Source: a virus. Taken from it: a stretch of 64,000 nucleotides of DNA. Below are positions 1 to 64,000 of this stretch, piece after piece. Numbering within the stretch: the first letter of the stretch is position 1; every line of letters starts with the position of its first letter. Position numbers and translations under genes: made by a program. Below the pieces are notes generated by a model. The model was given only the letters and a program-made list of their open reading frames with translations. It ran no database searches and was not told where the DNA came from. The stretch covers positions 1 to 64,000 of the IMG/VR virus record IMGVR_UViG_3300047678_000169. One strand, given 5' to 3'.

Positions 1-444
1 TGCTTTTTGGTGAAGCATCTCAAATGGACGAACATAAGTGTTCTTCGCAATCTCAACCTCCTCACCAACTTGGAGAGGAGTCCACTTGAGGTCATAGCGC
101 AACCAGTTACCATTGCGGAGCTTGATGAACTCAATCAAATCGGAGATTGCATAATTCTCTCCAGCGGGATAAAAAATCTCCAGTGACTTGTTGTGGTCAC
201 GAGTCTCAGGATTTTTTGAGGTTCCGCGGCCGGTATTACGACAACCAATGAAACTCGGAAGACCGAGTGTATGGTCGCCGTGGCCGTGGCCTAGAAAGAT
301 TTTGGTGATGTTGGAAATCTCATTACCAAGGTGGGTAGCACAACCCTCACCACAGTCAAACAAAATGTTGTAGCGGGGCACGTGGCACCATGAGCTATAA
401 AGGGCTCTGCTGAAAAGGGTTGCTCCGTATGGTTTATCGGTCAT
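1..444 (-). CDS. rnz: tRNase Z (Thermotoga-type) metallo-beta-lactamase, C-terminus runs off the window
   Basis: Not in the ORF track. My translation from ATG 444: MTDKPYGATLFSRALYSSWCHVPRYNILFDCGEGCATHLG...KIFLGHGHGDHTLGL. It has HxHxDH and the FSxALxSxW..LFDxGEG pattern of T. maritima-type tRNase Z. Confidence 0.8.
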   Translation of the reverse strand, partial: MTDKPYGATLFSRALYSSWCHVPRYNILFDCGEGCATHLGNEISNITKIFLGHGHGDHTLGLPSFIGCRNTGRGTSKNPETRDHNKSLEIFYPAGENYAISDLIEFIKLRNGNWLRYDLKWTPLQVGEEVEIAKNTYVRPFEMLHQKA

Positions 445-451
445 AACAAGA

Positions 452-480
452 ATTATCGTCTTTTGATTATAAAATGTCAA
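452..480 (-). promoter_or_regulatory. sigma70-like promoter TTGACA-17-GATAAT for the RNase Z gene
   Basis: Minus strand ttgacattttataatcaaaagacgataat, just upstream of ATG 444. Confidence 0.6.
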
Positions 481-483
481 CTA

Positions 484-1161
484 TTATTTGAGTAGTTGTG
501 TATCTGTATAATAGTCTTTGGGTTGTGTATAAACCGGCTCTCTAAGTCCCTTGGAATAAATCTCTTGAAATACAAGGCCATGAATGTGATGTTTGGTCAG
601 AATTTTCTTTGCCTCAAGAAAATCTATTCTAAATTTCTCATCAGTTTTTCCGAGTCGGTAATAATCAAGAACATCCTTATAGTGTTTCAATACTTCTGGA
701 CCAGATGCATCGCATAACCAATGATAATCTCCCAAGTATTTAAGTTTGTATTCAATTATTTCTTTTGCTGGAAAAACTGTTATGGGTCTACCATGAAGAA
801 TAACCGTTTTTAAATGAGGAATGTCTAAAAAGTTATCGTGTTTATACAAATAGATTTTTTCTCCAGTGGATTTCAACGTGAATCTAGCTTCTCCACTTAT
901 TCTCGGAGTATCTGTGAAATATTTGTCCTTCGCCTGGTCTTTCAAGTATTCATAAACACTATCATACACAAATTGAGATAGACAAAAATTTAGATTTGAA
1001 ACTTTTCTTTTAACAATTCCGTGAACATTTAACGAAAACGACCCGCCGACCAATATATCGGGAGTTCTACTTCTCTGTTTGAATTTTTCAAGAATTTCAT
1101 GAAGCGCATCCAACAGCTCGTCGGACACTTCATCATCAAATTCAAATGTCTTGTGATTCAT
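484..1161 (-). CDS. nucleotidyltransferase-fold protein with degenerate catalytic motif
   Basis: ILVGGSFSLNVHG..KRKVSNLNF resembles GGSxALxxxG..RxxxDxD, but DxD is NxN; late K(H/D)xxD motif (KHYKD). Confidence 0.45.
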   Translation of the reverse strand: MNHKTFEFDDEVSDELLDALHEILEKFKQRSRTPDILVGGSFSLNVHGIVKRKVSNLNFCLSQFVYDSVYEYLKDQAKDKYFTDTPRISGEARFTLKSTGEKIYLYKHDNFLDIPHLKTVILHGRPITVFPAKEIIEYKLKYLGDYHWLCDASGPEVLKHYKDVLDYYRLGKTDEKFRIDFLEAKKILTKHHIHGLVFQEIYSKGLREPVYTQPKDYYTDTQLLK

Positions 1162-1762
1162 TTTTTAAAATATATGTGTAGATGTTTTTACACTTACTCA
1201 TGATAATCTTTGCCTGTCCATTGTCAACAGCATCTACAAGTCTCTGAGCAAATGGTTTTAAACCATCTTTATACTTAACTCTCAAACATCTATCATGATA
1301 AAGTCGTCCATTGAACTCAACCAATTTTTGTGGTTTGATTTGTCCACCATATTTAAAATTAGAAGCCTTGTAAATGATTCCTTCATGACCATAAGTTAAG
1401 TCAGAATAACTAACGACCAAAGCGTAGTCAGTATGGTGTTTCATCCAGCGCAAACAACATCCAATGAAATAGCTTTCAGTATTTTTTGGTGTGGCGTCAA
1501 TACAACACAATCTTCTCAATTCAATAACAGCTCTAGGTCTACTCTTGACGTAATGAGTATCTATTCCTTTGGTAGCCGGTTCACCAAAAATAGCAGCACC
1601 AATCAATTCCGTTCCATTTAAGAGTTTGAAGCAATACTTACTTTTGACTCCATTGATACTTTTACTATAATGCCACTTTTCAACGAAGTCCTTAATGTCC
1701 TTTCGTGAACATGGCTCAAAAGTAAAAGTTTTAACCGACTGTTGACTCACTTGAAGCGGCAT
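1142..1762 (-). CDS. mom: Mom-family DNA (adenine) modification protein
   Basis: WHYSK, GAAIFG, ELRRLC, KNTESYFIG, VVSYSDLTYGHEGIIYKASNF are Mom/GNAT-like motifs. Confidence 0.75.
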   Translation of the reverse strand: MPLQVSQQSVKTFTFEPCSRKDIKDFVEKWHYSKSINGVKSKYCFKLLNGTELIGAAIFGEPATKGIDTHYVKSRPRAVIELRRLCCIDATPKNTESYFIGCCLRWMKHHTDYALVVSYSDLTYGHEGIIYKASNFKYGGQIKPQKLVEFNGRLYHDRCLRVKYKDGLKPFAQRLVDAVDNGQAKIIMSKCKNIYTYILKNESQDI

Positions 1763-1964
1763 GCGTTTTCAAAGTCAAAGTTCCATCTTTCTCAACATAG
1801 AAATCCATTGTATCACTGTCTCTTCCATCAGCATGAATGTAGAAGCTGATTTTACCTTCCCTTAGTTCAGCTCTAATTTTGTGGTCAATTGCTGGATAGC
1901 CAACTGTTCCATTTGATGTAAGATTTTTGTAGAAATAGTCGTATAAATTTTTCATGATTTCCAT
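1731..1964 (-). CDS. hypothetical protein
   Basis: ORF in a tightly packed minus-strand operon. Confidence 0.55.
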   Translation of the reverse strand: MEIMKNLYDYFYKNLTSNGTVGYPAIDHKIRAELREGKISFYIHADGRDSDTMDFYVEKDGTLTLKTHAASSESTVG

Positions 1965-2236
1965 CCATTGTTTAATTGTTCATCCAAATATTTTTGAAGC
2001 TTCTCCATTTGAGATTTTTCAAAAACCAGTTCATCGTTGAATGGTCGCCCATGGCGTAAAAATCTCCACGCATGTCTAAATCTTTCTTTCCAAGACATAG
2101 AGCCGTGTCCATTATGTCCTCGACACCATTGGGACAGATACCACATAGAAATCTTTTCATCTGGGTCCTTTTCAATTACGAGAAGGTGAGTGTGACATGA
2201 ACAATCAATGTAAACTTTGTCTTTATCTTCTGACAT
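1952..2236 (-). CDS. hypothetical protein (CSCH motif)
   Basis: ORF in operon context. Confidence 0.6.
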   Translation of the reverse strand: MSEDKDKVYIDCSCHTHLLVIEKDPDEKISMWYLSQWCRGHNGHGSMSWKERFRHAWRFLRHGRPFNDELVFEKSQMEKLQKYLDEQLNNGWKS

Positions 2237-2292
2237 AACTTGTTATGATGACTTCACTGGTCAAAAAGTCAAACCATTTCTCAACACTTATT

Positions 2293-3651
2293 TTATGGGT
2301 AGTGAACTGATGTAATAACTGTTCCAGAAGATACCGCGGCGAAGTAACCCAAACCAGAACCCCATGCAACACCACGATAAGTGTTGCTTGGAGTCGAAAT
2401 GGAACGTGTAACAAAGGTCAATCCATTTGAAGTGGTCAACAAGGCTGTTGCGCCGCCGCCACCTACAATTACCATTTGATTCAATTCAGGACTCCAAGAA
2501 CCAGCGTTTGGCGTAATGTCCACTGGAGTTGAAACATCTGTCCAATTTATACCATTCGTTGTTCTCATGAGCGTGCTAGGAGAATCGGAGTTAAAGGCTA
2601 AGATGAATCCAGGAGCAACCGCCATCTTTTCCCATTGACGAGCACTGGACGCTGAACGAACAGTCCAATCTTGTCCGTTTGGAGAAGTCATTACTCTGTT
2701 GGTTCCTGTATTAGCCACAGCAACGAACAAGCTTGCAGTTTCGAACCACTTAACATCGAACCATTGATTTGCCTCTGGTTGAGAAGCAAGTGACCAACTC
2801 GTTGCATTGTCTGAGTAGATAGGAGCTCCGGTTGACGACACCGCTACCAATCTGTTAGTGTTGCTTACCGCCAAGCCACGATAACTTGTAGCAGCCGGAG
2901 CAGCGGAACCAGTCCAACCAATGCCAGTTGAAGAGTGCATTATTCTATTTGTTCCAGAACCAGCCACAGCAACATATTTGTTCAATCCACCAGCCCACAC
3001 GATACCTCTCCACGAGCTTGCTTCACTTGCTGTAGCATCTGTCCATGTTGTAGCCGTATCGGAATACATTACACGGTTTGTTCCAAAATCAGCAACGGCC
3101 ACAAATCGGCTGGCTGTTGGATTATACGCCACAGAAGTCCAACTTCCGGAACCAGCTGCTCTATTTGTCCATGTTCCTAAATAATTTTCAGGATTTGGTG
3201 TAGGAGTTGGAGTCGGCGTAGGCGTTAAAGTTGGTGTGGGCGTTGGTGTAGGAGTGGACGACGGCGTTGGTGTTGGGGTTATAGTTGGGGTCGGAGTCGG
3301 TGTAGGCGTAGGAGTAGGAGTAGGGCTAGGCGCAAACACCACAAAGAACGCTTGATTGATTGCTGTCTTTTGCCAGCCCGTTGAACCATTCCCATAAGCT
3401 TTATACCAAGTTTCCGATTCATCCACGAAGGTCAATCGAAATGAGTCGATGTTGGTATACCAGGTTTGGTTTGAATATCTATAAGCAAACGACTTCTTAG
3501 CCACTTCAATTCTTTCTCCAGTTCCATTTGAATAATTGAGAGAAAATACGTCTCCATTTCTAAATAGATAGGTGCCCGCTGGCGCTGAGATAATATTCTC
3601 AGGATTACTATCATCTAGCTCAACCAATCGGGTTATGGGATTTACTCTCAT
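2293..3651 (-). CDS. putative virion fibre/adhesin: N-terminal anchor, Pro-Thr linker, beta-propeller with SxDGxxW (BNR-like) repeats
   Basis: [16 protein letters not shown] fibre-type motif, (PT)n linker, repeated VAVAxxGTNRVMxSxxGxxW blades; TATTTATA motif 5 nt upstream. Confidence 0.65.
3190..3330 (-). repeat. Pro-Thr dipeptide repeat linker
   Basis: Degenerate 6-nt repeat encoding [10 protein letters not shown]... Confidence 0.9.
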
Positions 3652-3680
3652 TCCCCTATAAATATACCGTTTGGGTCTAT

Positions 3681-3956
3681 TTACTTCGATGTATTGGTCA
3701 ACAATGCTAGCTCAGTTTGAATTTCTTTAAGCTGAGCTTTTCTAGCAATGAGTCTCTTTTCGAGAATTTGAACACGCTTCAATTTAGCCGCAATCCACTT
3801 TTCATATTTGTTCTTCGTCTTCAGATACTCTTCAGTTCTTTGCTCTTTAACCGATATAATATCAGCGCATTCTTTTTCGACAATGGCGCTCCATTCTTGA
3901 AGAAGTTTCTTTTTTTCTTCGTCGGTTGGTGGTGGAACTGAATTATCTCCTTTCAT
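3681..3956 (-). CDS. hypothetical coiled-coil protein
   Basis: ORF rich in K/E heptads. Confidence 0.55.
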
Positions 3957-4456
3957 TGATTTGGGTCTAACTTAAATGCCTTCTTTGGGCCAAATGGATT
4001 GTTAACATACAAAAAGTAATGATTGTAACAGAGTAATTGAAGATTTTCCAGTGCCATGTTCTTTGGATTGTCATCTTTAAAATTTAAAATAAGTGGAACA
4101 ATTTTGTCTGCTATTCGTTTTTCATTGAATCCACACATATCACACTTTTCTTCAAGTTTCCCAGCTCTAATGCATCTAACTCTAAGTCGGTTGCCAGGAT
4201 AGTCAGGAAACTCATTTGCGAACACCCTGCTTAGCGGATATTTGCCAGACTCTTCGTTCTTAATGGGCTTCTCCATTCCCTTTCCAGAACGATTCTTTAC
4301 CCTACCATATATACCATATAGTTCGGCGTATTTTTTATAGGTATTGACCGAAATACCAAGTTTTCTAGCTGCCTCACTTTCCGACTTTGATATACTTTGA
4401 GCGGCTAAAATTTCACTTTCAAGTGGTGGTCTTCTCAATATACCGCTTATCTTCAT
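3953..4456 (-). CDS. HTH plus degenerate HNH-like zinc-binding protein
   Basis: SESEAARKLGISVNTYKKY helix-turn-helix; CDMCG...NPKNMALENLQLLCYNH is HNH-like but lacks the first His. Confidence 0.65.
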   Translation of the reverse strand: MKISGILRRPPLESEILAAQSISKSESEAARKLGISVNTYKKYAELYGIYGRVKNRSGKGMEKPIKNEESGKYPLSRVFANEFPDYPGNRLRVRCIRAGKLEEKCDMCGFNEKRIADKIVPLILNFKDDNPKNMALENLQLLCYNHYFLYVNNPFGPKKAFKLDPNQ

Positions 4457-4701
4457 TTTAGTTCCATGATGGGAAAATTAGCATCAATTATGATGAAATC
4501 TCCAAGGTCAGTTTCCAATGTATAAAACGATTCAGTTGGAGTCCATACGAATAACCAGCCGTCAATTTGGTCACATTTACATCTTTTAAAGACTTTGGTT
4601 CCAACGCCCTTGACACTGATATACACACTGTCAATGTAGCTAAAATCATTCAGCTCTTTTGCTATATCTTCTGAAAAATTCTTAGCTTCCTTTGAGTTCA
4701 T
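4453..4701 (-). CDS. hypothetical protein
   Basis: ORF with ATGA coupling to neighbours. Confidence 0.6.
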   Translation of the reverse strand: MNSKEAKNFSEDIAKELNDFSYIDSVYISVKGVGTKVFKRCKCDQIDGWLFVWTPTESFYTLETDLGDFIIIDANFPIMELK

Positions 4702-5036
4702 GTGTAAGATACTCCAATATCATCTAAAGCTAAATCTTGTCCTGAGCCAGATAGAAAATTATTTCTAAGGTCTTGAGCTAATTCAAACTCGCCTACATTA
4801 TTCAAACAGATAAACGAATTGACCATTGCCTCTTTTTTTGATTTATCCTTTTTAACAATTAATAGGGGCCCTAAATTCAATTTATCTTCTGACTTCAATC
4901 GAGCTTCCAATGCTTGAGAAGCAGCTTCAATCAGTTGGTCGCGGTCTGTTTCAAAAATACTGCCGTCAATAGAAACTTCGAGTTTCCAATCAACGCCTTC
5001 AACGTGATATAATGTAGTTGTGTCTGCCATGTTCAT
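4698..5036 (-). CDS. hypothetical protein
   Basis: ORF preceded by TACTTATA motif. Confidence 0.6.
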   Translation of the reverse strand: MNMADTTTLYHVEGVDWKLEVSIDGSIFETDRDQLIEAASQALEARLKSEDKLNLGPLLIVKKDKSKKEAMVNSFICLNNVGEFELAQDLRNNFLSGSGQDLALDDIGVSYT

Positions 5037-5080
5037 ATAAGTATTTTACTGATAAGACAATAACTCTATTTGAATGTTAG

Positions 5081-6745
5081 TCAAGATTTAATTTCGTCAA
5101 ATACACTACCAACAAGGAGTTCCCCATCATTGATGGTATCGAGATTTTCTAATTTTGCTTTGACTCTTTCACATGTTTCTTCTTCTTCTGTGTTGGCTAT
5201 GAAGATGATTTTTTGTAAAGATTTTGATTTTGCTCCATCTCTATGAATTCTACCCAAGGCCTGACGAAGATTGACTGCTGAGGGCGTTGGTGAAATTAAC
5301 GCTATTCTTGGATACTTACCATTTAAGTCATGAAGAGACAGCCCGGCGCCGCCTGCTTGAACATTAACTAAAATAACTCTTTGTTCATCGGCTTGGAATG
5401 CGTCAATGTTTTTGTCACGTTCATTTCCCTTATTCTCTCCCCAAACAATACAATTGGTGTTGAGTCTCTTGGAGAGTGCCTTGATGGTTTCACTAAAATT
5501 CAAAAACACTGCTACAGACATTCCATCTTCAAGAGAGTCTTCAATCATTTCAACAAACAAAGGAACCTTGAGTAATTCAGATTTTTGTCTAGCACGTAGT
5601 TGAATAACCATTGCATTGATTTTCCACTCTGCTGTGTTCTTACACTTAGCACTAAGAAGAGTTAGCTCACGATTCATTTCAGCGTAAACTTGTTTCATTT
5701 CTTTCTCAGACACATCATCGATGTTATAAGCTTCAGCGATAATCTCGCAATCAGGAAATCCTTTAATGTCTTCTTTTCTGATTCTGACTCCGCGTTTTAA
5801 GAACAATTCCGCATGGAGCTTTTTCAAAACGCCCTTATCTCCACCAAACTCCCAACCAAATCTACCTTTCTGGCAATCGTGGTCACGAAGAAATTGTGGA
5901 AATCCTTTTTTATACAACCCTAAGATTAATCCGGTAGCCTTCAATTCAATTGGATTGATGGCGTTGGTGGCTGAGCAACAAAGTATTTGGTATTTTTGTT
6001 TCTTAGCGGCGACGGCAATTTCTGCGTTTTGAGTTCCATGCCCCTTGAGTCGATGGCTTTCGTCAAAAATGATTAAAGTATCTTTTGGAAGATTCCATTG
6101 AAAAAATTCTCTATTACTGTCTCGGCTCACCGCTTTCCATGTTCCAATGTCTTTGTATTTTCCGGTTTTAACCGACTCATAGTTCAAAACAAACACGGGC
6201 TTCATTCCAAAGTGCTTTGTTATGACTCTCTTCCAAGCAGATATAACAGATTTAGGACAAACAACGGCTATCTTCAATCCCAACTCTCTAGCCGTTGCTG
6301 TAGCGACATATGTTTTACCAGCTCCTGTATCAGAACCGTCGATAGCAGCTTTATTCTGTTTAATTGCTGAACAGAGTTGGGATACAAGTGGGACTTGCCA
6401 CTCTCTCAAACCCTCAACGTTCTTTACTTCATATTTCGGGAGAGTTGTCTCTGTTGGAATATCCTCAACCGAAACTTTTACCTTTGGATTTTCTTTTCCA
6501 AATGATTCCTTAAAATCACCCTTTCTTATTTGCCACTCATTGAGAGCCCAGCGGCCTTGGGTGTTTTTTCCTATTGAATATCCCTTGGCTCTTAAAACCA
6601 ATTTTTGTTTATTCCAAAATACAAAGAATCCCTCAAGAAATTCAATGGGTATTACCCAACTACGCACCCATTTTGTCCCATACTTGGTATTGACCTTGAT
6701 GGGTTCTGCCCACTGAATAGCAATTCCCATTCCACCAGCACTCAT
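5081..6745 (-). CDS. SF2 (SNF2-like) helicase
   Basis: DTGAGKT, DESH, SAT, AGGAGLSL, QALGRIHR motifs. Confidence 0.9.
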   Translation of the reverse strand: MSAGGMGIAIQWAEPIKVNTKYGTKWVRSWVIPIEFLEGFFVFWNKQKLVLRAKGYSIGKNTQGRWALNEWQIRKGDFKESFGKENPKVKVSVEDIPTETTLPKYEVKNVEGLREWQVPLVSQLCSAIKQNKAAIDGSDTGAGKTYVATATARELGLKIAVVCPKSVISAWKRVITKHFGMKPVFVLNYESVKTGKYKDIGTWKAVSRDSNREFFQWNLPKDTLIIFDESHRLKGHGTQNAEIAVAAKKQKYQILCCSATNAINPIELKATGLILGLYKKGFPQFLRDHDCQKGRFGWEFGGDKGVLKKLHAELFLKRGVRIRKEDIKGFPDCEIIAEAYNIDDVSEKEMKQVYAEMNRELTLLSAKCKNTAEWKINAMVIQLRARQKSELLKVPLFVEMIEDSLEDGMSVAVFLNFSETIKALSKRLNTNCIVWGENKGNERDKNIDAFQADEQRVILVNVQAGGAGLSLHDLNGKYPRIALISPTPSAVNLRQALGRIHRDGAKSKSLQKIIFIANTEEEETCERVKAKLENLDTINDGELLVGSVFDEIKS

Positions 6746-6747
6746 TA

Positions 6748-7065
6748 TTAATCTCCGTGCTCGTTTCTACCCTTAAATGATTTGTCAGCTTCAAAAATAT
6801 TACAACGAACTGGCTGAGAATCTTTACGAATAACTCCAACGTTAAAATACTGCTCCATCTGTTCATAAAAGGCTCTACCAGCATTGTCATCTTCACCGAA
6901 GCCAAGTTCGCTACAAGAAAACATATAGTCTTTTCTTGATTGACCGAATTTTCTCTTACACATTTCTTCAAGGTGTTTTACAACACCGCTGGTCGAATTG
7001 AATGTTATGACTGGAGTTTTTCCACCTTTGGTGCTTGTTGAATCGATGATGTAATATGTTGACAT
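6748..7065 (-). CDS. hypothetical protein
   Basis: ORF in operon. Confidence 0.6.
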   Translation of the reverse strand: MSTYYIIDSTSTKGGKTPVITFNSTSGVVKHLEEMCKRKFGQSRKDYMFSCSELGFGEDDNAGRAFYEQMEQYFNVGVIRKDSQPVRCNIFEADKSFKGRNEHGD

Positions 7066-7066
7066 G

Positions 7067-7231
7067 TTAATTTCCTGTTAGTCTGAGGTCGCCTTGGATG
7101 GTGACTATTTTCATGGGGTCTTGTTTGAGCCAAATGTTATTATCGGAATCAACATAAATTAAGTCCAAATCAACTGCTTGTTGAATTGTAATGGGTTGGT
7201 CGTTATAATAAATCTGTCCACTGTATGCCAT
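7067..7231 (-). CDS. small hypothetical protein (54 aa, MAYSGQIYYNDQPITIQQ...)
   Basis: Not in the track. Fills the gap exactly and is preceded by TACTTAT (7238-7244). Confidence 0.55.
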   Translation of the reverse strand: MAYSGQIYYNDQPITIQQAVDLDLIYVDSDNNIWLKQDPMKIVTIQGDLRLTGN

Positions 7232-7260
7232 GTTATGATAAGTATATATGAAACAAAGAA

Positions 7261-8265
7261 TCAGTCGTGATTACCGCCCGCAAATCCAGCCTTTCTACCA
7301 TCGTTTGTTGAAGTGGGCTTTTTATTCATTAGGCCGGAAAGTGTTTCCAGAGCATCTTCAAACTTGTTTCCAAGACACTTGACACTGATAACTAACTCTG
7401 CCATTGCAGCGAAGCTGAATCCTTCTGTTTTTTCAACCCACACATCAATTTCTTTATCATCGAGTCCGAGTTTGTTCGTATAATACATCTTTCTTACAGC
7501 GACGTTTGGCATTCCAATTTTCAACACTCTGTCGAATCGTCTTGGGCGCCCGACCAATCTCTTATCCAATTTTTCAGGATAGTTTGTGGTTGCGATGTTC
7601 AATACTTTATCAATTTGAGATTCACCATCCAAAATTGATAGGATTGTATCTTCTCCAAAGCTGTCAATGATTGAATCTAAATCTTCAAATATACAAACAA
7701 CGTTTCTGTTTGGTTCAACTTCTCTAAAAGCAGCCAATGCTAGTGCCAACACCGATGGATTGTCGCAGATGAAAACAATTCCGGTCTTATCAATAATCTT
7801 CTTGATGATTTGCTGAACCAATGATGTTTTTCCGCCGCCGGCCGGTCCGTAGAGCAAATATCCTCTACGATGAAGAAATCCATATTTCTTAAAATTGGCT
7901 GCTTTGTTCCAAAACCCTTCAATTTCAGTCAAAATGGTGTTGCTAAGTGAATCTGGAAATTCTAGTAGGTCGTCAACATTGATTTCTGTTTTGTAGATGA
8001 TGATTTCATTGTTCTTGACCTTGATTCTGAATACACCAGATTCAAGTGTCTTTCGTGTCTTCTGAATTGACACAAATTCATTCGGACCACAATACGCCCA
8101 TTGTGACTTTCTTACCTTGGCAAATAAATCGCCACCTTCATCGTCTGATGAAGTTCCACCAAGAATTTCATGAATGTTTCTCGGGGCTCTTTGTCTCGCC
8201 GGAGTTATTTTTAGGTCGGCTGAGTCTGTTCCACTACCAAATTCTTCCAATGGGCTGTTAGTCAT
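7261..8265 (-). CDS. AAA+ ATPase (BCS1/FtsH-like clade)
   Basis: RRGYLLYGPAGGGKT, FEDLD, ATTNYPEKLD, RPRRFD. Confidence 0.9.
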   Translation of the reverse strand: MTNSPLEEFGSGTDSADLKITPARQRAPRNIHEILGGTSSDDEGGDLFAKVRKSQWAYCGPNEFVSIQKTRKTLESGVFRIKVKNNEIIIYKTEINVDDLLEFPDSLSNTILTEIEGFWNKAANFKKYGFLHRRGYLLYGPAGGGKTSLVQQIIKKIIDKTGIVFICDNPSVLALALAAFREVEPNRNVVCIFEDLDSIIDSFGEDTILSILDGESQIDKVLNIATTNYPEKLDKRLVGRPRRFDRVLKIGMPNVAVRKMYYTNKLGLDDKEIDVWVEKTEGFSFAAMAELVISVKCLGNKFEDALETLSGLMNKKPTSTNDGRKAGFAGGNHD

Positions 8266-8266
8266 A

Positions 8267-8803
8267 TTAGCGATATTCTGGTTTTAGTAATCTCCACTTA
8301 TCTCCGTCGATTGGTTTTTCTCCCGAATCGATTTTTTTCAACATAGAAACGATTTCGTCAACGCTGTTGTAAATATACTTGTGAGGAAACATAGCTAAGA
8401 GCCAAAGAGGACACAGTTTCTTCCCACCTTCGATGGATATGAAAACTGGCTTTTTCATGCGACATGATGTTACCAGCTCTTCTGCGCTTCCCCAAGAAGC
8501 AACGGTTGGCTTGATGTGAGCCACCAAGAAATCTGAAATGTCGCATAATCTCAAATCATAATTGCGGACAGGCTTCATTCTCTCCGTAACTTCATCATAT
8601 TTTTCAGCCGCCATTAGGTCAGCCAATTTGGCTCGTGTTCCTTCATCCTCTGGCGTATCGTCCATGAACGGCTTTTTATATGGGTCAAATGTAATGACTC
8701 CAAGCTTGTCCATTTCTTTTGTAAAGTCTTCTCTCCAACCTCTTCCATTGGCATATTGCATGTGCCCAATGGTATAAACTTTTGTTTTATGTAATATTCC
8801 CAT
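8267..8803 (-). CDS. nucleoside 2-deoxyribosyltransferase-like protein
   Basis: VYTIGHM..WRE, FDPY, DLRLCDISDFLVA, SWGSAEE pattern. Confidence 0.65.
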   Translation of the reverse strand: MGILHKTKVYTIGHMQYANGRGWREDFTKEMDKLGVITFDPYKKPFMDDTPEDEGTRAKLADLMAAEKYDEVTERMKPVRNYDLRLCDISDFLVAHIKPTVASWGSAEELVTSCRMKKPVFISIEGGKKLCPLWLLAMFPHKYIYNSVDEIVSMLKKIDSGEKPIDGDKWRLLKPEYR

Positions 8804-8851
8804 GAGACAGAATCATTTCATATAGAAGTGATTCTGTCAATGTATAATAAC

Positions 8852-9970
8852 TTAAACAGCAGAGCCGGACGCTGGCGATTCAATCTTTATCACCGCTACT
8901 GGATTCACATCAGTTGGTAGTCGTCCGACTTCCATGAGAGTTGTTTTAATAACATTTTCAATGGCCTTATCTGTGACCTCTGTGATACTTCCATCAGCAT
9001 TTTTAACGTATTTTGTATTCCACGCTTTAACGTTGTTTTTGATTGTTGTGCTTCCTTTTTCAATGTCATCTTGAATTGCACTAACCAAATTTTTGTTTGT
9101 TTTGCTCAATAGATTGTGCTTATAGGCGAACACAGCTGCGGCTATCAATACCACAACCAAGATAGCAACTGCTATCATCCAACCTTCGATGAATGGAATT
9201 GCTACTACAGCAAGACCAAGAACCGAACCAATGATGATGAACAATTGTTTTCCCACAGGGGAATATACAGCTCCAGCTATACACAACAGAGCTCCAATAC
9301 CACATGCCCACATCAACTTTGTTTTTAGACGTTCGATGGCTGCTTGTTTATCAGCTCTTTCTTTTTCCAATGCAATGATTCGATTGTTGACACCATTCAA
9401 CTCATCTTGTTTTTCATCCACTTTCTTTCTCCAAGCTGCATCTTTTGCAGCGAAATCTTTTACCATTTGGTCGATGACGGCCTGTTGCTTAACCTTTTCT
9501 TCAGCGATTTTTGTATTTTCTGCCTTCATGGCGTCGCTGTTAGCTTTCAATTGTTCTAAGCTGGTTTTTGTTTCATCAAGTTCAGCTTGTAATCTTTCAT
9601 TTTCTCTTTGAATAGCTTCATAAGTTGGTGCTTTACCAATTGCGGATTGAGCTTCCAATACTCTATTGTGAATGATGAGGTCAAGACGAACTGGCTTTGT
9701 ATAAAAGCTAAATCCTCTGTCTGCTCCATATAAGCTGTTGGCTGCTGCTTGAAGTTGGTTGTCTTGAGCTTTTATTACCACATCCTTTTGATTAGATATG
9801 TCATTAACTGATTTAACAACTTCTTCTTGATGTTGTTTTTTCAGTTCAGCTATTTGCTGCTCTACCTTTGATTTTGATTCATAAGGAATTGATACACATC
9901 CCTTGAAATTGAATCCCATAGTGAAGAACATCATCACCATCAATAAAATTTGAATATAACCTTTTTTCAT
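8852..9970 (-). CDS. putative lipoprotein with long coiled coil and C-terminal TM helices (spanin-like)
   Basis: Signal peptide ending FKGC, about 190-aa coiled coil, then 2-3 hydrophobic helices. Confidence 0.55.
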   Translation of the reverse strand: MKKGYIQILLMVMMFFTMGFNFKGCVSIPYESKSKVEQQIAELKKQHQEEVVKSVNDISNQKDVVIKAQDNQLQAAANSLYGADRGFSFYTKPVRLDLIIHNRVLEAQSAIGKAPTYEAIQRENERLQAELDETKTSLEQLKANSDAMKAENTKIAEEKVKQQAVIDQMVKDFAAKDAAWRKKVDEKQDELNGVNNRIIALEKERADKQAAIERLKTKLMWACGIGALLCIAGAVYSPVGKQLFIIIGSVLGLAVVAIPFIEGWMIAVAILVVVLIAAAVFAYKHNLLSKTNKNLVSAIQDDIEKGSTTIKNNVKAWNTKYVKNADGSITEVTDKAIENVIKTTLMEVGRLPTDVNPVAVIKIESPASGSAV

Positions 9971-9975
9971 AATGT

Positions 9976-10512
9976 TTACCTCTTTTGAAGAGAAATTGCT
10001 GCTATTTGGCCGATAAATTGATTCACTGGGTCAGCTATGGTCTTGTCAAACTGTTCTGGAGATTCACCACGGCGTTGCATAAGTCTATCTAATTTTGAAT
10101 CTACCATCTTTGGAGTGGCTGAAACTGCTGCTGGAGCGTCTGTGAATGGGAGAGTCTTCTTTAGAGCTACATGGTTTGGCATCTCAGCTCCGGTGTTTTG
10201 ATGAATGATAACTCCATCTTGTTTTACATCTTCCGGGGCTGGTTGCTTTGGAAGGGTCTTCTTACTGTAATCTCCGTGGTTGCCCTTTTCATTTTTCACA
10301 ACATTACCAACAGAACCAATGGTCGTTGCTTCCTCTTGTCCACAACAGCTATCATCTTCGTCAGCAACCAATCCTGCATTAAGCATGGAAGTATAATAGT
10401 TAGGGTCTTCTCCAATATGAGCACTAGCTATTTTGGCTGCAAGAGCGTGGTCTTGAGTGTGAACTTCTTCTAATTCAATACCAATCTTAAATTCTTTTTC
10501 TTGTTTGTTCAT
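9976..10512 (-). CDS. DUF5661-like domain protein
   Basis: FKIGIELEEVHT.DHALAAKIASAHIGEDPNYYT matches the G..(V)E.EH...A..IA.DHL.E.P.YY pattern. Confidence 0.55.
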   Translation of the reverse strand: MNKQEKEFKIGIELEEVHTQDHALAAKIASAHIGEDPNYYTSMLNAGLVADEDDSCCGQEEATTIGSVGNVVKNEKGNHGDYSKKTLPKQPAPEDVKQDGVIIHQNTGAEMPNHVALKKTLPFTDAPAAVSATPKMVDSKLDRLMQRRGESPEQFDKTIADPVNQFIGQIAAISLQKR

Positions 10513-10514
10513 GA

Positions 10515-11498
10515 TTATTTCTGGCTATCAAAATACTGGTGTAGGTCGGAGTAGTATTTTGGTTGGGTTGTGAGATTTTTGATAACGACTTTTCTAGCCG
10601 CTTCTTTGTCAGGAAAATCCATCTTCGGCATTTCATACCTCAAACCAGCTCTTATTTCATCTGGTGAGAATCTTGGGTCTTGTAAATCTTCATCATTGAT
10701 TGTGTCATATGGGTCGATTCCTTGAATAAGATTGGCAGAACCTGGCTTGTCTCTATAATTGCTTTTGGTACCGTAGTTAGCCAATCTGTGAATGGACTGT
10801 GGGGAGGATGGAGTTGCTGACCACCCAGTAGCGGCTATGGAACCGCCTGCAGCTCCTCCATATCCTCCACCAGCTCCATATTCAGTTACGGATTTCTCCG
10901 GAACCTTCATTGGAATTGATTCTTTCTGCCTTGTTTCATTACTATACAAGAAAGTCTTGAAAGCAAATTTCATTCCTACGAATCTGTTGTCGTTGGTGAA
11001 TTCGGCTCCAGCTCCTTTCTTCAGATAACAAAGAGTGACATGAGGCTTGTAGCTTGGATAATCGTTATGATACTCAACAGTATCTCTTAAAAATTTATTG
11101 ATACGGGTCAAATATGGACTAGCTACGTCAATTTTGAGAACATCAAATTCAGGAGTTTCAAACTTGGTGATGGCTCCCAATGTGGCGGTAATTTGGCCAG
11201 GAATCTTTCTCAACAATGCCTTTGCTTTTTCTTCTTCCATTGTATCGATACCATACAACACCGTTACGTGAGGGTGTTTGGTTTTTCCATATTCAGGATT
11301 TGTTGGTTCGTAAATAATCTCTTCTGGTATCGAAGCGATGTAATCCATCAACTGTTTGAATCTTGGAATTTCGACCATGACGGTGTGAACATCTTCCATT
11401 TCTAGTAAGAGGTCTGAAAAATATTCAATATAAACGGAATTATCCACGGAGAACTTGTTTTTGAGGTTTTGAAATAGCTTCACTTCTGTCTCCAACAC
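10515..11498 (-). CDS. acb1: 2H phosphoesterase (T4 gp57B/Acb1-like) fused to a DUF5661-like C-terminal domain
   Basis: Two HxT motifs (PHVTVLYG, YKPHVTLCY) and DVLKIDV. True start probably ATG near 11399 (MEDVHT). Confidence 0.65.
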   Translation of the reverse strand: MLETEVKLFQNLKNKFSVDNSVYIEYFSDLLLEMEDVHTVMVEIPRFKQLMDYIASIPEEIIYEPTNPEYGKTKHPHVTVLYGIDTMEEEKAKALLRKIPGQITATLGAITKFETPEFDVLKIDVASPYLTRINKFLRDTVEYHNDYPSYKPHVTLCYLKKGAGAEFTNDNRFVGMKFAFKTFLYSNETRQKESIPMKVPEKSVTEYGAGGGYGGAAGGSIAATGWSATPSSPQSIHRLANYGTKSNYRDKPGSANLIQGIDPYDTINDEDLQDPRFSPDEIRAGLRYEMPKMDFPDKEAARKVVIKNLTTQPKYYSDLHQYFDSQK

Positions 11499-11664
11499 GA
11501 CCCTTAATCATTTGAAGAGCAACTCTTGGGTCCATGTTTCCACAATTGACACCAAGAATTCCATGACGAGTGCAATACTCTTCGAGGTCTTTTTGAGCAC
11601 CATCATCACGCCTAACTTCTGGCGCAACGTTTTTCATGAGAGCTTTAATCGGGTCGAATTGCAT
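11440..11664 (-). CDS. hypothetical protein
   Basis: ORF preceded by TATTTATA (11668-11675). Confidence 0.6.
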   Translation of the reverse strand: MQFDPIKALMKNVAPEVRRDDGAQKDLEEYCTRHGILGVNCGNMDPRVALQMIKGRVGDRSEAISKPQKQVLRG

Positions 11665-11681
11665 TGCTATAAATATGTAAA

Positions 11682-12152
11682 TTAGTAACTTCCCAATCCA
11701 AGATACTTCTTTTGTTCTGGCGTAAGTTGACTTTTTATAAACTCCTTAACGATTCGGCCTGACATAGCATTTGCCTCGTCTTCAATGTCTCCGCCAATTT
11801 CTGGAACCGGCTTATCGACTCTACCCTCATAATCTTGTTTTTGGTGAGTCATTTCGTGAGCGATGGTTCGGGCATAATCTATCAGATGTCTATTTTCCAC
11901 TATTACGCTGATGACATCGTTGCTCGGTTGGTATGCTCCTGTTGTGATTGGCTCATTTGGAGAGGCATGTAGAAGCCTAATGATTATCGGTTTATCGTCT
12001 ATACCTAATTTATTTGCTGCGAATGTTACAAATTGAACCAACAACTTTAAAGTTTCAGCTTCAACCTGTGGTAATTCTTTGGTCTTAAATAAACGAATGT
12101 TGAGTTGGGACTTTGACATATATACTTCTTGCCTATAAATATAAGTTGACAT
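11682..12152 (-). CDS. HExxH zincin-like metalloprotein
   Basis: RTIAHEMTHQKQ...EDEANA. Probable start 12119, after TATTTATA. Confidence 0.65.
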   Translation of the reverse strand: MSTYIYRQEVYMSKSQLNIRLFKTKELPQVEAETLKLLVQFVTFAANKLGIDDKPIIIRLLHASPNEPITTGAYQPSNDVISVIVENRHLIDYARTIAHEMTHQKQDYEGRVDKPVPEIGGDIEDEANAMSGRIVKEFIKSQLTPEQKKYLGLGSY

Positions 12153-12183
12153 CGGTAATGTGGTCGTTTAATCTTCGTCACGT

Positions 12184-13191
12184 ATGGAAAAATACTACTC
12201 TTATCAAGAAGTCTTTCTTGAACCAAAGTTTTCAGAATATCGTTCACGCAGTGAAGTTGACACTTCAGTAAAAATAGGAGGGAAGGTATTTAAGCTGCCG
12301 ATTATTCCAGCCAACATGAAATGTGTCATGGACGTTGATAGGGCAAGATGGATGAGTGAAAATGATTATTTCTACATCATGCATCGATTTGGTAAGAAAA
12401 ATTCTTTGACCCACGAACAGGTAGATTTGGATAACAAAGAATTCGTTGCCATAGCTAATTTAGAAAAATGGAAAACTATTAGCATCAGTTTGGGAGTTAT
12501 TGAAAGAGACAGAGATTTTCTAAATTTCTGTGCAGCGAGGGAATTAAGAATTGATTTCATAACTCTGGACATCGCTCATGGTCATTCAGTTGCTATGAGA
12601 GATATGTTGAAATTCGTTCGTAGTCACAGATACTATAAGAATGTTGTGGTGATAGCCGGAAACATTGCTTCTGCTCAAGCGGCCAAGGATTTGGCTAGTT
12701 GGGGTGCTAGTATCATTAAGGTTGGTATTGCTCAAGGTGGAGCGTGCACGACATTTGGAAAAACTGGCTTCGGTTCGCCGATGTTTAGCATTGTAAAAAA
12801 ATGTGCCAGCGCTTCGTGGATTCCAATCATTGCAGATGGTGGAATCAGAACCAATGGAGATATAGCTAAAGCTTTGTCGGCGGGAGCTCAGTTAGTTATG
12901 GCTGGAGGATTGTTCGCCGCTACAAAGGATAGTCCGGCCGTCACCGTTTATAAACCATATGACGGTATTGGAAGACACGAATCCATTGCAACTCATAAAA
13001 TTTATTACGGTTCTGCGTCTGAGGATAACACTCACAGCACCCACCACATCGAAGGAACTAGAATCAATCTTCCTATTGATAGATGGACTTATGCTGAAAA
13101 ATTGATTGAAATCCAAGAAGACCTACAGAGTTCGATTTCGTATGCAGGCGGAGATTTAACCACGGCTGTTTGGGGAGTCAGAACAGCTTAA
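12184..13191 (+). CDS. guaC: GMP reductase
   Basis: PANM, MHRF, TLDIAHGHS, VIAGN, KVGIAQGGACTT, IIADGG, YYGSAS, LQSSISYAGG; TTGACA-17-TAATCT promoter upstream. Confidence 0.92.
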   Translation: MEKYYSYQEVFLEPKFSEYRSRSEVDTSVKIGGKVFKLPIIPANMKCVMDVDRARWMSENDYFYIMHRFGKKNSLTHEQVDLDNKEFVAIANLEKWKTISISLGVIERDRDFLNFCAARELRIDFITLDIAHGHSVAMRDMLKFVRSHRYYKNVVVIAGNIASAQAAKDLASWGASIIKVGIAQGGACTTFGKTGFGSPMFSIVKKCASASWIPIIADGGIRTNGDIAKALSAGAQLVMAGGLFAATKDSPAVTVYKPYDGIGRHESIATHKIYYGSASEDNTHSTHHIEGTRINLPIDRWTYAEKLIEIQEDLQSSISYAGGDLTTAVWGVRTA

Positions 13192-13825
13192 CGGAATATT
13201 TTCCGTCATTGAGCGACCAAACGATAGACTGCTTTGGTTCTAAACTCTTTACTTCTTCCCATTTAGCCAAATCTCCAGCCACAATTGGATATTTTCTAAT
13301 GACAATATTCTTGTCCCCATCGGCGCCGGTGACAATAGCTTCTTCGCCGGCCTCAACTACTGTGATTTTGAAGTTTAAGGAATTGGTTAGATTTAACTTT
13401 CCTTCGTAACACTTGATATAAGTAGAAGAGGTTCCGGTTTCGACTGAAAAAGCTGTGGAATGGACTTCTATTTCGGCCGCCGATGTTTTTATTAGAAACA
13501 CTGACATGTCATTTGGAAGAGACTTGAGCTTAAAATATCCAATTCCATCGAACAGTTCCATGTTCATATATGAAACATCAGAATTTTCTTGGTGCTCCAA
13601 AGCCTTTTTCTCAAAGTGTAATTCCGCCAGTTTAGTCAACCAAACTTCACTGTCATTTGAGAATAATACCCTAGCGTAGTCTGAGGAGGGTGATTGTAGG
13701 GTTATTGCTTTCTCAAACGTGGTCGTTTGGCCATCGTGATAGAATGACCCTACCAAAAATTTTGGTTTAGCCTGACCCAACAAAGCGGTCAGTAAGAAGA
13801 GACATAAAAATAACGTTTTTCTCAT
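13178..13825 (-). CDS. secreted FecR-domain protein
   Basis: Signal peptide; ARVLFSNDSEVWL, IKTSAAEIEVHSTAFSV, CYEGKL match the FecR beta-domain. Confidence 0.65.
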   Translation of the reverse strand: MRKTLFLCLFLLTALLGQAKPKFLVGSFYHDGQTTTFEKAITLQSPSSDYARVLFSNDSEVWLTKLAELHFEKKALEHQENSDVSYMNMELFDGIGYFKLKSLPNDMSVFLIKTSAAEIEVHSTAFSVETGTSSTYIKCYEGKLNLTNSLNFKITVVEAGEEAIVTGADGDKNIVIRKYPIVAGDLAKWEEVKSLEPKQSIVWSLNDGKYSVKLF

Positions 13826-13859
13826 ATCAATAAATAGAGAAAAACGGTTATATTAAGTA

Positions 13860-14039
13860 TCAATCTTCGGGCTTATCTTTCTTAGAAGGAGACTTGCTAC
13901 CGTGTCCATGCGACTTTCCAGATTTCTTCTTGTGATGATTCAGCTTTTCAAATTTCACTGTTTCAATTTCATCAAGAGCGTCCAGATTTTCTACATCGAC
14001 TCGATAATCGTCTTTGTATCTATTACCGTTTTTACTCAT
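13860..14039 (-). CDS. small basic protein (59 aa, MSKNGNRYKDDY...)
   Basis: Not in the track; fills the gap downstream of dUTPase. Confidence 0.5.
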   Translation of the reverse strand: MSKNGNRYKDDYRVDVENLDALDEIETVKFEKLNHHKKKSGKSHGHGSKSPSKKDKPED

Positions 14040-14056
14040 ACAGAAATAAATAGTGA

Positions 14057-14635
14057 TTAAACTTTCTTTTCGTCAGTTGAACCAAAGCCTCCACCACGAT
14101 TTTCTCCGGGTAAGTCATCAACTCTATGAAATTCTATGTCATGAGTTTGAACTGGGAGTAATTGAGCAATCTTATCTCCCTTTGAATACATTCTACGTAA
14201 ATCATAATTACCTACAATTTGTGTGAATGGTTCAATACCGACCAATTTTAGGTCTTCTGGCTGCCAAATGTATTTGAATCTTACCAACACCTGATTGTGA
14301 TACCCTCTGTCGATTAGTCCAATCGAATTGGCTAAAACAAAATTTGTCTTTGACGATATACTTGACCTTGGGCGAAGGTCTGTGTGAAAATTGGTGTAAT
14401 TATCAGAGTTGAAAGCGCTTTCAGTATATATAGGAGACTTTGTTTCTGGAACAAAATATAAATTGGTTTCGTATTCAACATAATCTATTCTCCCAACATG
14501 GCCGTCCGCCTTCGGATTTGCATACACAACTTTTGGTCCGGATGTTGCGGTTACGTCATAACCAGCATCGGTTTCGTTAGCTCTTGAAGGAATGATTATA
14601 TCCTTGGTGTTCTTTAAGTAATATTTTACTTTCAT
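14057..14635 (-). CDS. dut: dUTPase (trimeric)
   Basis: DAGYD, PRSS, GLIDRGY, KIAQL, RGGGFGST. Confidence 0.93.
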   Translation of the reverse strand: MKVKYYLKNTKDIIIPSRANETDAGYDVTATSGPKVVYANPKADGHVGRIDYVEYETNLYFVPETKSPIYTESAFNSDNYTNFHTDLRPRSSISSKTNFVLANSIGLIDRGYHNQVLVRFKYIWQPEDLKLVGIEPFTQIVGNYDLRRMYSKGDKIAQLLPVQTHDIEFHRVDDLPGENRGGGFGSTDEKKV

Positions 14636-14638
14636 AAA

Positions 14639-15349
14639 TTAGTCTTTTGATTTTTTGCAACTGAAATACCAGTTCCAGCTATCCAACAGTGAATCTGGTA
14701 GAAGCTCTTCGGAAGATTGTCTTGGTAAAGCCTGACACTTTAGCGGAGACATGCCAAGACCGTCCACAGGCCACCCGTGAACTTTGCAGAAATACACCCA
14801 ATTGTCAAAGTCAAACAATCCTCTGTAGATGAATCCATGACCCATTCTCCAATTTGGAACAGAAACGAAGAAGCCGGCTACATCTTTTGTAATTGAGCGA
14901 GCCTTATACAATACATCAGATGGATTAGCAATATGCTCCAAGAAGTCGTTGGCTATAACCAAATCATAGTCGGTGTCTAATCCGGTGGTATCAAATTGAT
15001 TCATGAGGTTCTTGACAAAAAACTTTCCCTTATATCCTCTCTTAGTATGCTCGTCACTTGCCGCTTGTTTATCAACGTAGGTATAAGTGAATGTGGGATT
15101 TGTCTCCAATATAACCTGACCGAGGCGGCCTGGACCAGACCCCAACTCAAGAATCTTAGAATAGCCTTCTTTCTTACAAACCTCACTGATGAGCTTAGCT
15201 TCATGTTTATATCTATTTTCCCAGACATCTTCCATGTCTCTGGTTTGTCCATTGCTCGCATCCCATTCTTGAGGAATTAAGATATGTTTATCACGAAATT
15301 CTCCGTAATTTTTAAGATTGTCTTCTTCTTTTGTTCGTATTAATGCCAT
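14639..15349 (-). CDS. class I SAM-dependent methyltransferase
   Basis: ILELGSGPG, YDLVIANDFLEHIANP, VSVPN. Confidence 0.85.
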   Translation of the reverse strand: MALIRTKEEDNLKNYGEFRDKHILIPQEWDASNGQTRDMEDVWENRYKHEAKLISEVCKKEGYSKILELGSGPGRLGQVILETNPTFTYTYVDKQAASDEHTKRGYKGKFFVKNLMNQFDTTGLDTDYDLVIANDFLEHIANPSDVLYKARSITKDVAGFFVSVPNWRMGHGFIYRGLFDFDNWVYFCKVHGWPVDGLGMSPLKCQALPRQSSEELLPDSLLDSWNWYFSCKKSKD

Positions 15350-15350
15350 G

Positions 15351-15602
15351 TTATTCTGTCCAGGTTGGTAAGTTTAAATCTGCGCAATCTTGGGATAGGT
15401 AGCCTATGACCCAATATTTGTTGTCATTTGTTTCAAGCATCAAATAATATTTCCATCTATTTTCTGCCCAAGTTTCGTGATAAGCTATCGATAGTCTTTC
15501 ATAGTATGGACTCGAAATATGATTTTTTACATATTCAATATTTTTCAAGTCTTCAACTGAATTGAAATCGTATTCTGTTTGTTGTCTGTCTAAAAATTTC
15601 AT
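15351..15602 (-). CDS. hypothetical protein
   Basis: ORF in operon. Confidence 0.55.
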   Translation of the reverse strand: MKFLDRQQTEYDFNSVEDLKNIEYVKNHISSPYYERLSIAYHETWAENRWKYYLMLETNDNKYWVIGYLSQDCADLNLPTWTE

Positions 15603-16801
15603 ACCTTAATCATTGTGTGTGATATATCACGCACAGTTTTAGTTTTGAGTTTAAAAATTCCAAGTTCAAATTCAGAGTTGTCTTCGACTCCATCGTTCAA
15701 TATATCATTCAGCTTTGAGATAACTGAGGAGTTCTCATTAGCGTTTGCCATGAAATCTTTTTCACTGAAATATAAGAGAACGTCATTGTTAATGGATTCA
15801 ATTGCGCGGTGGTCAAATATTCGCATACCCAAATTCAAGTGAGTTGTTGGTTGTTCTCTCTTCTTATATGCTTCAGCTACATCATAATTGTCCACGTAAA
15901 TCATACATGCCCAGGGTTCGATAAAGTGTAAGAAATCGACCGATGTTACGTCTCGTATAACAAATCCAAGATTGAATGTCTTGTGGACAATAGGATGGTG
16001 ATTTTCATCGAACATCATCCAACGGTTCCATTTGCGAAGATAGTTTCTTCTCGCCCTGTTCTGATAGAAAGAAAACATATTATCATCTTTACCAATACCA
16101 TTTTTGGCCCAGCTTCGGTGCCCTCGACTAATCCAATGCCAACATAGAGAATCACGGCTTTGTATTAATTCATAACCAGCTAACGCAAAACGAAGAAATA
16201 GGTCAGCGTCTTCTTCTGGATAAGGAGCAAAGTGTAAAGCATCATGTCCACCAATGGCCAAGAAATCTTCCTTGCTAATCAGCCAAGGAGCAAAGATACC
16301 TCTGCTTGTAACATCCTTTGACTTGAGTTGTTCTTCATCTACAAATTTATCAAAATCTAATTGTTTAAATTCGTTGTATTCTTTACCAAACGGTTTCAAT
16401 ATCTTTTCCTTCCCAGGACCATAGATTCCTTCTGGCTCAATACGTGTAGCACAGACGACTTTCTTTGGAGCCCAGTGTTTGATTAGGTTCTCCAAATAGT
16501 TTTTTCCACATATCATGTCTGAGTGAAAAATAGTCACCAATGGGGTTGTAGCCAAATTTATTCCAATATCATATGTTATGGTATGGCCCATGATGTTTCC
16601 GCTATCATTCCTCCAACGACGAAGATTTGGGTCAGTATCATGTTTATCAGCAATCCATGTCCAACTTCCATCGGAACTACCATCATCGAGAATGACTATC
16701 TTTACGGATGGATAGTATTTTCTTAGGCTAGCATAGGCGAGCTTCGTATATTCAATGGTGTTATACGAAGGAATAATAACTGTTACATCTTCTGTGGTCA
16801 T
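15599..16801 (-). CDS. GT2 glycosyltransferase
   Basis: VIIPSYN, ILDDGSSDGS, HSDM, EEDADL. Confidence 0.9.
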   Translation of the reverse strand: MTTEDVTVIIPSYNTIEYTKLAYASLRKYYPSVKIVILDDGSSDGSWTWIADKHDTDPNLRRWRNDSGNIMGHTITYDIGINLATTPLVTIFHSDMICGKNYLENLIKHWAPKKVVCATRIEPEGIYGPGKEKILKPFGKEYNEFKQLDFDKFVDEEQLKSKDVTSRGIFAPWLISKEDFLAIGGHDALHFAPYPEEDADLFLRFALAGYELIQSRDSLCWHWISRGHRSWAKNGIGKDDNMFSFYQNRARRNYLRKWNRWMMFDENHHPIVHKTFNLGFVIRDVTSVDFLHFIEPWACMIYVDNYDVAEAYKKREQPTTHLNLGMRIFDHRAIESINNDVLLYFSEKDFMANANENSSVISKLNDILNDGVEDNSEFELGIFKLKTKTVRDISHTMIKV

Positions 16802-16995
16802 TTCTTTGGTGGATAAAATGCTAATTCTTGATTTGGTAATTGTGTATAACCTTTATCTAACATTTCTTGAATTCGTTCACCCGGTTTTCCACTGATTAGG
16901 CAATAAACGACTATTGAATCATTCATTAGGTCTATCATCTTTTGTCTTCTACCACACATGAGGAATATTGATGTATTCGATTTCGGTTTCTCCAT
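16798..16995 (-). CDS. hypothetical protein
   Basis: Short ORF filling an operon gap; start uncertain. Confidence 0.35.
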   Translation of the reverse strand: MEKPKSNTSIFLMCGRRQKMIDLMNDSIVVYCLISGKPGERIQEMLDKGYTQLPNQELAFYPPKK

Positions 16996-17392
16996 ACTTG
17001 TTCTTTGTAACTTTCATTTGAACATTGACGAGATACTTACTTTCTCTTTCTTTTGAGCGCTTCCAAAATTCTTGATAGTGTTTAACATCTTCTTGGAGGT
17101 CATATGGGTATCCAAGAATCTTTCTACGAAATGCCTTCATAATGATTCCACTCATGTCATCGGCATGTTCAATACCAATGGAGTTGAACCACTGTTTTAA
17201 TGGACTTCCTGACCACAAGCCCCATGAATTACGCATGTTCATACCTGTAGTGAAGTGAAACTGAGCCATGTCAGCAGTTTTGAGCTTTTCTCTATCCTCA
17301 TTGGTCAAACGAGCCTCAAGGTAAGCTATAGCCTCATCTAAATTCTTTGGTATATTATCAGTTAACATATTGAATTCCCGGTTTTTTAGCAT
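16949..17392 (-). CDS. DUF6794-like protein
   Basis: IPKNLDEAI, HFTTGMNMRNSWGLW, GIEHADDMSGII. Confidence 0.65.
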   Translation of the reverse strand: MLKNREFNMLTDNIPKNLDEAIAYLEARLTNEDREKLKTADMAQFHFTTGMNMRNSWGLWSGSPLKQWFNSIGIEHADDMSGIIMKAFRRKILGYPYDLQEDVKHYQEFWKRSKERESKYLVNVQMKVTKNKYGETEIEYINIPHVW

Positions 17393-17669
17393 ATCTGATT
17401 ATCGGTCTTGGGTCATTGAATACACCGTCTTCCTCTACCCAAGCTGGAATGAAAAATTCCCACACCACAATTTGATGTTTGTTGTTTTTAATAAAATTGA
17501 CGGCAGCTTCTTCATGTTGAAAAACATGAGCCCTACATACAGCTGGAAGACCATTTATCGTATCAATTTTCATAGTTTCCCAATTAACCCTAGTTGCAGG
17601 ATAGTTCGTGTATACGATTCCATCTATACCGTCTAACAAATGAAATAGCGTTCTCTTAGGGTGTTCCAT
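17358..17669 (-). CDS. hypothetical protein
   Basis: ORF in operon. Confidence 0.5.
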   Translation of the reverse strand: MEHPKRTLFHLLDGIDGIVYTNYPATRVNWETMKIDTINGLPAVCRAHVFQHEEAAVNFIKNNKHQIVVWEFFIPAWVEEDGVFNDPRPIIRYAKKPGIQYVN

Positions 17670-18537
17670 ATAGTTCTCTAAACCTCTGTTTGAGTGTTGG
17701 GGTTAGCTTCACAAAACCGACCTCATCTTCGGTAAACATTTCTCCCCATTTCTTCATCCACTTAGTATGATTGTCAGCCTCAGCTTTAACTTGCCTTGGG
17801 TGTCTAGTAGTTAGGTCGTCACCCCTAAAAATGCTTCCTCTGGCTCCGAAATGATAGACAACAGCTTGATTGGTTGTGGCGAATTCATAGCCCATGCACA
17901 TCATACGGATGGTAAGGTCGTGGTCTTCATACGAAGCAGGAGCGAACAGTGGGTCATTGCCGCCTGTTTTGAGAAAGTCTTCTGTCTTTCCGAAATAAGA
18001 TACTCCCTCCAGTTTTCTGTGCATGTGCGGTTCGTTTGCTACAACAAAGTCGCTTGACCAGTTTCTAAACTCCAGCCAGTCGAAGTTGTGGTGGAACTCT
18101 CCAAAAGCCTCCTTCGGAACCACAATTGTTCCAGGTCGAGACGTTTGATATGGCCCAAAAATGTTTGGTTCGATTCTTGTAGCACTAACGAAATATGGAA
18201 CGCCGTGATTGAGAAGGCACGTTTGATAACATTCAATTAACGCCTTGTCGTAGTTCCTACCAATATACATGTCTGAATGTATCAGATTGAAATATTCCGT
18301 CCTAACTTGCTTTATCGCTTCATTGACTCCACCGCCAATTCCTTTTGGAACATCGTTGTATTCTATGAGAGAATGAATGTCAGACCTGCTCAACAACCAA
18401 TCGGCAGTTTCTTTGTCATTTTCGACATACACGATAATTGGAGCATTCTTGTTGAAAGCGTTTGAACGTATGGAATCGATTGCCAACTTTAGATAATCTA
18501 AGTTCCTGTGAGTGTTAATTATCCATGTATAATTCAT
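17656..18537 (-). CDS. GT2 glycosyltransferase (paralog of 15599-16801)
   Basis: HSDMY, SATRIEP, GGNDPLFAPASYEDHDL. Confidence 0.85.
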   Translation of the reverse strand: MNYTWIINTHRNLDYLKLAIDSIRSNAFNKNAPIIVYVENDKETADWLLSRSDIHSLIEYNDVPKGIGGGVNEAIKQVRTEYFNLIHSDMYIGRNYDKALIECYQTCLLNHGVPYFVSATRIEPNIFGPYQTSRPGTIVVPKEAFGEFHHNFDWLEFRNWSSDFVVANEPHMHRKLEGVSYFGKTEDFLKTGGNDPLFAPASYEDHDLTIRMMCMGYEFATTNQAVVYHFGARGSIFRGDDLTTRHPRQVKAEADNHTKWMKKWGEMFTEDEVGFVKLTPTLKQRFRELYGTP

Positions 18538-19330
18538 GTTCGTATTCCTTCACTTTGTTAGAAGCCTCTATTGGAGATTGATAGTATCCAAGGCATTTTC
18601 TTTTTCTGTTTTCGTAAATATAAGCAAGAAATTTTTTTCTCTTTGTTATAAAATAAACCCCTCTATAACCTGAAATTCCAACCGGCTTCGCTAGAGACAT
18701 TTTTCTTCTTGTTTGTTTACTAAAAATTCTTCCCATTAGAGATTTTGAAATATTCTTATTTTGTAAAATTGAGTGTTTTCTGTTTTTTTGAAATTCGGAC
18801 ATCCTTTTTCTTGTGATAATTGAGCAAATTCTGCCGGCAGCAGACCTTGACATTTTTTGTTTTGTTTTGTTCGTGTGGTTCTTTCCGAACATTGGATGAT
18901 TTTTTCCGCTTAAGGCCATTGATAGTTTTTTCTTTGTAAAATCACTGACTTCGTAGTTATCACCTCCAGTTGTCAAATTATATCCAAATTCATTCTTACC
19001 GTGAAAGGTATTGAACATTTTGATATACTTTACCTCCAAACTATTCAACTCCTCCAAACAATCGGATGCATCAATGACATAACATTTGAAATTTTCTGGT
19101 CTTTTTCTCAATTTACTTTGAAAAAGAAATGCTTCATCATAAATCAAATGGCCCTTGGTTCTGTAAAATATACGATTTCTTGTTTGTCCAATATAAACAG
19201 GAATATTGTTTTCCGTCCAAAGATATATTACATTTGATAGATTACACCCAACACATTCGTTGTAAAATCCATCATAACAAATTGGGTATATATTATCAAA
19301 CATTTTTGTATTTCTTTGCTTTAGTATCAA
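18515..19330 (-). mobile_element. GIY-YIG homing endonuclease with NUMOD3 repeats and AP2-like C-terminus
   Basis: VIY..VYIGQT, GYNLTTGG, KNHPMFGKNHT, SGYRGVY..LGYY. Confidence 0.85.
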
Positions 19331-19604
19331 TGTGTGAAATCAACTCATTGAAGAAAATGATGGCGCTTTCGTCTGCTGCTCCTTCAAATTTGAGGCATCC
19401 ACTCTCCCACGATAGAGTTGCAATTTTTCCAGTTTTTGGGTCGTGGAATGAAATTATTGGAAAATTGCTCACAGTTAATAGCCACGGAGTTAACCCAATG
19501 GAGTTGACTTTAAATTCTCCAAACGGAGTTTCTTCTATAAATTCTAATGGGAGTTCTAATTGTTCTCCGGACACCTCTAAAGGTAATTCAAATTGTTCTT
19601 TCAT
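19296..19604 (-). CDS. hypothetical protein with tandem Q(F/L)ELPL motifs
   Basis: MKEQFELPLEVSGEQLELPLEF. Confidence 0.55.
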   Translation of the reverse strand: MKEQFELPLEVSGEQLELPLEFIEETPFGEFKVNSIGLTPWLLTVSNFPIISFHDPKTGKIATLSWESGCLKFEGAADESAIIFFNELISHIDTKAKKYKNV

Positions 19605-19605
19605 A

Positions 19606-20061
19606 TCATTTCAGTTGTTTAAGCCACTTGTTAAAATTCAAATCCCATTCACCGAGAGGTATTCTGGTTTCTGGTCTGTTTTGATATTCTTTCAGTTTTA
19701 TTTTTACTTCCGGTCTATTTGCTGGATTATTTTTGCCTGTCAATCCGTAAAAATGATTGTTGGTGCCCATCTTTGAAATAGATACTTTCTTTCTCATTTC
19801 CTCCGACACATTTCTTATTCTACAACAACAAGAATTACAGTTTTTTCCTTTAAGTGTTTTATATTGAGAAAGAAAGCATAATTTAATTTTTCCGCACGTT
19901 GGGCATCTTTTTACCCACTTTCTTATTTTTCCAATATCTATCCATTCGTTCCCCGTTGAGTCTATTTTTGTGTTTAGAATGATATCTCCTAGCTCTAGCA
20001 CGTTGGAGTTCAAGCAATTCTTCTTTAGTTCTATGTAATTTTCTTCTTCCCATACGTTCAT
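19606..20061 (-). CDS. Zn-ribbon/NUMOD3 protein, probable truncated homing endonuclease
   Basis: CPTCG..CNSC, KMGTNNHFYG, GKNNPA; no nuclease domain seen. Confidence 0.55.
   Translation of the reverse strand: MNVWEEENYIELKKNCLNSNVLELGDIILNTKIDSTGNEWIDIGKIRKWVKRCPTCGKIKLCFLSQYKTLKGKNCNSCCCRIRNVSEEMRKKVSISKMGTNNHFYGLTGKNNPANRPEVKIKLKEYQNRPETRIPLGEWDLNFNKWLKQLK
19883..20053 (-). CDS. small basic MGRK-type protein (56 aa)
   Basis: MGRRKLHRTKEELLELQRARARRYHSKHKNRLNGERMDRYWKNKK...; TATTTATA upstream; paralogs at 26596-26733 and 46351-46503. Confidence 0.65.
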   Translation of the reverse strand: MGRRKLHRTKEELLELQRARARRYHSKHKNRLNGERMDRYWKNKKVGKKMPNVRKN

Positions 20062-20083
20062 TTCCTATAAATATATCGTCACA

Positions 20084-20881
20084 TCATAAATCGTCACGGA
20101 ATACATAACTTTCTGCTTTTTTTCGTAGTTCTAAATAATCTTTTGTTCTTTTTATAACGGCGTGAAAAAATTCTGACTGACCGGCTTCTGCCTTTTGACA
20201 ATATTCTTGAATGTTTATTCCAGCCACGCCTTTTTTCACTGTCATTGAATTGTGATGAATAACACTTACGAGGTCACTCACTTTTATTTTCCAACCCCTG
20301 TCTTGGCATGTCAAAGCAAACAAAAAATCTATACCAAATCCCATTATCAAACTTGGGTGTATTTCTTTTATCTCTTCAAGGAGTCTTTTCGAAATCAATG
20401 GGCATTGAAAATCTATGAACGGAACTTCTCTTGTCACCTTCCCATAACCATGCATAGTTTTCCAATGACATTGTTTGTTTGGTTCTACATTATAAAAGCT
20501 TGGAGATATGAGGTCGCATTGTGGATTTATTTGATAATTTTCCGGGTCTTCTTTCCTATTAAATGTAAGACCAAACATCTCTGCTCTTAACACTCTGACA
20601 AAATTATATCCGTGAATTGTAAGGTCGTTGTTCAAAAACAACATTGAATCGTATGTTGGGTCATCGATTACCATCTGCATCGCAGCATTGAATCCGCCGC
20701 CGAAGTAAACGTTCTTTTCAATTCGATGGGTTGTGTGCTTACTTGTTCCTTCGGAGGAAGAGCCATTATCAAATACCATCAAGTCATAATCATCTCGCTC
20801 ATATGGCTTGAGCGACTCAAACAACATATCTGTGTAATCAGGTAGGTTGTGATTCAGTATTATTGCGGCTGACTTTTTCAT
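20084..20881 (-). CDS. GT2-like glycosyltransferase
   Basis: IILNHN, VFDNGS, LFLNND, GFGIDF. Confidence 0.8.
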   Translation of the reverse strand: MKKSAAIILNHNLPDYTDMLFESLKPYERDDYDLMVFDNGSSSEGTSKHTTHRIEKNVYFGGGFNAAMQMVIDDPTYDSMLFLNNDLTIHGYNFVRVLRAEMFGLTFNRKEDPENYQINPQCDLISPSFYNVEPNKQCHWKTMHGYGKVTREVPFIDFQCPLISKRLLEEIKEIHPSLIMGFGIDFLFALTCQDRGWKIKVSDLVSVIHHNSMTVKKGVAGINIQEYCQKAEAGQSEFFHAVIKRTKDYLELRKKAESYVFRDDL

Positions 20882-21296
20882 GTAGTTCGCTATTTGATGG
20901 GATTAAAATTCCGAAGTCCTCGAATATAATATTCGATTCCACAAATATGTAGTGGTCTTCTGGATAAGTCAATTCAAAATATAACTCCAACTCATGTTCG
21001 GTGTCGGCTCTGACATGTTTTATATTACCTGTTCGTGTATTCTTACACTCCCACAGCTGCTTCTTCTTGGCGACTATTTTATAGTCTCCGTTTTTATAAA
21101 CTTCCGTTAGATGATACCAGAACAATGGAGCGAATGTAAAAGTGACATACCTAAATAACATGGTAAAATCATTGACAGCTCCGATTTGAGCCATTTTTAA
21201 AATACCATAAATGGATGTGGCACACACTAAGAGAGATAGATAGAACGCTAAAACTGAAAAGAAGTAAGCGGGTTTATTTCGTTTTGATATAATCAT
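20838..21296 (-). CDS. membrane protein (2 TM)
   Basis: Two hydrophobic segments in the N-terminal half. Confidence 0.55.
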   Translation of the reverse strand: MIISKRNKPAYFFSVLAFYLSLLVCATSIYGILKMAQIGAVNDFTMLFRYVTFTFAPLFWYHLTEVYKNGDYKIVAKKKQLWECKNTRTGNIKHVRADTEHELELYFELTYPEDHYIFVESNIIFEDFGILIPSNSELHEKVSRNNTESQPT

Positions 21297-21933
21297 TTGA
21301 TTTAAGGGGCCAAGGTGTTACTAAGTCAAATTTATCCTCATCATTTAAATTCAATTCAACAATTTGACAATTTTTTGAGTTACCGAGATTGTGAAATTCA
21401 TCAACTGTCCAATGCAACCATCGCATCAAAAGGACTCTCATAGCGTATCCATGTGTAACAATAAGAACGTTCTCAGGAAAATCTTCTTTCTTGAAGTCTC
21501 TATAAATTGTTTCTAAAAATCCAGTCATTCGGTCATACACATCAGCTCCAGATTCACCATCGGGAATTCTATAGAAGAAGTGTCCATATGCTTGTCTTTC
21601 CTTATCTATCGCAGAGTGCTCCTCCGCGACTCCCAAGTGACCCCACTCTTGTTCACGTAATCTTGGGTCTTCCTTGACAAAATCAACATTATCAGAATCG
21701 ATATTGACCGACATGTTTCTCCATGTTTCCTTCGTTCTTAAAAATGGGGAAACATAAACTCCAAGCTTCTCCCAGCTAATTTGGTCGGAAATATACTTAC
21801 CAGCCTTTAGAGATTGGTCAATGCCAAGCTCTGTCAAAGGAATCTTCCAATCTGGAATAACTGCGTGAACGTTTAGGTCGGCATTGGCAGTTGATTGCCC
21901 ATGTCTGATGATAAAGATTCTCTTTGGCTTCAT
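21274..21933 (-). CDS. histidine phosphatase (phosphoglycerate mutase family)
   Basis: IRHGQS, SPFLRT, LREQEWG, GES, LIVTHG. Confidence 0.92.
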   Translation of the reverse strand: MKPKRIFIIRHGQSTANADLNVHAVIPDWKIPLTELGIDQSLKAGKYISDQISWEKLGVYVSPFLRTKETWRNMSVNIDSDNVDFVKEDPRLREQEWGHLGVAEEHSAIDKERQAYGHFFYRIPDGESGADVYDRMTGFLETIYRDFKKEDFPENVLIVTHGYAMRVLLMRWLHWTVDEFHNLGNSKNCQIVELNLNDEDKFDLVTPWPLKSNDYIKTK

Positions 21934-23279
21934 ACTTCGTCTTCGAAAAAGTCTACTTCTGGCTTTGGTTGGTGGTTATAGAAATCCAAACATTTTTGAT
22001 TAACCATAATCTTGCTTGGATGAAATTTAGTCAATCGAAGAGAGCCGAGGTTGCGGACTCGACTTAGAGCTACATACACCTGCCCCGCGGCAAATGCTTC
22101 ATTGATGTTGATTTCAGCGCGGTCGAGTGTCTGTCCCTGCGACTTGTGGACAGTCAATGCCCAAGCCAACTTGAGAGGAATTTGTTTACGTGAGGCAACA
22201 ATGGTTGGCTTCATGTTGCCCAAACCATCGTCCTCAATCTGTCGTAGTTCCCACTTTTGGGGTTCGATTGATTGAGTCAACCCATCGGCAAATTTTACTG
22301 TTACAAACTCAGGATACATTTCGGTGACAATACCAACGCTTCCATTGACCAATTTCAATTCAACGTCAAGATTCTTGAGAAGCATGACTTGAGCACCAAC
22401 CTTCAACTCCAATGTAGAAGGTGCTCGGCAGTTCTTATCGAAGAATTTTGTCCACTGTTCGCCACCTTCATCGGAACAGTAGTAATGTCGTGAAGCTCCT
22501 TCGATTTTATTGAGCTCTTTTTGGTTGAATTCATCTACGTCAACGTTTTTACAAAACAATTTTACCGGCACAATACCATCTGTGGGGAAGTCACGGCCAA
22601 TACAATCGTCGAGAATGTCGAAGTTTTTACACTCACCCTTTCTCACTTCGTTGAGAAATTCAGCAAATTCTGGTTCGTCATGCTGACGAACAATCTCTGT
22701 TAGATGAACAGTGGAAACTCGAGCGTCCTTCCACGCTTGAGATTCGAAAGCAAAAACTTCCCTTTCAAATCTTTCAAATACAGGAGGAAGCTGGAGAAAG
22801 TCTCCGACAAAAATTACTTGAATACCACCAAACGGCTTTCCGTTATTACGGATAAATTGGCAGACAATATCAAGCTTTTCTACCAAGTCAGCTTTAGCCA
22901 TTGAAATTTCGTCAATGATTAGAACCTTGGAACTCTTGATTCGATTGCTGGCCTTTCGATTGGACGACGCCTTCTCCAACAGAGCCATACCATTTTCATC
23001 CGCTAATCCCATTCCAGACCAAGAATGAATGGTGATTCCGCTGATGTTAATGGCCGCGACTCCTGTAGTAGCGGTCTTACCATAGAATATCTCCATTTCA
23101 TCTAGGAACTTGATGAGCAACATCATACAGTATGTCTTGCCCGTTCCTGCAGGGCCTGTCAAGAAGATATTTTTCTTGTCAAAAAATCTGACGAAGAACT
23201 CTTTTTGTAGCTTGGTTAGTTCCTTCCATTCAGGCCTTTGCTTGAATATAGAAAGTAATGAACGATTTACAGACGCCAT
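21930..23279 (-). CDS. pif1: Pif1-family SF1B helicase
   Basis: GPAGTGKT, DEISM, PFGGIQ, GDFLQLPPV, HKSQGQT, YVALSR. Confidence 0.93.
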   Translation of the reverse strand: MASVNRSLLSIFKQRPEWKELTKLQKEFFVRFFDKKNIFLTGPAGTGKTYCMMLLIKFLDEMEIFYGKTATTGVAAINISGITIHSWSGMGLADENGMALLEKASSNRKASNRIKSSKVLIIDEISMAKADLVEKLDIVCQFIRNNGKPFGGIQVIFVGDFLQLPPVFERFEREVFAFESQAWKDARVSTVHLTEIVRQHDEPEFAEFLNEVRKGECKNFDILDDCIGRDFPTDGIVPVKLFCKNVDVDEFNQKELNKIEGASRHYYCSDEGGEQWTKFFDKNCRAPSTLELKVGAQVMLLKNLDVELKLVNGSVGIVTEMYPEFVTVKFADGLTQSIEPQKWELRQIEDDGLGNMKPTIVASRKQIPLKLAWALTVHKSQGQTLDRAEININEAFAAGQVYVALSRVRNLGSLRLTKFHPSKIMVNQKCLDFYNHQPKPEVDFFEDEV

Positions 23280-23336
23280 ATCATGAGACTACACAGCTCA
23301 TCACCAAAGTCAATGATAGACTAATTAAAATAAGTC

Positions 23337-23651
23337 TCAATAATCCGTTCGTTTCAATCGGTCAATTTCGGCTGCTATCAAAGCGCCGGCCTTAGCCAAT
23401 TCTTTAATTCTTTCATCCACCGTTGGTCTAGCGCCAGGCTTCCACCACGAAACATCCCAAGGCCAACGATAAGTTCTACCTACGGTTAGGTCATACCCCA
23501 TTCCTTTAACATAAACGTTCGAGCAAGCAGCATAACATGCCGCTGCTTCAGCCAATTGTCCGTCTGTATATTGGTCGTCTCTATTTGAATCAAAGCCTTC
23601 TTCGTTGACTTGTCTTTCTCTCTCTTGTGTGATAATTTCGATGCCTGTCAT
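23337..23651 (-). CDS. conserved phage protein
   Basis: ERERQ..EG..DD.Y..GQLA.AA.CY..WPW..WWKP..L.KAGALI.AEIDR pattern, common in phages. Confidence 0.7.
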   Translation of the reverse strand: MTGIEIITQERERQVNEEGFDSNRDDQYTDGQLAEAAACYAACSNVYVKGMGYDLTVGRTYRWPWDVSWWKPGARPTVDERIKELAKAGALIAAEIDRLKRTDY

Positions 23652-23654
23652 AAA

Positions 23655-24464
23655 TTAATAGTGTAAAGGTGCTCCCCAATTACTCTGCATAACGATTCCG
23701 CTGAATACTTGGGCCAAATGCTCTTCTTTGTATCCGAGTCTCTTAAATTCTTCGTATTGAGGCTTGTAATGGAAGAATTTGAACATCGGTTCGATTGGGT
23801 GAATTGGAATTGCACCACTTACCAACAACCATTCTCCATACCAAGAGAATTCAGATGGAACAGTCTTGATAAGGTCTTCAAACTTCAATCCATTTGGCTC
23901 AAGATAGTTTACTTCAAGAGATTTCCAAACGATACCACTCCAAATGATAGGACCTGGTCCAAAATCATAGAATCGTCCTTTGCGGTCAAATACATCCATG
24001 ACCTTTTGGCGACATTCCTTGAAACTTCCATACGGGTCGAATCCAAGAACCGAAGTTTTGTTACATGTCCAAGTGAACAAATCTTTTTGCTCATGCATCA
24101 CTGTGTATGGAATATCACTGGTTCCTTCCACGATAAAATCGCTGACGTAAAATGGTCGGATAAAATATGAGTCACTGTCAATCATGACGTAGTTGGCACA
24201 CAGACCAAGCTTCCAAAAGCTGCTCTTGACAATCTGTTGGGTTGTCCATGATTCGGCTTGAGAGTGGTCGTAGATGGATTCATCTTCAACTAAAATGTAG
24301 CCAGTGGTTCCCAATGAATGCTTGAATATTTCTATATCTGCTTTTGGAACTGAAATGTAGAATGGAATATTATCGTTGTTGTATTTGAAGATAGAATCGA
24401 GCAACACTTTAGCTCTTGAAACGTCTCCACGATATGACTTACAGTATAGAACAATATTTTTCAT
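23655..24464 (-). CDS. DUF6492-like (GT-A fold) protein
   Basis: KSYRGD, W..QQIVK, YVMIDSD, SEFSWYG. Confidence 0.6.
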   Translation of the reverse strand: MKNIVLYCKSYRGDVSRAKVLLDSIFKYNNDNIPFYISVPKADIEIFKHSLGTTGYILVEDESIYDHSQAESWTTQQIVKSSFWKLGLCANYVMIDSDSYFIRPFYVSDFIVEGTSDIPYTVMHEQKDLFTWTCNKTSVLGFDPYGSFKECRQKVMDVFDRKGRFYDFGPGPIIWSGIVWKSLEVNYLEPNGLKFEDLIKTVPSEFSWYGEWLLVSGAIPIHPIEPMFKFFHYKPQYEEFKRLGYKEEHLAQVFSGIVMQSNWGAPLHY

Positions 24465-25165
24465 GTGCGAGGGAGCCAGTAGGTGTGGGTAAAATTGGTA
24501 TCTTCTTGTAACATATTAAGATATTCGAGCTGAGTCAATTCTTTTTCGTCCAGACTGTATATTTTATAGTTTATAGAATCGGGATATTCCGCCAGTGAAT
24601 TAACTTGAAAACCGTAGCCCGGCAGAAATTTATTATGTCCCTCAATGAATATTATTGGTCGGTATGCTTCTATAACTTGTAAGGCTCCATTCAACACGGA
24701 AATTTCATACCCCTCCACATCAATTTTTATTACATCAGGACAAATGTTGTTCATTCGACAAAAATCATCGATTTTCATCAAAACAATTTTATCATTTCCT
24801 GGCAAAGACAATGCATGAAAATCATCCGAATTAAAATTAGCAATTCCGGTCTTGTCACCAACCAACATTTTTTGAGGATATATTTTCTTATCCTTATTAG
24901 CTAAATATAACTGTGTATAATGTGGCTGTTGAATGTGGCTTGGTTCAATGGCATAGCTTTCTCTCTTGTCATCTGCAAATAACAGACTGAATATTCCTAG
25001 TGCGGAGCCAACGTCAATTAAACACTTACAATTAGCCGTTTCTCTTAAAAACGCTTTCATTTCTTTGTTTTCTACAGAACCTTTGCTCAAACATCCATTG
25101 ATGTTGTCAACATACGCATAACCGTATGGAACTTCAAATGATTTTCCTTCAAACGAAGTTTTCAC
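24461..25165 (-). CDS. FkbM-family methyltransferase
   Basis: IDVGSALG, AIEP, IKIDVEGYE. Confidence 0.88.
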   Translation of the reverse strand: MKTSFEGKSFEVPYGYAYVDNINGCLSKGSVENKEMKAFLRETANCKCLIDVGSALGIFSLLFADDKRESYAIEPSHIQQPHYTQLYLANKDKKIYPQKMLVGDKTGIANFNSDDFHALSLPGNDKIVLMKIDDFCRMNNICPDVIKIDVEGYEISVLNGALQVIEAYRPIIFIEGHNKFLPGYGFQVNSLAEYPDSINYKIYSLDEKELTQLEYLNMLQEDTNFTHTYWLPRT

Positions 25166-25986
25166 AAACCCAATTCCTCTTTAAAATTATCAAATAACCA
25201 AGCAGTAACATCATTTCTGAATTTTACATCGCCCGTGATATGAACCACGTTGGTTATGTCTTTGAAGGAAGTTTTGGGGTCTAATTTGCGACCCAATGCG
25301 TCAATCTGGCCGTCAAATAGAGTCCTTAACGTGTAATCCATGACATTGAACGAACGCGGTAGCAATGTGACAGGAAACTTGTTGTCTCTTACTGTAAAAT
25401 TGAGAATGGTTTGGTCATCGGTAAAATCAGGAGATTTATTAACTTCACACCACTTTTTATATTCTCTATGAAAAAATTCATATACCTCGTCCAAAGCCTT
25501 CTTATGTTTTTTACTGTATATGACCATACCACCATTGATGTAATTTTCCCAAGAAACATCGGTTACTGTTGGAAACCAGTTTTCTCTAACCATTCTTATT
25601 GAACGGTTGAGTGCCGGTGCATATCCTCCGTCTGGACAACCCCCGAAGTTGCCATCAACCATCTTGAAAAAATCTGGCGCCCAAGGCATAATGAATGTAT
25701 CCCAATCAACCGCACATACTTGTTCAAATTCAATCTTGTTTTTCTCAAGTGCGTCTATAATCTTCATTCGCTGAAAGATTCCTGGAACCTTAGCTTGGTC
25801 TTCAAATTCCGTTTCAAGAAATATGAATTGATAACCATGTTTTTCACACCACGCGTGCCACGAATAAGCGCATCTTTGAACAAATGGTTGATGTGGGGGC
25901 GTGGTTGGGCCACGCATTGCAGTCATACACACTACGTTTTTCATATTGGCATCTCCTTGAAAGTTCTTATCCAAGCCCATCTCCAC
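25162..25986 (-). CDS. GT-A (GT8/GT34-like) glycosyltransferase
   Basis: VDWDT (DxD), YINGG, DDQTILN, SFN, VVHITG. Probable start MKNVV near 25944. Confidence 0.75.
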   Translation of the reverse strand: MEMGLDKNFQGDANMKNVVCMTAMRGPTTPPHQPFVQRCAYSWHAWCEKHGYQFIFLETEFEDQAKVPGIFQRMKIIDALEKNKIEFEQVCAVDWDTFIMPWAPDFFKMVDGNFGGCPDGGYAPALNRSIRMVRENWFPTVTDVSWENYINGGMVIYSKKHKKALDEVYEFFHREYKKWCEVNKSPDFTDDQTILNFTVRDNKFPVTLLPRSFNVMDYTLRTLFDGQIDALGRKLDPKTSFKDITNVVHITGDVKFRNDVTAWLFDNFKEELGL

Positions 25987-26714
25987 AACTGTGCAATACT
26001 TTTATTATGTTTATCTTCTTCTGTCAAAGTTCTTCCCTTAGAGAATGTATTTCCATTCATCCTCTGTGATTGTAATTTTTTATGTTCTTCCGTCCAAGTT
26101 TTACCAAGAGAATATTTGTTACCTATAGCGCTTTTACTAAGCTTTTGTTTGTGTTCATCGGAAAGTTTTTTTCCAAGAGTAGCGGTGTTTCCCATTTTTG
26201 CTATTGATAATTTCTTCCTATATTCATCAGATTTCATCATTGTCTGGAATTTTTCACTGTTCTTCATTCCATTAGATATTTTCTTCAATGTCTCTTTACA
26301 GACATTTGATGGGCTGTCCCCAGCTCCATAACAATTATATCCATTATGAACCGAATCTTTTTTATTTATCCAAAAATTTTCTCTACCTTTCAACCCAATT
26401 AAATTTGGTCGCTGTTCAAGTATATGAAAAACAAAATTTTCTATTCCATGCTTCATAATGGCTCTATAAAGTTTCCACTGTTTTGAAAATTTCAATTTCT
26501 TATAGTCTCCCCACCGTTTATGTATGTTCTTGCTCCTTCCAACATACCATTTATCAGGCTTGATTTTATTTTGTATTCCATACACACCAATGATTTCAGT
26601 CTTTAGATGCCCAATATCGTTGCATTTGAATTTTTTTATATCGTTCTTTATTTCGAGCGTAGTGTTCTCTTTTCCACCGTTTTTCAGCCTCTTGTTTTTC
26701 TTTAGTAGATTCAT
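25941..26714 (-). mobile_element. GIY-YIG homing endonuclease with NUMOD3 repeats
   Basis: GVYGIQN..WYVGRSKN..R, NGYN, repeated GKKLSDEHK. Confidence 0.85.
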
Positions 26715-26733
26715 ATATTTTTTTTCGTCCCAT
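26596..26733 (-). CDS. small basic MGRK-type protein (45 aa)
   Basis: MGRKKIYESTKEKQEAEKRWKREHYARNKERYKKIQMQRYWASKD; TACTTATA upstream. Confidence 0.65.
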   Translation of the reverse strand: MGRKKIYESTKEKQEAEKRWKREHYARNKERYKKIQMQRYWASKD

Positions 26734-26779
26734 TGTGGCGTCCTCTATAAGTATATAACTCTAAATAAAAAACTCTAAA

Positions 26780-27667
26780 TTATTGAACTATTTCTAACAT
26801 TTCTTTTACAACGGATTTGGTTGTAAGATTCTTTCTCGTGTGGTCTAACAATTGATTGACGGTATCTTTATACCAATTCATATCTATTTTTGCGCTAGCA
26901 ACTACCTCGTTGGATTTCAATATCAATTCCTTTGGAAATTTCATCATTGTTTCTGGAGGACATTTTTCCAAGTCCGGAAAATATGGTATGCAGCCGTTCA
27001 TAAGGATTTCTAGGTGTCTAAGCGTGTCCCACCCCCCCTTTTTGAAAGTCAAGCCAAAATATGATTTCTGATAGTCTTCGAAGTAAGGTTTCTCCTCATC
27101 GAAAATGTATGTTTCCAACTTTCCAGGTTGAACAGTTCCCCAATCTTGGGATTTCTCTGGAACAGAAGACAATACTTTTTCTTCTGGTATACAGAAATTA
27201 ATAGGATGTAATCTATCAGTTGGAGAAGTATTCAATTCACGTTTGAAAAGGTGACCGCCAACATCAATAAGACTATAATCAATTCCCTGATGGTCTTCTC
27301 CGTCGATGAAAATAATCTTACCCTTGTTGTAGACTTTCAATACTTCTTGTATGTAATCTTGACAACGAGTGATTGAGCCATAAACAACGTAATCAAAATA
27401 CTTGGAACGAATTTTATCGACCAAATCTATTCTTAGAGAGTCGTCTATGTCTTCAAACGTTCCATACAACGTAAATCCTCTTCCATAGCTTCTACCTTGG
27501 TCTGGAACTCTCTCAGTCCAATACTGCTCCTTGTCTTTTTTATACATATGCCAAATTTTATTAGCATCAATTACATCAGCTCCAAAAAGAGAGCGCAGAC
27601 CGTGAAACACCATGTCCGATTGAAAATCTGGTAAATCTCCCTTAGCTATGAATAGAATTTTCATCAT
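26780..27667 (-). CDS. putative glycosyltransferase (GT-B-like C-terminus)
   Basis: FIDGED, FKRE, S.FGLTFKKGGWDTLRHLEILMNGCIP. Confidence 0.6.
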   Translation of the reverse strand: MMKILFIAKGDLPDFQSDMVFHGLRSLFGADVIDANKIWHMYKKDKEQYWTERVPDQGRSYGRGFTLYGTFEDIDDSLRIDLVDKIRSKYFDYVVYGSITRCQDYIQEVLKVYNKGKIIFIDGEDHQGIDYSLIDVGGHLFKRELNTSPTDRLHPINFCIPEEKVLSSVPEKSQDWGTVQPGKLETYIFDEEKPYFEDYQKSYFGLTFKKGGWDTLRHLEILMNGCIPYFPDLEKCPPETMMKFPKELILKSNEVVASAKIDMNWYKDTVNQLLDHTRKNLTTKSVVKEMLEIVQ

Positions 27668-28392
27668 TATATTATGGCTCTACCATGTGGTTTTGTCAAT
27701 GAGAATTTAATATCATCTCTCACGGCCAAAGAAATTTGTCTAGCTGAAAAATAAGTGGCCAAGATATTCTCAGCGTTTTCAAAGTGGTGTGAATTTAGGT
27801 TGGTCACAAACCTTGGAACATATAGAAAACATTCACAAGCAGCAGTCATAACGTCCGGCCTTCCCCAAAATATTTGGTCAATGATTCCCATGTGGCCGGT
27901 TCTTACGATTAGATTTCCAATTTCAATGTCTTTGATACTTGGTTCGACAATATCTTGAACAAGTTCCGTGTCGAATCGGAGCCTAACTACAGCATCATAG
28001 GTTGTTCCAGTTTCTGCTGAATAAACAATTCTCAGATGGTCAGCATCATATATCTTTCGAAACATCGAATTGTTTTGAGACAGTTGAGAACCATTTCTGG
28101 TTACTATACCCTTCCATTTGGTTTCTAATCTATTTACAGAACCATCGGTAGCTCTCTCGATGTGGAAATTTCCATGAACTGGCTTGTAGGTGGATAAAAG
28201 CCTATCGGTTACGTCGCTAAATTCAAGAGGCGTTGTTGCATGATGAACGAATTGGACGCCCACGCCACTCTCCACCCAACTGGATAAGAATACATCGCAA
28301 TCATACTTATCCAACAAAAATTGTTTCAATGCTGGATAGGTTAATTTGTCCCCATCACGTAAATGACCAGATATACAGACAGCTATTTTCAT
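27667..28392 (-). CDS. polysaccharide-locus protein of the MKIAVCISG.LR family (putative transferase)
   Basis: MKIAVCISGHLR, YDAVVRLRFD, DQIFWG. Confidence 0.6.
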   Translation of the reverse strand: MKIAVCISGHLRDGDKLTYPALKQFLLDKYDCDVFLSSWVESGVGVQFVHHATTPLEFSDVTDRLLSTYKPVHGNFHIERATDGSVNRLETKWKGIVTRNGSQLSQNNSMFRKIYDADHLRIVYSAETGTTYDAVVRLRFDTELVQDIVEPSIKDIEIGNLIVRTGHMGIIDQIFWGRPDVMTAACECFLYVPRFVTNLNSHHFENAENILATYFSARQISLAVRDDIKFSLTKPHGRAII

Positions 28393-28886
28393 TGTAAATC
28401 TTTCTTGAGTTGTTCAACGTTTTTAGAGCATATTCCATATGCTTTCTTCATTTCTTCTCTAGACCACCCATTCTCCTCAGGCATTACTAATACACTTCTT
28501 GGTAAAGCAAATTTATAAGGATTGTTAACATGTGTCCAAACATAAGCTCGGCTGGTGATGGTATAGTCATCCTCTTGATGCCAAAAATAATGCATAGGAT
28601 TGAATGTAGCCGTCAACCATCTTGGACACGATGAAAGGACGCTCAAAGCATCAATGTTCTTACAATGGAGCCACAACCCATCCTTGAATATGAAATCACT
28701 TGGAACTTCATATTCAGGTTTGTCATGTCCTAAGAACCACTTACCATCGATATATCGAATATCAACCTCGACATCATATCCGAGCATCAAAGCAAAGTTG
28801 ACCCTTTCTGGATGATTTTCTAATCCAGAATTTGGCCCGGCTATCAATGCTCTGTGTGCGATTAATTTCAAGACTTGATTCCCCAT
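28389..28886 (-). CDS. GDPD-like (PLC-like) phosphodiesterase
   Basis: IAHRA, EN, DVEVDI, LGHD, WLHCKN, FWHQEDDYT. Confidence 0.75.
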   Translation of the reverse strand: MGNQVLKLIAHRALIAGPNSGLENHPERVNFALMLGYDVEVDIRYIDGKWFLGHDKPEYEVPSDFIFKDGLWLHCKNIDALSVLSSCPRWLTATFNPMHYFWHQEDDYTITSRAYVWTHVNNPYKFALPRSVLVMPEENGWSREEMKKAYGICSKNVEQLKKDLQ

Positions 28887-30073
28887 TTGTTCACAGCAAT
28901 ACCATATTCCATTCCATATGCCTTATCGATAGATTGTCTGATGGCTCTTGCTCCGGCAACCGTTCCCATTGGGTGTCCGTGAATGGCTCCCCCAACGTTT
29001 GCCATATAATCTACTCCAAATCGTTTGTTGATACCTTCAATCAATCCGGCGTGCATACCACAGCTCAAAGCTGGGACTACGTTTCCATCACGAAGAACCT
29101 TTAAGGTCTTTTGCAAATCTTCTTCTGATTCGCTCATATATCCACCCCACATTCCTGAATGGATTGTGTCAGCTCCCATCAAGGCAGCTAGCTGACAGAT
29201 AATATCCCAAGCGATGCTGAAGCGGTGTGATTTGTCGGTGAATACTTTGTCGCCACTCTTTTGAAAGTGAAGATACAACGGGAGGTCCAATCTTCTAACT
29301 GAATTATATGCTCCAAGACCACACCAAACATTCAAGTGAATACCATTGCCACCAGCATCAGCAACAAATTTGGCTCTGTCCAAGATAGCGTGTGGGTCAG
29401 CATTGATGGCGGTGCAATAGACCACCTTGCGGCTTTGATTGTTGAGCCAATTTGAAATCAATGGAACTCTTTCCTTTAAAGAACACACCGATGGGTTGGA
29501 TAGAATTTCGTCTTCTTTGATAAAATCTACTCCACCATCAACCAACTCCTTTACCATTTCCAATAGAATCTTTGGAGAAATTCCAGTTTTTGGTTTGATG
29601 ATAGCTCCAAACAGAGGCTTGTCATATTGGCCTGTGTAGTTTCTCATTCCGGAGAAACCGTATTTTGGTCCTTTAAAATGCTTCTTGACGTTATCAGGAA
29701 TATCTAAACCAATCAAACGACAGCCTTGAATTATGTCAATATCCATTTGTCCTCCCATTAGTTGACACAATAGGTGAGAAATACCATCATCTTCCCAATC
29801 GGTGTTTGCTACTGGAAATCCAATTCTAATGTCTCCATGTGTCTTCTTTCGTAGGTCATCTTCAGTAAATTCGGTTATAACAATACACGAATGATTTTCA
29901 AATAATTCATCTGTTTCGTGAATGCTACGCACGTTTGGATTACCAACACTCTGACCAATGGCTAGGTTCCATGCTGCGTCTCTAAGATTTGAGTCGAGCG
30001 TAGAACGCAATTGATACGTGGCAATTACATAATCGTTCTGATTAACATCTGTCAGTGGTTTAAATAACTTCAT
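28868..30073 (-). CDS. RuBisCO-like protein (form IV RLP)
   Basis: GPKYG, IIKPKTG, DFIKEDE, IHSG, PALSCG, GGAIHGHPMG. His294 and Lys334 equivalents appear replaced, so a carboxylase is unlikely. Confidence 0.9.
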   Translation of the reverse strand: MKLFKPLTDVNQNDYVIATYQLRSTLDSNLRDAAWNLAIGQSVGNPNVRSIHETDELFENHSCIVITEFTEDDLRKKTHGDIRIGFPVANTDWEDDGISHLLCQLMGGQMDIDIIQGCRLIGLDIPDNVKKHFKGPKYGFSGMRNYTGQYDKPLFGAIIKPKTGISPKILLEMVKELVDGGVDFIKEDEILSNPSVCSLKERVPLISNWLNNQSRKVVYCTAINADPHAILDRAKFVADAGGNGIHLNVWCGLGAYNSVRRLDLPLYLHFQKSGDKVFTDKSHRFSIAWDIICQLAALMGADTIHSGMWGGYMSESEEDLQKTLKVLRDGNVVPALSCGMHAGLIEGINKRFGVDYMANVGGAIHGHPMGTVAGARAIRQSIDKAYGMEYGIAVNKWGIKS

Positions 30074-30383
30074 ATTTGTCGTTTGGTAGTGAGGGTGATT
30101 TGATGCACAAAACTTTACAGTCTTCGTGAAAAATTGGGTCGGCTACTTCACCAGCATCAATGGTGAATATGTCGCCTTTGGATAATAGCGTTCCACATAT
30201 CGTCATACTTCCTTCTAAGAGGACGTTATGTTCAATAGCTACTTTGTGATAATGCTTGGGCCATTTTTCGTCCTTCTTATGGGTAAGAACACCAATTTCA
30301 ACGTAGTCAGTCTTCCATATCGAAGGATTGAAATTTCCAACGAACCAACCACGATGCATATCACTTAATTTAAGAACTTTCAT
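30060..30383 (-). CDS. cupin-fold protein
   Basis: RGWFVGNF.P, HYHKVAIE, K.PS...DKY. Confidence 0.75.
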   Translation of the reverse strand: MKVLKLSDMHRGWFVGNFNPSIWKTDYVEIGVLTHKKDEKWPKHYHKVAIEHNVLLEGSMTICGTLLSKGDIFTIDAGEVADPIFHEDCKVLCIKSPSLPNDKYEVI

Positions 30384-31135
30384 TTTGAATTCTCAAGTTC
30401 TACAAACTTAGCTAAATCTTCGGGAGTTCCGACAGCGTGATGTTGTTCATTTGGGATGTGATATACACCAACGGAAACTCCTCTATTTATAAGATAGTTG
30501 TATGTTGGGCCAACGTAATACTCTCCATTTGGTGCGGTATCTTTCAAACGAATCATTTCTTCGGCTGAAGACACAAAATCCCTTCCTTGTTTCCAATAAT
30601 GAATTCCGTTGAGGGAGATGTTGCTAATAACCTTTTTCTCCTTTACCTCCACAACATATCCCGACCTATCCAACTTAGCATAACTGTTCTTTGGAGTTTC
30701 TGAAAAGTATGTGACGATTGTTCCTGAATTGTATCTAGCATTGTGTAGAAATAAATCAGAATTCCACCACATTACTTGGTCACAATTTGCCACTACTAAC
30801 TCTTCATTGTTGTCGATTTTGTCCTTAAATAACAAAACAGAAGACGCCGGGCCAGCGGTTACATAATCGATTTCAACAAACTCAGCATTTGGAAGTATTG
30901 AATGAACCACACTCTTGAGCTTGGAAGTGTATGCGTCCTTTCTGACAACGAAATGATACTTGCCAGGCAGATTCAATGACTTGATTGCCTTAACAATCAT
31001 TGGTTCTCCATTAATGTCAATTAGTGGCTTTGGGATAGAATATCCTGCGTCAGCGAAACGTGAGCCGATTCCGGCCATTGGTATTACGATGTTCATACTT
31101 GCTTTGGTGGGTATTTGTGCTTCACTTGATTCCAA
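30380..31135 (-). CDS. sugar-phosphate nucleotidyltransferase (GlmU/RmlA-like fold)
   Basis: MNIVIPMAGIGSRF..GY..PKPLI, NCDQ, EKK.IS, GEYYV, GTPEDL. Probable start MNIVI. Confidence 0.85.
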   Translation of the reverse strand: MESSEAQIPTKASMNIVIPMAGIGSRFADAGYSIPKPLIDINGEPMIVKAIKSLNLPGKYHFVVRKDAYTSKLKSVVHSILPNAEFVEIDYVTAGPASSVLLFKDKIDNNEELVVANCDQVMWWNSDLFLHNARYNSGTIVTYFSETPKNSYAKLDRSGYVVEVKEKKVISNISLNGIHYWKQGRDFVSSAEEMIRLKDTAPNGEYYVGPTYNYLINRGVSVGVYHIPNEQHHAVGTPEDLAKFVELENSK

Positions 31136-31833
31136 TAGTTAATCCAAGATGCTGCTGGTGGGTGGAGTTTGTGATAGAATAATTCATCATCTGGTAAATT
31201 GTTGTAGTCCATATACCATCCGTAGTGATGTGCCTGATACAAACCACCAGTTCTGATGGAATTGGTGGAATAGGCTCCGTGAAAATTTGGGCGATTGAGG
31301 GCGAATGTCGTGTCGATAGTGGCACGATAAACATCTGGCTTCAGTGGTTCTTTCCAAAAAGTTGATTCATGAACGAGGACTTGTTCTTTGAGGGGATAGT
31401 GGTCTGGCAAATCATCAAGCTTCAATCCAAAACCAACCTTGTCAGGATTGAATTCTTGCATGATGTTGTAGAAATGCTCTAAGAAATTCTCAGGACAGTC
31501 TTTTGCTGGAATTACATCATTGTCGGTTAAAACATTATAACTTCCCGTAAACATGGCTCCAAGATAGGTTCTTTCAAACACCAAAGGTCCAGATTCTCCA
31601 TGTTCAAATCGATGAACGGTGAACATCTTACCATCATACGCCTTTAAAAAATCAAGAAGAGGTTGATAGGTAGAACCACAGTCAGCTATATGGAGATTCT
31701 TATACCCTCTACTTGTCAATGCTTCCAATTGTTGAACCATACAGTTCAATCGATTGTGACAGACAATGATAATGGGAATTTCTTTGAAGTTCATGTAAGA
31801 ATATCGAAGTGTAATCCATTTTCTTTCTCCCAT
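31093..31833 (-). CDS. GT2-like glycosyltransferase
   Basis: IIIVCHNR, IADCGSTY, TDND, IDTTFAL. Confidence 0.7.
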   Translation of the reverse strand: MGERKWITLRYSYMNFKEIPIIIVCHNRLNCMVQQLEALTSRGYKNLHIADCGSTYQPLLDFLKAYDGKMFTVHRFEHGESGPLVFERTYLGAMFTGSYNVLTDNDVIPAKDCPENFLEHFYNIMQEFNPDKVGFGLKLDDLPDHYPLKEQVLVHESTFWKEPLKPDVYRATIDTTFALNRPNFHGAYSTNSIRTGGLYQAHHYGWYMDYNNLPDDELFYHKLHPPAASWINYWNQVKHKYPPKQV

Positions 31834-32600
31834 TCCTTTGTGGTGATATTCAAATCAACAGGAGAAAAATGGCTTACACCATGTTTGACATAAGGATATA
31901 AACCAAAACGGGAAGAAAGCCAAGGAAAAACTACTTCTCCATACCATCTATTTTTGATGCGTGTCTTAAAATAAGAATCTGGAGCTTTTTTTAGAAACCA
32001 AGACACAACGCTACCTTTGATAACATAAAAAGTCTCAACGTAAGACCAATTAACATGAGTATATTTTAGTTCGTCAAAAGGTATGTTCTGAACGATTGGC
32101 ATTTCTCCGTGGTCGAACTCTAAATGGTCAAGAGTCTTCCATTGAGTATGTCCGTCAGCCGATTGGCCAACCCCATAATGTCCATAGACACCGATGGAAG
32201 GATTTCTATCCAACAGTGCTTCAATTTCTGTTCTTTTGGATAGAAATTCATTGAGATAGTATTCGAATCTATCCTGACGGTCATTTACTCCACCTTTGGT
32301 ATGGGCGAACCACACGTTCTTATATGGTTCCTTTGTCCTCATTCTCATTGCTTTTAAGGCAGCTTGAGTTCCAGATGCGTCTGACTCACAATATAATTCC
32401 CTCGGCACCACTGATACCACAAGATTTTGGTGTTTGGAGCTCAATATTTTGTTATAGACTTCATTGCAAGTGTCTGGATTGATTCCTACGAATACATCAG
32501 CATCGGCGAAAGTGGTTTCCAATACCTCTAACCACCTATCAATCATCCAAGCTTTGGAAGAGTTGAAAATAGAAACGGAAAATACGACAGCAGATTTCAT
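31791..32600 (-). CDS. putative glycosyltransferase (HTKG motif, rhamnan synthesis F-like)
   Basis: VWFAHTKG motif; glycan-locus context. Confidence 0.5.
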   Translation of the reverse strand: MKSAVVFSVSIFNSSKAWMIDRWLEVLETTFADADVFVGINPDTCNEVYNKILSSKHQNLVVSVVPRELYCESDASGTQAALKAMRMRTKEPYKNVWFAHTKGGVNDRQDRFEYYLNEFLSKRTEIEALLDRNPSIGVYGHYGVGQSADGHTQWKTLDHLEFDHGEMPIVQNIPFDELKYTHVNWSYVETFYVIKGSVVSWFLKKAPDSYFKTRIKNRWYGEVVFPWLSSRFGLYPYVKHGVSHFSPVDLNITTKEWEKENGLHFDILT

Positions 32601-33535
32601 TGAATGTGGTGTTTTAAGTCTTCAACCGAAGCAGCTATTCCAGCATCCATTTCAAATATTGGGCTCCATCCGGTATCTATCCACAATTTGTAATTGCTGA
32701 TGTGGGTGCTTTTAACGTCCCAATCTGGAGGTTTACAATATTCGATTGTAATTTCCGTATTTGTTTCTTTGGATACTTGCCTAATAATATCGTTTATAGA
32801 GTAAGACCTTCCGCTACATACATTGTAGGTTCCGACCAAATCATCTTCAAGAATAGCCTCAATGGCTCGAATAAAATCTAAGTAATAGATAAAATCTTTG
32901 GTCGCCCTGCCATCTCCCCAGATTCTTAAAGTTTCATGTTTAATGGCTGCTTGTATAACCATTGGTATGATGCCCTGTATTTGATTTCTACCATTTGGAA
33001 TGTATTTTCCATATGGATTGGTAATTCTCAAATTCAAATGGTCCGGAGCTTGAGACACTATTCTTTCAGCAAATAGTTTTGCTTGAGCATACCAACCAAT
33101 CGGATTCATATATGTCAGAGATTCATCTTTCTGGACATATAGTTCAGACCCATCGGGAAAAATTGTTCTAGCAATTGCTTCGCCATAAACGGCACCGGTG
33201 GAAAAGAATACAAGTTTGGTTCCACTTTCGGTGGCGTGTTGAGTTAACAATCTGACATTGTGATAATCCTCTGAGGTGTTCCAAGGACTTCTTTTCATTT
33301 CGGCTATCGATGGAACGGTGGTCCATGATAAATGAAACACATAATCAGATTTTTTTAGATAATCGGAGTTGAACAATAGTTTAACATCTTCATAACCTTT
33401 GCCGGGCGTCCTTGAAAAAAGAGTGACTTCATATTTCTGTGGGTCGAGATATGATTTGATTAGTGTTGCTAGGCGGCCACGGCCACCTGTAACAAATACT
33501 CTCTTCTTTCTTTCAGCCATGTTAGTATTTAACAA
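32597..33535 (-). CDS. NAD-dependent epimerase/dehydratase (extended SDR)
   Basis: VFVTGGRGRL, STGAVYG, YAQAK, RITNPYG, WGDG..KDFIY. Confidence 0.88.
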   Translation of the reverse strand: MLNTNMAERKKRVFVTGGRGRLATLIKSYLDPQKYEVTLFSRTPGKGYEDVKLLFNSDYLKKSDYVFHLSWTTVPSIAEMKRSPWNTSEDYHNVRLLTQHATESGTKLVFFSTGAVYGEAIARTIFPDGSELYVQKDESLTYMNPIGWYAQAKLFAERIVSQAPDHLNLRITNPYGKYIPNGRNQIQGIIPMVIQAAIKHETLRIWGDGRATKDFIYYLDFIRAIEAILEDDLVGTYNVCSGRSYSINDIIRQVSKETNTEITIEYCKPPDWDVKSTHISNYKLWIDTGWSPIFEMDAGIAASVEDLKHHIQ

Positions 33536-34124
33536 TCTTTACCAATTTGTCGTTGTTGAAGAATTCTACGCTCTTTATGTTTTCAGATACAAATTTATTC
33601 TCTTCGTAAGATAGATGTGGGCTAGCAAATGAATTGGTTGTTTCCCAATTTCTCAACAAGAAGTCGGTTCTCTCAGCAGCTGGATACAAGGGACAGGTGT
33701 GAAGGTCTTCGATGAAATAAATTCCTCCAGACTTCAAGGCCTTCAATAGAACAAAGAGGCTGACCTGTTGGTGTGGCATTTGGTGTGCTCCATCATCAAC
33801 GATGAAATCAAGAGGTTCCATATCAGGAATCATACTATTCAAGTGCTCTCTATTGGTTTGGTCTAGAATATAGACCTTTTCACAAATACTCTTGTCAAAG
33901 AATGAAGAACAATCATTAATATCCATTCCCCAGAGCTTCATTTCTGGATTATATTCTTTCCACATTCTCAAAGAATCTCCATGCCAAATCCCAATTTCAA
34001 GAAGTTTGACTGGGCCTTCACTTGGGACATATTTCTCATACGTCAATGTATAGGAATGTTTTTCAAACCATTCCGTTCCTTTGTCTGCGTGGTGCTTGTT
34101 AGCAATTTCTGTTAAATTTCTCAT
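33522..34124 (-). CDS. class I SAM sugar O-methyltransferase-like protein
   Basis: DKG..HSY, LLEIG, DQ, IVDDGAH, GGIYFIED. Confidence 0.8.
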   Translation of the reverse strand: MRNLTEIANKHHADKGTEWFEKHSYTLTYEKYVPSEGPVKLLEIGIWHGDSLRMWKEYNPEMKLWGMDINDCSSFFDKSICEKVYILDQTNREHLNSMIPDMEPLDFIVDDGAHQMPHQQVSLFVLLKALKSGGIYFIEDLHTCPLYPAAERTDFLLRNWETTNSFASPHLSYEENKFVSENIKSVEFFNNDKLVKIVKY

Positions 34125-34855
34125 GTTAGTAGTATTGTGTAGTAGTCTTGAGTTTTTCTCATATAGTCGTCAGTCACTTCTGAGCCTGTGGATGGACCAG
34201 AAACAATGAGTCCTCTTAAATAATGTGACCTTAATTCAATCAAGTGTTCGATGTTTTCTTGAAAGTTTGGCATCATTGGTGGATGGATGGATAATAGAGT
34301 TGGAGGAATCTCATTCCTCAAGAATATAGATTTAGCTACAGCATATTCCCCACCCTCAATATCAATCTTTACAAAGTTAATATTACCAGCTTCTTCAATT
34401 ATAGAACTGACATAATCATCTAAGGTCATACACTCCGTTTCAAATGATAGCTCAGGCCTGAAATTTCCAACTCTTGTTACACTTTCTCCAAGTCTATTGT
34501 CGGAGCCCAACGTCATCTTTCCTTTGTAATCAGATAGAGCAAATTGATTCACTATGATGTTGGTGAATCCATTTAATGCTATGTTCTTGAACAGTTCTTC
34601 TTGAGCAACTGGGTCTGGTTCAAAGCAGTGAACTTTCTTGGCTAGTTGGGAGCCGTATAAGACGGTTGGACCTATCCACGCCCCAATGTCCAGATAACTT
34701 CTGTCTTTTACCAAGTGTTCATCAAAAATCTTATAAATTTCCGATTCCCATCCGGAGTTTCCCCAAAATGGTCCGTTCGGAGTTCCTTCTGTAACATTAA
34801 ATGTGAGATTGTTTCTTTTTACGTTCATAGGCCCATATTTTCTTTTTGTGACCAA
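34121..34855 (-). CDS. FkbM-family methyltransferase
   Basis: LDIGAWIG, FEPDP, VKIDIEGGE. Confidence 0.88.
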   Translation of the reverse strand: MVTKRKYGPMNVKRNNLTFNVTEGTPNGPFWGNSGWESEIYKIFDEHLVKDRSYLDIGAWIGPTVLYGSQLAKKVHCFEPDPVAQEELFKNIALNGFTNIIVNQFALSDYKGKMTLGSDNRLGESVTRVGNFRPELSFETECMTLDDYVSSIIEEAGNINFVKIDIEGGEYAVAKSIFLRNEIPPTLLSIHPPMMPNFQENIEHLIELRSHYLRGLIVSGPSTGSEVTDDYMRKTQDYYTILLT

Positions 34856-35520
34856 TTCTTCAAATAGAATTCGTTTTGTTTTGTTTGTCTTTCGATGGTC
34901 TTATCGTGTATCAGAGAGAAATTAACATCAATTGGCAATTCCGCAACAACCTTGGCTCCGGAGATTCTTTCATGTAGCTTTCTCTCCCACTTAATATCAG
35001 ATGTATTTCTATAGATTCTGCCCTGTTTGTCTCCTGAGTTCCAGTTGATAATTGGTAGACCAGGAAACTCTTCCAAGAACGATACATGCCACCCCCATCT
35101 TTTAGCATCGGCCTCGGTCAAACCTCTGACAATATTAACTCTTGGAACCCTATACAACTCTACAGATGGATTCGATTCCAATATCTCATGTATGTTCTCA
35201 ATCAAAAAATCAGAAGGATATTCGTCAGCGTCTATTTGAAATACCCAACGATTTTTACAGTTGAGGGTTCCGAAGTTTTTATGTGCTCCAAAATCCCCAT
35301 CTAAGTTGTGCTTGATTACTCTTCCCAATTTGGAAGATGTGCTGAACAATGGGTGGAAAGCCAGTATCTTCTTAGTCTCTTCATTTGTTGAATTATCATC
35401 AACAATGATGATTTCATCGTCGGTGTTAGCAACGGTGTGATATAGTTTTTCAAGAAGCCGACTCAATTCGTCGGCTTCGTTGTGAACCGTTATCAAGTAA
35501 GAGATACTTGACTTAGCCAT
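34825..35520 (-). CDS. GT2 glycosyltransferase (WaaE-like)
   Basis: ITVHNE, VDDNS, FQIDADE, LHE. Confidence 0.88.
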   Translation of the reverse strand: MAKSSISYLITVHNEADELSRLLEKLYHTVANTDDEIIIVDDNSTNEETKKILAFHPLFSTSSKLGRVIKHNLDGDFGAHKNFGTLNCKNRWVFQIDADEYPSDFLIENIHEILESNPSVELYRVPRVNIVRGLTEADAKRWGWHVSFLEEFPGLPIINWNSGDKQGRIYRNTSDIKWERKLHERISGAKVVAELPIDVNFSLIHDKTIERQTKQNEFYLKNWSQKENMGL

Positions 35521-35523
35521 GAA

Positions 35524-37140
35524 TTACATTCCTTCTTGTGGAATCTGCTGTTGAATTTGCTCGGCCTCATCTTCAATGTCAGCAATCATACATTCGGTGG
35601 TCAATAATAGACCAGCGATGGATGCAGCGTTTTGAAGAGCGGTGCGCGTGACCTTTGTTGGGTCAACAACTCCGGAAACAACCAAGTCTTGATAAACATC
35701 GGTTGCGACATTGTAACCGTAATTTCCCGTGTTCTTCAACACTTCACTTACTACAACGTCTCCACTCTTTCCTGCATTTGAACACAGCATCTTGATTGGG
35801 TGTTCGATGGCTCTACGAACAATTTGAGCTCCAATTTGTTCATCGCCTTCTAACTTGAGAGCGTCAATAACCGAAGCACATCTCAATAGAGCAACTCCTC
35901 CACCCGGAACAATTCCCTCTTCAACTGCGGCACGTGTTGCGTGCAAGGCATCTTCAACACGGTCTTTCTTTTCTTTCATTTCGGATTCGGTGGCTGCGCC
36001 CGTGTGGACAACTGCAACTCCGCCAGTTAGTTTGGCAAGGCGTTCTTGAAGCTTCTCACGCTCGAAGTCAGAAGTCGATTTCTCAATTTCATTCTTAATG
36101 AGCTTAATACGAACTTCAATGGCAGCTGGTTTGCCCGTTCCGCCGATGATGGTGGTGCTATCCTTTGTTACAATAATCTTCTTAGCCTGACCCAAATCAG
36201 CAAAGGTTAATTTGTCAAGATTGAGCCCAAGCTCAGAGGTAATCAATTTTGCTCCAGTGATGGTCGCAATGTCCTCGAGGGTAGCACGGCGTCTATCACC
36301 AAATCCAGGTGCCTTAACAGCACATGAAACGAAAGCTCCACGAACTCTGTTTACAACCATAAAGGCGAGAGCATCACCCTCAACATCTTCAGCTATAACA
36401 AGGAGCTTCTTTCCCATCTTAGCAATTTCTGTAAAGAATTTGGCCAATGGGGCTATGGTGGTGAGCTTCTTTTCGATAACCAGAACCAAAGCGTCATCAA
36501 GAACAGCTTGTTGGGTTTCTTGGTCTGCAAAATAAGCGGAAATGAATCCCTTATCGAACTGCATACCCTCAACGACCTCAAGAGTCGTATCCATTGAGCT
36601 AGCTTCTTCAACGGTGATTGTTCCATCCTTACCAACCTTATCCATGGCGTCGGCAATAATGTTACCAATTGAGGTATCCCAGTTGGCGGAGACGGTGGCG
36701 ACCTGGCGAATCTCTTCGCTGCTGCTTACCTTTTTAGAGATTTTGGCTAATTCTGCTACAGCAGCTACTACAGCCTTGTCGATACCACGCTTCAAATACA
36801 CCGGATTTGCGCCAGCGGCTACGGTCTTTAGACCTTCACGATAGATTGCGGATGCAAGAACCGTTGCGGTGGTTGTTCCGTCTCCGGCCAAATCGTTGGT
36901 CTTGGAAGCAACTTCTTTTACCATTTGAGCACCCATGTTCTCAAACTTATCTTTGAGTTGAATAGACTTAGCAACCGTAACTCCGTCTTTGGTAATCAAT
37001 GGAGAACCAAATCCACGTTCGATGGCGACATTGCGACCCTTGGGCCCCAATGTTACACTGACCGCATTTGATAGGGTTGTTACTCCAGCCAAGATTTTAT
37101 TTCTGGCCTCTGCACTAAATAGGATTTCTTTTGATTTCAT
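35524..37140 (-). CDS. groL: chaperonin GroEL
   Basis: [43 protein letters not shown]; no GGM tail. Confidence 0.97.
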
Positions 37141-37142
37141 AA

Positions 37143-37436
37143 TTATTTCTCGACTCCGAGGATTTCTTCGATGTGTAGAAGATAGTGTTTGGCACCATCA
37201 ACCTTAAATTCATTTCTTAGGTTCTTAGGAACAATAGCGGTAGCCTCAGGAACAAGCTCTTCTGGAACTTGAACGTCCTTGGTTCCCTTACCGACAGCTA
37301 TTACAACGGCTCTATTGAGTCCATCAACTGCTGTAGGTGGTATGTAAAGTTCAAAATCACCTGATTTTGTGGTTTCTTCGGCCTCAACAAGTCTTACTAA
37401 GACCATGTTGCCAAGTGGAATTATTGTTTTGCTCAT
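37143..37436 (-). CDS. groS: co-chaperonin GroES (divergent)
   Basis: [22 protein letters not shown]; adjacent to groL. Confidence 0.85.
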
Positions 37437-38722
37437 AGTTTTTCGATTTTCTTAAATTTAGGTAATACCAACTGAACTTTCTTTTCAAAGACTGGTAAAT
37501 GTTTTTCTATAACTTCAATCAACAACTTGTTACCAGCCTCAAGGGTGAACTTTTCAGAATTCTCAAGTCGGAGTTTTTCCGCATTTGGGACGTAGTTGAT
37601 GTAATTTTCAAATACATCATTCATCTTACCAGCTGCGACACTGTAGTTTACGGTATACCAGTTTCCTTCTTTGACAATCCATTCATTGACTGCTGAATCG
37701 GGTATGTTGGTCAATGTTCCAGGCAACAATACCGCTAAGGTCTTTGGTAAAAAGTCCAATTGACCTGACCAACCAGAAGCAATTACTGGCTTGCCACTCA
37801 ACGATGCTTCTAGTAGAGGGCGACCAAATCCTTCTCCGTGAGTAAAGCAAACGTGTGCTTTTACCTTTGGGTGATTGTATAGTCGATTCATTTCTTCAAG
37901 GCTTAGGTCGCCATGAACAAGATAGACGTTTGGTAAGTTTCCTTCCAATCCATGACGGGCACGATTAATCTTCTTCAAGATTTCATCCTTATCCATTTGA
38001 GAGAAATTGGCTCCAGAAGTCTTTAGAATCAATGCCGGTGCGTTCTTTTTATTCTTAAACACTTCACTGAACACCTTGACCAACATTCCAATATCCTTGC
38101 GGTCGGCTCCCAAGTCTCCTTGTAGCCAGTGACCAACCATCAAGAAACCAAATGTCTCTGGAATACTATTCATCATTTGGTCAATCGCAGGATTTTCCTT
38201 TTGGGTCTTTTTAAAGATGGATGTGTTCACCCCTTCAAATGCCACTTCGATTGGCTTGTTGAGAGCAACAGCCTCTTGGCGGCCGTCTGGATGGGTTCTT
38301 GTAAATGAAGCCTTAACAAATACATCCTTTGCAAATTTAGAAGGGACGATGTTAAGATTCATTCTGTTCAAACCATCAATCCATTCAGCCTTCGGTAAGG
38401 TTGTTTCAATACCGGCGGTGATACCAATGTTGAATTTACCCATTGCTTGAAATTCATTTGGTATGGATACCTGAACGAATAGTTCTGGCTGAGTGGTGAT
38501 AGGTGCTGTAGCAATTGCTGCTCTAATCAAAGCGCTGTTTGGGTCTTCGTCCGTGTCCAAAGCAGTGTTTGGACAAGCCCCCCAACGCATAGGAATGATT
38601 TTCAAATCAAACTTTCCCCAGTTGATGAGTGCGATGCATATCTGCCTCATGTGGTCCCCATACCCGCTCCGAGATTGGACGGGTCCCTGTATTACACAAA
38701 TTGGTTTTATTTCTTGATTCAT
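37433..38722 (-). CDS. GT4 (GT-B) glycosyltransferase
   Basis: SRSGYG, GEGFGRPLLEA, PVIASGWSG. Confidence 0.88.
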   Translation of the reverse strand: MNQEIKPICVIQGPVQSRSGYGDHMRQICIALINWGKFDLKIIPMRWGACPNTALDTDEDPNSALIRAAIATAPITTQPELFVQVSIPNEFQAMGKFNIGITAGIETTLPKAEWIDGLNRMNLNIVPSKFAKDVFVKASFTRTHPDGRQEAVALNKPIEVAFEGVNTSIFKKTQKENPAIDQMMNSIPETFGFLMVGHWLQGDLGADRKDIGMLVKVFSEVFKNKKNAPALILKTSGANFSQMDKDEILKKINRARHGLEGNLPNVYLVHGDLSLEEMNRLYNHPKVKAHVCFTHGEGFGRPLLEASLSGKPVIASGWSGQLDFLPKTLAVLLPGTLTNIPDSAVNEWIVKEGNWYTVNYSVAAGKMNDVFENYINYVPNAEKLRLENSEKFTLEAGNKLLIEVIEKHLPVFEKKVQLVLPKFKKIEKL

Positions 38723-39516
38723 AGGTCTAAATTGGTTTCTGTGATTATCTTGTAAGACATTTCATTTGTCAAACAATATTGTTGTGCGGCTTTTGTTTTT
38801 GCCATAATCTTTGGTTGTTTTAGTAAATTTGTAGGCTTGACTTCGTGTATCTCTGTTTGATTTATTAAGAAGTCTGGGACATAATATCTATTGACGTTCG
38901 TGGTTGGGTCAAAGTATTGAATGTGGACACCATGTTTCTTAGTCCATTTGATTCCGGAAAAGTCCATGATTTCCATGTATTTTTTCTCGTAGGAGCTTTC
39001 ATAATACTCTTTGGTTCCGTCTGGCTTCTTGTGCCAACCCTTAACGAAGCGATGTTGATTTTTGAGAGTTCCATTGGCTAATTTTCGGGAAATGGTTTCT
39101 GATACTTTTTGTCCAAGAGCTTTATAGTCGGTTTTTCTTTTTGATAAATCGATTTCTCCATTATCATACATCCTCTGTATTATTATGGAGTTTTTCTTTG
39201 ATAGTTTTTGTAATCGTTTGTCTGTTTTCTTAGATTTTCCCGTTGCCCAAGGTTCTCCAAAATTATATCCATTGCCCGGTTTTGCTAATTGAGGATGTGT
39301 GTCCTTTGTCAGACCATTGTTCCAACTGCCTCCATGATTTTTTGACCATTTACAAAATCCACGCTTAGCGTTTTCTCTCCTTTCTTCAAGCCGTCTGGGG
39401 TCTGAATTGGAACACTTCTTGCTACAGTATTTAGCAATGTCTTTACGATAGGTTCCGACGTAAAATGTGGAGCTACATACCTCACAATGTTTTTGAATTG
39501 GTTCTTTTCTTTTCAT
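38719..39516 (-). mobile_element. homing endonuclease, Zn finger plus TnsA-like PD-(D/E)XK domain
   Basis: CEVC..YCSKKC, WNNGLTK, YESSYE, YVPDF, EVKP. Confidence 0.75.
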
Positions 39517-39652
39517 TTTCTATTTCCTTTATGAGTATGGTTTCGGCCCAACTGGATATCTTCAAACTATTGACCCTGCAATAGTTCTTGATAATCTCAT
39601 ATGATGGTGAGTTTATCGGAAGAGTCTTTTTTGGTGATTTTGTCATACCCAT
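39482..39652 (-). CDS. small ribbon-helix-helix-like protein (56 aa)
   Basis: Not in the track: MGMTKSPKKTLPINSPSYEIIKNYCRVNSLKISSWAETILIKEIENEKKR. Directly after TACTTAT and overlaps the endonuclease start. Confidence 0.6.
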   Translation of the reverse strand: MGMTKSPKKTLPINSPSYEIIKNYCRVNSLKISSWAETILIKEIENEKKRTNSKTL

Positions 39653-39704
39653 AAGTATATAGAAAGTGTAGAAAAGTGTATTTATTTACACTTTTCTTAA
39701 GATA

Positions 39705-39896
39705 TTAAGGTGCCGTTCCTGGAGTGTTCTGTGCTTCTTGTTCTTCAATGATTGCGTGAATTTCGTTCTCTACATCGTTGATACGGTCTTTGAAATCGAC
39801 GTTAGCAGCTTTCTTCTCATTCTTGATTTCGGAGAGTTGCTTTGTCAATTCATATACCTTTGTCTTTGCTTCGTCTTTAGTTAGTGGCTTTGCCAT
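39705..39896 (-). CDS. small coiled-coil protein
   Basis: ORF in operon. Confidence 0.6.
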   Translation of the reverse strand: MAKPLTKDEAKTKVYELTKQLSEIKNEKKAANVDFKDRINDVENEIHAIIEEQEAQNTPGTAP

Positions 39897-39913
39897 AGTT
39901 TTGTTGGGTTAGA

Positions 39914-41413
39914 TTATTTGTTAAATTTTGATAATACTTTGTCTTTGTCGATTGGAGGAATTATGAATCCAAGATTATTGTCTGGCATCTGATGACCTAC
40001 GTATTCGTCATGGCGGTGAAGATTAAACTTCTCTCTTCCCTTCCAGTTGACCATCATTGAATCGAGTCCTTCAATCATTTTGTTACACATGTTTCCGGAG
40101 TTCAATCCTCCAATTCCATTAGCGTATTCACGACCAAGTGCTCCATATTCGGTTCTTTTCTCATGACCAACGCTATACCAATACATCAATGCTTCAGCAG
40201 CATCTTCCCAGCGAGCATAGTCTGCCAAGATGTAAGGAGTTGGAATTGAACCCTGTAAGAGTCTAGCGCCTGGATAAATTGGCGTTACCCACTTACCATG
40301 CTTTTGGTATCTACCATCGTGGTTACTTCCCCATGTAGTATCAAATTCAACGAGCTTTCCAGATTCGTCTTGGAAACCACATTGGTCTTGAAGACCTCCG
40401 GTAACAGTTACAATGATTGGAGTTCCTGCCATGAGACTTTCAGCTGTTCCCAATCCAAATCCTTCATTGTCAGAAAGATTGATGGTAACATCAGCCAAAT
40501 TATACAAGATGTTCATTTCTGCTGGACCATACTTTCCATTACTGAATAGAACATCATAGTTCGGACACAGCGCTTCCTTACATGCAATCAAATCGGTTCC
40601 AGCATCTTCGACTGGGTTAGTGTGAAGTAAAAATACACACTTAGCAGCTTCTTCCTTTGGAAGATTGTCACAGAAGGCTCGGTAAGCGAGCATAATGGAC
40701 GATGTTTGTTTACGACGAATATTTCTACTGTTGTAAAGAACAACATATTTGTAATCCTTCTTAAAGAGGGATTTCTTCATTGCAGCCACCTTGGCCAAAT
40801 CAGCTTCGGAAGTCAATGGACGAAATACGTCGGGATTGATTCCGTGTGGGACATAAGTAACTGTGGTCGGCTTGTTATATGTGGTTCCCAAGATGCTCTT
40901 AACAATGTTTTCAGTTTGTTTGCTGATACATCCAATCCAATCACAGCTTTGATAGAATGGGCGATTATACATTGGGTATGGTAGGTCGTCCCAAATTGAA
41001 TAGAATCCAATTGGAACCTTTTGACGAACTTCACGTTCAATTCCATATAGCCAAATCCAGAAACGTGGGTCAGTGAAGTGGAGAATAGCGTCTGGCTTTT
41101 CCAAGCCCATTACTTCATTCAAGATTTCAGGGCTTCCATATCCATCGACTGGATAGAGTTGAACATATGGGTCAACGATGCCGGTTTCTACCTTTGTAGC
41201 ATCATTGAGGTTCATGACCCTACCCTTTTCAGGATGTTGAACAGCTCCGGCGATTTGTGCCCAATTATATTTGTGAGCGGTTCCCATTACGAATTCTCTG
41301 GCCATCGTTGCGATGCCTGAGTGCATTCTTAGGTCGTCACAGAGAAGCAAAATCTTTTTGCGTTGTTCCTTTGGTAAGTATCCTTCACGTTGTCCGATAA
41401 TAGAGAATGACAT
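39914..41413 (-). CDS. GT4 (GT-B) glycosyltransferase
   Basis: DDLRMHSG, VPHGI, RNIRRK, NEGFGLGTAESL. Confidence 0.9.
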   Translation of the reverse strand: MSFSIIGQREGYLPKEQRKKILLLCDDLRMHSGIATMAREFVMGTAHKYNWAQIAGAVQHPEKGRVMNLNDATKVETGIVDPYVQLYPVDGYGSPEILNEVMGLEKPDAILHFTDPRFWIWLYGIEREVRQKVPIGFYSIWDDLPYPMYNRPFYQSCDWIGCISKQTENIVKSILGTTYNKPTTVTYVPHGINPDVFRPLTSEADLAKVAAMKKSLFKKDYKYVVLYNSRNIRRKQTSSIMLAYRAFCDNLPKEEAAKCVFLLHTNPVEDAGTDLIACKEALCPNYDVLFSNGKYGPAEMNILYNLADVTINLSDNEGFGLGTAESLMAGTPIIVTVTGGLQDQCGFQDESGKLVEFDTTWGSNHDGRYQKHGKWVTPIYPGARLLQGSIPTPYILADYARWEDAAEALMYWYSVGHEKRTEYGALGREYANGIGGLNSGNMCNKMIEGLDSMMVNWKGREKFNLHRHDEYVGHQMPDNNLGFIIPPIDKDKVLSKFNK

Positions 41414-41455
41414 AATGTAACTGTGTTAGTATGGAGTGTTTTAAGTGTTTGTCAA

Positions 41456-41665
41456 TTAGAATGATGAGCCGCTCGCTTGAAGGTCGGTTGTTTTATCGAC
41501 CTGCGTGCGGAATGCTTCATTGTTGACATACAGATAAACACAACGATTGACCAATTTCTGTAGAGACATTCCGTTTCCGACTGATAGATGCTTGAATGCA
41601 TCATACTTGTCCTTGAATACGTGAACGCTCGTGAAAGAGGTTTGGTGGTTTCCTTTGAGTCTCAT
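41456..41665 (-). CDS. small RHH-like DNA-binding protein
   Basis: TSVHV beta-strand followed by two helices (YDAFK..., SLQKLVNR). Confidence 0.55.
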   Translation of the reverse strand: MRLKGNHQTSFTSVHVFKDKYDAFKHLSVGNGMSLQKLVNRCVYLYVNNEAFRTQVDKTTDLQASGSSF

Positions 41666-41780
41666 AAATTTCCTTGGTTAGTTTACATTCATATATATGG
41701 ATGTATAACGGAAATAATCGCTCAAAAGCGATTTTCTATCTTCTTATATACCACTCTAAAAATAAGGATATTTTAATCCG

Positions 41781-42398
41781 TTATTTATTTAATGAGGACT
41801 CAATCTTTTCTTTATATTTAGTCGGAAACCCAATCATGACCTTGGTAAAGGTCTTTCCTTTGATTTCTCTCTTATAATGAAATTCATCAACAGGAATTAT
41901 AGTTTTTCCAGGCAAAAATTGTGGGACCTCGGACACAGGAACCTTCTTCCACCCCATTCTATTCGCCATTGCTTCGGCAGCACCGGACACTTCAGCGTAT
42001 GTTCTCTTCAATAACAAATCGTCTTTAATGATGCGTATTAAGTCAATAAGACCTTGTGTTGGTTTCGAACCTTCTCGACCAGACGATGCTCCCATGACTC
42101 TTTTCAAACCAAATTCAGTTCTTTGAACAATAGCAATGGCTACAACATCTTTACCTCTCCTTGACATTTTCCAAAACATGTCTGGGTCATTGGCTAATTT
42201 AATCAATTCATCACGCATGCCTTGTTCAGTTTCAATTCCCTTGTATCCGCCGGCATAACGGTAAGATTTGACCATTAATGGAAGCACTTGGTCAACAAAC
42301 TTGAGCTTCTCTTGAGTGGTTCTCGCGTTGAGAACATGCTCTTTCAAGACCTCTTGAACAGATTCTATAATAAGTTTTCTAATATCTGAGCGATTCAC
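41781..42398 (-). CDS. hypothetical protein, possible internal head protein
   Basis: N-terminal IRKLIIESVQEVLKE amphipathic leader; TATTTAT motif upstream. Confidence 0.55.
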   Translation of the reverse strand: MNRSDIRKLIIESVQEVLKEHVLNARTTQEKLKFVDQVLPLMVKSYRYAGGYKGIETEQGMRDELIKLANDPDMFWKMSRRGKDVVAIAIVQRTEFGLKRVMGASSGREGSKPTQGLIDLIRIIKDDLLLKRTYAEVSGAAEAMANRMGWKKVPVSEVPQFLPGKTIIPVDEFHYKREIKGKTFTKVMIGFPTKYKEKIESSLNK

Positions 42399-42422
42399 TT
42401 AAATAAATATAGAACAACTCTC

Positions 42423-43520
42423 TTATCCTTCCTTTCCGTCGCAATATTTTTCACCCGTCACTGTATTTACCATGTCCTTGAAAGAACAATATTTGCAGTT
42501 CTTTTTGGCTTTTCCGGGATTCTTACCAAATGGAGACTCCTTGTTGTATTCTCCGTGGGCATCAAAACACTCATTGATAAAGTCTAAGAAAGACTCTTCA
42601 ACCATTTTCAAGCTCATTTTTCCATCGGGAGGAGCAACACGTTGAATTCTCTGTTGTGGGAATGCCAAATCTTCGTATAAGCGCCTCTTCAAGATAATGA
42701 ATTCAACTTCAATGTCACTCAAAGGTGTCTTATAGACTTGATTGTAGAATCTCTTGTATAGCAAAAGTTGGTCGAGCTTTGTTCGGTCAGCCTTTTGATA
42801 CTTGTTCCAACCAAACGTAGAAGTTTTGAAGTCCAAAATGCGAATCTTTCCGGTGGATTTCTCTCTCAATACAATGTCAAGAAATCCCTTGTAAATGATA
42901 GTTCCGCCGCGGATGGGAATGTTGAGAGGAAGTTCGATACCAACAATTTCGTAAATTTTAGATGGAAAATGTTTACTTCTCACGGAATGAGATACAAAGT
43001 AATCGATGATATTTTTACCATCAACTCTAAATTCTTCAATTTCAACATCAATGAATTCACTTGGGAGCTCTACGTGCTCTCTATTTTCAGAAAGAGCTTT
43101 CTTTTTCTCTTCCTCTCTTCCCTTAGTCTCTTTTTCTCGTATCGTCTTAATTTCTTTGTCATATTCTGTGTTGAACTGACCAACGCAATCAATAGCTTCA
43201 GCTTCGATTGCTCCTTTGGTGTAAAGGACATTTAAGAAATTTTGTAAAACCGTATGTATAGCCTTACCAAAGGCTGTGTTGATGGAGTCGTCCCAGGTTG
43301 AGAGCTTGTCCATATATGACAATTTCCATTGAAACGGACATTTTAGCCACATTGCATATTGACTAAAACTCACCGTTTTAGGCTTCTTCGCTGTTGGGTC
43401 TTTTTGTGGTGTGGTTGGAGGAACAACTGAAACGTCTATTGCCTTTAGAGCCACTTCATCACCAACAATAAAAAAATCTTCCATTTCTACAATTACAACA
43501 GATTTTTTTACCACTGTCAA
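42423..43520 (-). CDS. PD-(D/E)XK exonuclease (RecB/Cas4-like, probable Fe-S)
   Basis: SFSQ..KCP, FGKAIH, GFLD, DFKTS, QLLLY, CKYC..C. The track's TTG start coincides with a TTGACA -35 box, so the start is probably MEDFF. Confidence 0.85.
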   Translation of the reverse strand: MTVVKKSVVIVEMEDFFIVGDEVALKAIDVSVVPPTTPQKDPTAKKPKTVSFSQYAMWLKCPFQWKLSYMDKLSTWDDSINTAFGKAIHTVLQNFLNVLYTKGAIEAEAIDCVGQFNTEYDKEIKTIREKETKGREEEKKKALSENREHVELPSEFIDVEIEEFRVDGKNIIDYFVSHSVRSKHFPSKIYEIVGIELPLNIPIRGGTIIYKGFLDIVLREKSTGKIRILDFKTSTFGWNKYQKADRTKLDQLLLYKRFYNQVYKTPLSDIEVEFIILKRRLYEDLAFPQQRIQRVAPPDGKMSLKMVEESFLDFINECFDAHGEYNKESPFGKNPGKAKKNCKYCSFKDMVNTVTGEKYCDGKEG

Positions 43521-43567
43521 CAGATTTTGATTGGCGTTAACGCATTTTGGCCGATACTTATTCTAAT

Positions 43568-43939
43568 ATGCAAATCGAAGCAATCACTCTTATTATAGGA
43601 AGCCTCGCATCAATCCTTACTGCTCTGGTCAGCTATATCGCCGGAAAAAAGAAGGCAACAAGCACAGACTTTGATGTTCTAATCAAGGCCAACGAACAAT
43701 TTCGTTCTGAAATCAGAAATGAACTTGCCCAAGCTCGTCAAACAATCGAAGAATTGAGACAAGCCATGAAAGATAAAGACAAGGAAGTTTCGGATTTGCA
43801 GAACTCTGTTAACGATTTACAAACTGAAATCGTTGAAAAAGACAGAAGAATTAGTGACCTTAAAATTGATTTGATGAAAAAAGATATTAGGGTATCTGAG
43901 TTGGCAGCTAGACTCACGATGCTTGACAAGCAATCATAA
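43568..43939 (+). CDS. single-TM coiled-coil membrane protein
   Basis: MQIEAITLIIGSLASILTALVSYIAGKKK then about 85 aa of heptads; ATG follows TACTTAT (43555-43561). Confidence 0.7.
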   Translation: MQIEAITLIIGSLASILTALVSYIAGKKKATSTDFDVLIKANEQFRSEIRNELAQARQTIEELRQAMKDKDKEVSDLQNSVNDLQTEIVEKDRRISDLKIDLMKKDIRVSELAARLTMLDKQS

Positions 43940-44388
43940 TGAATGGGCTCCTACATTTTGGAGAAGACTTAAAGAAGTTTTATAGAGACAAAATAGCCTG
44001 TCATTGGCCGGCTAAGCCAGATTCATTGTCCACAGATAAGTCTATTCTCAGAGGACTGAAAAAGAGCGAAATTCCAGCCATCTTAGCTACACAGGTCAAA
44101 GATGAACTTCCGATTATTATATTTTCCAATGAAGCACATGAAAAATTGACCGGCTATTCAATGGAAGAATTGATTGGAAAGTCCACCAATATATTCTATG
44201 GAAAAAATACCGATAAACATTCTCTCAAAGACCTTATTGAGAATCTAAAAGAGAATGGATTCTGGACCGGCAAGTTAGTCTGTTATGATAAGCGTGGTAA
44301 AGAATGTTTGATTTCTTTTAATATCATAACCATCCTTGTAAATAACAAACGATACCACATAGCTTACAAGAAGAGGTTGACGAAATGA
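43939..44388 (+). CDS. stand-alone PAS domain protein
   Basis: IIFSNEAHEKLTGYSMEELIGK..WTGKLVCYDKRG is a PAS/PAC signature. Confidence 0.85.
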   Translation: MNGLLHFGEDLKKFYRDKIACHWPAKPDSLSTDKSILRGLKKSEIPAILATQVKDELPIIIFSNEAHEKLTGYSMEELIGKSTNIFYGKNTDKHSLKDLIENLKENGFWTGKLVCYDKRGKECLISFNIITILVNNKRYHIAYKKRLTK

Positions 44389-44759
44389 ACATATTGTATG
44401 TTGAAGATGATAGGTTAATATCTGAACTAGCCAAATATATTTTCGTTGAGCTAGACCACACGGTTATTTTTTGTCAAACTATCCAATCTGCCAAGAGCGT
44501 CATAGAAAACGAAGGCTCTAAAATTGATTTGATATTTTTGGATTTGTTATTGCCAGACGGAAGCGGCATAGATATTTTAGATTTTATGGAATCCTCTCAT
44601 TCAGAGATTCCGGTTATTGTTATTTCTGGTAAGATTGATAGTTATAGGGAAAGATTAAATGAACATCTCAGTAAAAAGACTGTGATGGGTGTTTATTCAA
44701 AACCTCCGTGTTATGATTCCATAGTATCGGACATGAACACATTATTTTGCAAGAAATGA
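44385..44759 (+). CDS. single-domain response regulator (receiver)
   Basis: ILYVEDD, DLIFLDLLLPDGSG, IPVIVISG, KP; phosphoacceptor residues intact. Confidence 0.92.
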   Translation: MNILYVEDDRLISELAKYIFVELDHTVIFCQTIQSAKSVIENEGSKIDLIFLDLLLPDGSGIDILDFMESSHSEIPVIVISGKIDSYRERLNEHLSKKTVMGVYSKPPCYDSIVSDMNTLFCKK

Positions 44760-45217
44760 ATAAACCAACTCCCTTCTCACATCTTCTACAGAAAAAAGGC
44801 ATTCTAAAAAATTTTTCTATTGCGAAAACCGTTCCTCACAAGGAAATAGAAGCTCTCAAGGAAAAAGTCAGAGCATCAACCAAATCTGAGGAAGAATATA
44901 ACAAGGTATTTGAGCAAGAAATGATTCGTGTTGGGAACATGCACGATGTATCCAATCCGATTCCTGGCATCATCTATGATGAGCAGAAGAAGGGGCGCTC
45001 CGCTAAACTTCTGAAACACATGCTTGAAGTTTCTAAGAAACTAAAGGCTCAAAACTTTACCAAAGCTGAGATGTGCTTCTTTATAGTATCATTGATAAGT
45101 GCTCTGGGACTCACCAAAGAAGATTTCTCTGGAACGGATTTTACTGACTTTGGCTTGAAGCCAAGGAAAAAGCCTCCAGAAGACGAACAATACGACGATG
45201 GATATAGTAAGGATTAA
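44747..45217 (+). CDS. hypothetical protein
   Basis: Last ORF of the plus-strand cassette. Confidence 0.6.
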   Translation: MQEMNKPTPFSHLLQKKGILKNFSIAKTVPHKEIEALKEKVRASTKSEEEYNKVFEQEMIRVGNMHDVSNPIPGIIYDEQKKGRSAKLLKHMLEVSKKLKAQNFTKAEMCFFIVSLISALGLTKEDFSGTDFTDFGLKPRKKPPEDEQYDDGYSKD

Positions 45218-45888
45218 GCAAGCTTCATCTCTTCGATGAACTTGCTTACGTGTCTGTTCAATTCGGTATCATTTACCAAATCATCAGACTTAACATGTTC
45301 CCACTCTACTCTATAAGAAGCTAGAGCCTTTATTTTTGGGTCGTTGAGAGCTTCATGGTCATTTGCTGGTTGAACAAACTTAAATTCGTTCGCTCCAACA
45401 ACATCAACGTCTCCTCGTGAGGTTCTCTGTGTATATGGAAATGGAACAATCTCATAGCGACTGACATGAACCACTACACCGTGCCAGTCTTCCGTTACCC
45501 AATGAATTTCATCCTTGGGATAGTGAGCATAACGAATGTCGGTGATGATGGCGTAATCAGCATCAATCTTTTCTAAATTTGATTGGACAATGTTAATCCA
45601 ATATTTTCCACCGGTTCTTTTTCGTTGAGCATCACCATACCAAACTAAGAACGGACGAATCAAGTTCTTTTCTTCGGTAATTTGGGTAAAGGCGGAGAAT
45701 CCAAAATTCTTCTTACAGAATTCATCACAATCAGCCTTCAAAGCGTCTGCCAATGCAAACTTGATAACCGACTTATTTTTTGCAATAAGCTGGTTCATTA
45801 AAATGAGAGCGAAGGTGTCTTTTCCGCTACGGGCAACTCCCGCTATTCCTATAATAAGTGGTTTATGTGATGCCTGCATATTTTTCAA
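45214..45888 (-). CDS. deoxynucleoside monophosphate kinase
   Basis: IIGIAGVARSGKDT, ALADALK, IITDIRY..E. Confidence 0.82.
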   Translation of the reverse strand: MKNMQASHKPLIIGIAGVARSGKDTFALILMNQLIAKNKSVIKFALADALKADCDEFCKKNFGFSAFTQITEEKNLIRPFLVWYGDAQRKRTGGKYWINIVQSNLEKIDADYAIITDIRYAHYPKDEIHWVTEDWHGVVVHVSRYEIVPFPYTQRTSRGDVDVVGANEFKFVQPANDHEALNDPKIKALASYRVEWEHVKSDDLVNDTELNRHVSKFIEEMKLA

Positions 45889-46339
45889 ATTTATCTTTGT
45901 ATTTTTCTACAAATCGGATTTCTCCGTTTAGATATTTATCCTTTAGGATAGATGAGTTTGGCTCAATGTCAATCAGTTTATACTCTAAACCATTTTCTAT
46001 ACAGAATTTTTCGCCCACTTCTTTTTTTAGTTTTACCAACAGAGTTTCCCATAACTTCTTGGGCTTTACTTCTATCAACGAATTCCCAACTAAGAAATCG
46101 GGCTGATATGTTCTGTCTGTTCCATCATAACTTTTGTATGGTATTCTATACTTTTGGGCGCTTTCGCATGATAGACCTTTTCCCTCTACTTCTGTTATAA
46201 AGTATTGCAATTCTCTAAGGCTTCTAAAGTGATGACCTTTATACCAATTGGCCCACCCGTTGCCAGAACCATTTGGAGAAGGTTTTCCATACATCGGATT
46301 TTTCTTTCCCACTCTTCCAAAATGACTTCGCCAAATCAA
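45863..46339 (-). mobile_element. TnsA-like homing endonuclease (NUMOD3 plus PD-(D/E)XK), 5' end possibly damaged
   Basis: GKKNPMYGK, FRSLRE, YQPDF, IEVKP; no good ATG start. Confidence 0.7.
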
Positions 46340-46350
46340 CTAACTTTACA

Positions 46351-46503
46351 TCAGTTATTTTCTGCTTCTTTCTTGAGTTTTTCATATGCGGTTCTCCGTT
46401 TTTTGTTTACCGCATCACGATTTTTTCGGTAATACTCAATCGCACGAATGCGTTTTTCCTCAAGTATTTGCTTGTATGTTTTGTTGTGTGATTTGCGGCC
46501 CAT
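46351..46503 (-). CDS. small basic MGRK-type protein (50 aa)
   Basis: MGRKSHNKTYKQILEEKRIRAIEYYRKNRDAVNKKRRTAYEKLKKEAENN; TATTTAT upstream. Confidence 0.65.
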   Translation of the reverse strand: MGRKSHNKTYKQILEEKRIRAIEYYRKNRDAVNKKRRTAYEKLKKEAENN

Positions 46504-46561
46504 ATGAATAAATATAAACTATAAACGAAAAGCGACGATTTATTACTTATTATATAATATT

Positions 46562-47035
46562 CTATTCATGCCCAATCAACTTTTCCATTTCTTTTTCGGT
46601 ATAACCAAACAAAGAAACAATTTGCTTTATCTGTTCTTCGGTCATTAAAGAAAGATACTCTGTTACGTTTCTTTCACTCTCCATGAAGTATCCTTTCATT
46701 AGTCCAATCAATTCTTTAGTATGCTCCTTTGACTTGGAATTCTTAATATAAGGATAGTAGGCTCGACCTTTGGGAACAATGGCGATGCAGCACTGATAAA
46801 ATAGTTCTGGGTCAAGAGTCTGATATTTTTGAATCTCATTGACCAATTCTATTAGATTTGGCTGCATACTCAAGAATCGACAAATCATATAATTACTCCA
46901 ACTCTTTCTGTCAGCATCAGTCAAGTTTTTGAAATAAGCAGGGTCTTGCTTTTCTCTAATGTGATTGATGTGGTCAAACAAGCCCTTGGCTTTGACTCCA
47001 ACCGTTCCGGTGACTGTAGATTTCTTTTTAGGCAT
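46562..47035 (-). CDS. clamp loader small subunit (T4 gp62-like)
   Basis: LFDHIN, W.NYMI.RFLSM, Y.PYIK pattern. Confidence 0.7.
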   Translation of the reverse strand: MPKKKSTVTGTVGVKAKGLFDHINHIREKQDPAYFKNLTDADRKSWSNYMICRFLSMQPNLIELVNEIQKYQTLDPELFYQCCIAIVPKGRAYYPYIKNSKSKEHTKELIGLMKGYFMESERNVTEYLSLMTEEQIKQIVSLFGYTEKEMEKLIGHE

Positions 47036-47825
47036 TTAATTTTCTCTTTTTACATACCAATCCAATATAACCATCATTTCTGCCGTTTGTCGATTCAATT
47101 AGATATTTTTCCTGAACAATTCCAATTATTTCTTCGTAGGTCGGTATTTCGATAAATTGTCCGTATAGAGTCATATACCTTCTTTCAATCGGCAGTTTAA
47201 CATCAGTTTGTATATTGAACATCAACATTCCTTCTTCTGAAAGAAGGGTGTAAGCATCATCGAAAAACTTCAATCGTTGTTTGGGAGATAGATGTTGAAG
47301 AACATTGGAGCTAAATACTATGTTGAACTTGCCAGCATTCTCTGAAACATATTCGGGAGGAATGTGTCCCTCAGAGGTGCATTTTTTAACATCTGGTGTT
47401 TTTGGAACAACGTCAAATCCTACATAATTGAACATAGTGGTTGCTTCAACATAATTTCGAAGAGAACCATAGCCAGGCCCAAGCTCCAACAGCGATAGAT
47501 TGTAGTGTCGGAACTCGTCTATCCAATTTATAAGACCCACACTACGAGCAATTCTCAAATTCATACGATTTCCACTCATATGATTGTAAGCAACTGTAGT
47601 TCCGTTATCGACGGCATTTGCTACACAATCGGTGCTAAACAAATCCTCACACACTTTCCAAAAATCTTCCGAATTGATTACGTCTGGATGAAGAAGCTTC
47701 AAATCCTCTTCTGTTGGAATCCATGTTTTGGCTCTCCAAGCAGCAAGCCAGTCCTTATAAACTTCCAATGAGGTAATTTTGAAGTGTTCGGTGATTATCT
47801 TTTTTATTTCGTCGTAGGTTTTCAT
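47028..47825 (-). CDS. class I SAM-dependent methyltransferase
   Basis: LLELGPGYG, GFDVV, SSNVLQHL. Confidence 0.8.
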   Translation of the reverse strand: MKTYDEIKKIITEHFKITSLEVYKDWLAAWRAKTWIPTEEDLKLLHPDVINSEDFWKVCEDLFSTDCVANAVDNGTTVAYNHMSGNRMNLRIARSVGLINWIDEFRHYNLSLLELGPGYGSLRNYVEATTMFNYVGFDVVPKTPDVKKCTSEGHIPPEYVSENAGKFNIVFSSNVLQHLSPKQRLKFFDDAYTLLSEEGMLMFNIQTDVKLPIERRYMTLYGQFIEIPTYEEIIGIVQEKYLIESTNGRNDGYIGLVCKKRKLNA

Positions 47826-48070
47826 TTTTGCAATACTAAAACTTTTTTGTCATACGGAATGAACGCTTCATAACCAAGTTTTGAACGAGCGTTTATCCAA
47901 TTACCTTTTGAATTCTTTACACTCGCAATCTTTTTCAAAGGTTCGGTGTCGTCTATACCACTAGAAGTAAGTCTTGGGCGACGATTGAAAAATTCTTGTC
48001 CAATTGGTAAAGAGGAAAATTCAATATTTTTGAACTCTCTATCATCATATGCGTTTAAGTCATAGGTCAT
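47822..48070 (-). CDS. hypothetical protein
   Basis: ORF in operon. Confidence 0.55.
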   Translation of the reverse strand: MTYDLNAYDDREFKNIEFSSLPIGQEFFNRRPRLTSSGIDDTEPLKKIASVKNSKGNWINARSKLGYEAFIPYDKKVLVLQK

Positions 48071-48073
48071 AAA

Positions 48074-48550
48074 TTAAGCTTTTTCTTTAGCGGTATCTTC
48101 TTTTTGAGATTTCTTTTCAACTACAGGCCTCTTTACTTTAAATTCTGGTTCATTCCACGCAGTCTGTGTATATTTTCTCTCAGGCCTCGATGAAGTTTGT
48201 TGACGGACAATCTTTTGCCCATGAATTGAAACGGTGTCCTTTAAAGCCGTGATGGTCTTTGTCATTCTTTTCATTTCATCATTGTGCTCTTTATGAGCCC
48301 CCACCAATCTCTTTGTTGTCTCTTCGTTTCTTTTTAAATCAATTTCAAGTTGAACAATTTGAGCTTGTCTGTTTACATCTTGATTTCTAAAATAAACAAC
48401 AATAACCGTTAAGCCAATATAGACAACCCAAAAGTTGTCTCTCCAATAAGCCATTGCCAAAGGAACTAAAAAAACCGTCGCTAGCCAAGTCAGATTTATA
48501 CGCATAAAAAAAGGATACCCAAACATATCGGGTATCCTTGTGATGGTCAA
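48074..48550 (-). CDS. membrane protein (2 TM plus coiled coil)
   Basis: Two hydrophobic helices then a charged coil. Confidence 0.55.
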   Translation of the reverse strand: MTITRIPDMFGYPFFMRINLTWLATVFLVPLAMAYWRDNFWVVYIGLTVIVVYFRNQDVNRQAQIVQLEIDLKRNEETTKRLVGAHKEHNDEMKRMTKTITALKDTVSIHGQKIVRQQTSSRPERKYTQTAWNEPEFKVKRPVVEKKSQKEDTAKEKA

Positions 48551-48555
48551 GTCAA

Positions 48556-49221
48556 TTAAACTCTAGCCTTGTGCTCTCTAATTTCCCTCACGTTGGTCAT
48601 GAAGGGAACCCAAGAGGGGTGATGTGCAACGTCAATGGTAGAACTTAACGGAACACTCTTTGGAGAAACTGGCTTACGGATTAACTTTAAGCCAGCCTGG
48701 TCAGGAGTCTTGTCAGCCTTTTTAGAGTTGACGTTCTTCTCAGCCCAAACCATGTTTTCAAAGGTGTTCTTTCCACCCTGAGCACGAGGAATAACGTGGT
48801 CGATGTTACCTTCGCTCTTACCAATTAACTTTCCGGTGTATTGACACACTCCACCGTCACGGCGCCGAATAGCATCCTTGGTAGGGCGCGGAGTAATCAA
48901 AGGCATCTTAGAGAAATTGGTTTGAACAATGACACGAGGAGCACGGATTTCCATGTGGCCAGTGTGGATAACCAAATCGTAGGAACGAATCGGAAGCTTG
49001 ACCCACTCATCCCAAGTAACAGGGTTGGCGTAAATCATGTTGCTGTAATCAACTTCGCCGGTGGCGGCATCGACCTCAAACTCTTGGTCAATAGCCATCG
49101 CTGGCGGATTCTCACCGTCCTTTCCACCAAGCATTGCGACAAGGGCTTCCTTGACGTTCTTGGGTGAAATAGGTTGCCATAGTGCGTTTAACACTAAGAC
49201 TGGTTGATTTAATACGTTCAT
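48556..49221 (-). CDS. HNH endonuclease (McrA-like, VLVLN family)
   Basis: VLVLNA, RRDGGVCQYTG, IDHVIPRAQGG..ENMV, N..KAD.TP; own TTGACT promoter. Confidence 0.88.
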   Translation of the reverse strand: MNVLNQPVLVLNALWQPISPKNVKEALVAMLGGKDGENPPAMAIDQEFEVDAATGEVDYSNMIYANPVTWDEWVKLPIRSYDLVIHTGHMEIRAPRVIVQTNFSKMPLITPRPTKDAIRRRDGGVCQYTGKLIGKSEGNIDHVIPRAQGGKNTFENMVWAEKNVNSKKADKTPDQAGLKLIRKPVSPKSVPLSSTIDVAHHPSWVPFMTNVREIREHKARV

Positions 49222-49360
49222 AGATGTAACATTAGGTTGTTTTTATAAAAAGTCAAGGTTTAGTTTGTCTTTTATAAGTTGTTGATTTGCAACCACCTGT
49301 AAACTGGCTGAGTTTTAAATCGTCTGTCTAATACGCTTAAATGACTGACAATAAATATCA

Positions 49361-49933
49361 TCAGATATGCGGATTCTTCTCGACGATGTATTTTTCTGTT
49401 TTTCTTAGCAGATTGATAATGTCGGGAAGATTTGGTAACACTATCATTTCAATTCCCTTTGTATAAGAAAGCATAAGCTCGTAGATTTTAGCTTCGCTAT
49501 CATCTTGCATAACCGCTTTGTTTCCGTCTGTAGTGACAATTCTTTTTACTCCCTTTTGGAGTATCATTCTCAAACACCTGTGACATGGGCGGCCGGTGAC
49601 ATACATTGTGGAACCAACAATGTCTTGGAAACTACCATTGTATGCCAGCAGGCAATTTTCTTCTGCGTGAAGTAGGTGGGCATATTTGGCTGGTCGTTCC
49701 AATGGAATCAAAGAGTCATCAGAGCCTTTGATTGGACCGTTGTAGCCAGTAGATAACACCTTGTTTTCGGAACTGACAAGAACCGCTCCACATTTGGTGG
49801 ATGGGTCTGGACTACGTTGTGCCACTAAGAAGCACATCGTCAAAAAATAATCATCATACTCAATCTTATCACTCATACTGTTGTTTTTCTGTAATTGGAA
49901 GTTGGGAAAATGGAATAACAAATCTGGACTCAC
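49361..49933 (-). CDS. dCMP deaminase
   Basis: RSPDPSTKCGA, GYNG, HAEEN, PCHRC. Probable start MSDKI. Confidence 0.9.
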   Translation of the reverse strand: MSPDLLFHFPNFQLQKNNSMSDKIEYDDYFLTMCFLVAQRSPDPSTKCGAVLVSSENKVLSTGYNGPIKGSDDSLIPLERPAKYAHLLHAEENCLLAYNGSFQDIVGSTMYVTGRPCHRCLRMILQKGVKRIVTTDGNKAVMQDDSEAKIYELMLSYTKGIEMIVLPNLPDIINLLRKTEKYIVEKNPHI

Positions 49934-50116
49934 AGTGCCTACATGTTGCTAGGCCTGATTGATATACTCTAACCACCGAATCATTTTTGTTACATGAATC
50001 GCAATGCCATTTCTCTTTATCTCGCACCAAGTATAAGAAAGATGGGGTCGGCTTTTGGTGTGGGTATATTCCCACACACCAAAATGACGCTAGAGAGCAA
50101 ATTACGTTCATTAACA

Positions 50117-50143
50117 AAAAACCTCCGATTTTAAGCCGGAGGT
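50117..50143 (-). terminator. intrinsic terminator
   Basis: ACCTCCG-N9-CGGAGGT hairpin followed by a U run on the minus strand, after 50174-50380. Confidence 0.65.
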
Positions 50144-50173
50144 CTTCGGTGTTTAACCAAAAATTCGAGCTTA

Positions 50174-50380
50174 TTAGGCGAGAACCTTACGAAGTGTTGC
50201 AACTTGGCGTCCATCAAGACGAATCTTGGTGAATTCATTCGTCTCAGGATTTACTCCAGAGAGAGTGAGATAGGTTGCTTCGCTCTTCGTGTTTGCCTTC
50301 GATAGATAGGCAACGAAGTTTTCTTGATTAACGTAAACGGAAGTCTTGCGTCCGTTGTGGGTAGTGCGGGTCTTTGTCAT
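50174..50380 (-). CDS. small basic protein, monocistronic
   Basis: Own TTGACA promoter, AAGGA RBS and terminator. Confidence 0.7.
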   Translation of the reverse strand: MTKTRTTHNGRKTSVYVNQENFVAYLSKANTKSEATYLTLSGVNPETNEFTKIRLDGRQVATLRKVLA

Positions 50381-50408
50381 AGTATTTTTATTCCTTATAT
50401 TAGGAGTA

Positions 50409-51374
50409 TTAAGATGCCATTTTGTAACCGATAAGGCTGTTTGTCAACGTTTTTTCGTGTATAATAATCGCTTTCTCTTTACCTTTGAACTCAAACTCTA
50501 AGTGAAGCTTCTTTTTATACAGTCGATATTCCCAAGAATCTCTCCAAGGAGAAATGGCATGGGCGCGGGAAACTTTGTCCTTCTCATGGTCAGAATAATG
50601 AAATAAAGGAGTAATTTTTTTAGGCCAAGTAGAAACACAAACTTTAAGAGCGGTCATTGCATCGTATCCATCAGGATTTAAAGCATGATGGAGATTGTCA
50701 TAGGTGATAGGAATTTTTCTCTTGGAAAAAATGTAATTTTGAAGAGCCTTAACTGACCAACTATTTTTCTTGTCTTCATTTTCAAGAACCAAACGAAGTC
50801 TGACTGAATCTGGCAATGAATCGTATTCGTGAATGAATCTATCAGCAATTTTTTGAAGTGTTTCGTGTCCGCCACCCAAGAAGCAATTCAAATGAATGTT
50901 GATAGGAGCTTGGTAAGACCTTGGAAGTTCGAGTAAATCCATAATGAACCCATGTTGAATTAATTCACGGCGAGCCGACTCACGAACATGGTCTTTTTCG
51001 GAAGCTAAGACAACAAATTGGTCAGGATGCATACTACAACGCATATCGCTACCAATCATGAAATAACCAATAGATGCAGCAGCCTTCTTAATTTTATCAG
51101 CATCTTTCAAGTCCTCAAGTTGGTATTGAACTTGAGGATGGGTCATCAACGGAAACACGTTACTTCCAATTCTATAATTCCAACCGTGGTTAGAACAAGT
51201 CAAGATGTGCTGTTTGATAGCCTTCATGTTGGCTAGAGCTCGTTCTGACAATGCTTCCATTGCTTTTGCTTTGCCAAGTTTGACGTATTGTGAATACGTC
51301 ATGGTTTTAAACTTACACCCCTTATCTTGAAGGCCGGTGTGGATGCAGCAAAGAGACGGTTTATGTTGAATCAT
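50409..51374 (-). CDS. uvsE: UV damage endonuclease UvsE/UvdE
   Basis: YRIGS..FP, SMHPDQF, NIH, LVLENED, YDNLHH, FHYS, AH, EFKGKE. Confidence 0.88.
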   Translation of the reverse strand: MIQHKPSLCCIHTGLQDKGCKFKTMTYSQYVKLGKAKAMEALSERALANMKAIKQHILTCSNHGWNYRIGSNVFPLMTHPQVQYQLEDLKDADKIKKAAASIGYFMIGSDMRCSMHPDQFVVLASEKDHVRESARRELIQHGFIMDLLELPRSYQAPINIHLNCFLGGGHETLQKIADRFIHEYDSLPDSVRLRLVLENEDKKNSWSVKALQNYIFSKRKIPITYDNLHHALNPDGYDAMTALKVCVSTWPKKITPLFHYSDHEKDKVSRAHAISPWRDSWEYRLYKKKLHLEFEFKGKEKAIIIHEKTLTNSLIGYKMAS

Positions 51375-51404
51375 TGTTACATATTATAGTAACAATCATT
51401 CGTG

Positions 51405-52457
51405 TCAACGCATTTTTCTTCTTATAAAAACAAACCCAATGGACACGGCTATAAAAATAGCTCCATAGGTTGAAGGTTCTGGCACCGGACGAGAAACTTG
51501 TGCTCCAAATCCCATAAAATCCATGTTTCCATACCCAGCAGAATCGGTATTTGTTGGATAGTAGGTGGCATTGTTCCAATTGACCAATTGTGTTCCCGTT
51601 GTAGCAGTAACATCACCAGCCATCAGTGAATATCCGTAAATAGTTTGTCCAGGACTCAATCCTAAATCTGCCATACGAATCAAAATACCCACAAGATATA
51701 AATCGTTTGCTCCCAAGGTTCCTGAATTCGTATCCACTGTTGCTACTGTTTGATTTGTATTGTTTGTGGGGCTTGTGTAAAGATTGTCTCCAAACGTTGT
51801 GGTTGAACGAAGATATGTTCCATTGGTTCCGTCAGGCGTTCCCACAGGCCCACCAAATGAATCGGATGCAACTAACAATCCACTGTTGGCATATGCAGTT
51901 GGTGTTCCTGCTCCATCAACTGATGTATAAGCTGCGATGCGGAAGCCGTCGCCGAAGTTATTTTGGTTTTCCAAATCAAAAAATACCAATGCATCGTTGG
52001 CTTGAACAGTATATCCCCCACTAAAATAAAAATCCATTCTTTCAATGTTGGTGTTCTGTGCGCTGGTTCCGTTTGCAAATGGATTTCTGATTCCTTGGCT
52101 TAAATCACCACTCAACATAACTTCTGAAAGAGTTGGAGTTGTATCTCCAGCTCCTATAACTTGATTGGGGGAACCGAGAGAGTTGTATTGATAAAATACC
52201 GTAGAGTTATTTGGGCTTGTTGTTCCCGTGTTTCTTCTGAAAAATACATTGTCGGCGACCGGACCAGTAAATTGATAATCTCCTAGTGTCGTATTGATTG
52301 TCGATACTACTGAAGTCTGATTCAAGTATCTAATTTCATCGACGTTTCTGTTGGCTCCATTTGATGAAACGCCATACGTCACACTGTTGACTGCCACTTG
52401 TCCGAAGCAAGATGACACCAATAATAGGAGAAAAATGAGTTTTTTGTAGGGGTTCAT
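51405..52457 (-). CDS. PEP-CTERM (exosortase-targeted) surface protein
   Basis: Signal peptide, T/N/G/S-rich body, C-terminal PVPEPSTYGAIFIAVSIGFVFIRRKMR. Confidence 0.9.
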   Translation of the reverse strand: MNPYKKLIFLLLLVSSCFGQVAVNSVTYGVSSNGANRNVDEIRYLNQTSVVSTINTTLGDYQFTGPVADNVFFRRNTGTTSPNNSTVFYQYNSLGSPNQVIGAGDTTPTLSEVMLSGDLSQGIRNPFANGTSAQNTNIERMDFYFSGGYTVQANDALVFFDLENQNNFGDGFRIAAYTSVDGAGTPTAYANSGLLVASDSFGGPVGTPDGTNGTYLRSTTTFGDNLYTSPTNNTNQTVATVDTNSGTLGANDLYLVGILIRMADLGLSPGQTIYGYSLMAGDVTATTGTQLVNWNNATYYPTNTDSAGYGNMDFMGFGAQVSRPVPEPSTYGAIFIAVSIGFVFIRRKMR

Positions 52458-52472
52458 ACCTATAAGTATTGT

Positions 52473-53291
52473 TTAGGGTATAATAAATCCACTTGGGTCG
52501 TATTTACAAGGAGCTTTTATCCATTTTTCACAATACACATCCTTTGGGTCAGCGTGGACCAGTAATTCTGGCCCAAACCAAACTTCTGGAGCTATTACAA
52601 CCTTATTTGGATTGTCTGATAGCCACGCTCCCCACCAAGTAAATGTAGAATTAGATATAGCAAAATGATGACACAAAGATAACAGCCACAAAGCCTCATG
52701 TCGAATGTAATCCACATAAACTACGTTAGAAAAATGTAAATTTTGTTTACACCATTCAACATCGTCACTCACAATAAAAATGAAATCACTCTGAGGCAAC
52801 ATTTCTTTGACCATGTAAAGGTAATCCTTTGATACAACAGGATGCCTGTTTGGAAATGTTAAGAAATCTCCTCTTCTGACAACGATGGCGGATGTGATTC
52901 CTTGTTTTAGTTGGGGATATTCTTGATACACTTTGGTTAAAAACTCTTCCGTAGGACCGTAGAGAGATTTTATCTCATTGGCATACTCTTTGAAAAATTT
53001 TTCGCTTTCAAAGTATCCCCTAAATACCGTGGGTTTTGTATCGTGTGGAGTCAACAACGTATAATGATGTGGGCTTTGAATGTAATGATATGAGTCGTCA
53101 TTTTCTGGAGACCTATCAATGGTAAATTCAAGTTTCCTAAACACTGTAGAGTAATAATCGCTTACAGATGTATCATGTTTTGGTAAAATCAACTGTCGAT
53201 TGTGACGAATTGATTGGGCATAGACATTTGCAATTTGAAACATCTGGTTTCCAAGTCTTCCTGTCATTCTACATGTTACAAAGTTGTTCAC
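52473..53291 (-). CDS. GT11 alpha-1,2-fucosyltransferase-like protein
   Basis: GRLGNQMFQ, GYFES, VRRGDF, SDD..WC, NSTFTWWGA. Confidence 0.88.
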   Translation of the reverse strand: MNNFVTCRMTGRLGNQMFQIANVYAQSIRHNRQLILPKHDTSVSDYYSTVFRKLEFTIDRSPENDDSYHYIQSPHHYTLLTPHDTKPTVFRGYFESEKFFKEYANEIKSLYGPTEEFLTKVYQEYPQLKQGITSAIVVRRGDFLTFPNRHPVVSKDYLYMVKEMLPQSDFIFIVSDDVEWCKQNLHFSNVVYVDYIRHEALWLLSLCHHFAISNSTFTWWGAWLSDNPNKVVIAPEVWFGPELLVHADPKDVYCEKWIKAPCKYDPSGFIIP

Positions 53292-53953
53292 ACTATTCTA
53301 AATTTGTTATAAGAGCCATTCCATATATCGTGGGTAATAGCGTTTCCCGTTATATCAATATCAGATTCTCCTTCACGTTGAATTACTGACATAGGATGGA
53401 CAAAGTATTTATTGAAATAGGTTCTATCACCAATCCATCCATCATAGATACAATCAGTGTATGGTCTAAAAGTCAATAATTCATCGATACATTTACTGTT
53501 TATTCCTACAGCATGGAACGTTAAAACAATGTTCGGCTTCAAAAGATTTTCAGACACTCTTTTTACTTCTCCGTCTATTATCAATCCTCCAAAATAAAGA
53601 AAATCCCAATCTGGAAATTCTGAAATTTGGTCTAATGCTTTTTCTACATTTTCAAGACCATTTTCACAAAACATCATGTCATCTTCACAGACCAACACTC
53701 TGTCATAGCCTTCTTCTTTTATCTTTAAAAATGTGTTGTGAAAGGCTTTGCTACAGCAATCTCCTTTCCAAACTGTTTCATTTTCGCTTGGCTTGTTTTC
53801 TTTCGCTGTTTCTATATCATCTACACCTGGAATTCTTTCAAAGAAAGAAGAGAGGCCAATTCTTGAAACTTCATTTTCAAATAGCTTCTTTCTTTCTGGT
53901 CTCTTATCAAGATTTATGTAATATCCCTTTTGAAAAAACTCGTCAATCTTCAC
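53288..53953 (-). CDS. GT25 glycosyltransferase
   Basis: YYINLDKRPER, RIPGVD, VCEDD, WDFLYFGG. Confidence 0.85.
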   Translation of the reverse strand: MKIDEFFQKGYYINLDKRPERKKLFENEVSRIGLSSFFERIPGVDDIETAKENKPSENETVWKGDCCSKAFHNTFLKIKEEGYDRVLVCEDDMMFCENGLENVEKALDQISEFPDWDFLYFGGLIIDGEVKRVSENLLKPNIVLTFHAVGINSKCIDELLTFRPYTDCIYDGWIGDRTYFNKYFVHPMSVIQREGESDIDITGNAITHDIWNGSYNKFRIV

Positions 53954-53960
53954 TGTAAAT

Positions 53961-54365
53961 TGGTGGACCTGCGGGGAGTTGAACCCCGGTGTTTCATAAA
54001 TTGCTCATCAGACATATACAAGCGTTAACACGGTGGATATGATTGTGGTTAGTAGTGTGCTCCACAAAAATTAGAGTCAGTAGTTTCTTCGTTGTTACAG
54101 TCTCACTTTCTCACAACGAACATATCAGCAGAGGTTGACGTATTGACCCACTTATCTGCGTGGTGGAATACGGACTGCTCAGTTTATTAAGCAGCGACAG
54201 CCATAGCGGCTCCAACGTTCTTCGCCTTGCGGAGAAGTGTTAGAACATTTAGCTTAGCAAGATTTCTCTTAGCATTTAGTTTTTGTAATCAGGATTATGC
54301 AGGATGTTTACCACCTGCGCTTGCGTTCCGAGCTCAACCCATAAAGTCGAATCCTGGACAGGCCC
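53961..54365 (-). ncRNA. ssrA: tmRNA
   Basis: 5' GGGCCTG..GGATTCGAC pairs with 3' CAGGTCC-ACCA (G3:U70); T-arm GGGGTTCAACTCCCC; tag ORF 54273-54187 AKRNLAKLNVLTLLRKAKNVGAAMAVAA followed by TAA TAA. Confidence 0.95.
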
Positions 54366-54372
54366 AAAAATA

Positions 54373-54549
54373 AACAGACGGTAGATGTGTGTGGCTTTCC
54401 AGTTCGGCGGAGGCTTCCTATTCCGTGACTTCGGGTTTTGTTCAAAAAGAACTTTCCTACTATTGTGTCGTTGGAAAACGCTACGTATAACATAAGTGGC
54501 AGTGTAATCTCTACTCATATCTGCTCCGTTAGGAGTTTATCCGTCTGCT
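54373..54549 (-). ncRNA. unidentified structured RNA (177 nt)
   Basis: Terminal 9-bp helix AGCAGACGG/CCGUCUGUU and several internal hairpins; lies between a promoter and the tmRNA. Confidence 0.6.
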
Positions 54550-54617
54550 ATAAAATTGTTTAGTATCAAAGAACTGTCTATAAATATAGTCCGTTTTATT
54601 GATAAGTCAACTATATT

Positions 54618-55991
54618 TTATCTATCCGATTCAATATAAATTCTATTAACATCTATCCCAACGGTTCCGACGGTCGTATTTGTAGCGCCGTTTCCTATTA
54701 CTACCTGAGGACCAAGAAATACCGTGGATGTTGGGAGATTGTTTGTTATACTCGAATTTATCAACGTTGTCGCAAGAGAACCAGAACCATTGTCTTGCAT
54801 ATCTACTCTGAAATAAACTGTTGAATCATTTGGTTTTGCATACATATAAACGTCAAAGACACTTCCTCCGTTGATGACCGAGCCACTTATTGCTGTCGAA
54901 TAAGTTCCTACGGTATCTCTCGAAATAAATGATAGAGAACTTCCCGAATCAAATGAAGCTTTCCACAATCCGATTGTGTTATTTTGCATTGTATCTGACG
55001 ATACTACTTCTGCAGTTCCGGGAGTCATACCACAAAAAATTCTAGAACCGGATGCCCAAGCAGCAATTCCAAATCTAGCGAAGAAAAACCAGCCACCCAA
55101 ACCAGAAGAATTTCCTCTCCAAAATTGAGGGCTTCCGGCGGCCGTGCAAATTATTCCCATTGATTGATTTTGTGTCGTGGCCGCATTGACATGCCTTGTT
55201 CTTTTTAGAGAATTCAATAAAACAGGAACAGTAGATGTTGGCGTCGGTGTAGATACTGTTCCTGCGCTTCCGCCTTTTGCCCATGTTGTTCCAAAACCAA
55301 GAGTGACGGTAGTTCCACTTGAGGGTGTATAAAATATTTGTGTGTTTCCAAATAATGCTGGTTGAAATGGAGTGTCGATTCCTGATGGACCGACCCATTT
55401 TGGCAACATTCTTCCTGAAACATTTTTTGAATATATTCTTAAGTTATTAGAAGATGAACCTGCCGGCTCATTTGTTATTCCATTCAATATTATACTTGTG
55501 TCAGTTCCATTTAATCCGAATTCATTGGCACTTTTATCCCAAGTGATATTAGAATCTCCACCGATTATATTTCCTCCGTCATTAAATTGAATGGATTTAT
55601 CTGTTCCCGATGCAATTAATCCCATTCCTGTCAAAACATTTCCATTTGAATCAAGAACATTCCATCCAGAATCCCATACAAATTGCATTGTATATCCACC
55701 CAAAAGATTTATTTTAATTAATTCTACCGATGTAGTTCCGTCAAAATGTTGAGCTGTAATCACGTTTGGACCGGTTGATGTATTTCTAATACTGATAAAT
55801 TTGGCCTGTCTTTGCGTCGACCCGGCTGGCGACCCGATTATAGTTGTTGTGGTTGCTGACGAAACAATAGTATTTGTTCTTCCGGGAGTGAACGTTGATG
55901 TAGTTTGGTCGGCCCAGCTTGCTTGGATATTAATACTAGCCGTGGTTGTGGTGACTATTCTGATAATGTCTGATGTGGATGTTAGTAACAT
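54618..55991 (-). CDS. putative virion structural/fibre protein
   Basis: S/T/G-rich beta-type sequence; SGTDKSIQFNDGG fibre motif; structural cluster context. Confidence 0.6.
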   Translation of the reverse strand: MLLTSTSDIIRIVTTTTASINIQASWADQTTSTFTPGRTNTIVSSATTTTIIGSPAGSTQRQAKFISIRNTSTGPNVITAQHFDGTTSVELIKINLLGGYTMQFVWDSGWNVLDSNGNVLTGMGLIASGTDKSIQFNDGGNIIGGDSNITWDKSANEFGLNGTDTSIILNGITNEPAGSSSNNLRIYSKNVSGRMLPKWVGPSGIDTPFQPALFGNTQIFYTPSSGTTVTLGFGTTWAKGGSAGTVSTPTPTSTVPVLLNSLKRTRHVNAATTQNQSMGIICTAAGSPQFWRGNSSGLGGWFFFARFGIAAWASGSRIFCGMTPGTAEVVSSDTMQNNTIGLWKASFDSGSSLSFISRDTVGTYSTAISGSVINGGSVFDVYMYAKPNDSTVYFRVDMQDNGSGSLATTLINSSITNNLPTSTVFLGPQVVIGNGATNTTVGTVGIDVNRIYIESDR

Positions 55992-56003
55992 ATGTTAATC
56001 TTT

Positions 56004-57218
56004 TTAAAAACCTATTGATGTGATTGAAAATACTTGTGCCTGACTTAGGCCGCTTCCCACCGCAGCGGGAGCCCACGATGCAGATACCGCGAATGACGCG
56101 GTGGCTTGAATACTGGAACTTAAAGACAAATTTATCGTAGCATTGGTAGTAGGATTAGTTACGCTGGCTATAATTCCACTGGCCGATACAATTGATATAG
56201 AAGATACTCCACCACCTACACCACCAGGTGCCCAAGACGCACTGACAGCAAACTGAGACCACGATGCAGTTCCAAACAGTGAGCCGGTGATTTGTGGACT
56301 GTTAACAATTGAAGAAGTTATCTGCGTGCTGTTAAACGAACTTGATAGAGCTACGAGCCTGTTTGAAAATGAAGCAGAGGTTGTTGCTACTGCTATATTT
56401 GTTACTGTGAAAGATGAACTTAATGGTGCTATCGAAGCACTCAAAGCCTGCAATGAACCGGATACAATTATTAGGCTTGAGCTTACTGGTATAACTGAGG
56501 AGCTGTTCGTGTTTACGACTGTGGTTAGAGCCACGACAGTTGTAGTAAACGATGAACTTGTTGCCGTGGCGCTTGTAGAAAATGAACTTGATAGCGTTCC
56601 AAGTCTCGTTGAGAAGGATGCTGATGAAACGACGAAAGAAGATGATACGGCAGTTAGCGACGTATTGGTTGCGACATTTGTAACAGTCAACGAAGAGCTT
56701 AATGGTGCAATCGATGCGCTTAGAGCTTGCAATGAACCAGAAAAAATAATCAAACTGGAACTGACAGGAATTAACGACGAACTGTTTGTGTTGACAGTAG
56801 AAGTCAAGGCTACAATAGTCGTCGTCAAAGATGAACTTAGTGGAGCAATTGATGCACTTAGAGACTGAAGCGAGCTTGAGATTACAATCAAACTCGAGCT
56901 AACAGGAATCAACGAAGAGCTATTCGTGCTGACCGTTGATGTGAGGGATACAATTGTCGTAGTAAATGAAGAGCTGTTCGTGGTATCCGATGTTGCGAAT
57001 GATGAAGAATATGTCAGTGCGTTTAAGGCGAACGATGCCGTTGTTGCCATAGACGATGTTCCAAAGCCAGGAGTTATTCCCGCTGCCGATTCCGCCTGCA
57101 CTCTTAATTGATTGTTTGCATCTAAAAATAAGCTAGACGTTGTTACGCCATCTGCGTTCATCAACGAGAGAACCGGGCCGTTTTTTTGGTCAAATAGAAT
57201 TTCTGAAATATTGCTCAT
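56004..57218 (-). CDS. Ser/Thr-rich repetitive fibre protein
   Basis: Repeats NSSSLIPVSSSLI..SL.ALSASIAPLSSS and ITGSLFGTASW; TACTTATA upstream. Confidence 0.65.
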   Translation of the reverse strand: MSNISEILFDQKNGPVLSLMNADGVTTSSLFLDANNQLRVQAESAAGITPGFGTSSMATTASFALNALTYSSSFATSDTTNSSSFTTTIVSLTSTVSTNSSSLIPVSSSLIVISSSLQSLSASIAPLSSSLTTTIVALTSTVNTNSSSLIPVSSSLIIFSGSLQALSASIAPLSSSLTVTNVATNTSLTAVSSSFVVSSASFSTRLGTLSSSFSTSATATSSSFTTTVVALTTVVNTNSSSVIPVSSSLIIVSGSLQALSASIAPLSSSFTVTNIAVATTSASFSNRLVALSSSFNSTQITSSIVNSPQITGSLFGTASWSQFAVSASWAPGGVGGGVSSISIVSASGIIASVTNPTTNATINLSLSSSIQATASFAVSASWAPAAVGSGLSQAQVFSITSIGF

Positions 57219-60200
57219 AGCTTACTTATAAGTATTGAAACCGATGGTTTTGAGTGTGAAGTTGCAATAGAAGGTGGCGGTATAACCTGCATGGAACCAC
57301 TATTTCCAGCGAATTCAGCTCTGAGAGCGGAGCCTGATAGAACAGGAATTATCACCTTTGAAACTAATGGCTGAGGAACGTTGTTGGCCGTGAATGAGAA
57401 AGCAGAATAACTTCCTGATATTTCAAGATTATCAAGAACCAATCTTGTTGCTCCGACCAAAGTTCCGCTGCCTGTCTTTTGCATGTAGGTAGTTAAAGTA
57501 ACTTCATATAATCCACCCAAAGAACATGTGAATTGTCCAGATGATGTTGAATGTGTCCATGCCGGAGAAGGAGTTAAAATATTGCTGAAATTAATTTCGT
57601 TAAACGTATTGACAGACAGAACAGACTGTGAGCCAGTTCCAATTGCTGTGTAAAATCCGGATGCTGTTGCGTTTGCTGCCCATGAGGCTGTTCCAAACAA
57701 AGAACCTGTTATTTGTGAACTGTTGATGAATGAACTTGTAACTTGTGTGCTATTGAATGAGCCAGAGAGTGCAACGAGTCTACTTGAGAAAGAGGCTGAA
57801 GAATTTACAAAAGAACTTGATACAGTAAGTAAGCTTCCACTGTCAGCCAATTCCCTTGCTGTAAATGATGCAGAAGTGGCCTGGTAAGATGAGGATAACG
57901 CTAATAGACTTCCTGAGTCAGCCAATTCTTTTGCAGTGAAGGATGCGGATGTTGTCTGATAGGATGACGACAGTGCCAACAAACTTCCGCTATTTGTAAA
58001 TATCCTTGTGCTAAATGATGCAGAAGATGCAACAAAAGATGCCGATACTGACAGTAGACTTGAACTATTCGTAGTGACATTTGAAGTCAAATTACTTATA
58101 GTAGAAGTTAAAGATGAACTATAAGATAAAGCATTTGAAGAGAAAGATGCTGTTCCATCCAAGCTACCACTGAAGGAACTTGTAACGTCAGTTGGAGTTA
58201 TTCTACCCAAAGTAAGTGTTATCGATGGAGTAGTAGTTGCGTTTTGAACCGTTCCACTTACGCCGTTTGCCGTAGCAACGGACACCGATGTTACTGAGCC
58301 TGTTGCAGACGTTCCTGCTGTTGGTGCCCAAGACGCAGAAATTGCATTTACCGACCACGACGCAGTTCCAAATAAAGAACCGGTAATATTTCCTGAAAAT
58401 GATGATGTTACGTCCGTTGGAACTATTCTACCAAGGGTTACTGTTATAGCGGGCGTTGTTGTTGCATTTTGAACGGTTCCACTAACTCCGTTTGATGTAT
58501 TAACAGATACATTGGTTACTGAGCCGGTAGCCGATGTTCCCGATGTTGGTGCCCACGATGCCGAAATTGAATTTTGTGCCCAAGAGGATGTCCCGAATAC
58601 TGAACCAGTTATTTGAGTGATTAGAGCAGATGATGCTGTTATTGATGTTGATACAGACAGTGAACCACTCAAAATTGTTATGTAGGAACTACTGAATGTT
58701 GCGATTGCTGACAAAGTATTTTGTGCTGTTCCGGTTGGCCCAACAGGAGCAATTTTGATTATAACACTTCCTCCGCCACCAAGTCCAGTTCCTCTACTTC
58801 CAGCCAACACAAAGTCTCTTCCCTGCGTATCGGATGTTCCGGCAACAACGCTTTGCATAGACATTGTTTGCGGAACAGCGGCCGCTGCATCAGCATTTCC
58901 GAACTGTAGATTTCCCGCTCCTGGACTTGTGATTACAGTGTCGGCGCTTGCATTTGCGTCAGCCAATCCTGTAATAAATCCATATCCATAATTTCCTCTT
59001 TGAATTACAAAACCTTTGCTATTAGAAATTCCGATGACTCCATTACTTGCTCCAGCGGAACAACCAATTATCAATAATCCGTTTAAATCTTGTCCACCGA
59101 GATATATTACAGCGTTTCCTCCGGCACTCGTTCTTTCAACTCTAAATATTCCTGTCGGGTCCGCTTTTGATGAAATTGCAGCTTCTGCCGAATATGAAGA
59201 TGTTCCAAATACGCTTCCTGTTATTTGAGAGCCTGAAATTATTGAACCAGTAATTTGTGAACTATTAAACGAAGATGATAGTGCCACTAACCTACTTGAG
59301 AACGAAGCGCTCGATACAACTAAGGAAGATGATACCAATAATAAACTTCCTGAATCTGCTAATTCTTTTTCTGTGAAAGACGCGGAAGTTGTTTGGTAAG
59401 ACGAGGAAAGTGATAATAGAGAGGCAGAGGTCGTTAGTAAACTTCCACTGTCTGTAAAGATTCTTGTGCTGAATGAAGCAGATGAAGCGACATAAGATGA
59501 AGACAGTGCCAACAAACTTCCAGAATCAGCCAGTTCTTTAGCTGTGAATGATGCAGAAGATGCCAAATAAGAAGCCGAAAGAGCTAATAAACTACCACTA
59601 TCTTTAAACACCCTTGTGCTAAACGAAGCTGAAGAAACAACGTAAGATGAAGAAAGCGTCAACAAACTTCCAGAATCAGCCAACTCTTTTGAGGTAAATG
59701 AAGCAGATGTTGTTTGATACGAAGAAGACAGAGCCAACAAACTCGAACTATTCGTAGTAACGTTTGCGGTCAAACTACTGATGGTCGTTGTAAACGAAGC
59801 ACTGTTGGTTGTATCGCTAGTGCTAAATGATGAAGAATATGTTTGGGCGTTTTGAGAGAATGATGCGGTTCCAAACAACGAACCTGTAAATTGTGAGCCG
59901 GAAATTATTGAACCCGTAATTTGTCCGGTTGAAATTGATGTTGGAGTTATTGCTCCTAACGTTATAGAAATCGCCGGGGCCGTTGTCGAATTAGCAACAG
60001 TTCCACTTACTCCAGCGTTTGTGGTTACGCTTACGCTTGTTACAGAGCCTGTGGTTGTTGTTCCTGATGTAGGAGCCCACGATGCCGATACTGAATTTTG
60101 TGCCCATGACGCAGTTCCAAACAATGAACCGGTTATTTGTGGACTGTTAACAACAGAAGCGGTTATTTGAACTGTGGACAATGAGGTATTCAACGCTCCA

Positions 60201-60970
60201 ATTATATTGGAGAATGATGCCGATGCCACTACAAGATTGGTCAGTCCCGTTCCAGCTGATGCGCTTAGTGAATTAACAGTGGAATTGAAAGATGCACTAT
60301 TCCCTGTTATTTGAACAGATAAAGAACTTGATAAAGGAGCTATTGAAGCACTAACAGATTGAACTGAGCCTGATACAATGACTAAGCTTGAACTTATTGG
60401 TATTAACGAAGAACTGTTTGTATTGACAGTTGATGTCAGTGTTACAATCGTTGTAGAAAAAGATGAACTGATGGTCGTATCAGTTGCGCTAAGCGACGAT
60501 GAATAAGACTGTGCGTTTAAAGCAAAAGAAGAGGTAACTGAATTCTGTGACCAGGATGATGTTCCAAATAAAGAACTTGTTGGTGAAAGACCGGCACTTG
60601 GGGCCCACGACGCTGATATAGAATTTCTCGACCAAGAAGCTGTATCAATATAAGAAGCCGTTTGAGCCTGTAGGCTGTTTAAAGAAAGTCCAGCTATTAC
60701 AGCGTAGGACGCAGTATCACTGACACTTGCTATTACCGAATATGAGGCACTTACAGCCAATTGTGCTTTGATAGCATAAGAGGCTGTTGAGACAGACATT
60801 GAGCTTGTCTGGGAACTAGCCAGAAGCGAACTTGATGGTGTATAACTGAACACCATGTTTCCAACTCCGTCCAAAACATAAGAATTAGAGCCAGTGTCTA
60901 ATCTCTGTAGGATATTTTGGTAACTTTCAGAGACATGTTGGAGAGTTAAGTCTTTATCAGGAAAATTCAT
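57215..60970 (-). CDS. long Ser/Thr-rich fibre protein with a C1q/TNF-like C-terminal head
   Basis: TGSLFGTASW repeats, 25-aa repeats, SVTSVSV..GVSGTV.N.TT.P.I repeats; C-terminal GQFTC..GGLYEV. Confidence 0.7.
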   Translation of the reverse strand: MNFPDKDLTLQHVSESYQNILQRLDTGSNSYVLDGVGNMVFSYTPSSSLLASSQTSSMSVSTASYAIKAQLAVSASYSVIASVSDTASYAVIAGLSLNSLQAQTASYIDTASWSRNSISASWAPSAGLSPTSSLFGTSSWSQNSVTSSFALNAQSYSSSLSATDTTISSSFSTTIVTLTSTVNTNSSSLIPISSSLVIVSGSVQSVSASIAPLSSSLSVQITGNSASFNSTVNSLSASAGTGLTNLVVASASFSNIIGALNTSLSTVQITASVVNSPQITGSLFGTASWAQNSVSASWAPTSGTTTTGSVTSVSVTTNAGVSGTVANSTTAPAISITLGAITPTSISTGQITGSIISGSQFTGSLFGTASFSQNAQTYSSSFSTSDTTNSASFTTTISSLTANVTTNSSSLLALSSSYQTTSASFTSKELADSGSLLTLSSSYVVSSASFSTRVFKDSGSLLALSASYLASSASFTAKELADSGSLLALSSSYVASSASFSTRIFTDSGSLLTTSASLLSLSSSYQTTSASFTEKELADSGSLLLVSSSLVVSSASFSSRLVALSSSFNSSQITGSIISGSQITGSVFGTSSYSAEAAISSKADPTGIFRVERTSAGGNAVIYLGGQDLNGLLIIGCSAGASNGVIGISNSKGFVIQRGNYGYGFITGLADANASADTVITSPGAGNLQFGNADAAAAVPQTMSMQSVVAGTSDTQGRDFVLAGSRGTGLGGGGSVIIKIAPVGPTGTAQNTLSAIATFSSSYITILSGSLSVSTSITASSALITQITGSVFGTSSWAQNSISASWAPTSGTSATGSVTNVSVNTSNGVSGTVQNATTTPAITVTLGRIVPTDVTSSFSGNITGSLFGTASWSVNAISASWAPTAGTSATGSVTSVSVATANGVSGTVQNATTTPSITLTLGRITPTDVTSSFSGSLDGTASFSSNALSYSSSLTSTISNLTSNVTTNSSSLLSVSASFVASSASFSTRIFTNSGSLLALSSSYQTTSASFTAKELADSGSLLALSSSYQATSASFTARELADSGSLLTVSSSFVNSSASFSSRLVALSGSFNSTQVTSSFINSSQITGSLFGTASWAANATASGFYTAIGTGSQSVLSVNTFNEINFSNILTPSPAWTHSTSSGQFTCSLGGLYEVTLTTYMQKTGSGTLVGATRLVLDNLEISGSYSAFSFTANNVPQPLVSKVIIPVLSGSALRAEFAGNSGSMQVIPPPSIATSHSKPSVSILISKL
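59270..59750 (-). repeat. tandem 25-aa (75-nt) repeats, second block near 57770-58070
   Basis: SGSLL.LSSSY..(T/S)SASF(T/S).(KELAD/RIFTD) units. Confidence 0.8.
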
Positions 60971-61023
60971 TTGGGACGGCTATATATATGAATTGAATCA
61001 GTGATTTGACACCGATTCATCCA

Positions 61024-61638
61024 TCACTTGATTTTTTTAAGGAATTGACGAGAAATAGCTTCTCTTTTTCCAATCAATTCACCGTTAACCTTAAAGTATT
61101 CTCCCAAAAGCTCTTTTAATACTTCTTTCGTCAATGTCTTTTTTGTGATACCAACACGTTCACATATAGAAACTAATTCATCAGAAGGAGATTGCTTTTG
61201 ATTTGAAATTTTAACAACGTGTTTTTCCTTCAATGGTTTCGTTTCTTTTGATAAATCCGTTTTTTCGATGGTTTGTGCAGGACCTTTTGCCACCACCACT
61301 TCAACCAATGGCTTTTTGTCTTCTTTCTTCTGTTCTTGAACTACAACTTTCATGGATGTGTGTTCTTCAACTATGAAATCGGATTCCCAAGGTTTAAAAT
61401 AAACATCTTCCACAATAATTTCAAGATGCATTTTTCCTGTTGTATTTTCTTCCATGATTCCCTTCAATTTTTTGATTGGGATTATGCACTTATCACCTTC
61501 AATGGTTCCTTTGAAAACTAAGTTGAGCCCCTCAGATTCTACAATCAAACGAGCAATTGAATTTTTCAACGAGGCGTTCTTAACTGAAACATCAGCTGAG
61601 AAATTTTCGTTTTTGTCTGTGTATAAAGTGTAGGACAT
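61024..61638 (-). CDS. conserved hypothetical (probable structural) protein
   Basis: Beta-rich N-terminal half; structural cluster context. Confidence 0.55.
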   Translation of the reverse strand: MSYTLYTDKNENFSADVSVKNASLKNSIARLIVESEGLNLVFKGTIEGDKCIIPIKKLKGIMEENTTGKMHLEIIVEDVYFKPWESDFIVEEHTSMKVVVQEQKKEDKKPLVEVVVAKGPAQTIEKTDLSKETKPLKEKHVVKISNQKQSPSDELVSICERVGITKKTLTKEVLKELLGEYFKVNGELIGKREAISRQFLKKIK

Positions 61639-61642
61639 GGGC

Positions 61643-62068
61643 TTATGTGGTTACGCTGAGCTTTGCTTCTGTGAGTCGATTGATTTCAAATTTTATTTTC
61701 TTAACATTGAAGAAAATATTATTTTCTTCTCTGGTTTCTTTTTTTTGGGAAAAATGTTCGGTTCCAACAATGCAAATCAGTTCAATAGTCTTTTTCTTTT
61801 TTACTTTTCTCAATTGAACTGGCTCAACTGATGGAATAACTTCGGGAATATTTCCCATTGCCAAGTTCCAACCATCTTCTGTAGAAGGAACTGATGGGGT
61901 TGGTGGAATCGGTTGTTGAGTTCCCCAGGTGTCTTGAAAACAAACCCAAGTTTCGCTGATTTGGCTCCATATGTCGGAGTTGGTTGCTCTTTTGCCGACC
62001 TCGCTCCATGTGGCCTTAACAGAAGACCACGTATCGCTAAAATTACTCCATGTGAGGTTGCATGACAT
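61643..62068 (-). CDS. hypothetical protein with W-x6 repeats
   Basis: TWSNFSDTWSSVKATWSE..IWSQISETWVCFQDTWG; ATG follows TATTTATA (62075-62082). Confidence 0.55.
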   Translation of the reverse strand: MSCNLTWSNFSDTWSSVKATWSEVGKRATNSDIWSQISETWVCFQDTWGTQQPIPPTPSVPSTEDGWNLAMGNIPEVIPSVEPVQLRKVKKKKTIELICIVGTEHFSQKKETREENNIFFNVKKIKFEINRLTEAKLSVTT

Positions 62069-62136
62069 ATTGACTATAAATATAGGTTTTTTCCTCAATT
62101 AAACCTTGGGAGACAGATTTATTTGGCGATGGGCAC

Positions 62137-62167
62137 AAAAAAAGAGCGGAGAAAAAATCTCCGCTCC
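62137..62167 (-). terminator. intrinsic terminator
   Basis: GAGCGGAGA-N5-TCTCCGCTC hairpin followed by T7. Confidence 0.85.
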
Positions 62168-62184
62168 TTTCAAGGGGTCGCTAC

Positions 62185-62295
62185 TTAGACTTCACGGTAA
62201 GTAAGCCTTTGGCGAGTCTGGTCTTTGACCGTAATCACCACAAGGCCTATTACGGCGAACCAAGCAACAGCCATTGCTAATGTATCAGCTATCAT
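62185..62295 (-). CDS. 36-aa single-TM peptide
   Basis: Not in the track: MIADTLAMAVAWFAVIGLVVITVKDQTRQRLTYREV, bounded by a leader hairpin and a strong terminator. Confidence 0.55.
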   Translation of the reverse strand: MIADTLAMAVAWFAVIGLVVITVKDQTRQRLTYREV

Positions 62296-62462
62296 TTGTT
62301 TTCTTATGGTTAAGGCGTCCACCTTTTTCAAGGCTTCCGCAGTTTATATTAAAGTGTATCATTCGATTGTGTCTCTTAAATACACCGTAAAGTTGTAAAA
62401 GTTGCTAGTAAAATACTAACTACTTGATGTTACGCTACTTACGTAGGAAATATCATTCCTTT

Positions 62463-62723
62463 TTAACGGGCATCATACGTAGGACCAGGCGGACAGTCCT
62501 TTTCCATCTGAATCTTGAAGCAATGAACCAAGGCGTCCAAATTAGACAGGTCTAGGACGCGAATTGCATGTTCAATATCTTTGTAACTTACTAAGGAATA
62601 GTAAGAACCGAAATCACCGTCATCGACGTAGATTTGCACAAGTTCCTTCTGTTCATTGATTTGAATCCGTCCACCAAGTATAGTGCCGGCCTCTTCAATA
62701 TCGAGTGAGTCTAAGGTTATCAT
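62463..62723 (-). CDS. hypothetical early protein (paralog A)
   Basis: DGDFGSY...PPGP; own TTGACT promoter. Confidence 0.65.
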   Translation of the reverse strand: MITLDSLDIEEAGTILGGRIQINEQKELVQIYVDDGDFGSYYSLVSYKDIEHAIRVLDLSNLDALVHCFKIQMEKDCPPGPTYDAR

Positions 62724-62762
62724 TTGACCGCTACGCTACTCAATTCTATAAAATTAGTCAAC

Positions 62763-62793
62763 AAAAAAGACGACTCTTTTGGAATCGTCTTTT
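62763..62793. terminator. bidirectional intrinsic terminator
   Basis: AAAAGACGA..TCGTCTTTT inverted repeat. Confidence 0.6.
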
Positions 62794-62856
62794 AAGGCAA
62801 TGGAGGGCCAACTATACGTTACGAAATCGTAACTATAATTGTAAAAATTGTATATA

Positions 62857-63099
62857 TTACCTCGGACCGGGAGGAGAATTGAGTCTCATAGCCTCTTTTA
62901 CACAATATAATAAGGCTCCGAAATCGTCAGTTTTTCTATCAACCATCGCTTTTTTAACTTGGTCGTAGGTGACGGTTGCCAAGTAACTTCCAAAGTCACC
63001 ATCTTCATACCGTAGATTGAATCTGCTACGTTCTTTGTCGTCGGCTATATCAATGTGAAGCTGTGTTGAGATTGTTACTATGTGGGTTGGATTTAACAT
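62857..63099 (-). CDS. hypothetical early protein (paralog B)
   Basis: DGDFGSY...PPGP; own TTGACA promoter. Confidence 0.65.
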   Translation of the reverse strand: MLNPTHIVTISTQLHIDIADDKERSRFNLRYEDGDFGSYLATVTYDQVKKAMVDRKTDDFGALLYCVKEAMRLNSPPGPR

Positions 63100-63157
63100 T
63101 CCACCATCCTACAGGAGTTAATAATACTGTCAATCTCAATAATTTCGTTCAAATCCT

Positions 63158-63813
63158 ATGGTTTGAACCTATTTAATTTACAAGATAACTAACAAGCTAA
63201 ATAACAAAATTTACGTTGGAAAGCATAAGACCGTTGATATCAACGACGACTATTTTGGTTCAGGTTTACTATTGAGTAGAGCGATTGAAAAACATGGAAA
63301 AGAAAACTTCACAAAAGAAATTCTCTTTGAGTGCAAATCAGAAAAAGAAATGAATCAAAAAGAGGCCGATATTGTTAATGAAGATTTTGTTGCTCGGGAC
63401 GATACTTACAATTTAGTATTAGGAGGAACCGGTGGATGGAACTGTGTTATGGAAAACAAGTTATTTCTAACGGACAAGTTTTATCTATCTTCTGCGTCAA
63501 ATTGGGAAATTGGAAGAAAAAATTAGAGGAATTTATGTTAGACAAAGAATTTCGAGAAAAGTTTTCAAAGAAAATTTCAAATGGACTAAAAAAATTGTAT
63601 GAGGGTTCTATTCATCCGTGGATAGGAAGAACTCACAATACATCTTCGAAAAAGAAAATGAGTGAGGCCAAGAAAGGAAAATACAACGGAAACAAAAATC
63701 CGTCGTTCGGAACAATTTGGATAAATAATGGTTCTCAATCTATGAAAATCAAAAAGACAGAACAAATTCCTCAAGGCTACAAAAAAGGTCGGCTCACTAA
63801 AATGTTATCTTAA
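63158..63813 (+). pseudogene. disrupted Seg-like GIY-YIG homing endonuclease
   Basis: YLIYKITN..IYVGKH..YFGSG follows ATG-GTT-TGA in frame; a frameshift in an A-run near 63520 separates the NUMOD3 C-terminus (track ORFs 63272 and 63436). Confidence 0.75.
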
Positions 63814-63820
63814 TGAGCCG

Positions 63821-63894
63821 GGGTGCAGGTCCGGCGTCTGAATCCGTTGTTCTTGGTTATGAGCCAAACGAGTTACCACATACTCTACCCTGCA
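63821..63894 (-). tRNA. tRNA-Met(CAT)-like gene, degenerate T-arm, no encoded CCA
   Basis: TGCAGG/CCTGCA acceptor, GAGT/ACTC D-stem, TTTGG-CTCATAA-CCAAG anticodon arm; T-arm CGG-ATTCAGACG-CCG. Confidence 0.6.
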
Positions 63895-63902
63895 AAATAA
63901 AA

Positions 63903-63975
63903 TGGAGCGGCGTTCTTGGAACGACCAGAACCTTCGACCTGGAAGGCCGACGTGCGAACAATACACCAACACCGC
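63903..63975 (-). tRNA. tRNA-Gly(TCC), atypical D- and T-loops
   Basis: GCGGTGT/ACGCCGC-T-CCA acceptor; TCGGC-CTTCCAG-GTCGA anticodon arm; U73 discriminator. Confidence 0.8.
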
Positions 63976-64000
63976 ATAATTTGTGGACATGTTTATTACC

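What the first reader, a model, noticed from the sequence alone, without database searches (positions are those of the whole stretch)
27667..31135. Phage-encoded sugar-building module centred on a RuBisCO-like protein
Seen: overlapping, tightly coupled genes NTP-transferase > cupin > RLP > GDPD-like > MKIAVCISG-family protein, embedded among glycosyltransferases. The RLP keeps K175/K177 (KPK), the carbamylation motif (KEDE rather than KDDE), H327, S379 and the GG..GHP phosphate loop. The H294 site reads Q (LHFQKSG) and the loop-6 K334 site reads Y (HSGMWGGY). Established: form IV RLPs catalyse enolisation, isomerisation or transcarboxylation of sugar phosphates in methionine salvage and in branched-sugar (apiose, hamamelose) catabolism. 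Inference: this RLP works biosynthetically, making an unusual (possibly branched or keto) sugar phosphate that the cupin and GDPD-like enzymes adjust, the NTP-transferase activates and neighbouring transferases install. That would be an uncharacterised RLP reaction carried by a virus. No methionine-salvage genes are in the window.
Basis: partly seen in the sequence, partly recalled or inferred. Interest (0 to 1): 0.88.

Follow-up and report, generated by a model that had tools for sequence, protein, structure and literature searches.

The report
Phage RuBisCO-like sugar-activation gene cassette
A large uncultured phage carries an intact RuBisCO relative that lacks residues needed to fix CO2; in phages, bacteria and tiny archaea it sits beside, or is fused to, a nucleotide-attaching enzyme in surface-sugar gene islands, pointing to an untested donor-building role.

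Summary
Five overlapping minus-strand genes at 27667-31135 encode a nucleotidyltransferase (NT), a small cupin, a 401-aa RuBisCO-like protein (RLP), a 165-aa mini-GDPD phosphodiesterase and a DUF7796-like protein. They lie among epimerase, methyltransferase and glycosyltransferase genes. The RLP keeps the Mg/carbamate site and the glycine phosphate loops but has Q at H294 and Y at K334, both invariant in its clade.

In 129 loci (80 viral, 49 cellular), NT accompanies the RLP in 121, mini-GDPD in 90 and the cupin in 71. RLP-NT, GDPD-RLP and NT-GDPD fusions exist. No mtn genes were found.

New here: cultured cyanophages carry the same NT, DUF7796 and (in S-CAM9) mini-GDPD families with a DHBP synthase or HAD domain fused to NT and no RLP there. 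Four Legionellaceae place LicD beside RLP-NT.

Best reading: the RLP is one interchangeable front end of an NT-centred module that makes a nucleotide-activated sugar or keto-sugar phosphate for glycans.

Limits: substrate and product are unknown. Phage RLPs were already reported (Jaffe 2019), and this scan has noted the cassette in at least 70 other genomes. The clade is not virus-specific.

The parts
30380..31135 (-). Nucleotidyltransferase (NT). The longest ORF is 251 aa from a TTG; the likely start is the ATG at 31096, giving 238 aa. It is the hub of the cassette.
   Evidence: PF12804 at 29.8 bits, cut-off 27. phrog_3980 at 5.7e-57. Family profile against PDB: 4evw 4.5e-36, then Man-1-P, Glc-1-P and heptose-1-P nucleotidyltransferases at about 1e-9 to 1e-11. 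Present in 121 of 129 RLP loci. Found fused to RLP, GDPD, HAD or DHBP synthase elsewhere.
30060..30383 (-). Small single-domain cupin (107 aa) with HxH...E metal motif.
   Evidence: phrog_24762 at 1.6e-31. Model pLDDT 97. Best Foldseek match is the Thermococcus mini phosphomannose isomerase 7zvm (E 7.5e-6, TM 0.67, rmsd 2.3), within a crowd of other cupins. H44, E51 and N53 are invariant and H46 nearly so; the usual fourth His is not conserved. Present in 71 of 129 loci.
28868..30073 (-). RuBisCO-like protein (401 aa) of the 'IV-like' clade; not expected to carboxylate.
   Evidence: PF00016 at 2e-39. Below every NCBIfam equivalog cut-off. Best PDB hit is 4nas at 2.1e-38. Clade-invariant residues: K160-P-K162, K186, D188, E189, Q271, Y312, S337, G339, G361 (G362 nearly invariant). 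Its clade is separate from the rest at SH-aLRT 99. dN/dS 0.018.
28389..28886 (-). Miniature GDPD-fold phosphodiesterase (165 aa; 'P165' in the full report).
   Evidence: phrog_34507 at 1.5e-24. Model pLDDT 91.8. VIA-align Z 11.5, rmsd 3.4 over 154 residues to the P. furiosus GDPD 7e0v; about the first 30 rows are GDPD or PLD-type phosphodiesterases, apart from one glucanase entry. HR, E-x-D and H are invariant. Profile aligns to the Pfam-positive GDPD domain of an NT-GDPD fusion at 94.8% probability. Present in 90 of 129 loci.
27667..28392 (-). DUF7796-like protein (241 aa, starts MKIAVCISG, motif SGxxR; 'P241' in the full report). Candidate modifying or transfer enzyme; function unknown.
   Evidence: phrog_13607 at 3.5e-12. 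17 of 34 relatives hit PF25072. Atlas neighbours are named capsular polysaccharide biosynthesis proteins. Present in 47 of 129 loci, often as several paralogues. Paralogues flank the NT in cyanophages S-CAM9 and S-SKS1.
26780..27667 (-). 295-aa protein of unknown family, a recurrent but looser neighbour.
   Evidence: Homologues in 11 of 80 viral loci. No Pfam, PHROG, NCBIfam or PDB match.
31093..35520 (-). Upstream glycan genes: two unknowns (246 and 269 aa), an NAD-dependent epimerase/dehydratase, two methyltransferases and a GT2-like glycosyltransferase.
   Evidence: PF01370 at 2.7e-23. phrog_21658 and phrog_8156 methyltransferases. Weak GT2-type NCBIfam hits.

Best explanation
The cassette builds a nucleotide-activated sugar-like unit that nearby transferases attach to a glycan.

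Shown:
- The RLP keeps the carbamylated-lysine/Mg2+ site (K186, D188, E189), K160/K162 and the glycine phosphate loops.
- It has clade-invariant Q at H294 and Y at K334, and it replaces E60, T65, W66 and N123.
- Its gene is locked to a nucleotidyltransferase across viruses, bacteria and archaea, and is sometimes fused to it.

Inferred:
- The RLP does not carboxylate.
- It enolises, and so isomerises or epimerises, an open-chain keto-sugar phosphate, probably one drawn from the pentose-phosphate pool.
- The cupin, where present, adds a metal-dependent isomerisation.
- The NT joins NMP to the product's phosphate.
- The mini-GDPD handles a phosphodiester, either releasing a precursor or trimming the installed unit.
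- The RLP (with cupin) is one of several interchangeable front ends of an NT-centred module that often includes DUF7796 and mini-GDPD genes. A DHBP synthase or a HAD domain is fused to that NT in phages or loci where it is not paired with an RLP.

Preferred detail (about 0.35 on its own): the donor is linked through a terminal, non-anomeric phosphate, as in CDP-ribitol, CDP-6-fructose or CDP-choline, and is transferred as a phosphodiester-linked unit.
For: - Linkage: NT in 121, mini-GDPD in 90 and cupin in 71 of 129 RLP loci.
- Fusions: RLP-NT (P0126) and GDPD-RLP (P0158); NT-GDPD in Micrarchaeota.
- Active site.
- Glycan context in phages: GT2, GT11, GT25, WavE, epimerases, DegT, FkbM and sugar C-methyltransferases.
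- Glycan context in cells: a weak Wzz-like hit, GT2 and GtrA in Francisellaceae; PAPS genes and GT41 in Azospirillum.
- Interchangeable front ends: NT-DHBP synthase fusion in cultured phage S-SKS1 (PF00926, 5e-65); HAD-NT in S-CAM9, L053 and L087. S-CAM9 has DUF7796 paralogues and a mini-GDPD homologue around its NT; S-SKS1 has DUF7796 paralogues. DHBP synthase also lies inside two RLP islands.
- For the phosphodiester detail: LicD is conserved beside RLP-NT in four Legionellaceae; the partner has a GDPD fold; from general knowledge, DHBP has only a terminal phosphate.
- Purifying selection on the RLP: dN/dS 0.018.
Against: - No substrate, product or nucleotide is identified. Everything downstream of homology is inference.
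- The NT's nearest characterised relatives are sugar-1-phosphate enzymes (ManC, RmlA, HddC), not IspD; LicC and TarI were not among the 60 rows shown.
- The cupin's best structural match is a phosphomannose isomerase.
- The order NT-then-cupin mirrors bifunctional ManC (general knowledge). These three points favour a classical glycosyl donor.
- The cupin and the mini-GDPD are absent from many loci.
- The glycan target (host surface, virion or other) is unknown.
- This 80-kb record shows no structural phage gene.
Confidence: 0.55

Rival explanations
1. Classical NDP-glycosyl donor route resembling GDP-mannose or NDP-heptose synthesis. The cupin acts as a PMI-like aldose-ketose isomerase. The NT activates an anomeric sugar-1-phosphate. 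The RLP and a phosphoesterase (GDPD or HAD) prepare the 1-phosphate from a ketose 1-phosphate or a bisphosphate.
For: - NT profile is closest to Man-1-P, Glc-1-P and heptose-1-P nucleotidyltransferases.
- The cupin's best match is the Thermococcus mini-PMI 7zvm.
- The gene order NT-cupin mirrors the domain order of bifunctional ManC (general knowledge).
- HAD-NT fusions.
- GT2 plus GtrA beside the cassette in Francisellaceae.
Against: - No mutase or anomeric kinase belongs to the conserved core.
- GDPDs are diesterases, not monoesterases.
- The NT-DHBP synthase fusion and the LicD neighbours fit a terminal-phosphate donor better.
- Cupin fold matches are promiscuous: many unrelated cupins score nearly as well.
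Confidence: 0.25
2. Salvage or catabolic role. The RLP acts as in methionine salvage, the MTA-isoprenoid shunt or 5-deoxyribose disposal, recycling SAM or nucleoside by-products during infection. The cupin would then act as a methylsulfurylase-like or ARD-like enzyme.
For: - Known RLP functions are catabolic or salvage reactions, and an RLP-cupin pair exists in the Rhodospirillum rubrum shunt (general knowledge).
- Best PDB hit is 4nas, deposited as a ribulose-bisphosphate carboxylase; I recall it as an MtnW-type RLP, which is unchecked.
- Radical-SAM genes sit near some cupin-less cassettes.
- A SAH-hydrolase-like gene and a deoxynucleoside-kinase-like gene lie in the Nonomuraea locus.
Against: - Scores are far below the MtnW equivalog cut-offs: 162.6 against 409, and 125.8 against 513.6.
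- The clade is separate from the MtnW clade.
- No MtnA- or MtnB-type gene is in the record.
- The recurrent neighbours that could be annotated are all glycan-synthesis enzymes.
- An obligate NT partner has no place in those pathways.
Confidence: 0.07
3. The activated product is not for a surface glycan. It is used for DNA or nucleotide hypermodification, a cofactor or a small natural product.
For: - Large phages use sugar donors to modify DNA (general knowledge).
- DHBP synthase is a riboflavin-pathway enzyme (general knowledge; its presence is).
- The Nonomuraea locus looks like a small biosynthetic cluster beside an integrase.
Against: - Cellular loci carry a weak Wzz-like hit, GtrA, LicD, GT41 and PAPS genes.
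- SAR11 and DPANN carriers have the cassette among glycosyltransferases and methyltransferases.
Confidence: 0.08

Closest known systems
'Form IV-like' RuBisCO-related proteins of phages and Beckwithbacteria (Jaffe, Castelle, Dupont and Banfield 2019, PMC6389311)
   Same: A divergent clade related to form IV/RLP, found on IMG/VR phage contigs including large myoviruses, with residues unlike known form IV proteins. A Beckwithbacteria sequence groups with it, which I also see (L092).
   Different: That paper left the function open. In the passages I read it does not describe the NT/cupin/GDPD cassette, the fusions, the wide cellular distribution or the glycan context.
MtnW/YkrW 2,3-diketo-5-methylthiopentyl-1-phosphate enolase, and the Rhodospirillum rubrum RLP (MTRu-1-P 1,3-isomerase) with its cupin partner
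   Same: RuBisCO fold with a retained carbamate/Mg site and one phosphate site. The chemistry is enolisation without carboxylation. The R. rubrum system also pairs an RLP with a cupin (general knowledge).
   Different: This RLP falls below the MtnW equivalog cut-offs and in a separate clade. It has no mtn neighbours, a different invariant signature (Q271, Y312, GQS, GNP), and a nucleotidyltransferase as obligate partner.
Front-end enzyme plus cytidylyltransferase pairs for polyol or ketose phosphate donors (TarJ/TarI and Bcs1 for CDP-ribitol; the C. jejuni HS:5 CDP-6-fructose/glucitol route; LicC/LicD for phosphocholine). Recalled from general knowledge, not checked here.
   Same: The logic matches: a sugar-phosphate-modifying enzyme is adjacent or fused to an NT, and LicD-type phosphotransferases install the unit. 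LicD is conserved beside RLP-NT in Legionellaceae.
   Different: The front end here is a RuBisCO-fold enzyme, or DHBP synthase or HAD in sister modules. The NT is closer to the ManC/RmlA type than to IspD. The product is unknown.
Bifunctional type II phosphomannose isomerase / GDP-mannose pyrophosphorylase (ManC, AlgA, XanB)
   Same: A nucleotidyltransferase followed by a metal cupin. The cupin's best structural match is a mini-PMI, and the NT profile hits Man-1-P guanylyltransferases.
   Different: Here they are separate genes, the cupin is only 107 aa and lacks the conserved fourth His, and the pair is always accompanied by an RLP.

Membership tests
RuBisCO large-subunit superfamily (PF00016) | Significant match to the catalytic-domain model over most of its length | tested here: met
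   PF00016 at 2e-39, 136 bits against a cut-off of 30.1, residues 141-384. 99 PDB RuBisCO/RLP sequences match at E <= 0.001.
Carboxylating RuBisCO (forms I-III) | Full catalytic set: K175, K177, K201, D203, E204, H294, H327, K334, plus N123, E60, T65 and W66 | tested here: not met
   H294 to Q, K334 to Y, R295 to K, N123 to G, E60 to G, T65 to N, W66 to P. The Q and Y are invariant in the clade. rubisco_III scores 179.5 bits against a cut-off of 497.
MtnW/YkrW DK-MTP-1-P enolase | Score above the NCBIfam equivalog cut-off, placement in the MtnW clade, and mtn gene neighbourhood | tested here: not met
   162.6 against 409 and 125.8 against 513.6 bits. The MtnW representative P0228 lies in another clade. 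No PF01008 or PF00596 in the record.
OiaX-type apiose-pathway RLP (3-oxo-isoapionate-4-phosphate decarboxylase; the only apiose-pathway model that matched) | Score above the NF042437 cut-off | tested here: not met
   150.4 bits against a cut-off of 700. The OiaX-like representative P0210 lies in a separate clade.
'IV-like' phage/Beckwithbacteria RLP clade (Jaffe 2019) | Groups with phage-contig RLPs and Beckwithbacteria, apart from the other RLP clades | tested here: met
   A 31-row clade at SH-aLRT 99. Beckwithbacteria L092 and a Patescibacteria sequence branch next to the viral crown.
GDPD / PLC-like phosphodiesterase (mini-GDPD protein, 28389-28886) | TIM-like GDPD fold with the HR...E-x-D...H catalytic and metal motif | tested here: met
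   Z 11.5 over 154 residues to 7e0v. H11, R12, E40, D42 and H54 are invariant. hhalign gives 94.8% probability to a Pfam-positive GDPD domain. The protein itself gets no Pfam GDPD hit and is about 80 residues shorter than typical GDPDs.
Cupin superfamily / PMI-type sugar-phosphate isomerase (cupin, 30060-30383) | Double-stranded beta-helix with a metal motif; for PMI, a specific active site and activity | tested here: inconclusive
   The fold is met (Foldseek probability 1.0) and HxH...E is conserved. Pfam Cupin_2 is below its cut-off. The PMI assignment rests only on the top structural match among many cupins.
Sugar/alcohol-phosphate nucleotidyltransferase (GlmU/RmlA/ManC-like fold) | N-terminal G-x-G-(S/T)-R nucleotide loop and a family-level profile match | tested here: met
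   The motif PMAGIGSRF. PF12804 above its cut-off. Profile hits 4evw at 4.5e-36 and many sugar-1-P NTs. Nucleotide and sugar specificity cannot be tested with these tools.

The most novel reading that the evidence does not exclude
This clade of the RuBisCO superfamily has an anabolic role. It makes a previously undescribed keto-sugar, or rearranged sugar, phosphate that is nucleotide-activated and built into surface glycans of phage-infected cells, SAR11, Legionellaceae and DPANN archaea. It would be one of several swappable front ends (RLP, DHBP synthase, HAD) of a widespread NT-centred module that often includes DUF7796 and mini-GDPD genes.
Probability: 0.45. Interest if true: 0.8.

Novelty: new variant of a known kind. 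Interest (0 to 1): 0.62.

Why it matters
Every characterised RuBisCO-like protein that I know of works in salvage or catabolism. A clade dedicated to building an activated glycan unit would give the RuBisCO fold a new kind of job.

It would also explain the large 'IV-like' phage clade whose function was left open in 2019, and it might reveal an unknown sugar or sugar-phosphate decoration on abundant microbes such as SAR11, freshwater and marine phages, and DPANN/CPR organisms.

The question is now directly testable. Cultured carriers exist (Legionella drozanskii, L. nautarum, L. maceachernii, Nonomuraea rosea, Azospirillum oleiclasticum). So do cultured cyanophages with the sister modules (S-CAM9, S-SKS1).

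Tried and rejected
- INPHARED phage records: no tblastn match to the RLP, no megablast match to 24-36 kb of the window, and no match to the 1251-aa ORF.
- Complex prediction for RLP plus NT gave no verdict: score 0.00, controls not run. This is not evidence either way.
- phmmer of the mini-GDPD protein against PDB gave nothing. Foldseek alone gave only weak GDPD rows at E about 0.02. VIA-align was needed to show the fold.
- PDB sequence searches for the 295-aa, 246-aa and 269-aa neighbours gave nothing. The 234-aa neighbour gave only a weak FkbM hit at E 0.033.
- Capsid (PF07068), T4 portal (PF07230) and terminase (PF03237) models found nothing in the 80-kb record. The first two did not ring in any control genome, so they are uninformative.
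- No promoter or terminator enrichment in 26.5-36 kb.
- Sequencing runs: no RNA holder is listed. The only holders are two moss-metagenome DNA runs that may be the source of this DNA.
- Literature searches for RLP together with nucleotidyltransferase and cupin, with capsular polysaccharide, or with viral auxiliary metabolic genes found nothing relevant.
- Considered and rejected: a pseudogene or decaying RLP (intact ORF, dN/dS 0.018), and CO2 fixation (H294Q and K334Y are invariant in the clade).


Full report
WHAT IS THERE

The window is the first 64 kb of an 80,238-bp IMG/VR virus record that CheckV rates about 29% complete. At 27667-31135 five minus-strand ORFs overlap one another by 4, 14, 19 and 4 bases. 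In order of transcription they are:
- a nucleotidyltransferase (NT): PF12804 at 29.8 bits, phrog_3980 at 5.7e-57;
- a 107-aa cupin: phrog_24762;
- a 401-aa RuBisCO-like protein (RLP): PF00016 at 2e-39;
- a 165-aa protein with no Pfam hit: phrog_34507, called P165 below;
- a 241-aa protein starting MKIAVCISG: phrog_13607, called P241 below.

Upstream lie two unknown genes, an NAD-dependent epimerase, two methyltransferases and a GT2-like gene. Further glycosyltransferases sit at 37433-38722, 39914-41413, 52473-53291 and 15599-16801. Homologues of the NT begin at MNIxIPMAG, so its real start is probably the ATG at 31096.

THE RLP

- Across 26 diverse clade members the invariant set is K160-P-K162, K186, D188, E189, Q271, Y312, S337, G339 and G361, plus an N-terminal G-Q-S; G362 and the G-N-P loop are nearly invariant. 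That loop replaces the ESSTGTW loop of RuBisCO (E60 to G, T65 to N, W66 to P). N123 becomes G.
- The H327 position varies across the clade.
- So the metal/carbamate enolisation machinery and one phosphate site are kept. Residues I recall as needed for CO2 addition, hydration and binding of the second phosphate are replaced by a new, conserved set.
- The protein is below every NCBIfam equivalog cut-off: form III, MtnW and OiaX.
- Against its nearest relative (94% identical) dN/dS is 0.018.

PHYLOGENY

A scan of 1.8 billion cluster representatives shows a gap. About 30 full-length clusters score 170-510 bits. After that come ordinary RLPs and RuBisCOs at about 150 bits and 32% identity.

In a tree these form a 31-row clade (SH-aLRT 99) apart from clades I labelled by NCBIfam as MtnW (P0228), OiaX-like (P0210) and form-III-like (P0162, P0190). 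This matches the 'IV-like' phage clade of Jaffe et al. 2019, who reported about 80 phage RLPs, some on myoviruses, grouping with Beckwithbacteria, and left the function unclear.

CONSERVED LINKAGE

- IMG/VR holds 256 contigs with a relative; the best 80 were fetched.
- A genome scan added 49 loci: SAR11 (including the record titled Ca. Pelagibacter sp. Uisw_094 complete genome), three Legionella species and Tatlockia, Francisellaceae, Nonomuraea rosea, Azospirillum oleiclasticum, Turneriella, Verrucomicrobia, Planctomycetes, CPR and many DPANN archaea.
- Over these 129 loci, NT is present in 121, P165 in 90, the cupin in 71 and the P241 family in 47.
- Gene orders vary: NT-cupin-RLP-P165 as in the window, P165-NT-RLP, and RLP-(cupin)-NT in most cellular lineages. 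The association is therefore kept through rearrangement.
- Fusions exist: RLP-NT (P0126, 667 aa), P165-RLP (P0158), and NT-GDPD in a Micrarchaeota genome.
- None of the recurrent neighbour families that I could annotate is an mtn gene. They are GT2, GT11, GT25, WavE, epimerases, DegT aminotransferase, FkbM and Methyltransf_24 methyltransferases, a sugar C-methyltransferase, a cytidylyltransferase-like protein and radical-SAM/SPASM.
- The record has no IF-2B (MtnA) or class II aldolase (MtnB) gene.

THE PARTNERS

- P165. Its model (pLDDT 91.8) superposes on GDPDs at Z 11.5 over 154 of 165 residues. About the first 30 rows are GDPD or PLD-type phosphodiesterases, apart from one glucanase entry. 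HR, E-x-D and H are invariant. Its profile aligns with a Pfam-positive GDPD domain at 94.8% probability. It is a miniature, apparently catalytic, phosphodiesterase.
- Cupin. The model (pLDDT 97) best matches the Thermococcus mini phosphomannose isomerase 7zvm, but many other cupins score nearly as well. HxH...E is conserved; the fourth His is not.
- NT. The family profile hits the uncharacterised Vibrio protein 4evw (4.5e-36), then Man-1-P, Glc-1-P and heptose-1-P nucleotidyltransferases. IspD ranks far lower.
- P241. It belongs to the DUF7796 family. Its Atlas neighbours are named capsular polysaccharide biosynthesis proteins.

1. Cultured cyanophages carry the same NT family, and the RLP search found no match in the cultured-phage collection.
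- In S-SKS1 the NT is fused to a DHBP synthase (PF00926, 5e-65) and is preceded by three DUF7796 paralogues.
- In S-CAM9 the NT is fused to a HAD domain and is flanked by DUF7796 paralogues and a P165 homologue at 42% identity.
- DHBP synthase also lies 1.4 kb from the RLP cassette in two viral loci.
- The RLP (with cupin) therefore looks like one of several interchangeable front ends of an NT-centred module that often includes DUF7796 and mini-GDPD genes.

2. LicD, a phosphotransferase family that uses CDP-activated alcohol phosphates (general knowledge), is conserved next to RLP-NT in all four Legionellaceae.

3. Other cellular contexts also point to glycans: a weak Wzz-like hit, GT2 and GtrA in Francisellaceae; CysD/CysNC (PAPS synthesis) and GT41 in Azospirillum.

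4. Rooted on other RLPs, the deepest branches are cellular (Nonomuraea, Elusimicrobia and Turneriella; then Azospirillum, Francisellaceae and Legionellaceae; then SAR11 and DPANN). The viral sequences form a crown next to Patescibacteria. Caveat: only the 80 viral hits nearest the query were sampled, and it is a FastTree tree with long outgroup branches.

MECHANISM

Shown: homology, conserved residues, linkage, fusions and genomic context.

Inferred:
- The RLP enolises, and so isomerises or epimerises, an open-chain keto-sugar phosphate.
- The cupin adds an isomerisation.
- The NT activates the phosphate.
- Transferases install the unit.

I lean (about 0.35) to a donor linked through a terminal phosphate and transferred as a phosphodiester. 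The reasons are the LicD neighbours, the GDPD partner and the DHBP synthase fusion. The NT's and the cupin's nearest relatives argue instead for a ManC-like glycosyl donor (about 0.25). Salvage roles are unlikely. The tools cannot name the substrate.

IS IT A PHAGE?

The record has Dda-like and other helicases, exonucleases, an endonuclease, an RNA-ligase-like gene, a GroEL (phrog_5725, 4.4e-167), a GIY-YIG/NUMOD3 homing endonuclease and a tmRNA. It shows no capsid, portal or terminase with the models tried. Two complete relatives with the cassette (172.6 kb with terminal repeats, and 187.5 kb) do encode a large terminase.

NOVELTY

Phage RLPs are published. The cassette, the fusions, the cellular spread and the modular reading were not found in the searched literature. 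This scan has already noted the same cassette in at least 70 other genomes. My results agree with those notes and add the DHBP synthase/HAD modularity, the LicD linkage and the rooted tree.

Noticed in passing
window 53961-54365 (-): A full-length tmRNA gene in a viral record. ARAGORN predicts a tag peptide, and Rfam RF00023 scores 70.4 bits against a gathering score of 47. From memory, phage-borne tmRNAs have been described in huge phages.
   Followed up: partly
L132 (Synechococcus phage S-SKS1, NC_020851) 6040-7467; L133 (S-CAM9, NC_031922) 4730-9426: Cultured cyanophages carry the same NT family fused to DHBP synthase (S-SKS1) or to HAD (S-CAM9). DUF7796 paralogues surround both, and S-CAM9 also has a mini-GDPD homologue. 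Neither locus has an RLP or the cupin. The S-CAM9 mini-GDPD match (8082-8537) is longer than the annotated hypothetical CDS there (8253-8540) and overlaps the end of the preceding HAD gene.
   Followed up: partly
window 25941-26714 (-): A GIY-YIG plus NUMOD3 homing endonuclease lies just downstream of the cassette's 295-aa neighbour. It is absent from all 80 related viral loci, so it is probably a recent mobile insertion.
   Followed up: no
window 28389-28886 versus L003 6207-6692: Between the window and its nearest relative the RLP is 94% identical, NT 88% and the cupin 85%, but the mini-GDPD is only 53% and the DUF7796-like protein 62%. The downstream half of the cassette looks exchanged or much faster evolving.
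   Followed up: no
window 35524-37140 (-): A phage-type GroEL chaperonin (phrog_5725, 4.4e-167) sits in the middle of the glycan island, followed by a 97-aa ORF.
   Followed up: no
window 57215-60970 (-): A 1251-aa ORF with no PHROG match and no tblastn match in 50,697 phage records.
   Followed up: partly
L119 (Nonomuraea rosea) 5096-12920: In this actinomycete the cassette (mini-GDPD on the opposite strand, then RLP, cupin and NT) is followed by a GT2, a SAH-hydrolase-like NAD-binding protein and a deoxynucleoside-kinase-like protein. A phage-type integrase lies nearby. It may be a mobile small-molecule or nucleoside-sugar cluster.
   Followed up: no
L084 (Crocinitomicaceae MAG contig) versus L024 (IMG/VR): The two RLPs are identical. 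Several short 'cellular' contigs in MAGs and SAGs inside the viral crown are probably binned phage DNA, so the cellular count of 49 loci is an upper bound.
   Followed up: no

Follow-up and report, generated by a model that had tools for sequence, protein, structure and literature searches.

A putative signalling cassette of membrane protein, PAS protein and receiver, inserted ahead of a core gene in a few related uncultured giant phages

What use could a phage make of a response regulator receiver that has no output domain and no kinase gene beside it? The question is raised by a viral record of 80,238 bp, IMGVR_UViG_3300047678_000169, whose positions 1 to 64,000 (64,000 nt) make up the stretch of DNA analysed here, the window. 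At 43568-45217 four overlapping plus-strand genes, which we call TMCC, PAS, REC and P4, are found inside a replication module that is otherwise encoded on the minus strand (Table 1). The initial annotation of this DNA, made from the sequence without database searches, had taken all four for a kinase-less signalling cassette. Here, we describe the anatomy and history of the locus, the protein families involved, and the explanations that could account for them.

Gene anatomy of the locus

Adjacent genes of the block overlap by 1 or 4 nt at all three junctions, and the stop/start overlaps claimed earlier are thus confirmed. The block had also been described as the sole multi-gene one on the plus strand of the window; this is true for confident genes, the other plus-strand ORFs being singles. 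Short, unverified ORFs at 62.7-64.1 kb are an exception.

The neighbours of the cassette are genes for an exonuclease, a dNMP kinase and a clamp loader. The exonuclease is 54-61% identical to its counterparts in related loci and 70% identical to the one in L229 (a contig discussed below). Its real start is probably the ATG near 43484, as the relatives are 330-337 aa long and begin at the equivalent of M13. On the other side, the dNMP-kinase gene overlaps the stop codon of P4 by 4 nt, and this tail-to-tail layout is common to all related loci.

Table 1. Positions of the genes and the promoter-like motif, numbered from the first letter of the window
Feature	Positions	Strand	Description
PD-(D/E)XK exonuclease, left flank	42423..43520	-	phrog_69 at 1e-23; divergent from cassette
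Promoter-like motif TACTTAT (ATACTTATT)	43555..43561	+	6 nt upstream of ATG 43568
TMCC ORF	43568-43939	+	123 aa; bitopic membrane protein, TM + coiled coil
PAS ORF	43939-44388	+	149 aa; stand-alone PAS_9 protein
REC ORF	44385-44759	+	124 aa; output-less single-domain response regulator
P4 ORF	44756-45217	+	153 aa; ATG start; core gene
dNMP kinase, right flank	45214..45888	-	phrog_139 at 1.3e-20; convergent

P4 and the insertion of the cassette

P4 is a mostly helical protein with an acidic tail. We found homologues of P4 in 101 representative clusters (E<=1e-3), with residues H9, F20, P70 and G71 invariant and L117, D123 and F124 almost so; there was no match in Pfam or PHROG and no fold match above noise (Foldseek PDB + BFVD, VIA wide, ESM Atlas). 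The gene was present in 46 of 46 related loci, and in 40 of 41 it has the interval between the exonuclease and dNMP-kinase genes to itself. Since P4 is a core gene throughout a clade of uncultured large phages and does without TMCC, PAS and REC in those 40 loci, it is not the fourth cassette member that it had been taken for; it is co-transcribed with TMCC-PAS-REC and lies outside the cassette.

The distance between the exonuclease gene and P4 tells the same two kinds of loci apart: it does not exceed 80 bp in 40 of 41 related loci vs 920 bp in L038 and ~1.2 kb here. Judged by sequence comparison, TMCC-PAS-REC is an insertion between P4 and the conserved promoter-like motif of P4. The motif TACTTAT was located exactly where the initial annotation had placed it ahead of TMCC. 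In L229 the same TATACTTAT is found 6-7 nt upstream of the TMCC start, and a variant, TATATTTAT, is positioned ahead of TMCC in L038 and directly ahead of P4 in the relatives whose spacer was inspected; in all three cassette lineages, then, the motif precedes the first gene of the block. TA[TC]TTAT starts 7-16 nt upstream of 8 of 75 gene starts vs 0.19 expected, figures that derive from a crude ORF set and an expectation uncorrected for AT-rich spacers. A scan of the region for sigma-70 promoters and terminators gave background levels.

The full cassette, with identical order and overlaps, occurs in L229-231 (three contigs from three samples, >99.9% identical), while L038 has TMCC-REC-P4 and no PAS gene. 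The cassette bearers, few in number and all uncultured giant phages, are monophyletic in a tree of 1055 columns, where the window groups with L229 (support 1.0) and both group with L038 (support 0.99). Across these lineages the cassette ORFs are intact at 32-62% identity, with core genes at 58-71%, which argues for purifying selection. The co-conservation for which a synteny search had been proposed as a check holds for TMCC and REC in three diverged lineages and for PAS in two; it does not extend to P4, which is independent.

The receiver

REC matches the Pfam family Response_reg (PF00072) at 3.7e-12 (46.8 bits vs a cut-off of 30.2), its orthologues scoring 49.8, 39.5 and 53.5 bits, and phrog_731 at 7.8e-15. 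The orthologues are those of L229 (47.5% identity), L038 (32%) and P0002 (52%), the last encoded on a 9.7-kb contig. Residues E7, D8, D9, D53, S81 and K106 are invariant across the four proteins, in agreement with the intact receiver residue set reported earlier. The AlphaFold model (pLDDT 85, pTM 0.82) has a canonical (beta-alpha)5 fold in which the acidic pair D8/D9, the phospho-acceptor D53, S81 and K106 sit on strands beta1, beta3, beta4 and beta5, and Foldseek aligned it to the receivers of KdpE, PmrA, QseB and DivK with TM of 0.75-0.80, DivK being among the best structural matches. The alpha4-beta5-alpha5 part is divergent: Pfam aligns residues 3-86 only, a fact that we count against the main explanation given below, and the aromatic residue is found 2, not 3, positions before K106.

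No close homologue of REC was seen in 61 Opitutales genomes, where identities were 27-39%. When metagenome contigs were scanned with the REC alignment, the matches listed included generic regulators only (<=38% identity). Nothing useful emerged when GenBank phages were searched by blastn/tblastn with the region and with P4, TMCC and REC. One more candidate family was cREC (PF20274), the cyclic-phosphate-processing receiver of jumbo phages, which is linked to genes for NAD+/ADP-ribose processing (PMC7824862). We rejected it because of the score (19.8 bits vs a cut-off of 27, far under that of Response_reg) and the context, the neighbours being TMCC, PAS and P4 with no NAD+ enzymes.

The PAS protein

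The PAS protein consists of an N-cap and a PAS_9 core (PF13426 at 1.9e-11, 44.6 bits vs a cut-off of 27) with no fused effector; the orthologue from L229 is 36.5% identical (PAS_9 at 1.1e-9, 38.9 bits). The best sequence matches in PDB, at E ~3e-6 by phmmer, were MmoS, short LOV proteins, YtvA, phototropin LOV and NifL. The phmmer alignments bear out the earlier remark that the LOV cysteine is missing. The counterpart of the LOV motif GxNCRFLQG reads GKSTNIFYG here and GQSVEIFFG in L229, where the LOV residues are missing as well. In the alignments with DsLOV and YtvA we did not find the residues of a LOV photoreceptor: Cys is replaced by Thr, Arg and Gln of the motif by Asn and Tyr, and the later Arg, Asn, Asn and Gln by Ile, Cys, Ile and Lys, at positions that we take, from what is established on LOV domains, to contact the flavin. 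The protein can be described as one resembling LOV/NifL sensors in sequence, with the flavin-binding residues lost.

In the three Verrucomicrobiota genomes with the closest GroEL, the PAS protein had at most weak matches to long sensor proteins. Neither REC nor PAS, each used by itself to scan viral contigs, produced a match.

The membrane protein

Judged by hydropathy and flanking charges, TMCC has a TM helix at its N-terminus (residues 3-21), a KKK cluster and a coiled coil of ~95 aa. With the basic cluster placed after the helix, the positive-inside rule predicts that the coiled coil is cytoplasmic. This cluster is preserved throughout a family of 15 members, in which 14 further clusters (33-76% identity) keep the ANxxFRxEI and ISD motifs invariant; one homologue, P0122, is encoded on a 266-kb contig. 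TMCC matches phrog_8369 at 2.3e-10, a PHROG that 7 of the 15 members hit, and all Pfam matches of TMCC are to generic coiled coils below cut-off. We found no TMCC homologues in 201 Verrucomicrobiota genomes.

Two other identities were considered. A degenerate DHp is ruled out, as the protein has zero histidine. The Chlamydiae family UPF0242 (TM coiled coil + PAS_12) is coiled-coil/PAS noise, with 22.7 vs 33.5 and 21.3 vs 22.6 bits cut-off; it was matched at E<=1e-3 by 2 of the 15 TMCC members, amid many generic coiled-coil families.

The initial annotation had compared TMCC with a holin or i-spanin and had proposed that lysis might be timed by the environment. On that view REC phosphorylation and the PAS signal would together gate TMCC, a protein akin to a holin, antiholin or spanin, and an analogous gene pair in Alteromonas phage V22 does have a papain-like amidase on one side and an Rz-like spanin on the other. 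An i-spanin, though, is N-in/C-out with a periplasmic coiled coil, next to an endolysin or o-spanin gene, while the C-terminus of TMCC with its coiled coil is predicted to be cytoplasmic, the opposite topology. Furthermore, the module lies between the exonuclease and dNMP-kinase/clamp-loader genes here, in L229 and in L038; no holin or spanin PHROG appeared among the matches listed for TMCC, nor is there detectable homology to the V22 protein. The comparison with a holin or i-spanin is not upheld, and lysis timing is an improbable function of the module. That a pairing of receiver and membrane protein is not tied to lysis cassettes advises caution over a 'lysis timer' reading.

Search for a kinase

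HATPase_c, HisKA and Hpt domains were all absent from the whole record. No HATPase_c was detected in any of the five cassette-bearing records, and no Hpt (PF01627) in the window, L229 and L038 records, which are 10-29% complete; P4 has no Hpt match either. CheckV estimated completeness as 29% for the window record, 20% for L229 and 10% for L038. The earlier term 'kinase-less' holds for the sequence at hand; with records this incomplete, a phage kinase may lie elsewhere.

If such a kinase was encoded in the missing ~70% of the genome, the cassette would be the unlinked receiver branch of an ordinary split two-component system. Consistent with this are the incompleteness of the records, the PAS-HisKA-HATPase-REC hybrid kinases encoded by other large viral contigs, and the weak matches of PAS and REC to phrog_5982, a family of phage hybrid kinases. 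Still, no kinase was seen within ~35-43 kb either side of the cassette, nor anywhere in the L229 record of 62 kb; the hybrid kinases that we examined carry receiver and kinase in one fusion protein; and in a complete 297-kb relative free of the cassette, no receiver or kinase scored over cut-off. We consider a split system unlikely.

Another reading favoured by the matches to phrog_5982 is decay: the cassette would be what remains, without function, of a membrane-bound hybrid kinase (TM-coiled coil-PAS-[kinase core]-REC) that lost its core and split into ORFs. The gene order is also the domain order of a hybrid kinase minus the core. What speaks against decay is that the overlapping ORFs have stayed intact in three lineages at the identities given above, with invariant catalytic residues in the receiver and no spacer able to hold pseudogene remains; TMCC-REC exists without PAS in L038, and Verrucomicrobiota genomes offered no TMCC homologue. 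A remnant is thus highly improbable.

Proposed mechanism

Single-domain response regulators such as CheY, DivK, Spo0F and CpdR act via protein contact or as phosphate sinks. The best explanation that we can offer, and one that we hold tentatively, as possible rather than probable, is that an inserted TMCC-REC(-PAS) module has REC use a phosphodonor from outside and act at the membrane. We read the region as a single transcription unit that ends with P4 and whose four genes are translationally coupled; the accessory module entered between the motif and P4 in one sub-clade (this phage, L229-231 and L038). The phosphate on D53 of REC would come from a donor outside the module, most likely either acetyl phosphate or a histidine kinase of the host. 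As REC lacks an output domain, it would work through contact with another protein, of which the most plausible is TMCC, always inherited along with it, on the inner side of the membrane; PAS would be an optional second input or modulator. Going by its sequence, the phage probably reads a phosphorylation signal of outside origin, and our best guess, as had been proposed earlier, is that the cassette may plug into host phosphorelays.

Besides the divergent face of REC, we count against this explanation the incomplete records, in which a phage kinase may have been missed, the hybrid kinases of other large phages, the distance of REC from its best matches in the Opitutales genomes, and an assignment of the host (a candidate from Opitutaceae) by GroEL similarity only. 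A complex prediction for two TMCC cytoplasmic chains and REC had a score of 0.00, which weighs neither way on binding.

The same receiver chemistry may serve another end. A membrane-tethered receiver could be a decoy or sink beside the membrane kinases of the host, draining phosphate from them or sequestering them, so that a stress or defence response is silenced and no information is passed on. REC has intact phospho-acceptor chemistry, no output domain and a membrane-anchored partner, and there are precedents: in bacteria, non-cognate regulators have been documented to sequester kinases (PMC10368727), and PIT4 of Pseudomonas phage LSL4 was shown experimentally to bind several host two-component kinases (PMC10714779). 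For a sink, however, PAS and the conserved 95-aa coiled coil would be superfluous; moreover, specific motifs of this coiled coil are strongly conserved, which suggests that TMCC has a surface dedicated to an interaction. We think a decoy or sink quite unlikely.

Returning to a module that takes its signal from outside, one could speculate further that it is a 'listening post', in which a receiver phosphorylated by a host membrane kinase is held by TMCC and tuned by a PAS domain that is cofactor-less or binds a new ligand, so that the phage adjusts its infection programme. This extended version is doubtful. If it were true, late-event timing, superinfection exclusion or lysis could be tuned to the signalling state of the host, and the locus would be one case of a widespread device of phages made of a receiver plus a membrane partner.

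Two-component chemistry in phages is almost unstudied, and the CheY-like genes of cultured phages are merely listed as auxiliary. The locus is a natural experiment: the insertion is dated, the three lineages differ in whether PAS is present, and in many sister phages the site is empty. The comparison of lineages shows a receiver and a membrane partner that stay together in inheritance and are maintained by selection, and the locus yields defined constructs for asking whether phages read host phosphorylation signals.

Comparison with known systems

Among receivers, REC is like CheY, DivK, Spo0F and CpdR in that it consists of a receiver only, folds canonically and has all the phospho-chemistry residues. 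For those four, kinases and targets are known; REC differs from them in being phage-encoded, in its divergent alpha4-beta5-alpha5 face and in having a membrane coiled-coil neighbour. The PAS protein shares an N-cap, a PAS core and the lack of a fused effector with DsLOV (4KUK/6GAY), the YtvA LOV domain (2PR5) and the FAD-PAS of NifL/MmoS; at the positions aligned with the adduct Cys and the flavin contacts of DsLOV and YtvA, however, it has other residues throughout.

Hybrid kinases of the phrog_5982 type (e.g. a 941-aa ORF in L054/L056/L058) also combine PAS_9 and Response_reg in large uncultured phages. They are one polypeptide with HisKA and HATPase_c, whereas the cassette has separate genes, no kinase core and TMCC in addition. 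PIT4 sets a precedent for phage interference with host signalling, and is itself neither a receiver nor a PAS protein.

The architecture of the pair TMCC-REC recurs in the cultured Alteromonas phages V22 (ORF29/ORF30) and A5 (gp10/gp11), in which a hypothetical protein accompanies a CheY-like protein, described as a class II auxiliary gene (PMC7289586, PMC10579305). In these phages, as here, a membrane-anchored protein of ~122-125 aa is encoded directly upstream of an output-less receiver, an arrangement that we checked in V22. ORF29 of V22 has, like TMCC, an N-terminal hydrophobic helix, a KKK basic cluster and a helical tail; ORF30 is, like REC, CheY-like and a member of phrog_731; neither system has an adjacent kinase. 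The membrane proteins have no detectable homology (hhalign probability 0.8% with the TMCC profile; no PHROG match for ORF29), and the receivers are similar at family level only (24% identity). There is no PAS gene between the members of the pair in V22 and A5, unlike in the cassette described here, which, in contrast to the V22 pair with its lysis neighbours, resides in a replication module. The architecture is thus already known from V22 and A5, and what is new is the PAS gene and the non-lysis position.

Organization of the locus

The window comes from an IMG/VR virus record of 80,238 bp (29% complete by CheckV), of which it represents the first 64 kb; the minus strand carries nearly all genes of the window. 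On the plus strand, four consecutive ORFs with stop/start overlaps of 1 or 4 nt code for a TM and coiled-coil protein (TMCC), a stand-alone PAS protein, an output-less receiver (REC) and a fourth protein, P4. The initial annotation had described this arrangement, with the PAS, the receiver and a TACTTAT motif before the first ATG; the ORFs, Pfam scores, motif position and flanks show the description to be correct. The flanks are a divergent PD-(D/E)XK exonuclease gene on one side and a convergent dNMP kinase gene on the other, the latter followed by an ORF resembling homing endonucleases and then by a clamp-loader subunit gene.

Features of the window and of compared records (last four lines)
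Feature	Position	Strand	Description
GroEL gene	35524-37140	-	phage GroEL
ORF	41781-42398	-	205 aa; no PHROG match
TACTTAT	43555-43561		6 nt ahead of first ATG
TMCC	first ORF of 43568-45217	+	123 aa
PAS protein	second ORF of 43568-45217	+	149 aa; PAS_9 1.9e-11, 44.6 bits vs cut-off 27 (Pfam)
REC	third ORF of 43568-45217	+	124 aa; Response_reg 3.7e-12, 46.8 bits vs cut-off 30.2 (Pfam)
P4	44756-45217	+	153 aa counted from ATG
ORF	45863-46339	-	158 aa, endonuclease-like; phrog_15427, 1.5e-10
ORF	47028-47825	-	265 aa; no PHROG match
tmRNA gene	53961-54365	-	tag peptide ending AMAVAA (ARAGORN)
V22 ORF29-ORF31 with amidase	6960-8578		Alteromonas phage V22
Hybrid histidine kinase	2523-5348		viral contigs L054, L056, L058
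Hybrid histidine kinase	1737-5354		viral contigs L051, L053
Hybrid histidine kinase	3279-5348		viral contig L057

P4 is a core gene of a phage clade

P4 matched nothing in Pfam or PHROG, and its structural model (pLDDT 84) had no structural matches. Its widespread family comprises 101 representative clusters (E<=1e-3), with members of about 150 aa that have an acidic tail; H9, F20, P70 and G71 are invariant, and L117, D123 and F124 almost invariant. Viral contigs scanned with the P4 alignment gave 46 related loci (L002-L047), with an identical arrangement of P4, dNMP kinase and clamp loader throughout; in 40 of the 41 loci that include the exonuclease gene, the exonuclease-P4 gap is <=80 bp. 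P4 is thus a core gene, normally flanked by the exonuclease and dNMP-kinase genes with no companion on its own strand, and the initial view of it as a fourth member of the signalling cassette has to be given up.

None of the 46 loci contains an equivalent of the 158-aa ORF between the dNMP kinase and clamp loader; this ORF is therefore probably a homing-endonuclease insertion. Within these 46 loci, the ones recovered in the first scan, only L038 shares the 265-aa ORF (7500-8279, 52% identity). The 205-aa ORF has no counterpart in related loci, and TATATTTAT is located 11 nt ahead of its start.

Insertion of the module

Extra genes in the exonuclease-P4 gap were seen in only one of the loci first recovered, L038. 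A second scan, with the TMCC-family alignment, recovered L229, L230 and L231, the same phage (>99.9% identity) from three samples. Co-conservation of the cassette genes, proposed initially as a synteny check, holds for these three, in which TMCC-PAS-REC-P4 is complete, with order, overlaps and flanking genes as in the window; it holds in part for L038, which has TMCC and REC without PAS. Identities between L229 and the window are 62% for TMCC, 36.5% for PAS, 47.5% for REC, 55% for P4, 70% for the exonuclease and 71% for the dNMP kinase.

A tree built from four concatenated proteins (1055 columns) pairs the window with L229 as sisters (support 1.0) and joins L038 to the pair (0.99), and the other 27 non-identical taxa, all with a short gap, lie apart. 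Most simply, the common ancestor of this sub-clade would have acquired the insertion once, and PAS would later have either joined the module on the window/L229 branch or disappeared from L038.

TATATTTAT occurs 8-30 nt ahead of P4 in those relatives whose spacer was inspected and precedes TMCC in L038; a variant, TATACTTAT, lies 6-7 nt ahead of TMCC in the window and L229. No motif copy is left before P4 in these loci. In the 80-kb record TA[TC]TTAT starts 7-16 nt ahead of 8 of 75 gene starts versus 0.19 expected, given a crude ORF set and an expectation that ignores AT-rich spacers. As judged from motif positions, the module separates P4 from its own promoter-like element; therefore, the module should be co-transcribed with P4.

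Sequencing runs containing this stretch are from a moss metagenome. The phage GroEL shares 67-71% identity with the GroEL proteins of Opitutaceae and further Verrucomicrobiota MAGs, which gives a hint, though only a hint, of a Verrucomicrobiota host. Since TMCC had no homologue in 201 Verrucomicrobiota genomes and no REC homologue exceeded 39% identity in 61 Opitutales genomes, the module, by these comparisons, was not captured recently from the hosts sampled.

Properties of the module proteins

TMCC has a single hydrophobic helix (residues 3-21) with no basic residue ahead of it and KKK behind it, followed by a 94-residue stretch that is 39% charged and free of Pro and Gly; the positive-inside rule predicts a cytoplasmic location for the coiled coil. 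Its Pfam matches are generic coiled-coil families, all under cut-off; among families, phrog_8369 alone matches consistently (hit by 7 of the 15 TMCC-family members), and a profile search with two TMCC sequences produced 14 further clusters (33-76% identity). A role of TMCC as a DHp-like phosphodonor was ruled out because the protein contains no histidine.

The REC model is a canonical (beta-alpha)5 receiver (pLDDT 85, pTM 0.82) superposing on KdpE, PmrA, QseB and DivK with TM of about 0.75-0.80; the C-terminal third is divergent, and the Pfam alignment spans residues 3-86 only. The receiver residue set, initially noted as intact, is invariant across four orthologues (E7/D8/D9, D53, S81, K106). 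One rival reading of the cassette is a dead kinase remnant; the ORFs are intact and the catalytic residues invariant despite deep divergence, which argues for selection rather than for a decaying kinase fragment.

The closest sequences to the PAS protein are the MmoS and NifL FAD-PAS domains, short LOV proteins, and the YtvA and phototropin LOV domains (E about 3e-6 to 1e-4). In these alignments the adduct Cys, whose absence had been noticed initially, and every aligned flavin-contact position are substituted, and the L229 orthologue likewise lacks these residues, which makes a LOV- or flavin-type mechanism unlikely.

Possible source of a phosphoryl group

The reported absence of a kinase extends to the records searched: searches for HATPase_c over the 80-kb record, L229-L231 (62, 26 and 34 kb) and L038 (22.7 kb), for HisKA over the 80-kb record, and for Hpt over the window, L229 and L038 records were all negative. 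All cassette-bearing records are only 10-29% complete, which leaves room for an unlinked phage-encoded kinase phosphorylating REC; hybrid kinases do occur in other large IMG/VR viral contigs (31-243 kb), as complete PAS-HisKA-HATPase_c-REC proteins, some with an added GAF or SBP domain. In a complete relative of 297 kb that lacks the cassette there is no receiver, and the only kinase-like signal is one 745-aa ORF matching GHKL at 15 bits.

The best-supported reading is that a donor not encoded in the module, either acetyl phosphate or a host kinase, would phosphorylate REC at D53, and that REC would then act by contacting TMCC at the inner face of the membrane, with PAS modulating this action. 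Alternatively, the module could be a phosphate sink or a kinase-sequestering decoy, for which there are precedents (PMC10368727, PMC10714779), or could control lysis timing. The initial interpretation is supported in part: its domain and receiver observations hold, its inclusion of P4 does not.

Comparison with Alteromonas phage V22

The cultured Alteromonas phage V22 (MN877442; PMC7289586, PMC10579305) has genes in the order papain-like amidase, TM-helical ORF29, CheY-like ORF30 and Rz-like spanin ORF31. Lying between amidase and spanin, the ORF29/ORF30 membrane protein-receiver pair occupies the position expected for a holin. In ORF29 (125 aa), a hydrophobic helix at the N-terminus is accompanied by a KKK cluster and a helical tail; the receiver ORF30 is intact and belongs, as does REC, to phrog_731. 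The pair shares with TMCC-REC the architecture of a membrane-anchored helical protein plus a receiver, although ORF29 has no detectable homology to TMCC (hhalign 0.8%) and ORF30 resembles REC at the family level only. Modules of this kind are already known in phages but functionally unstudied; what differs here from the V22 pair is the PAS gene between membrane protein and receiver, the site in a replication module rather than in an amidase/spanin neighbourhood, and the coupling to a core gene.
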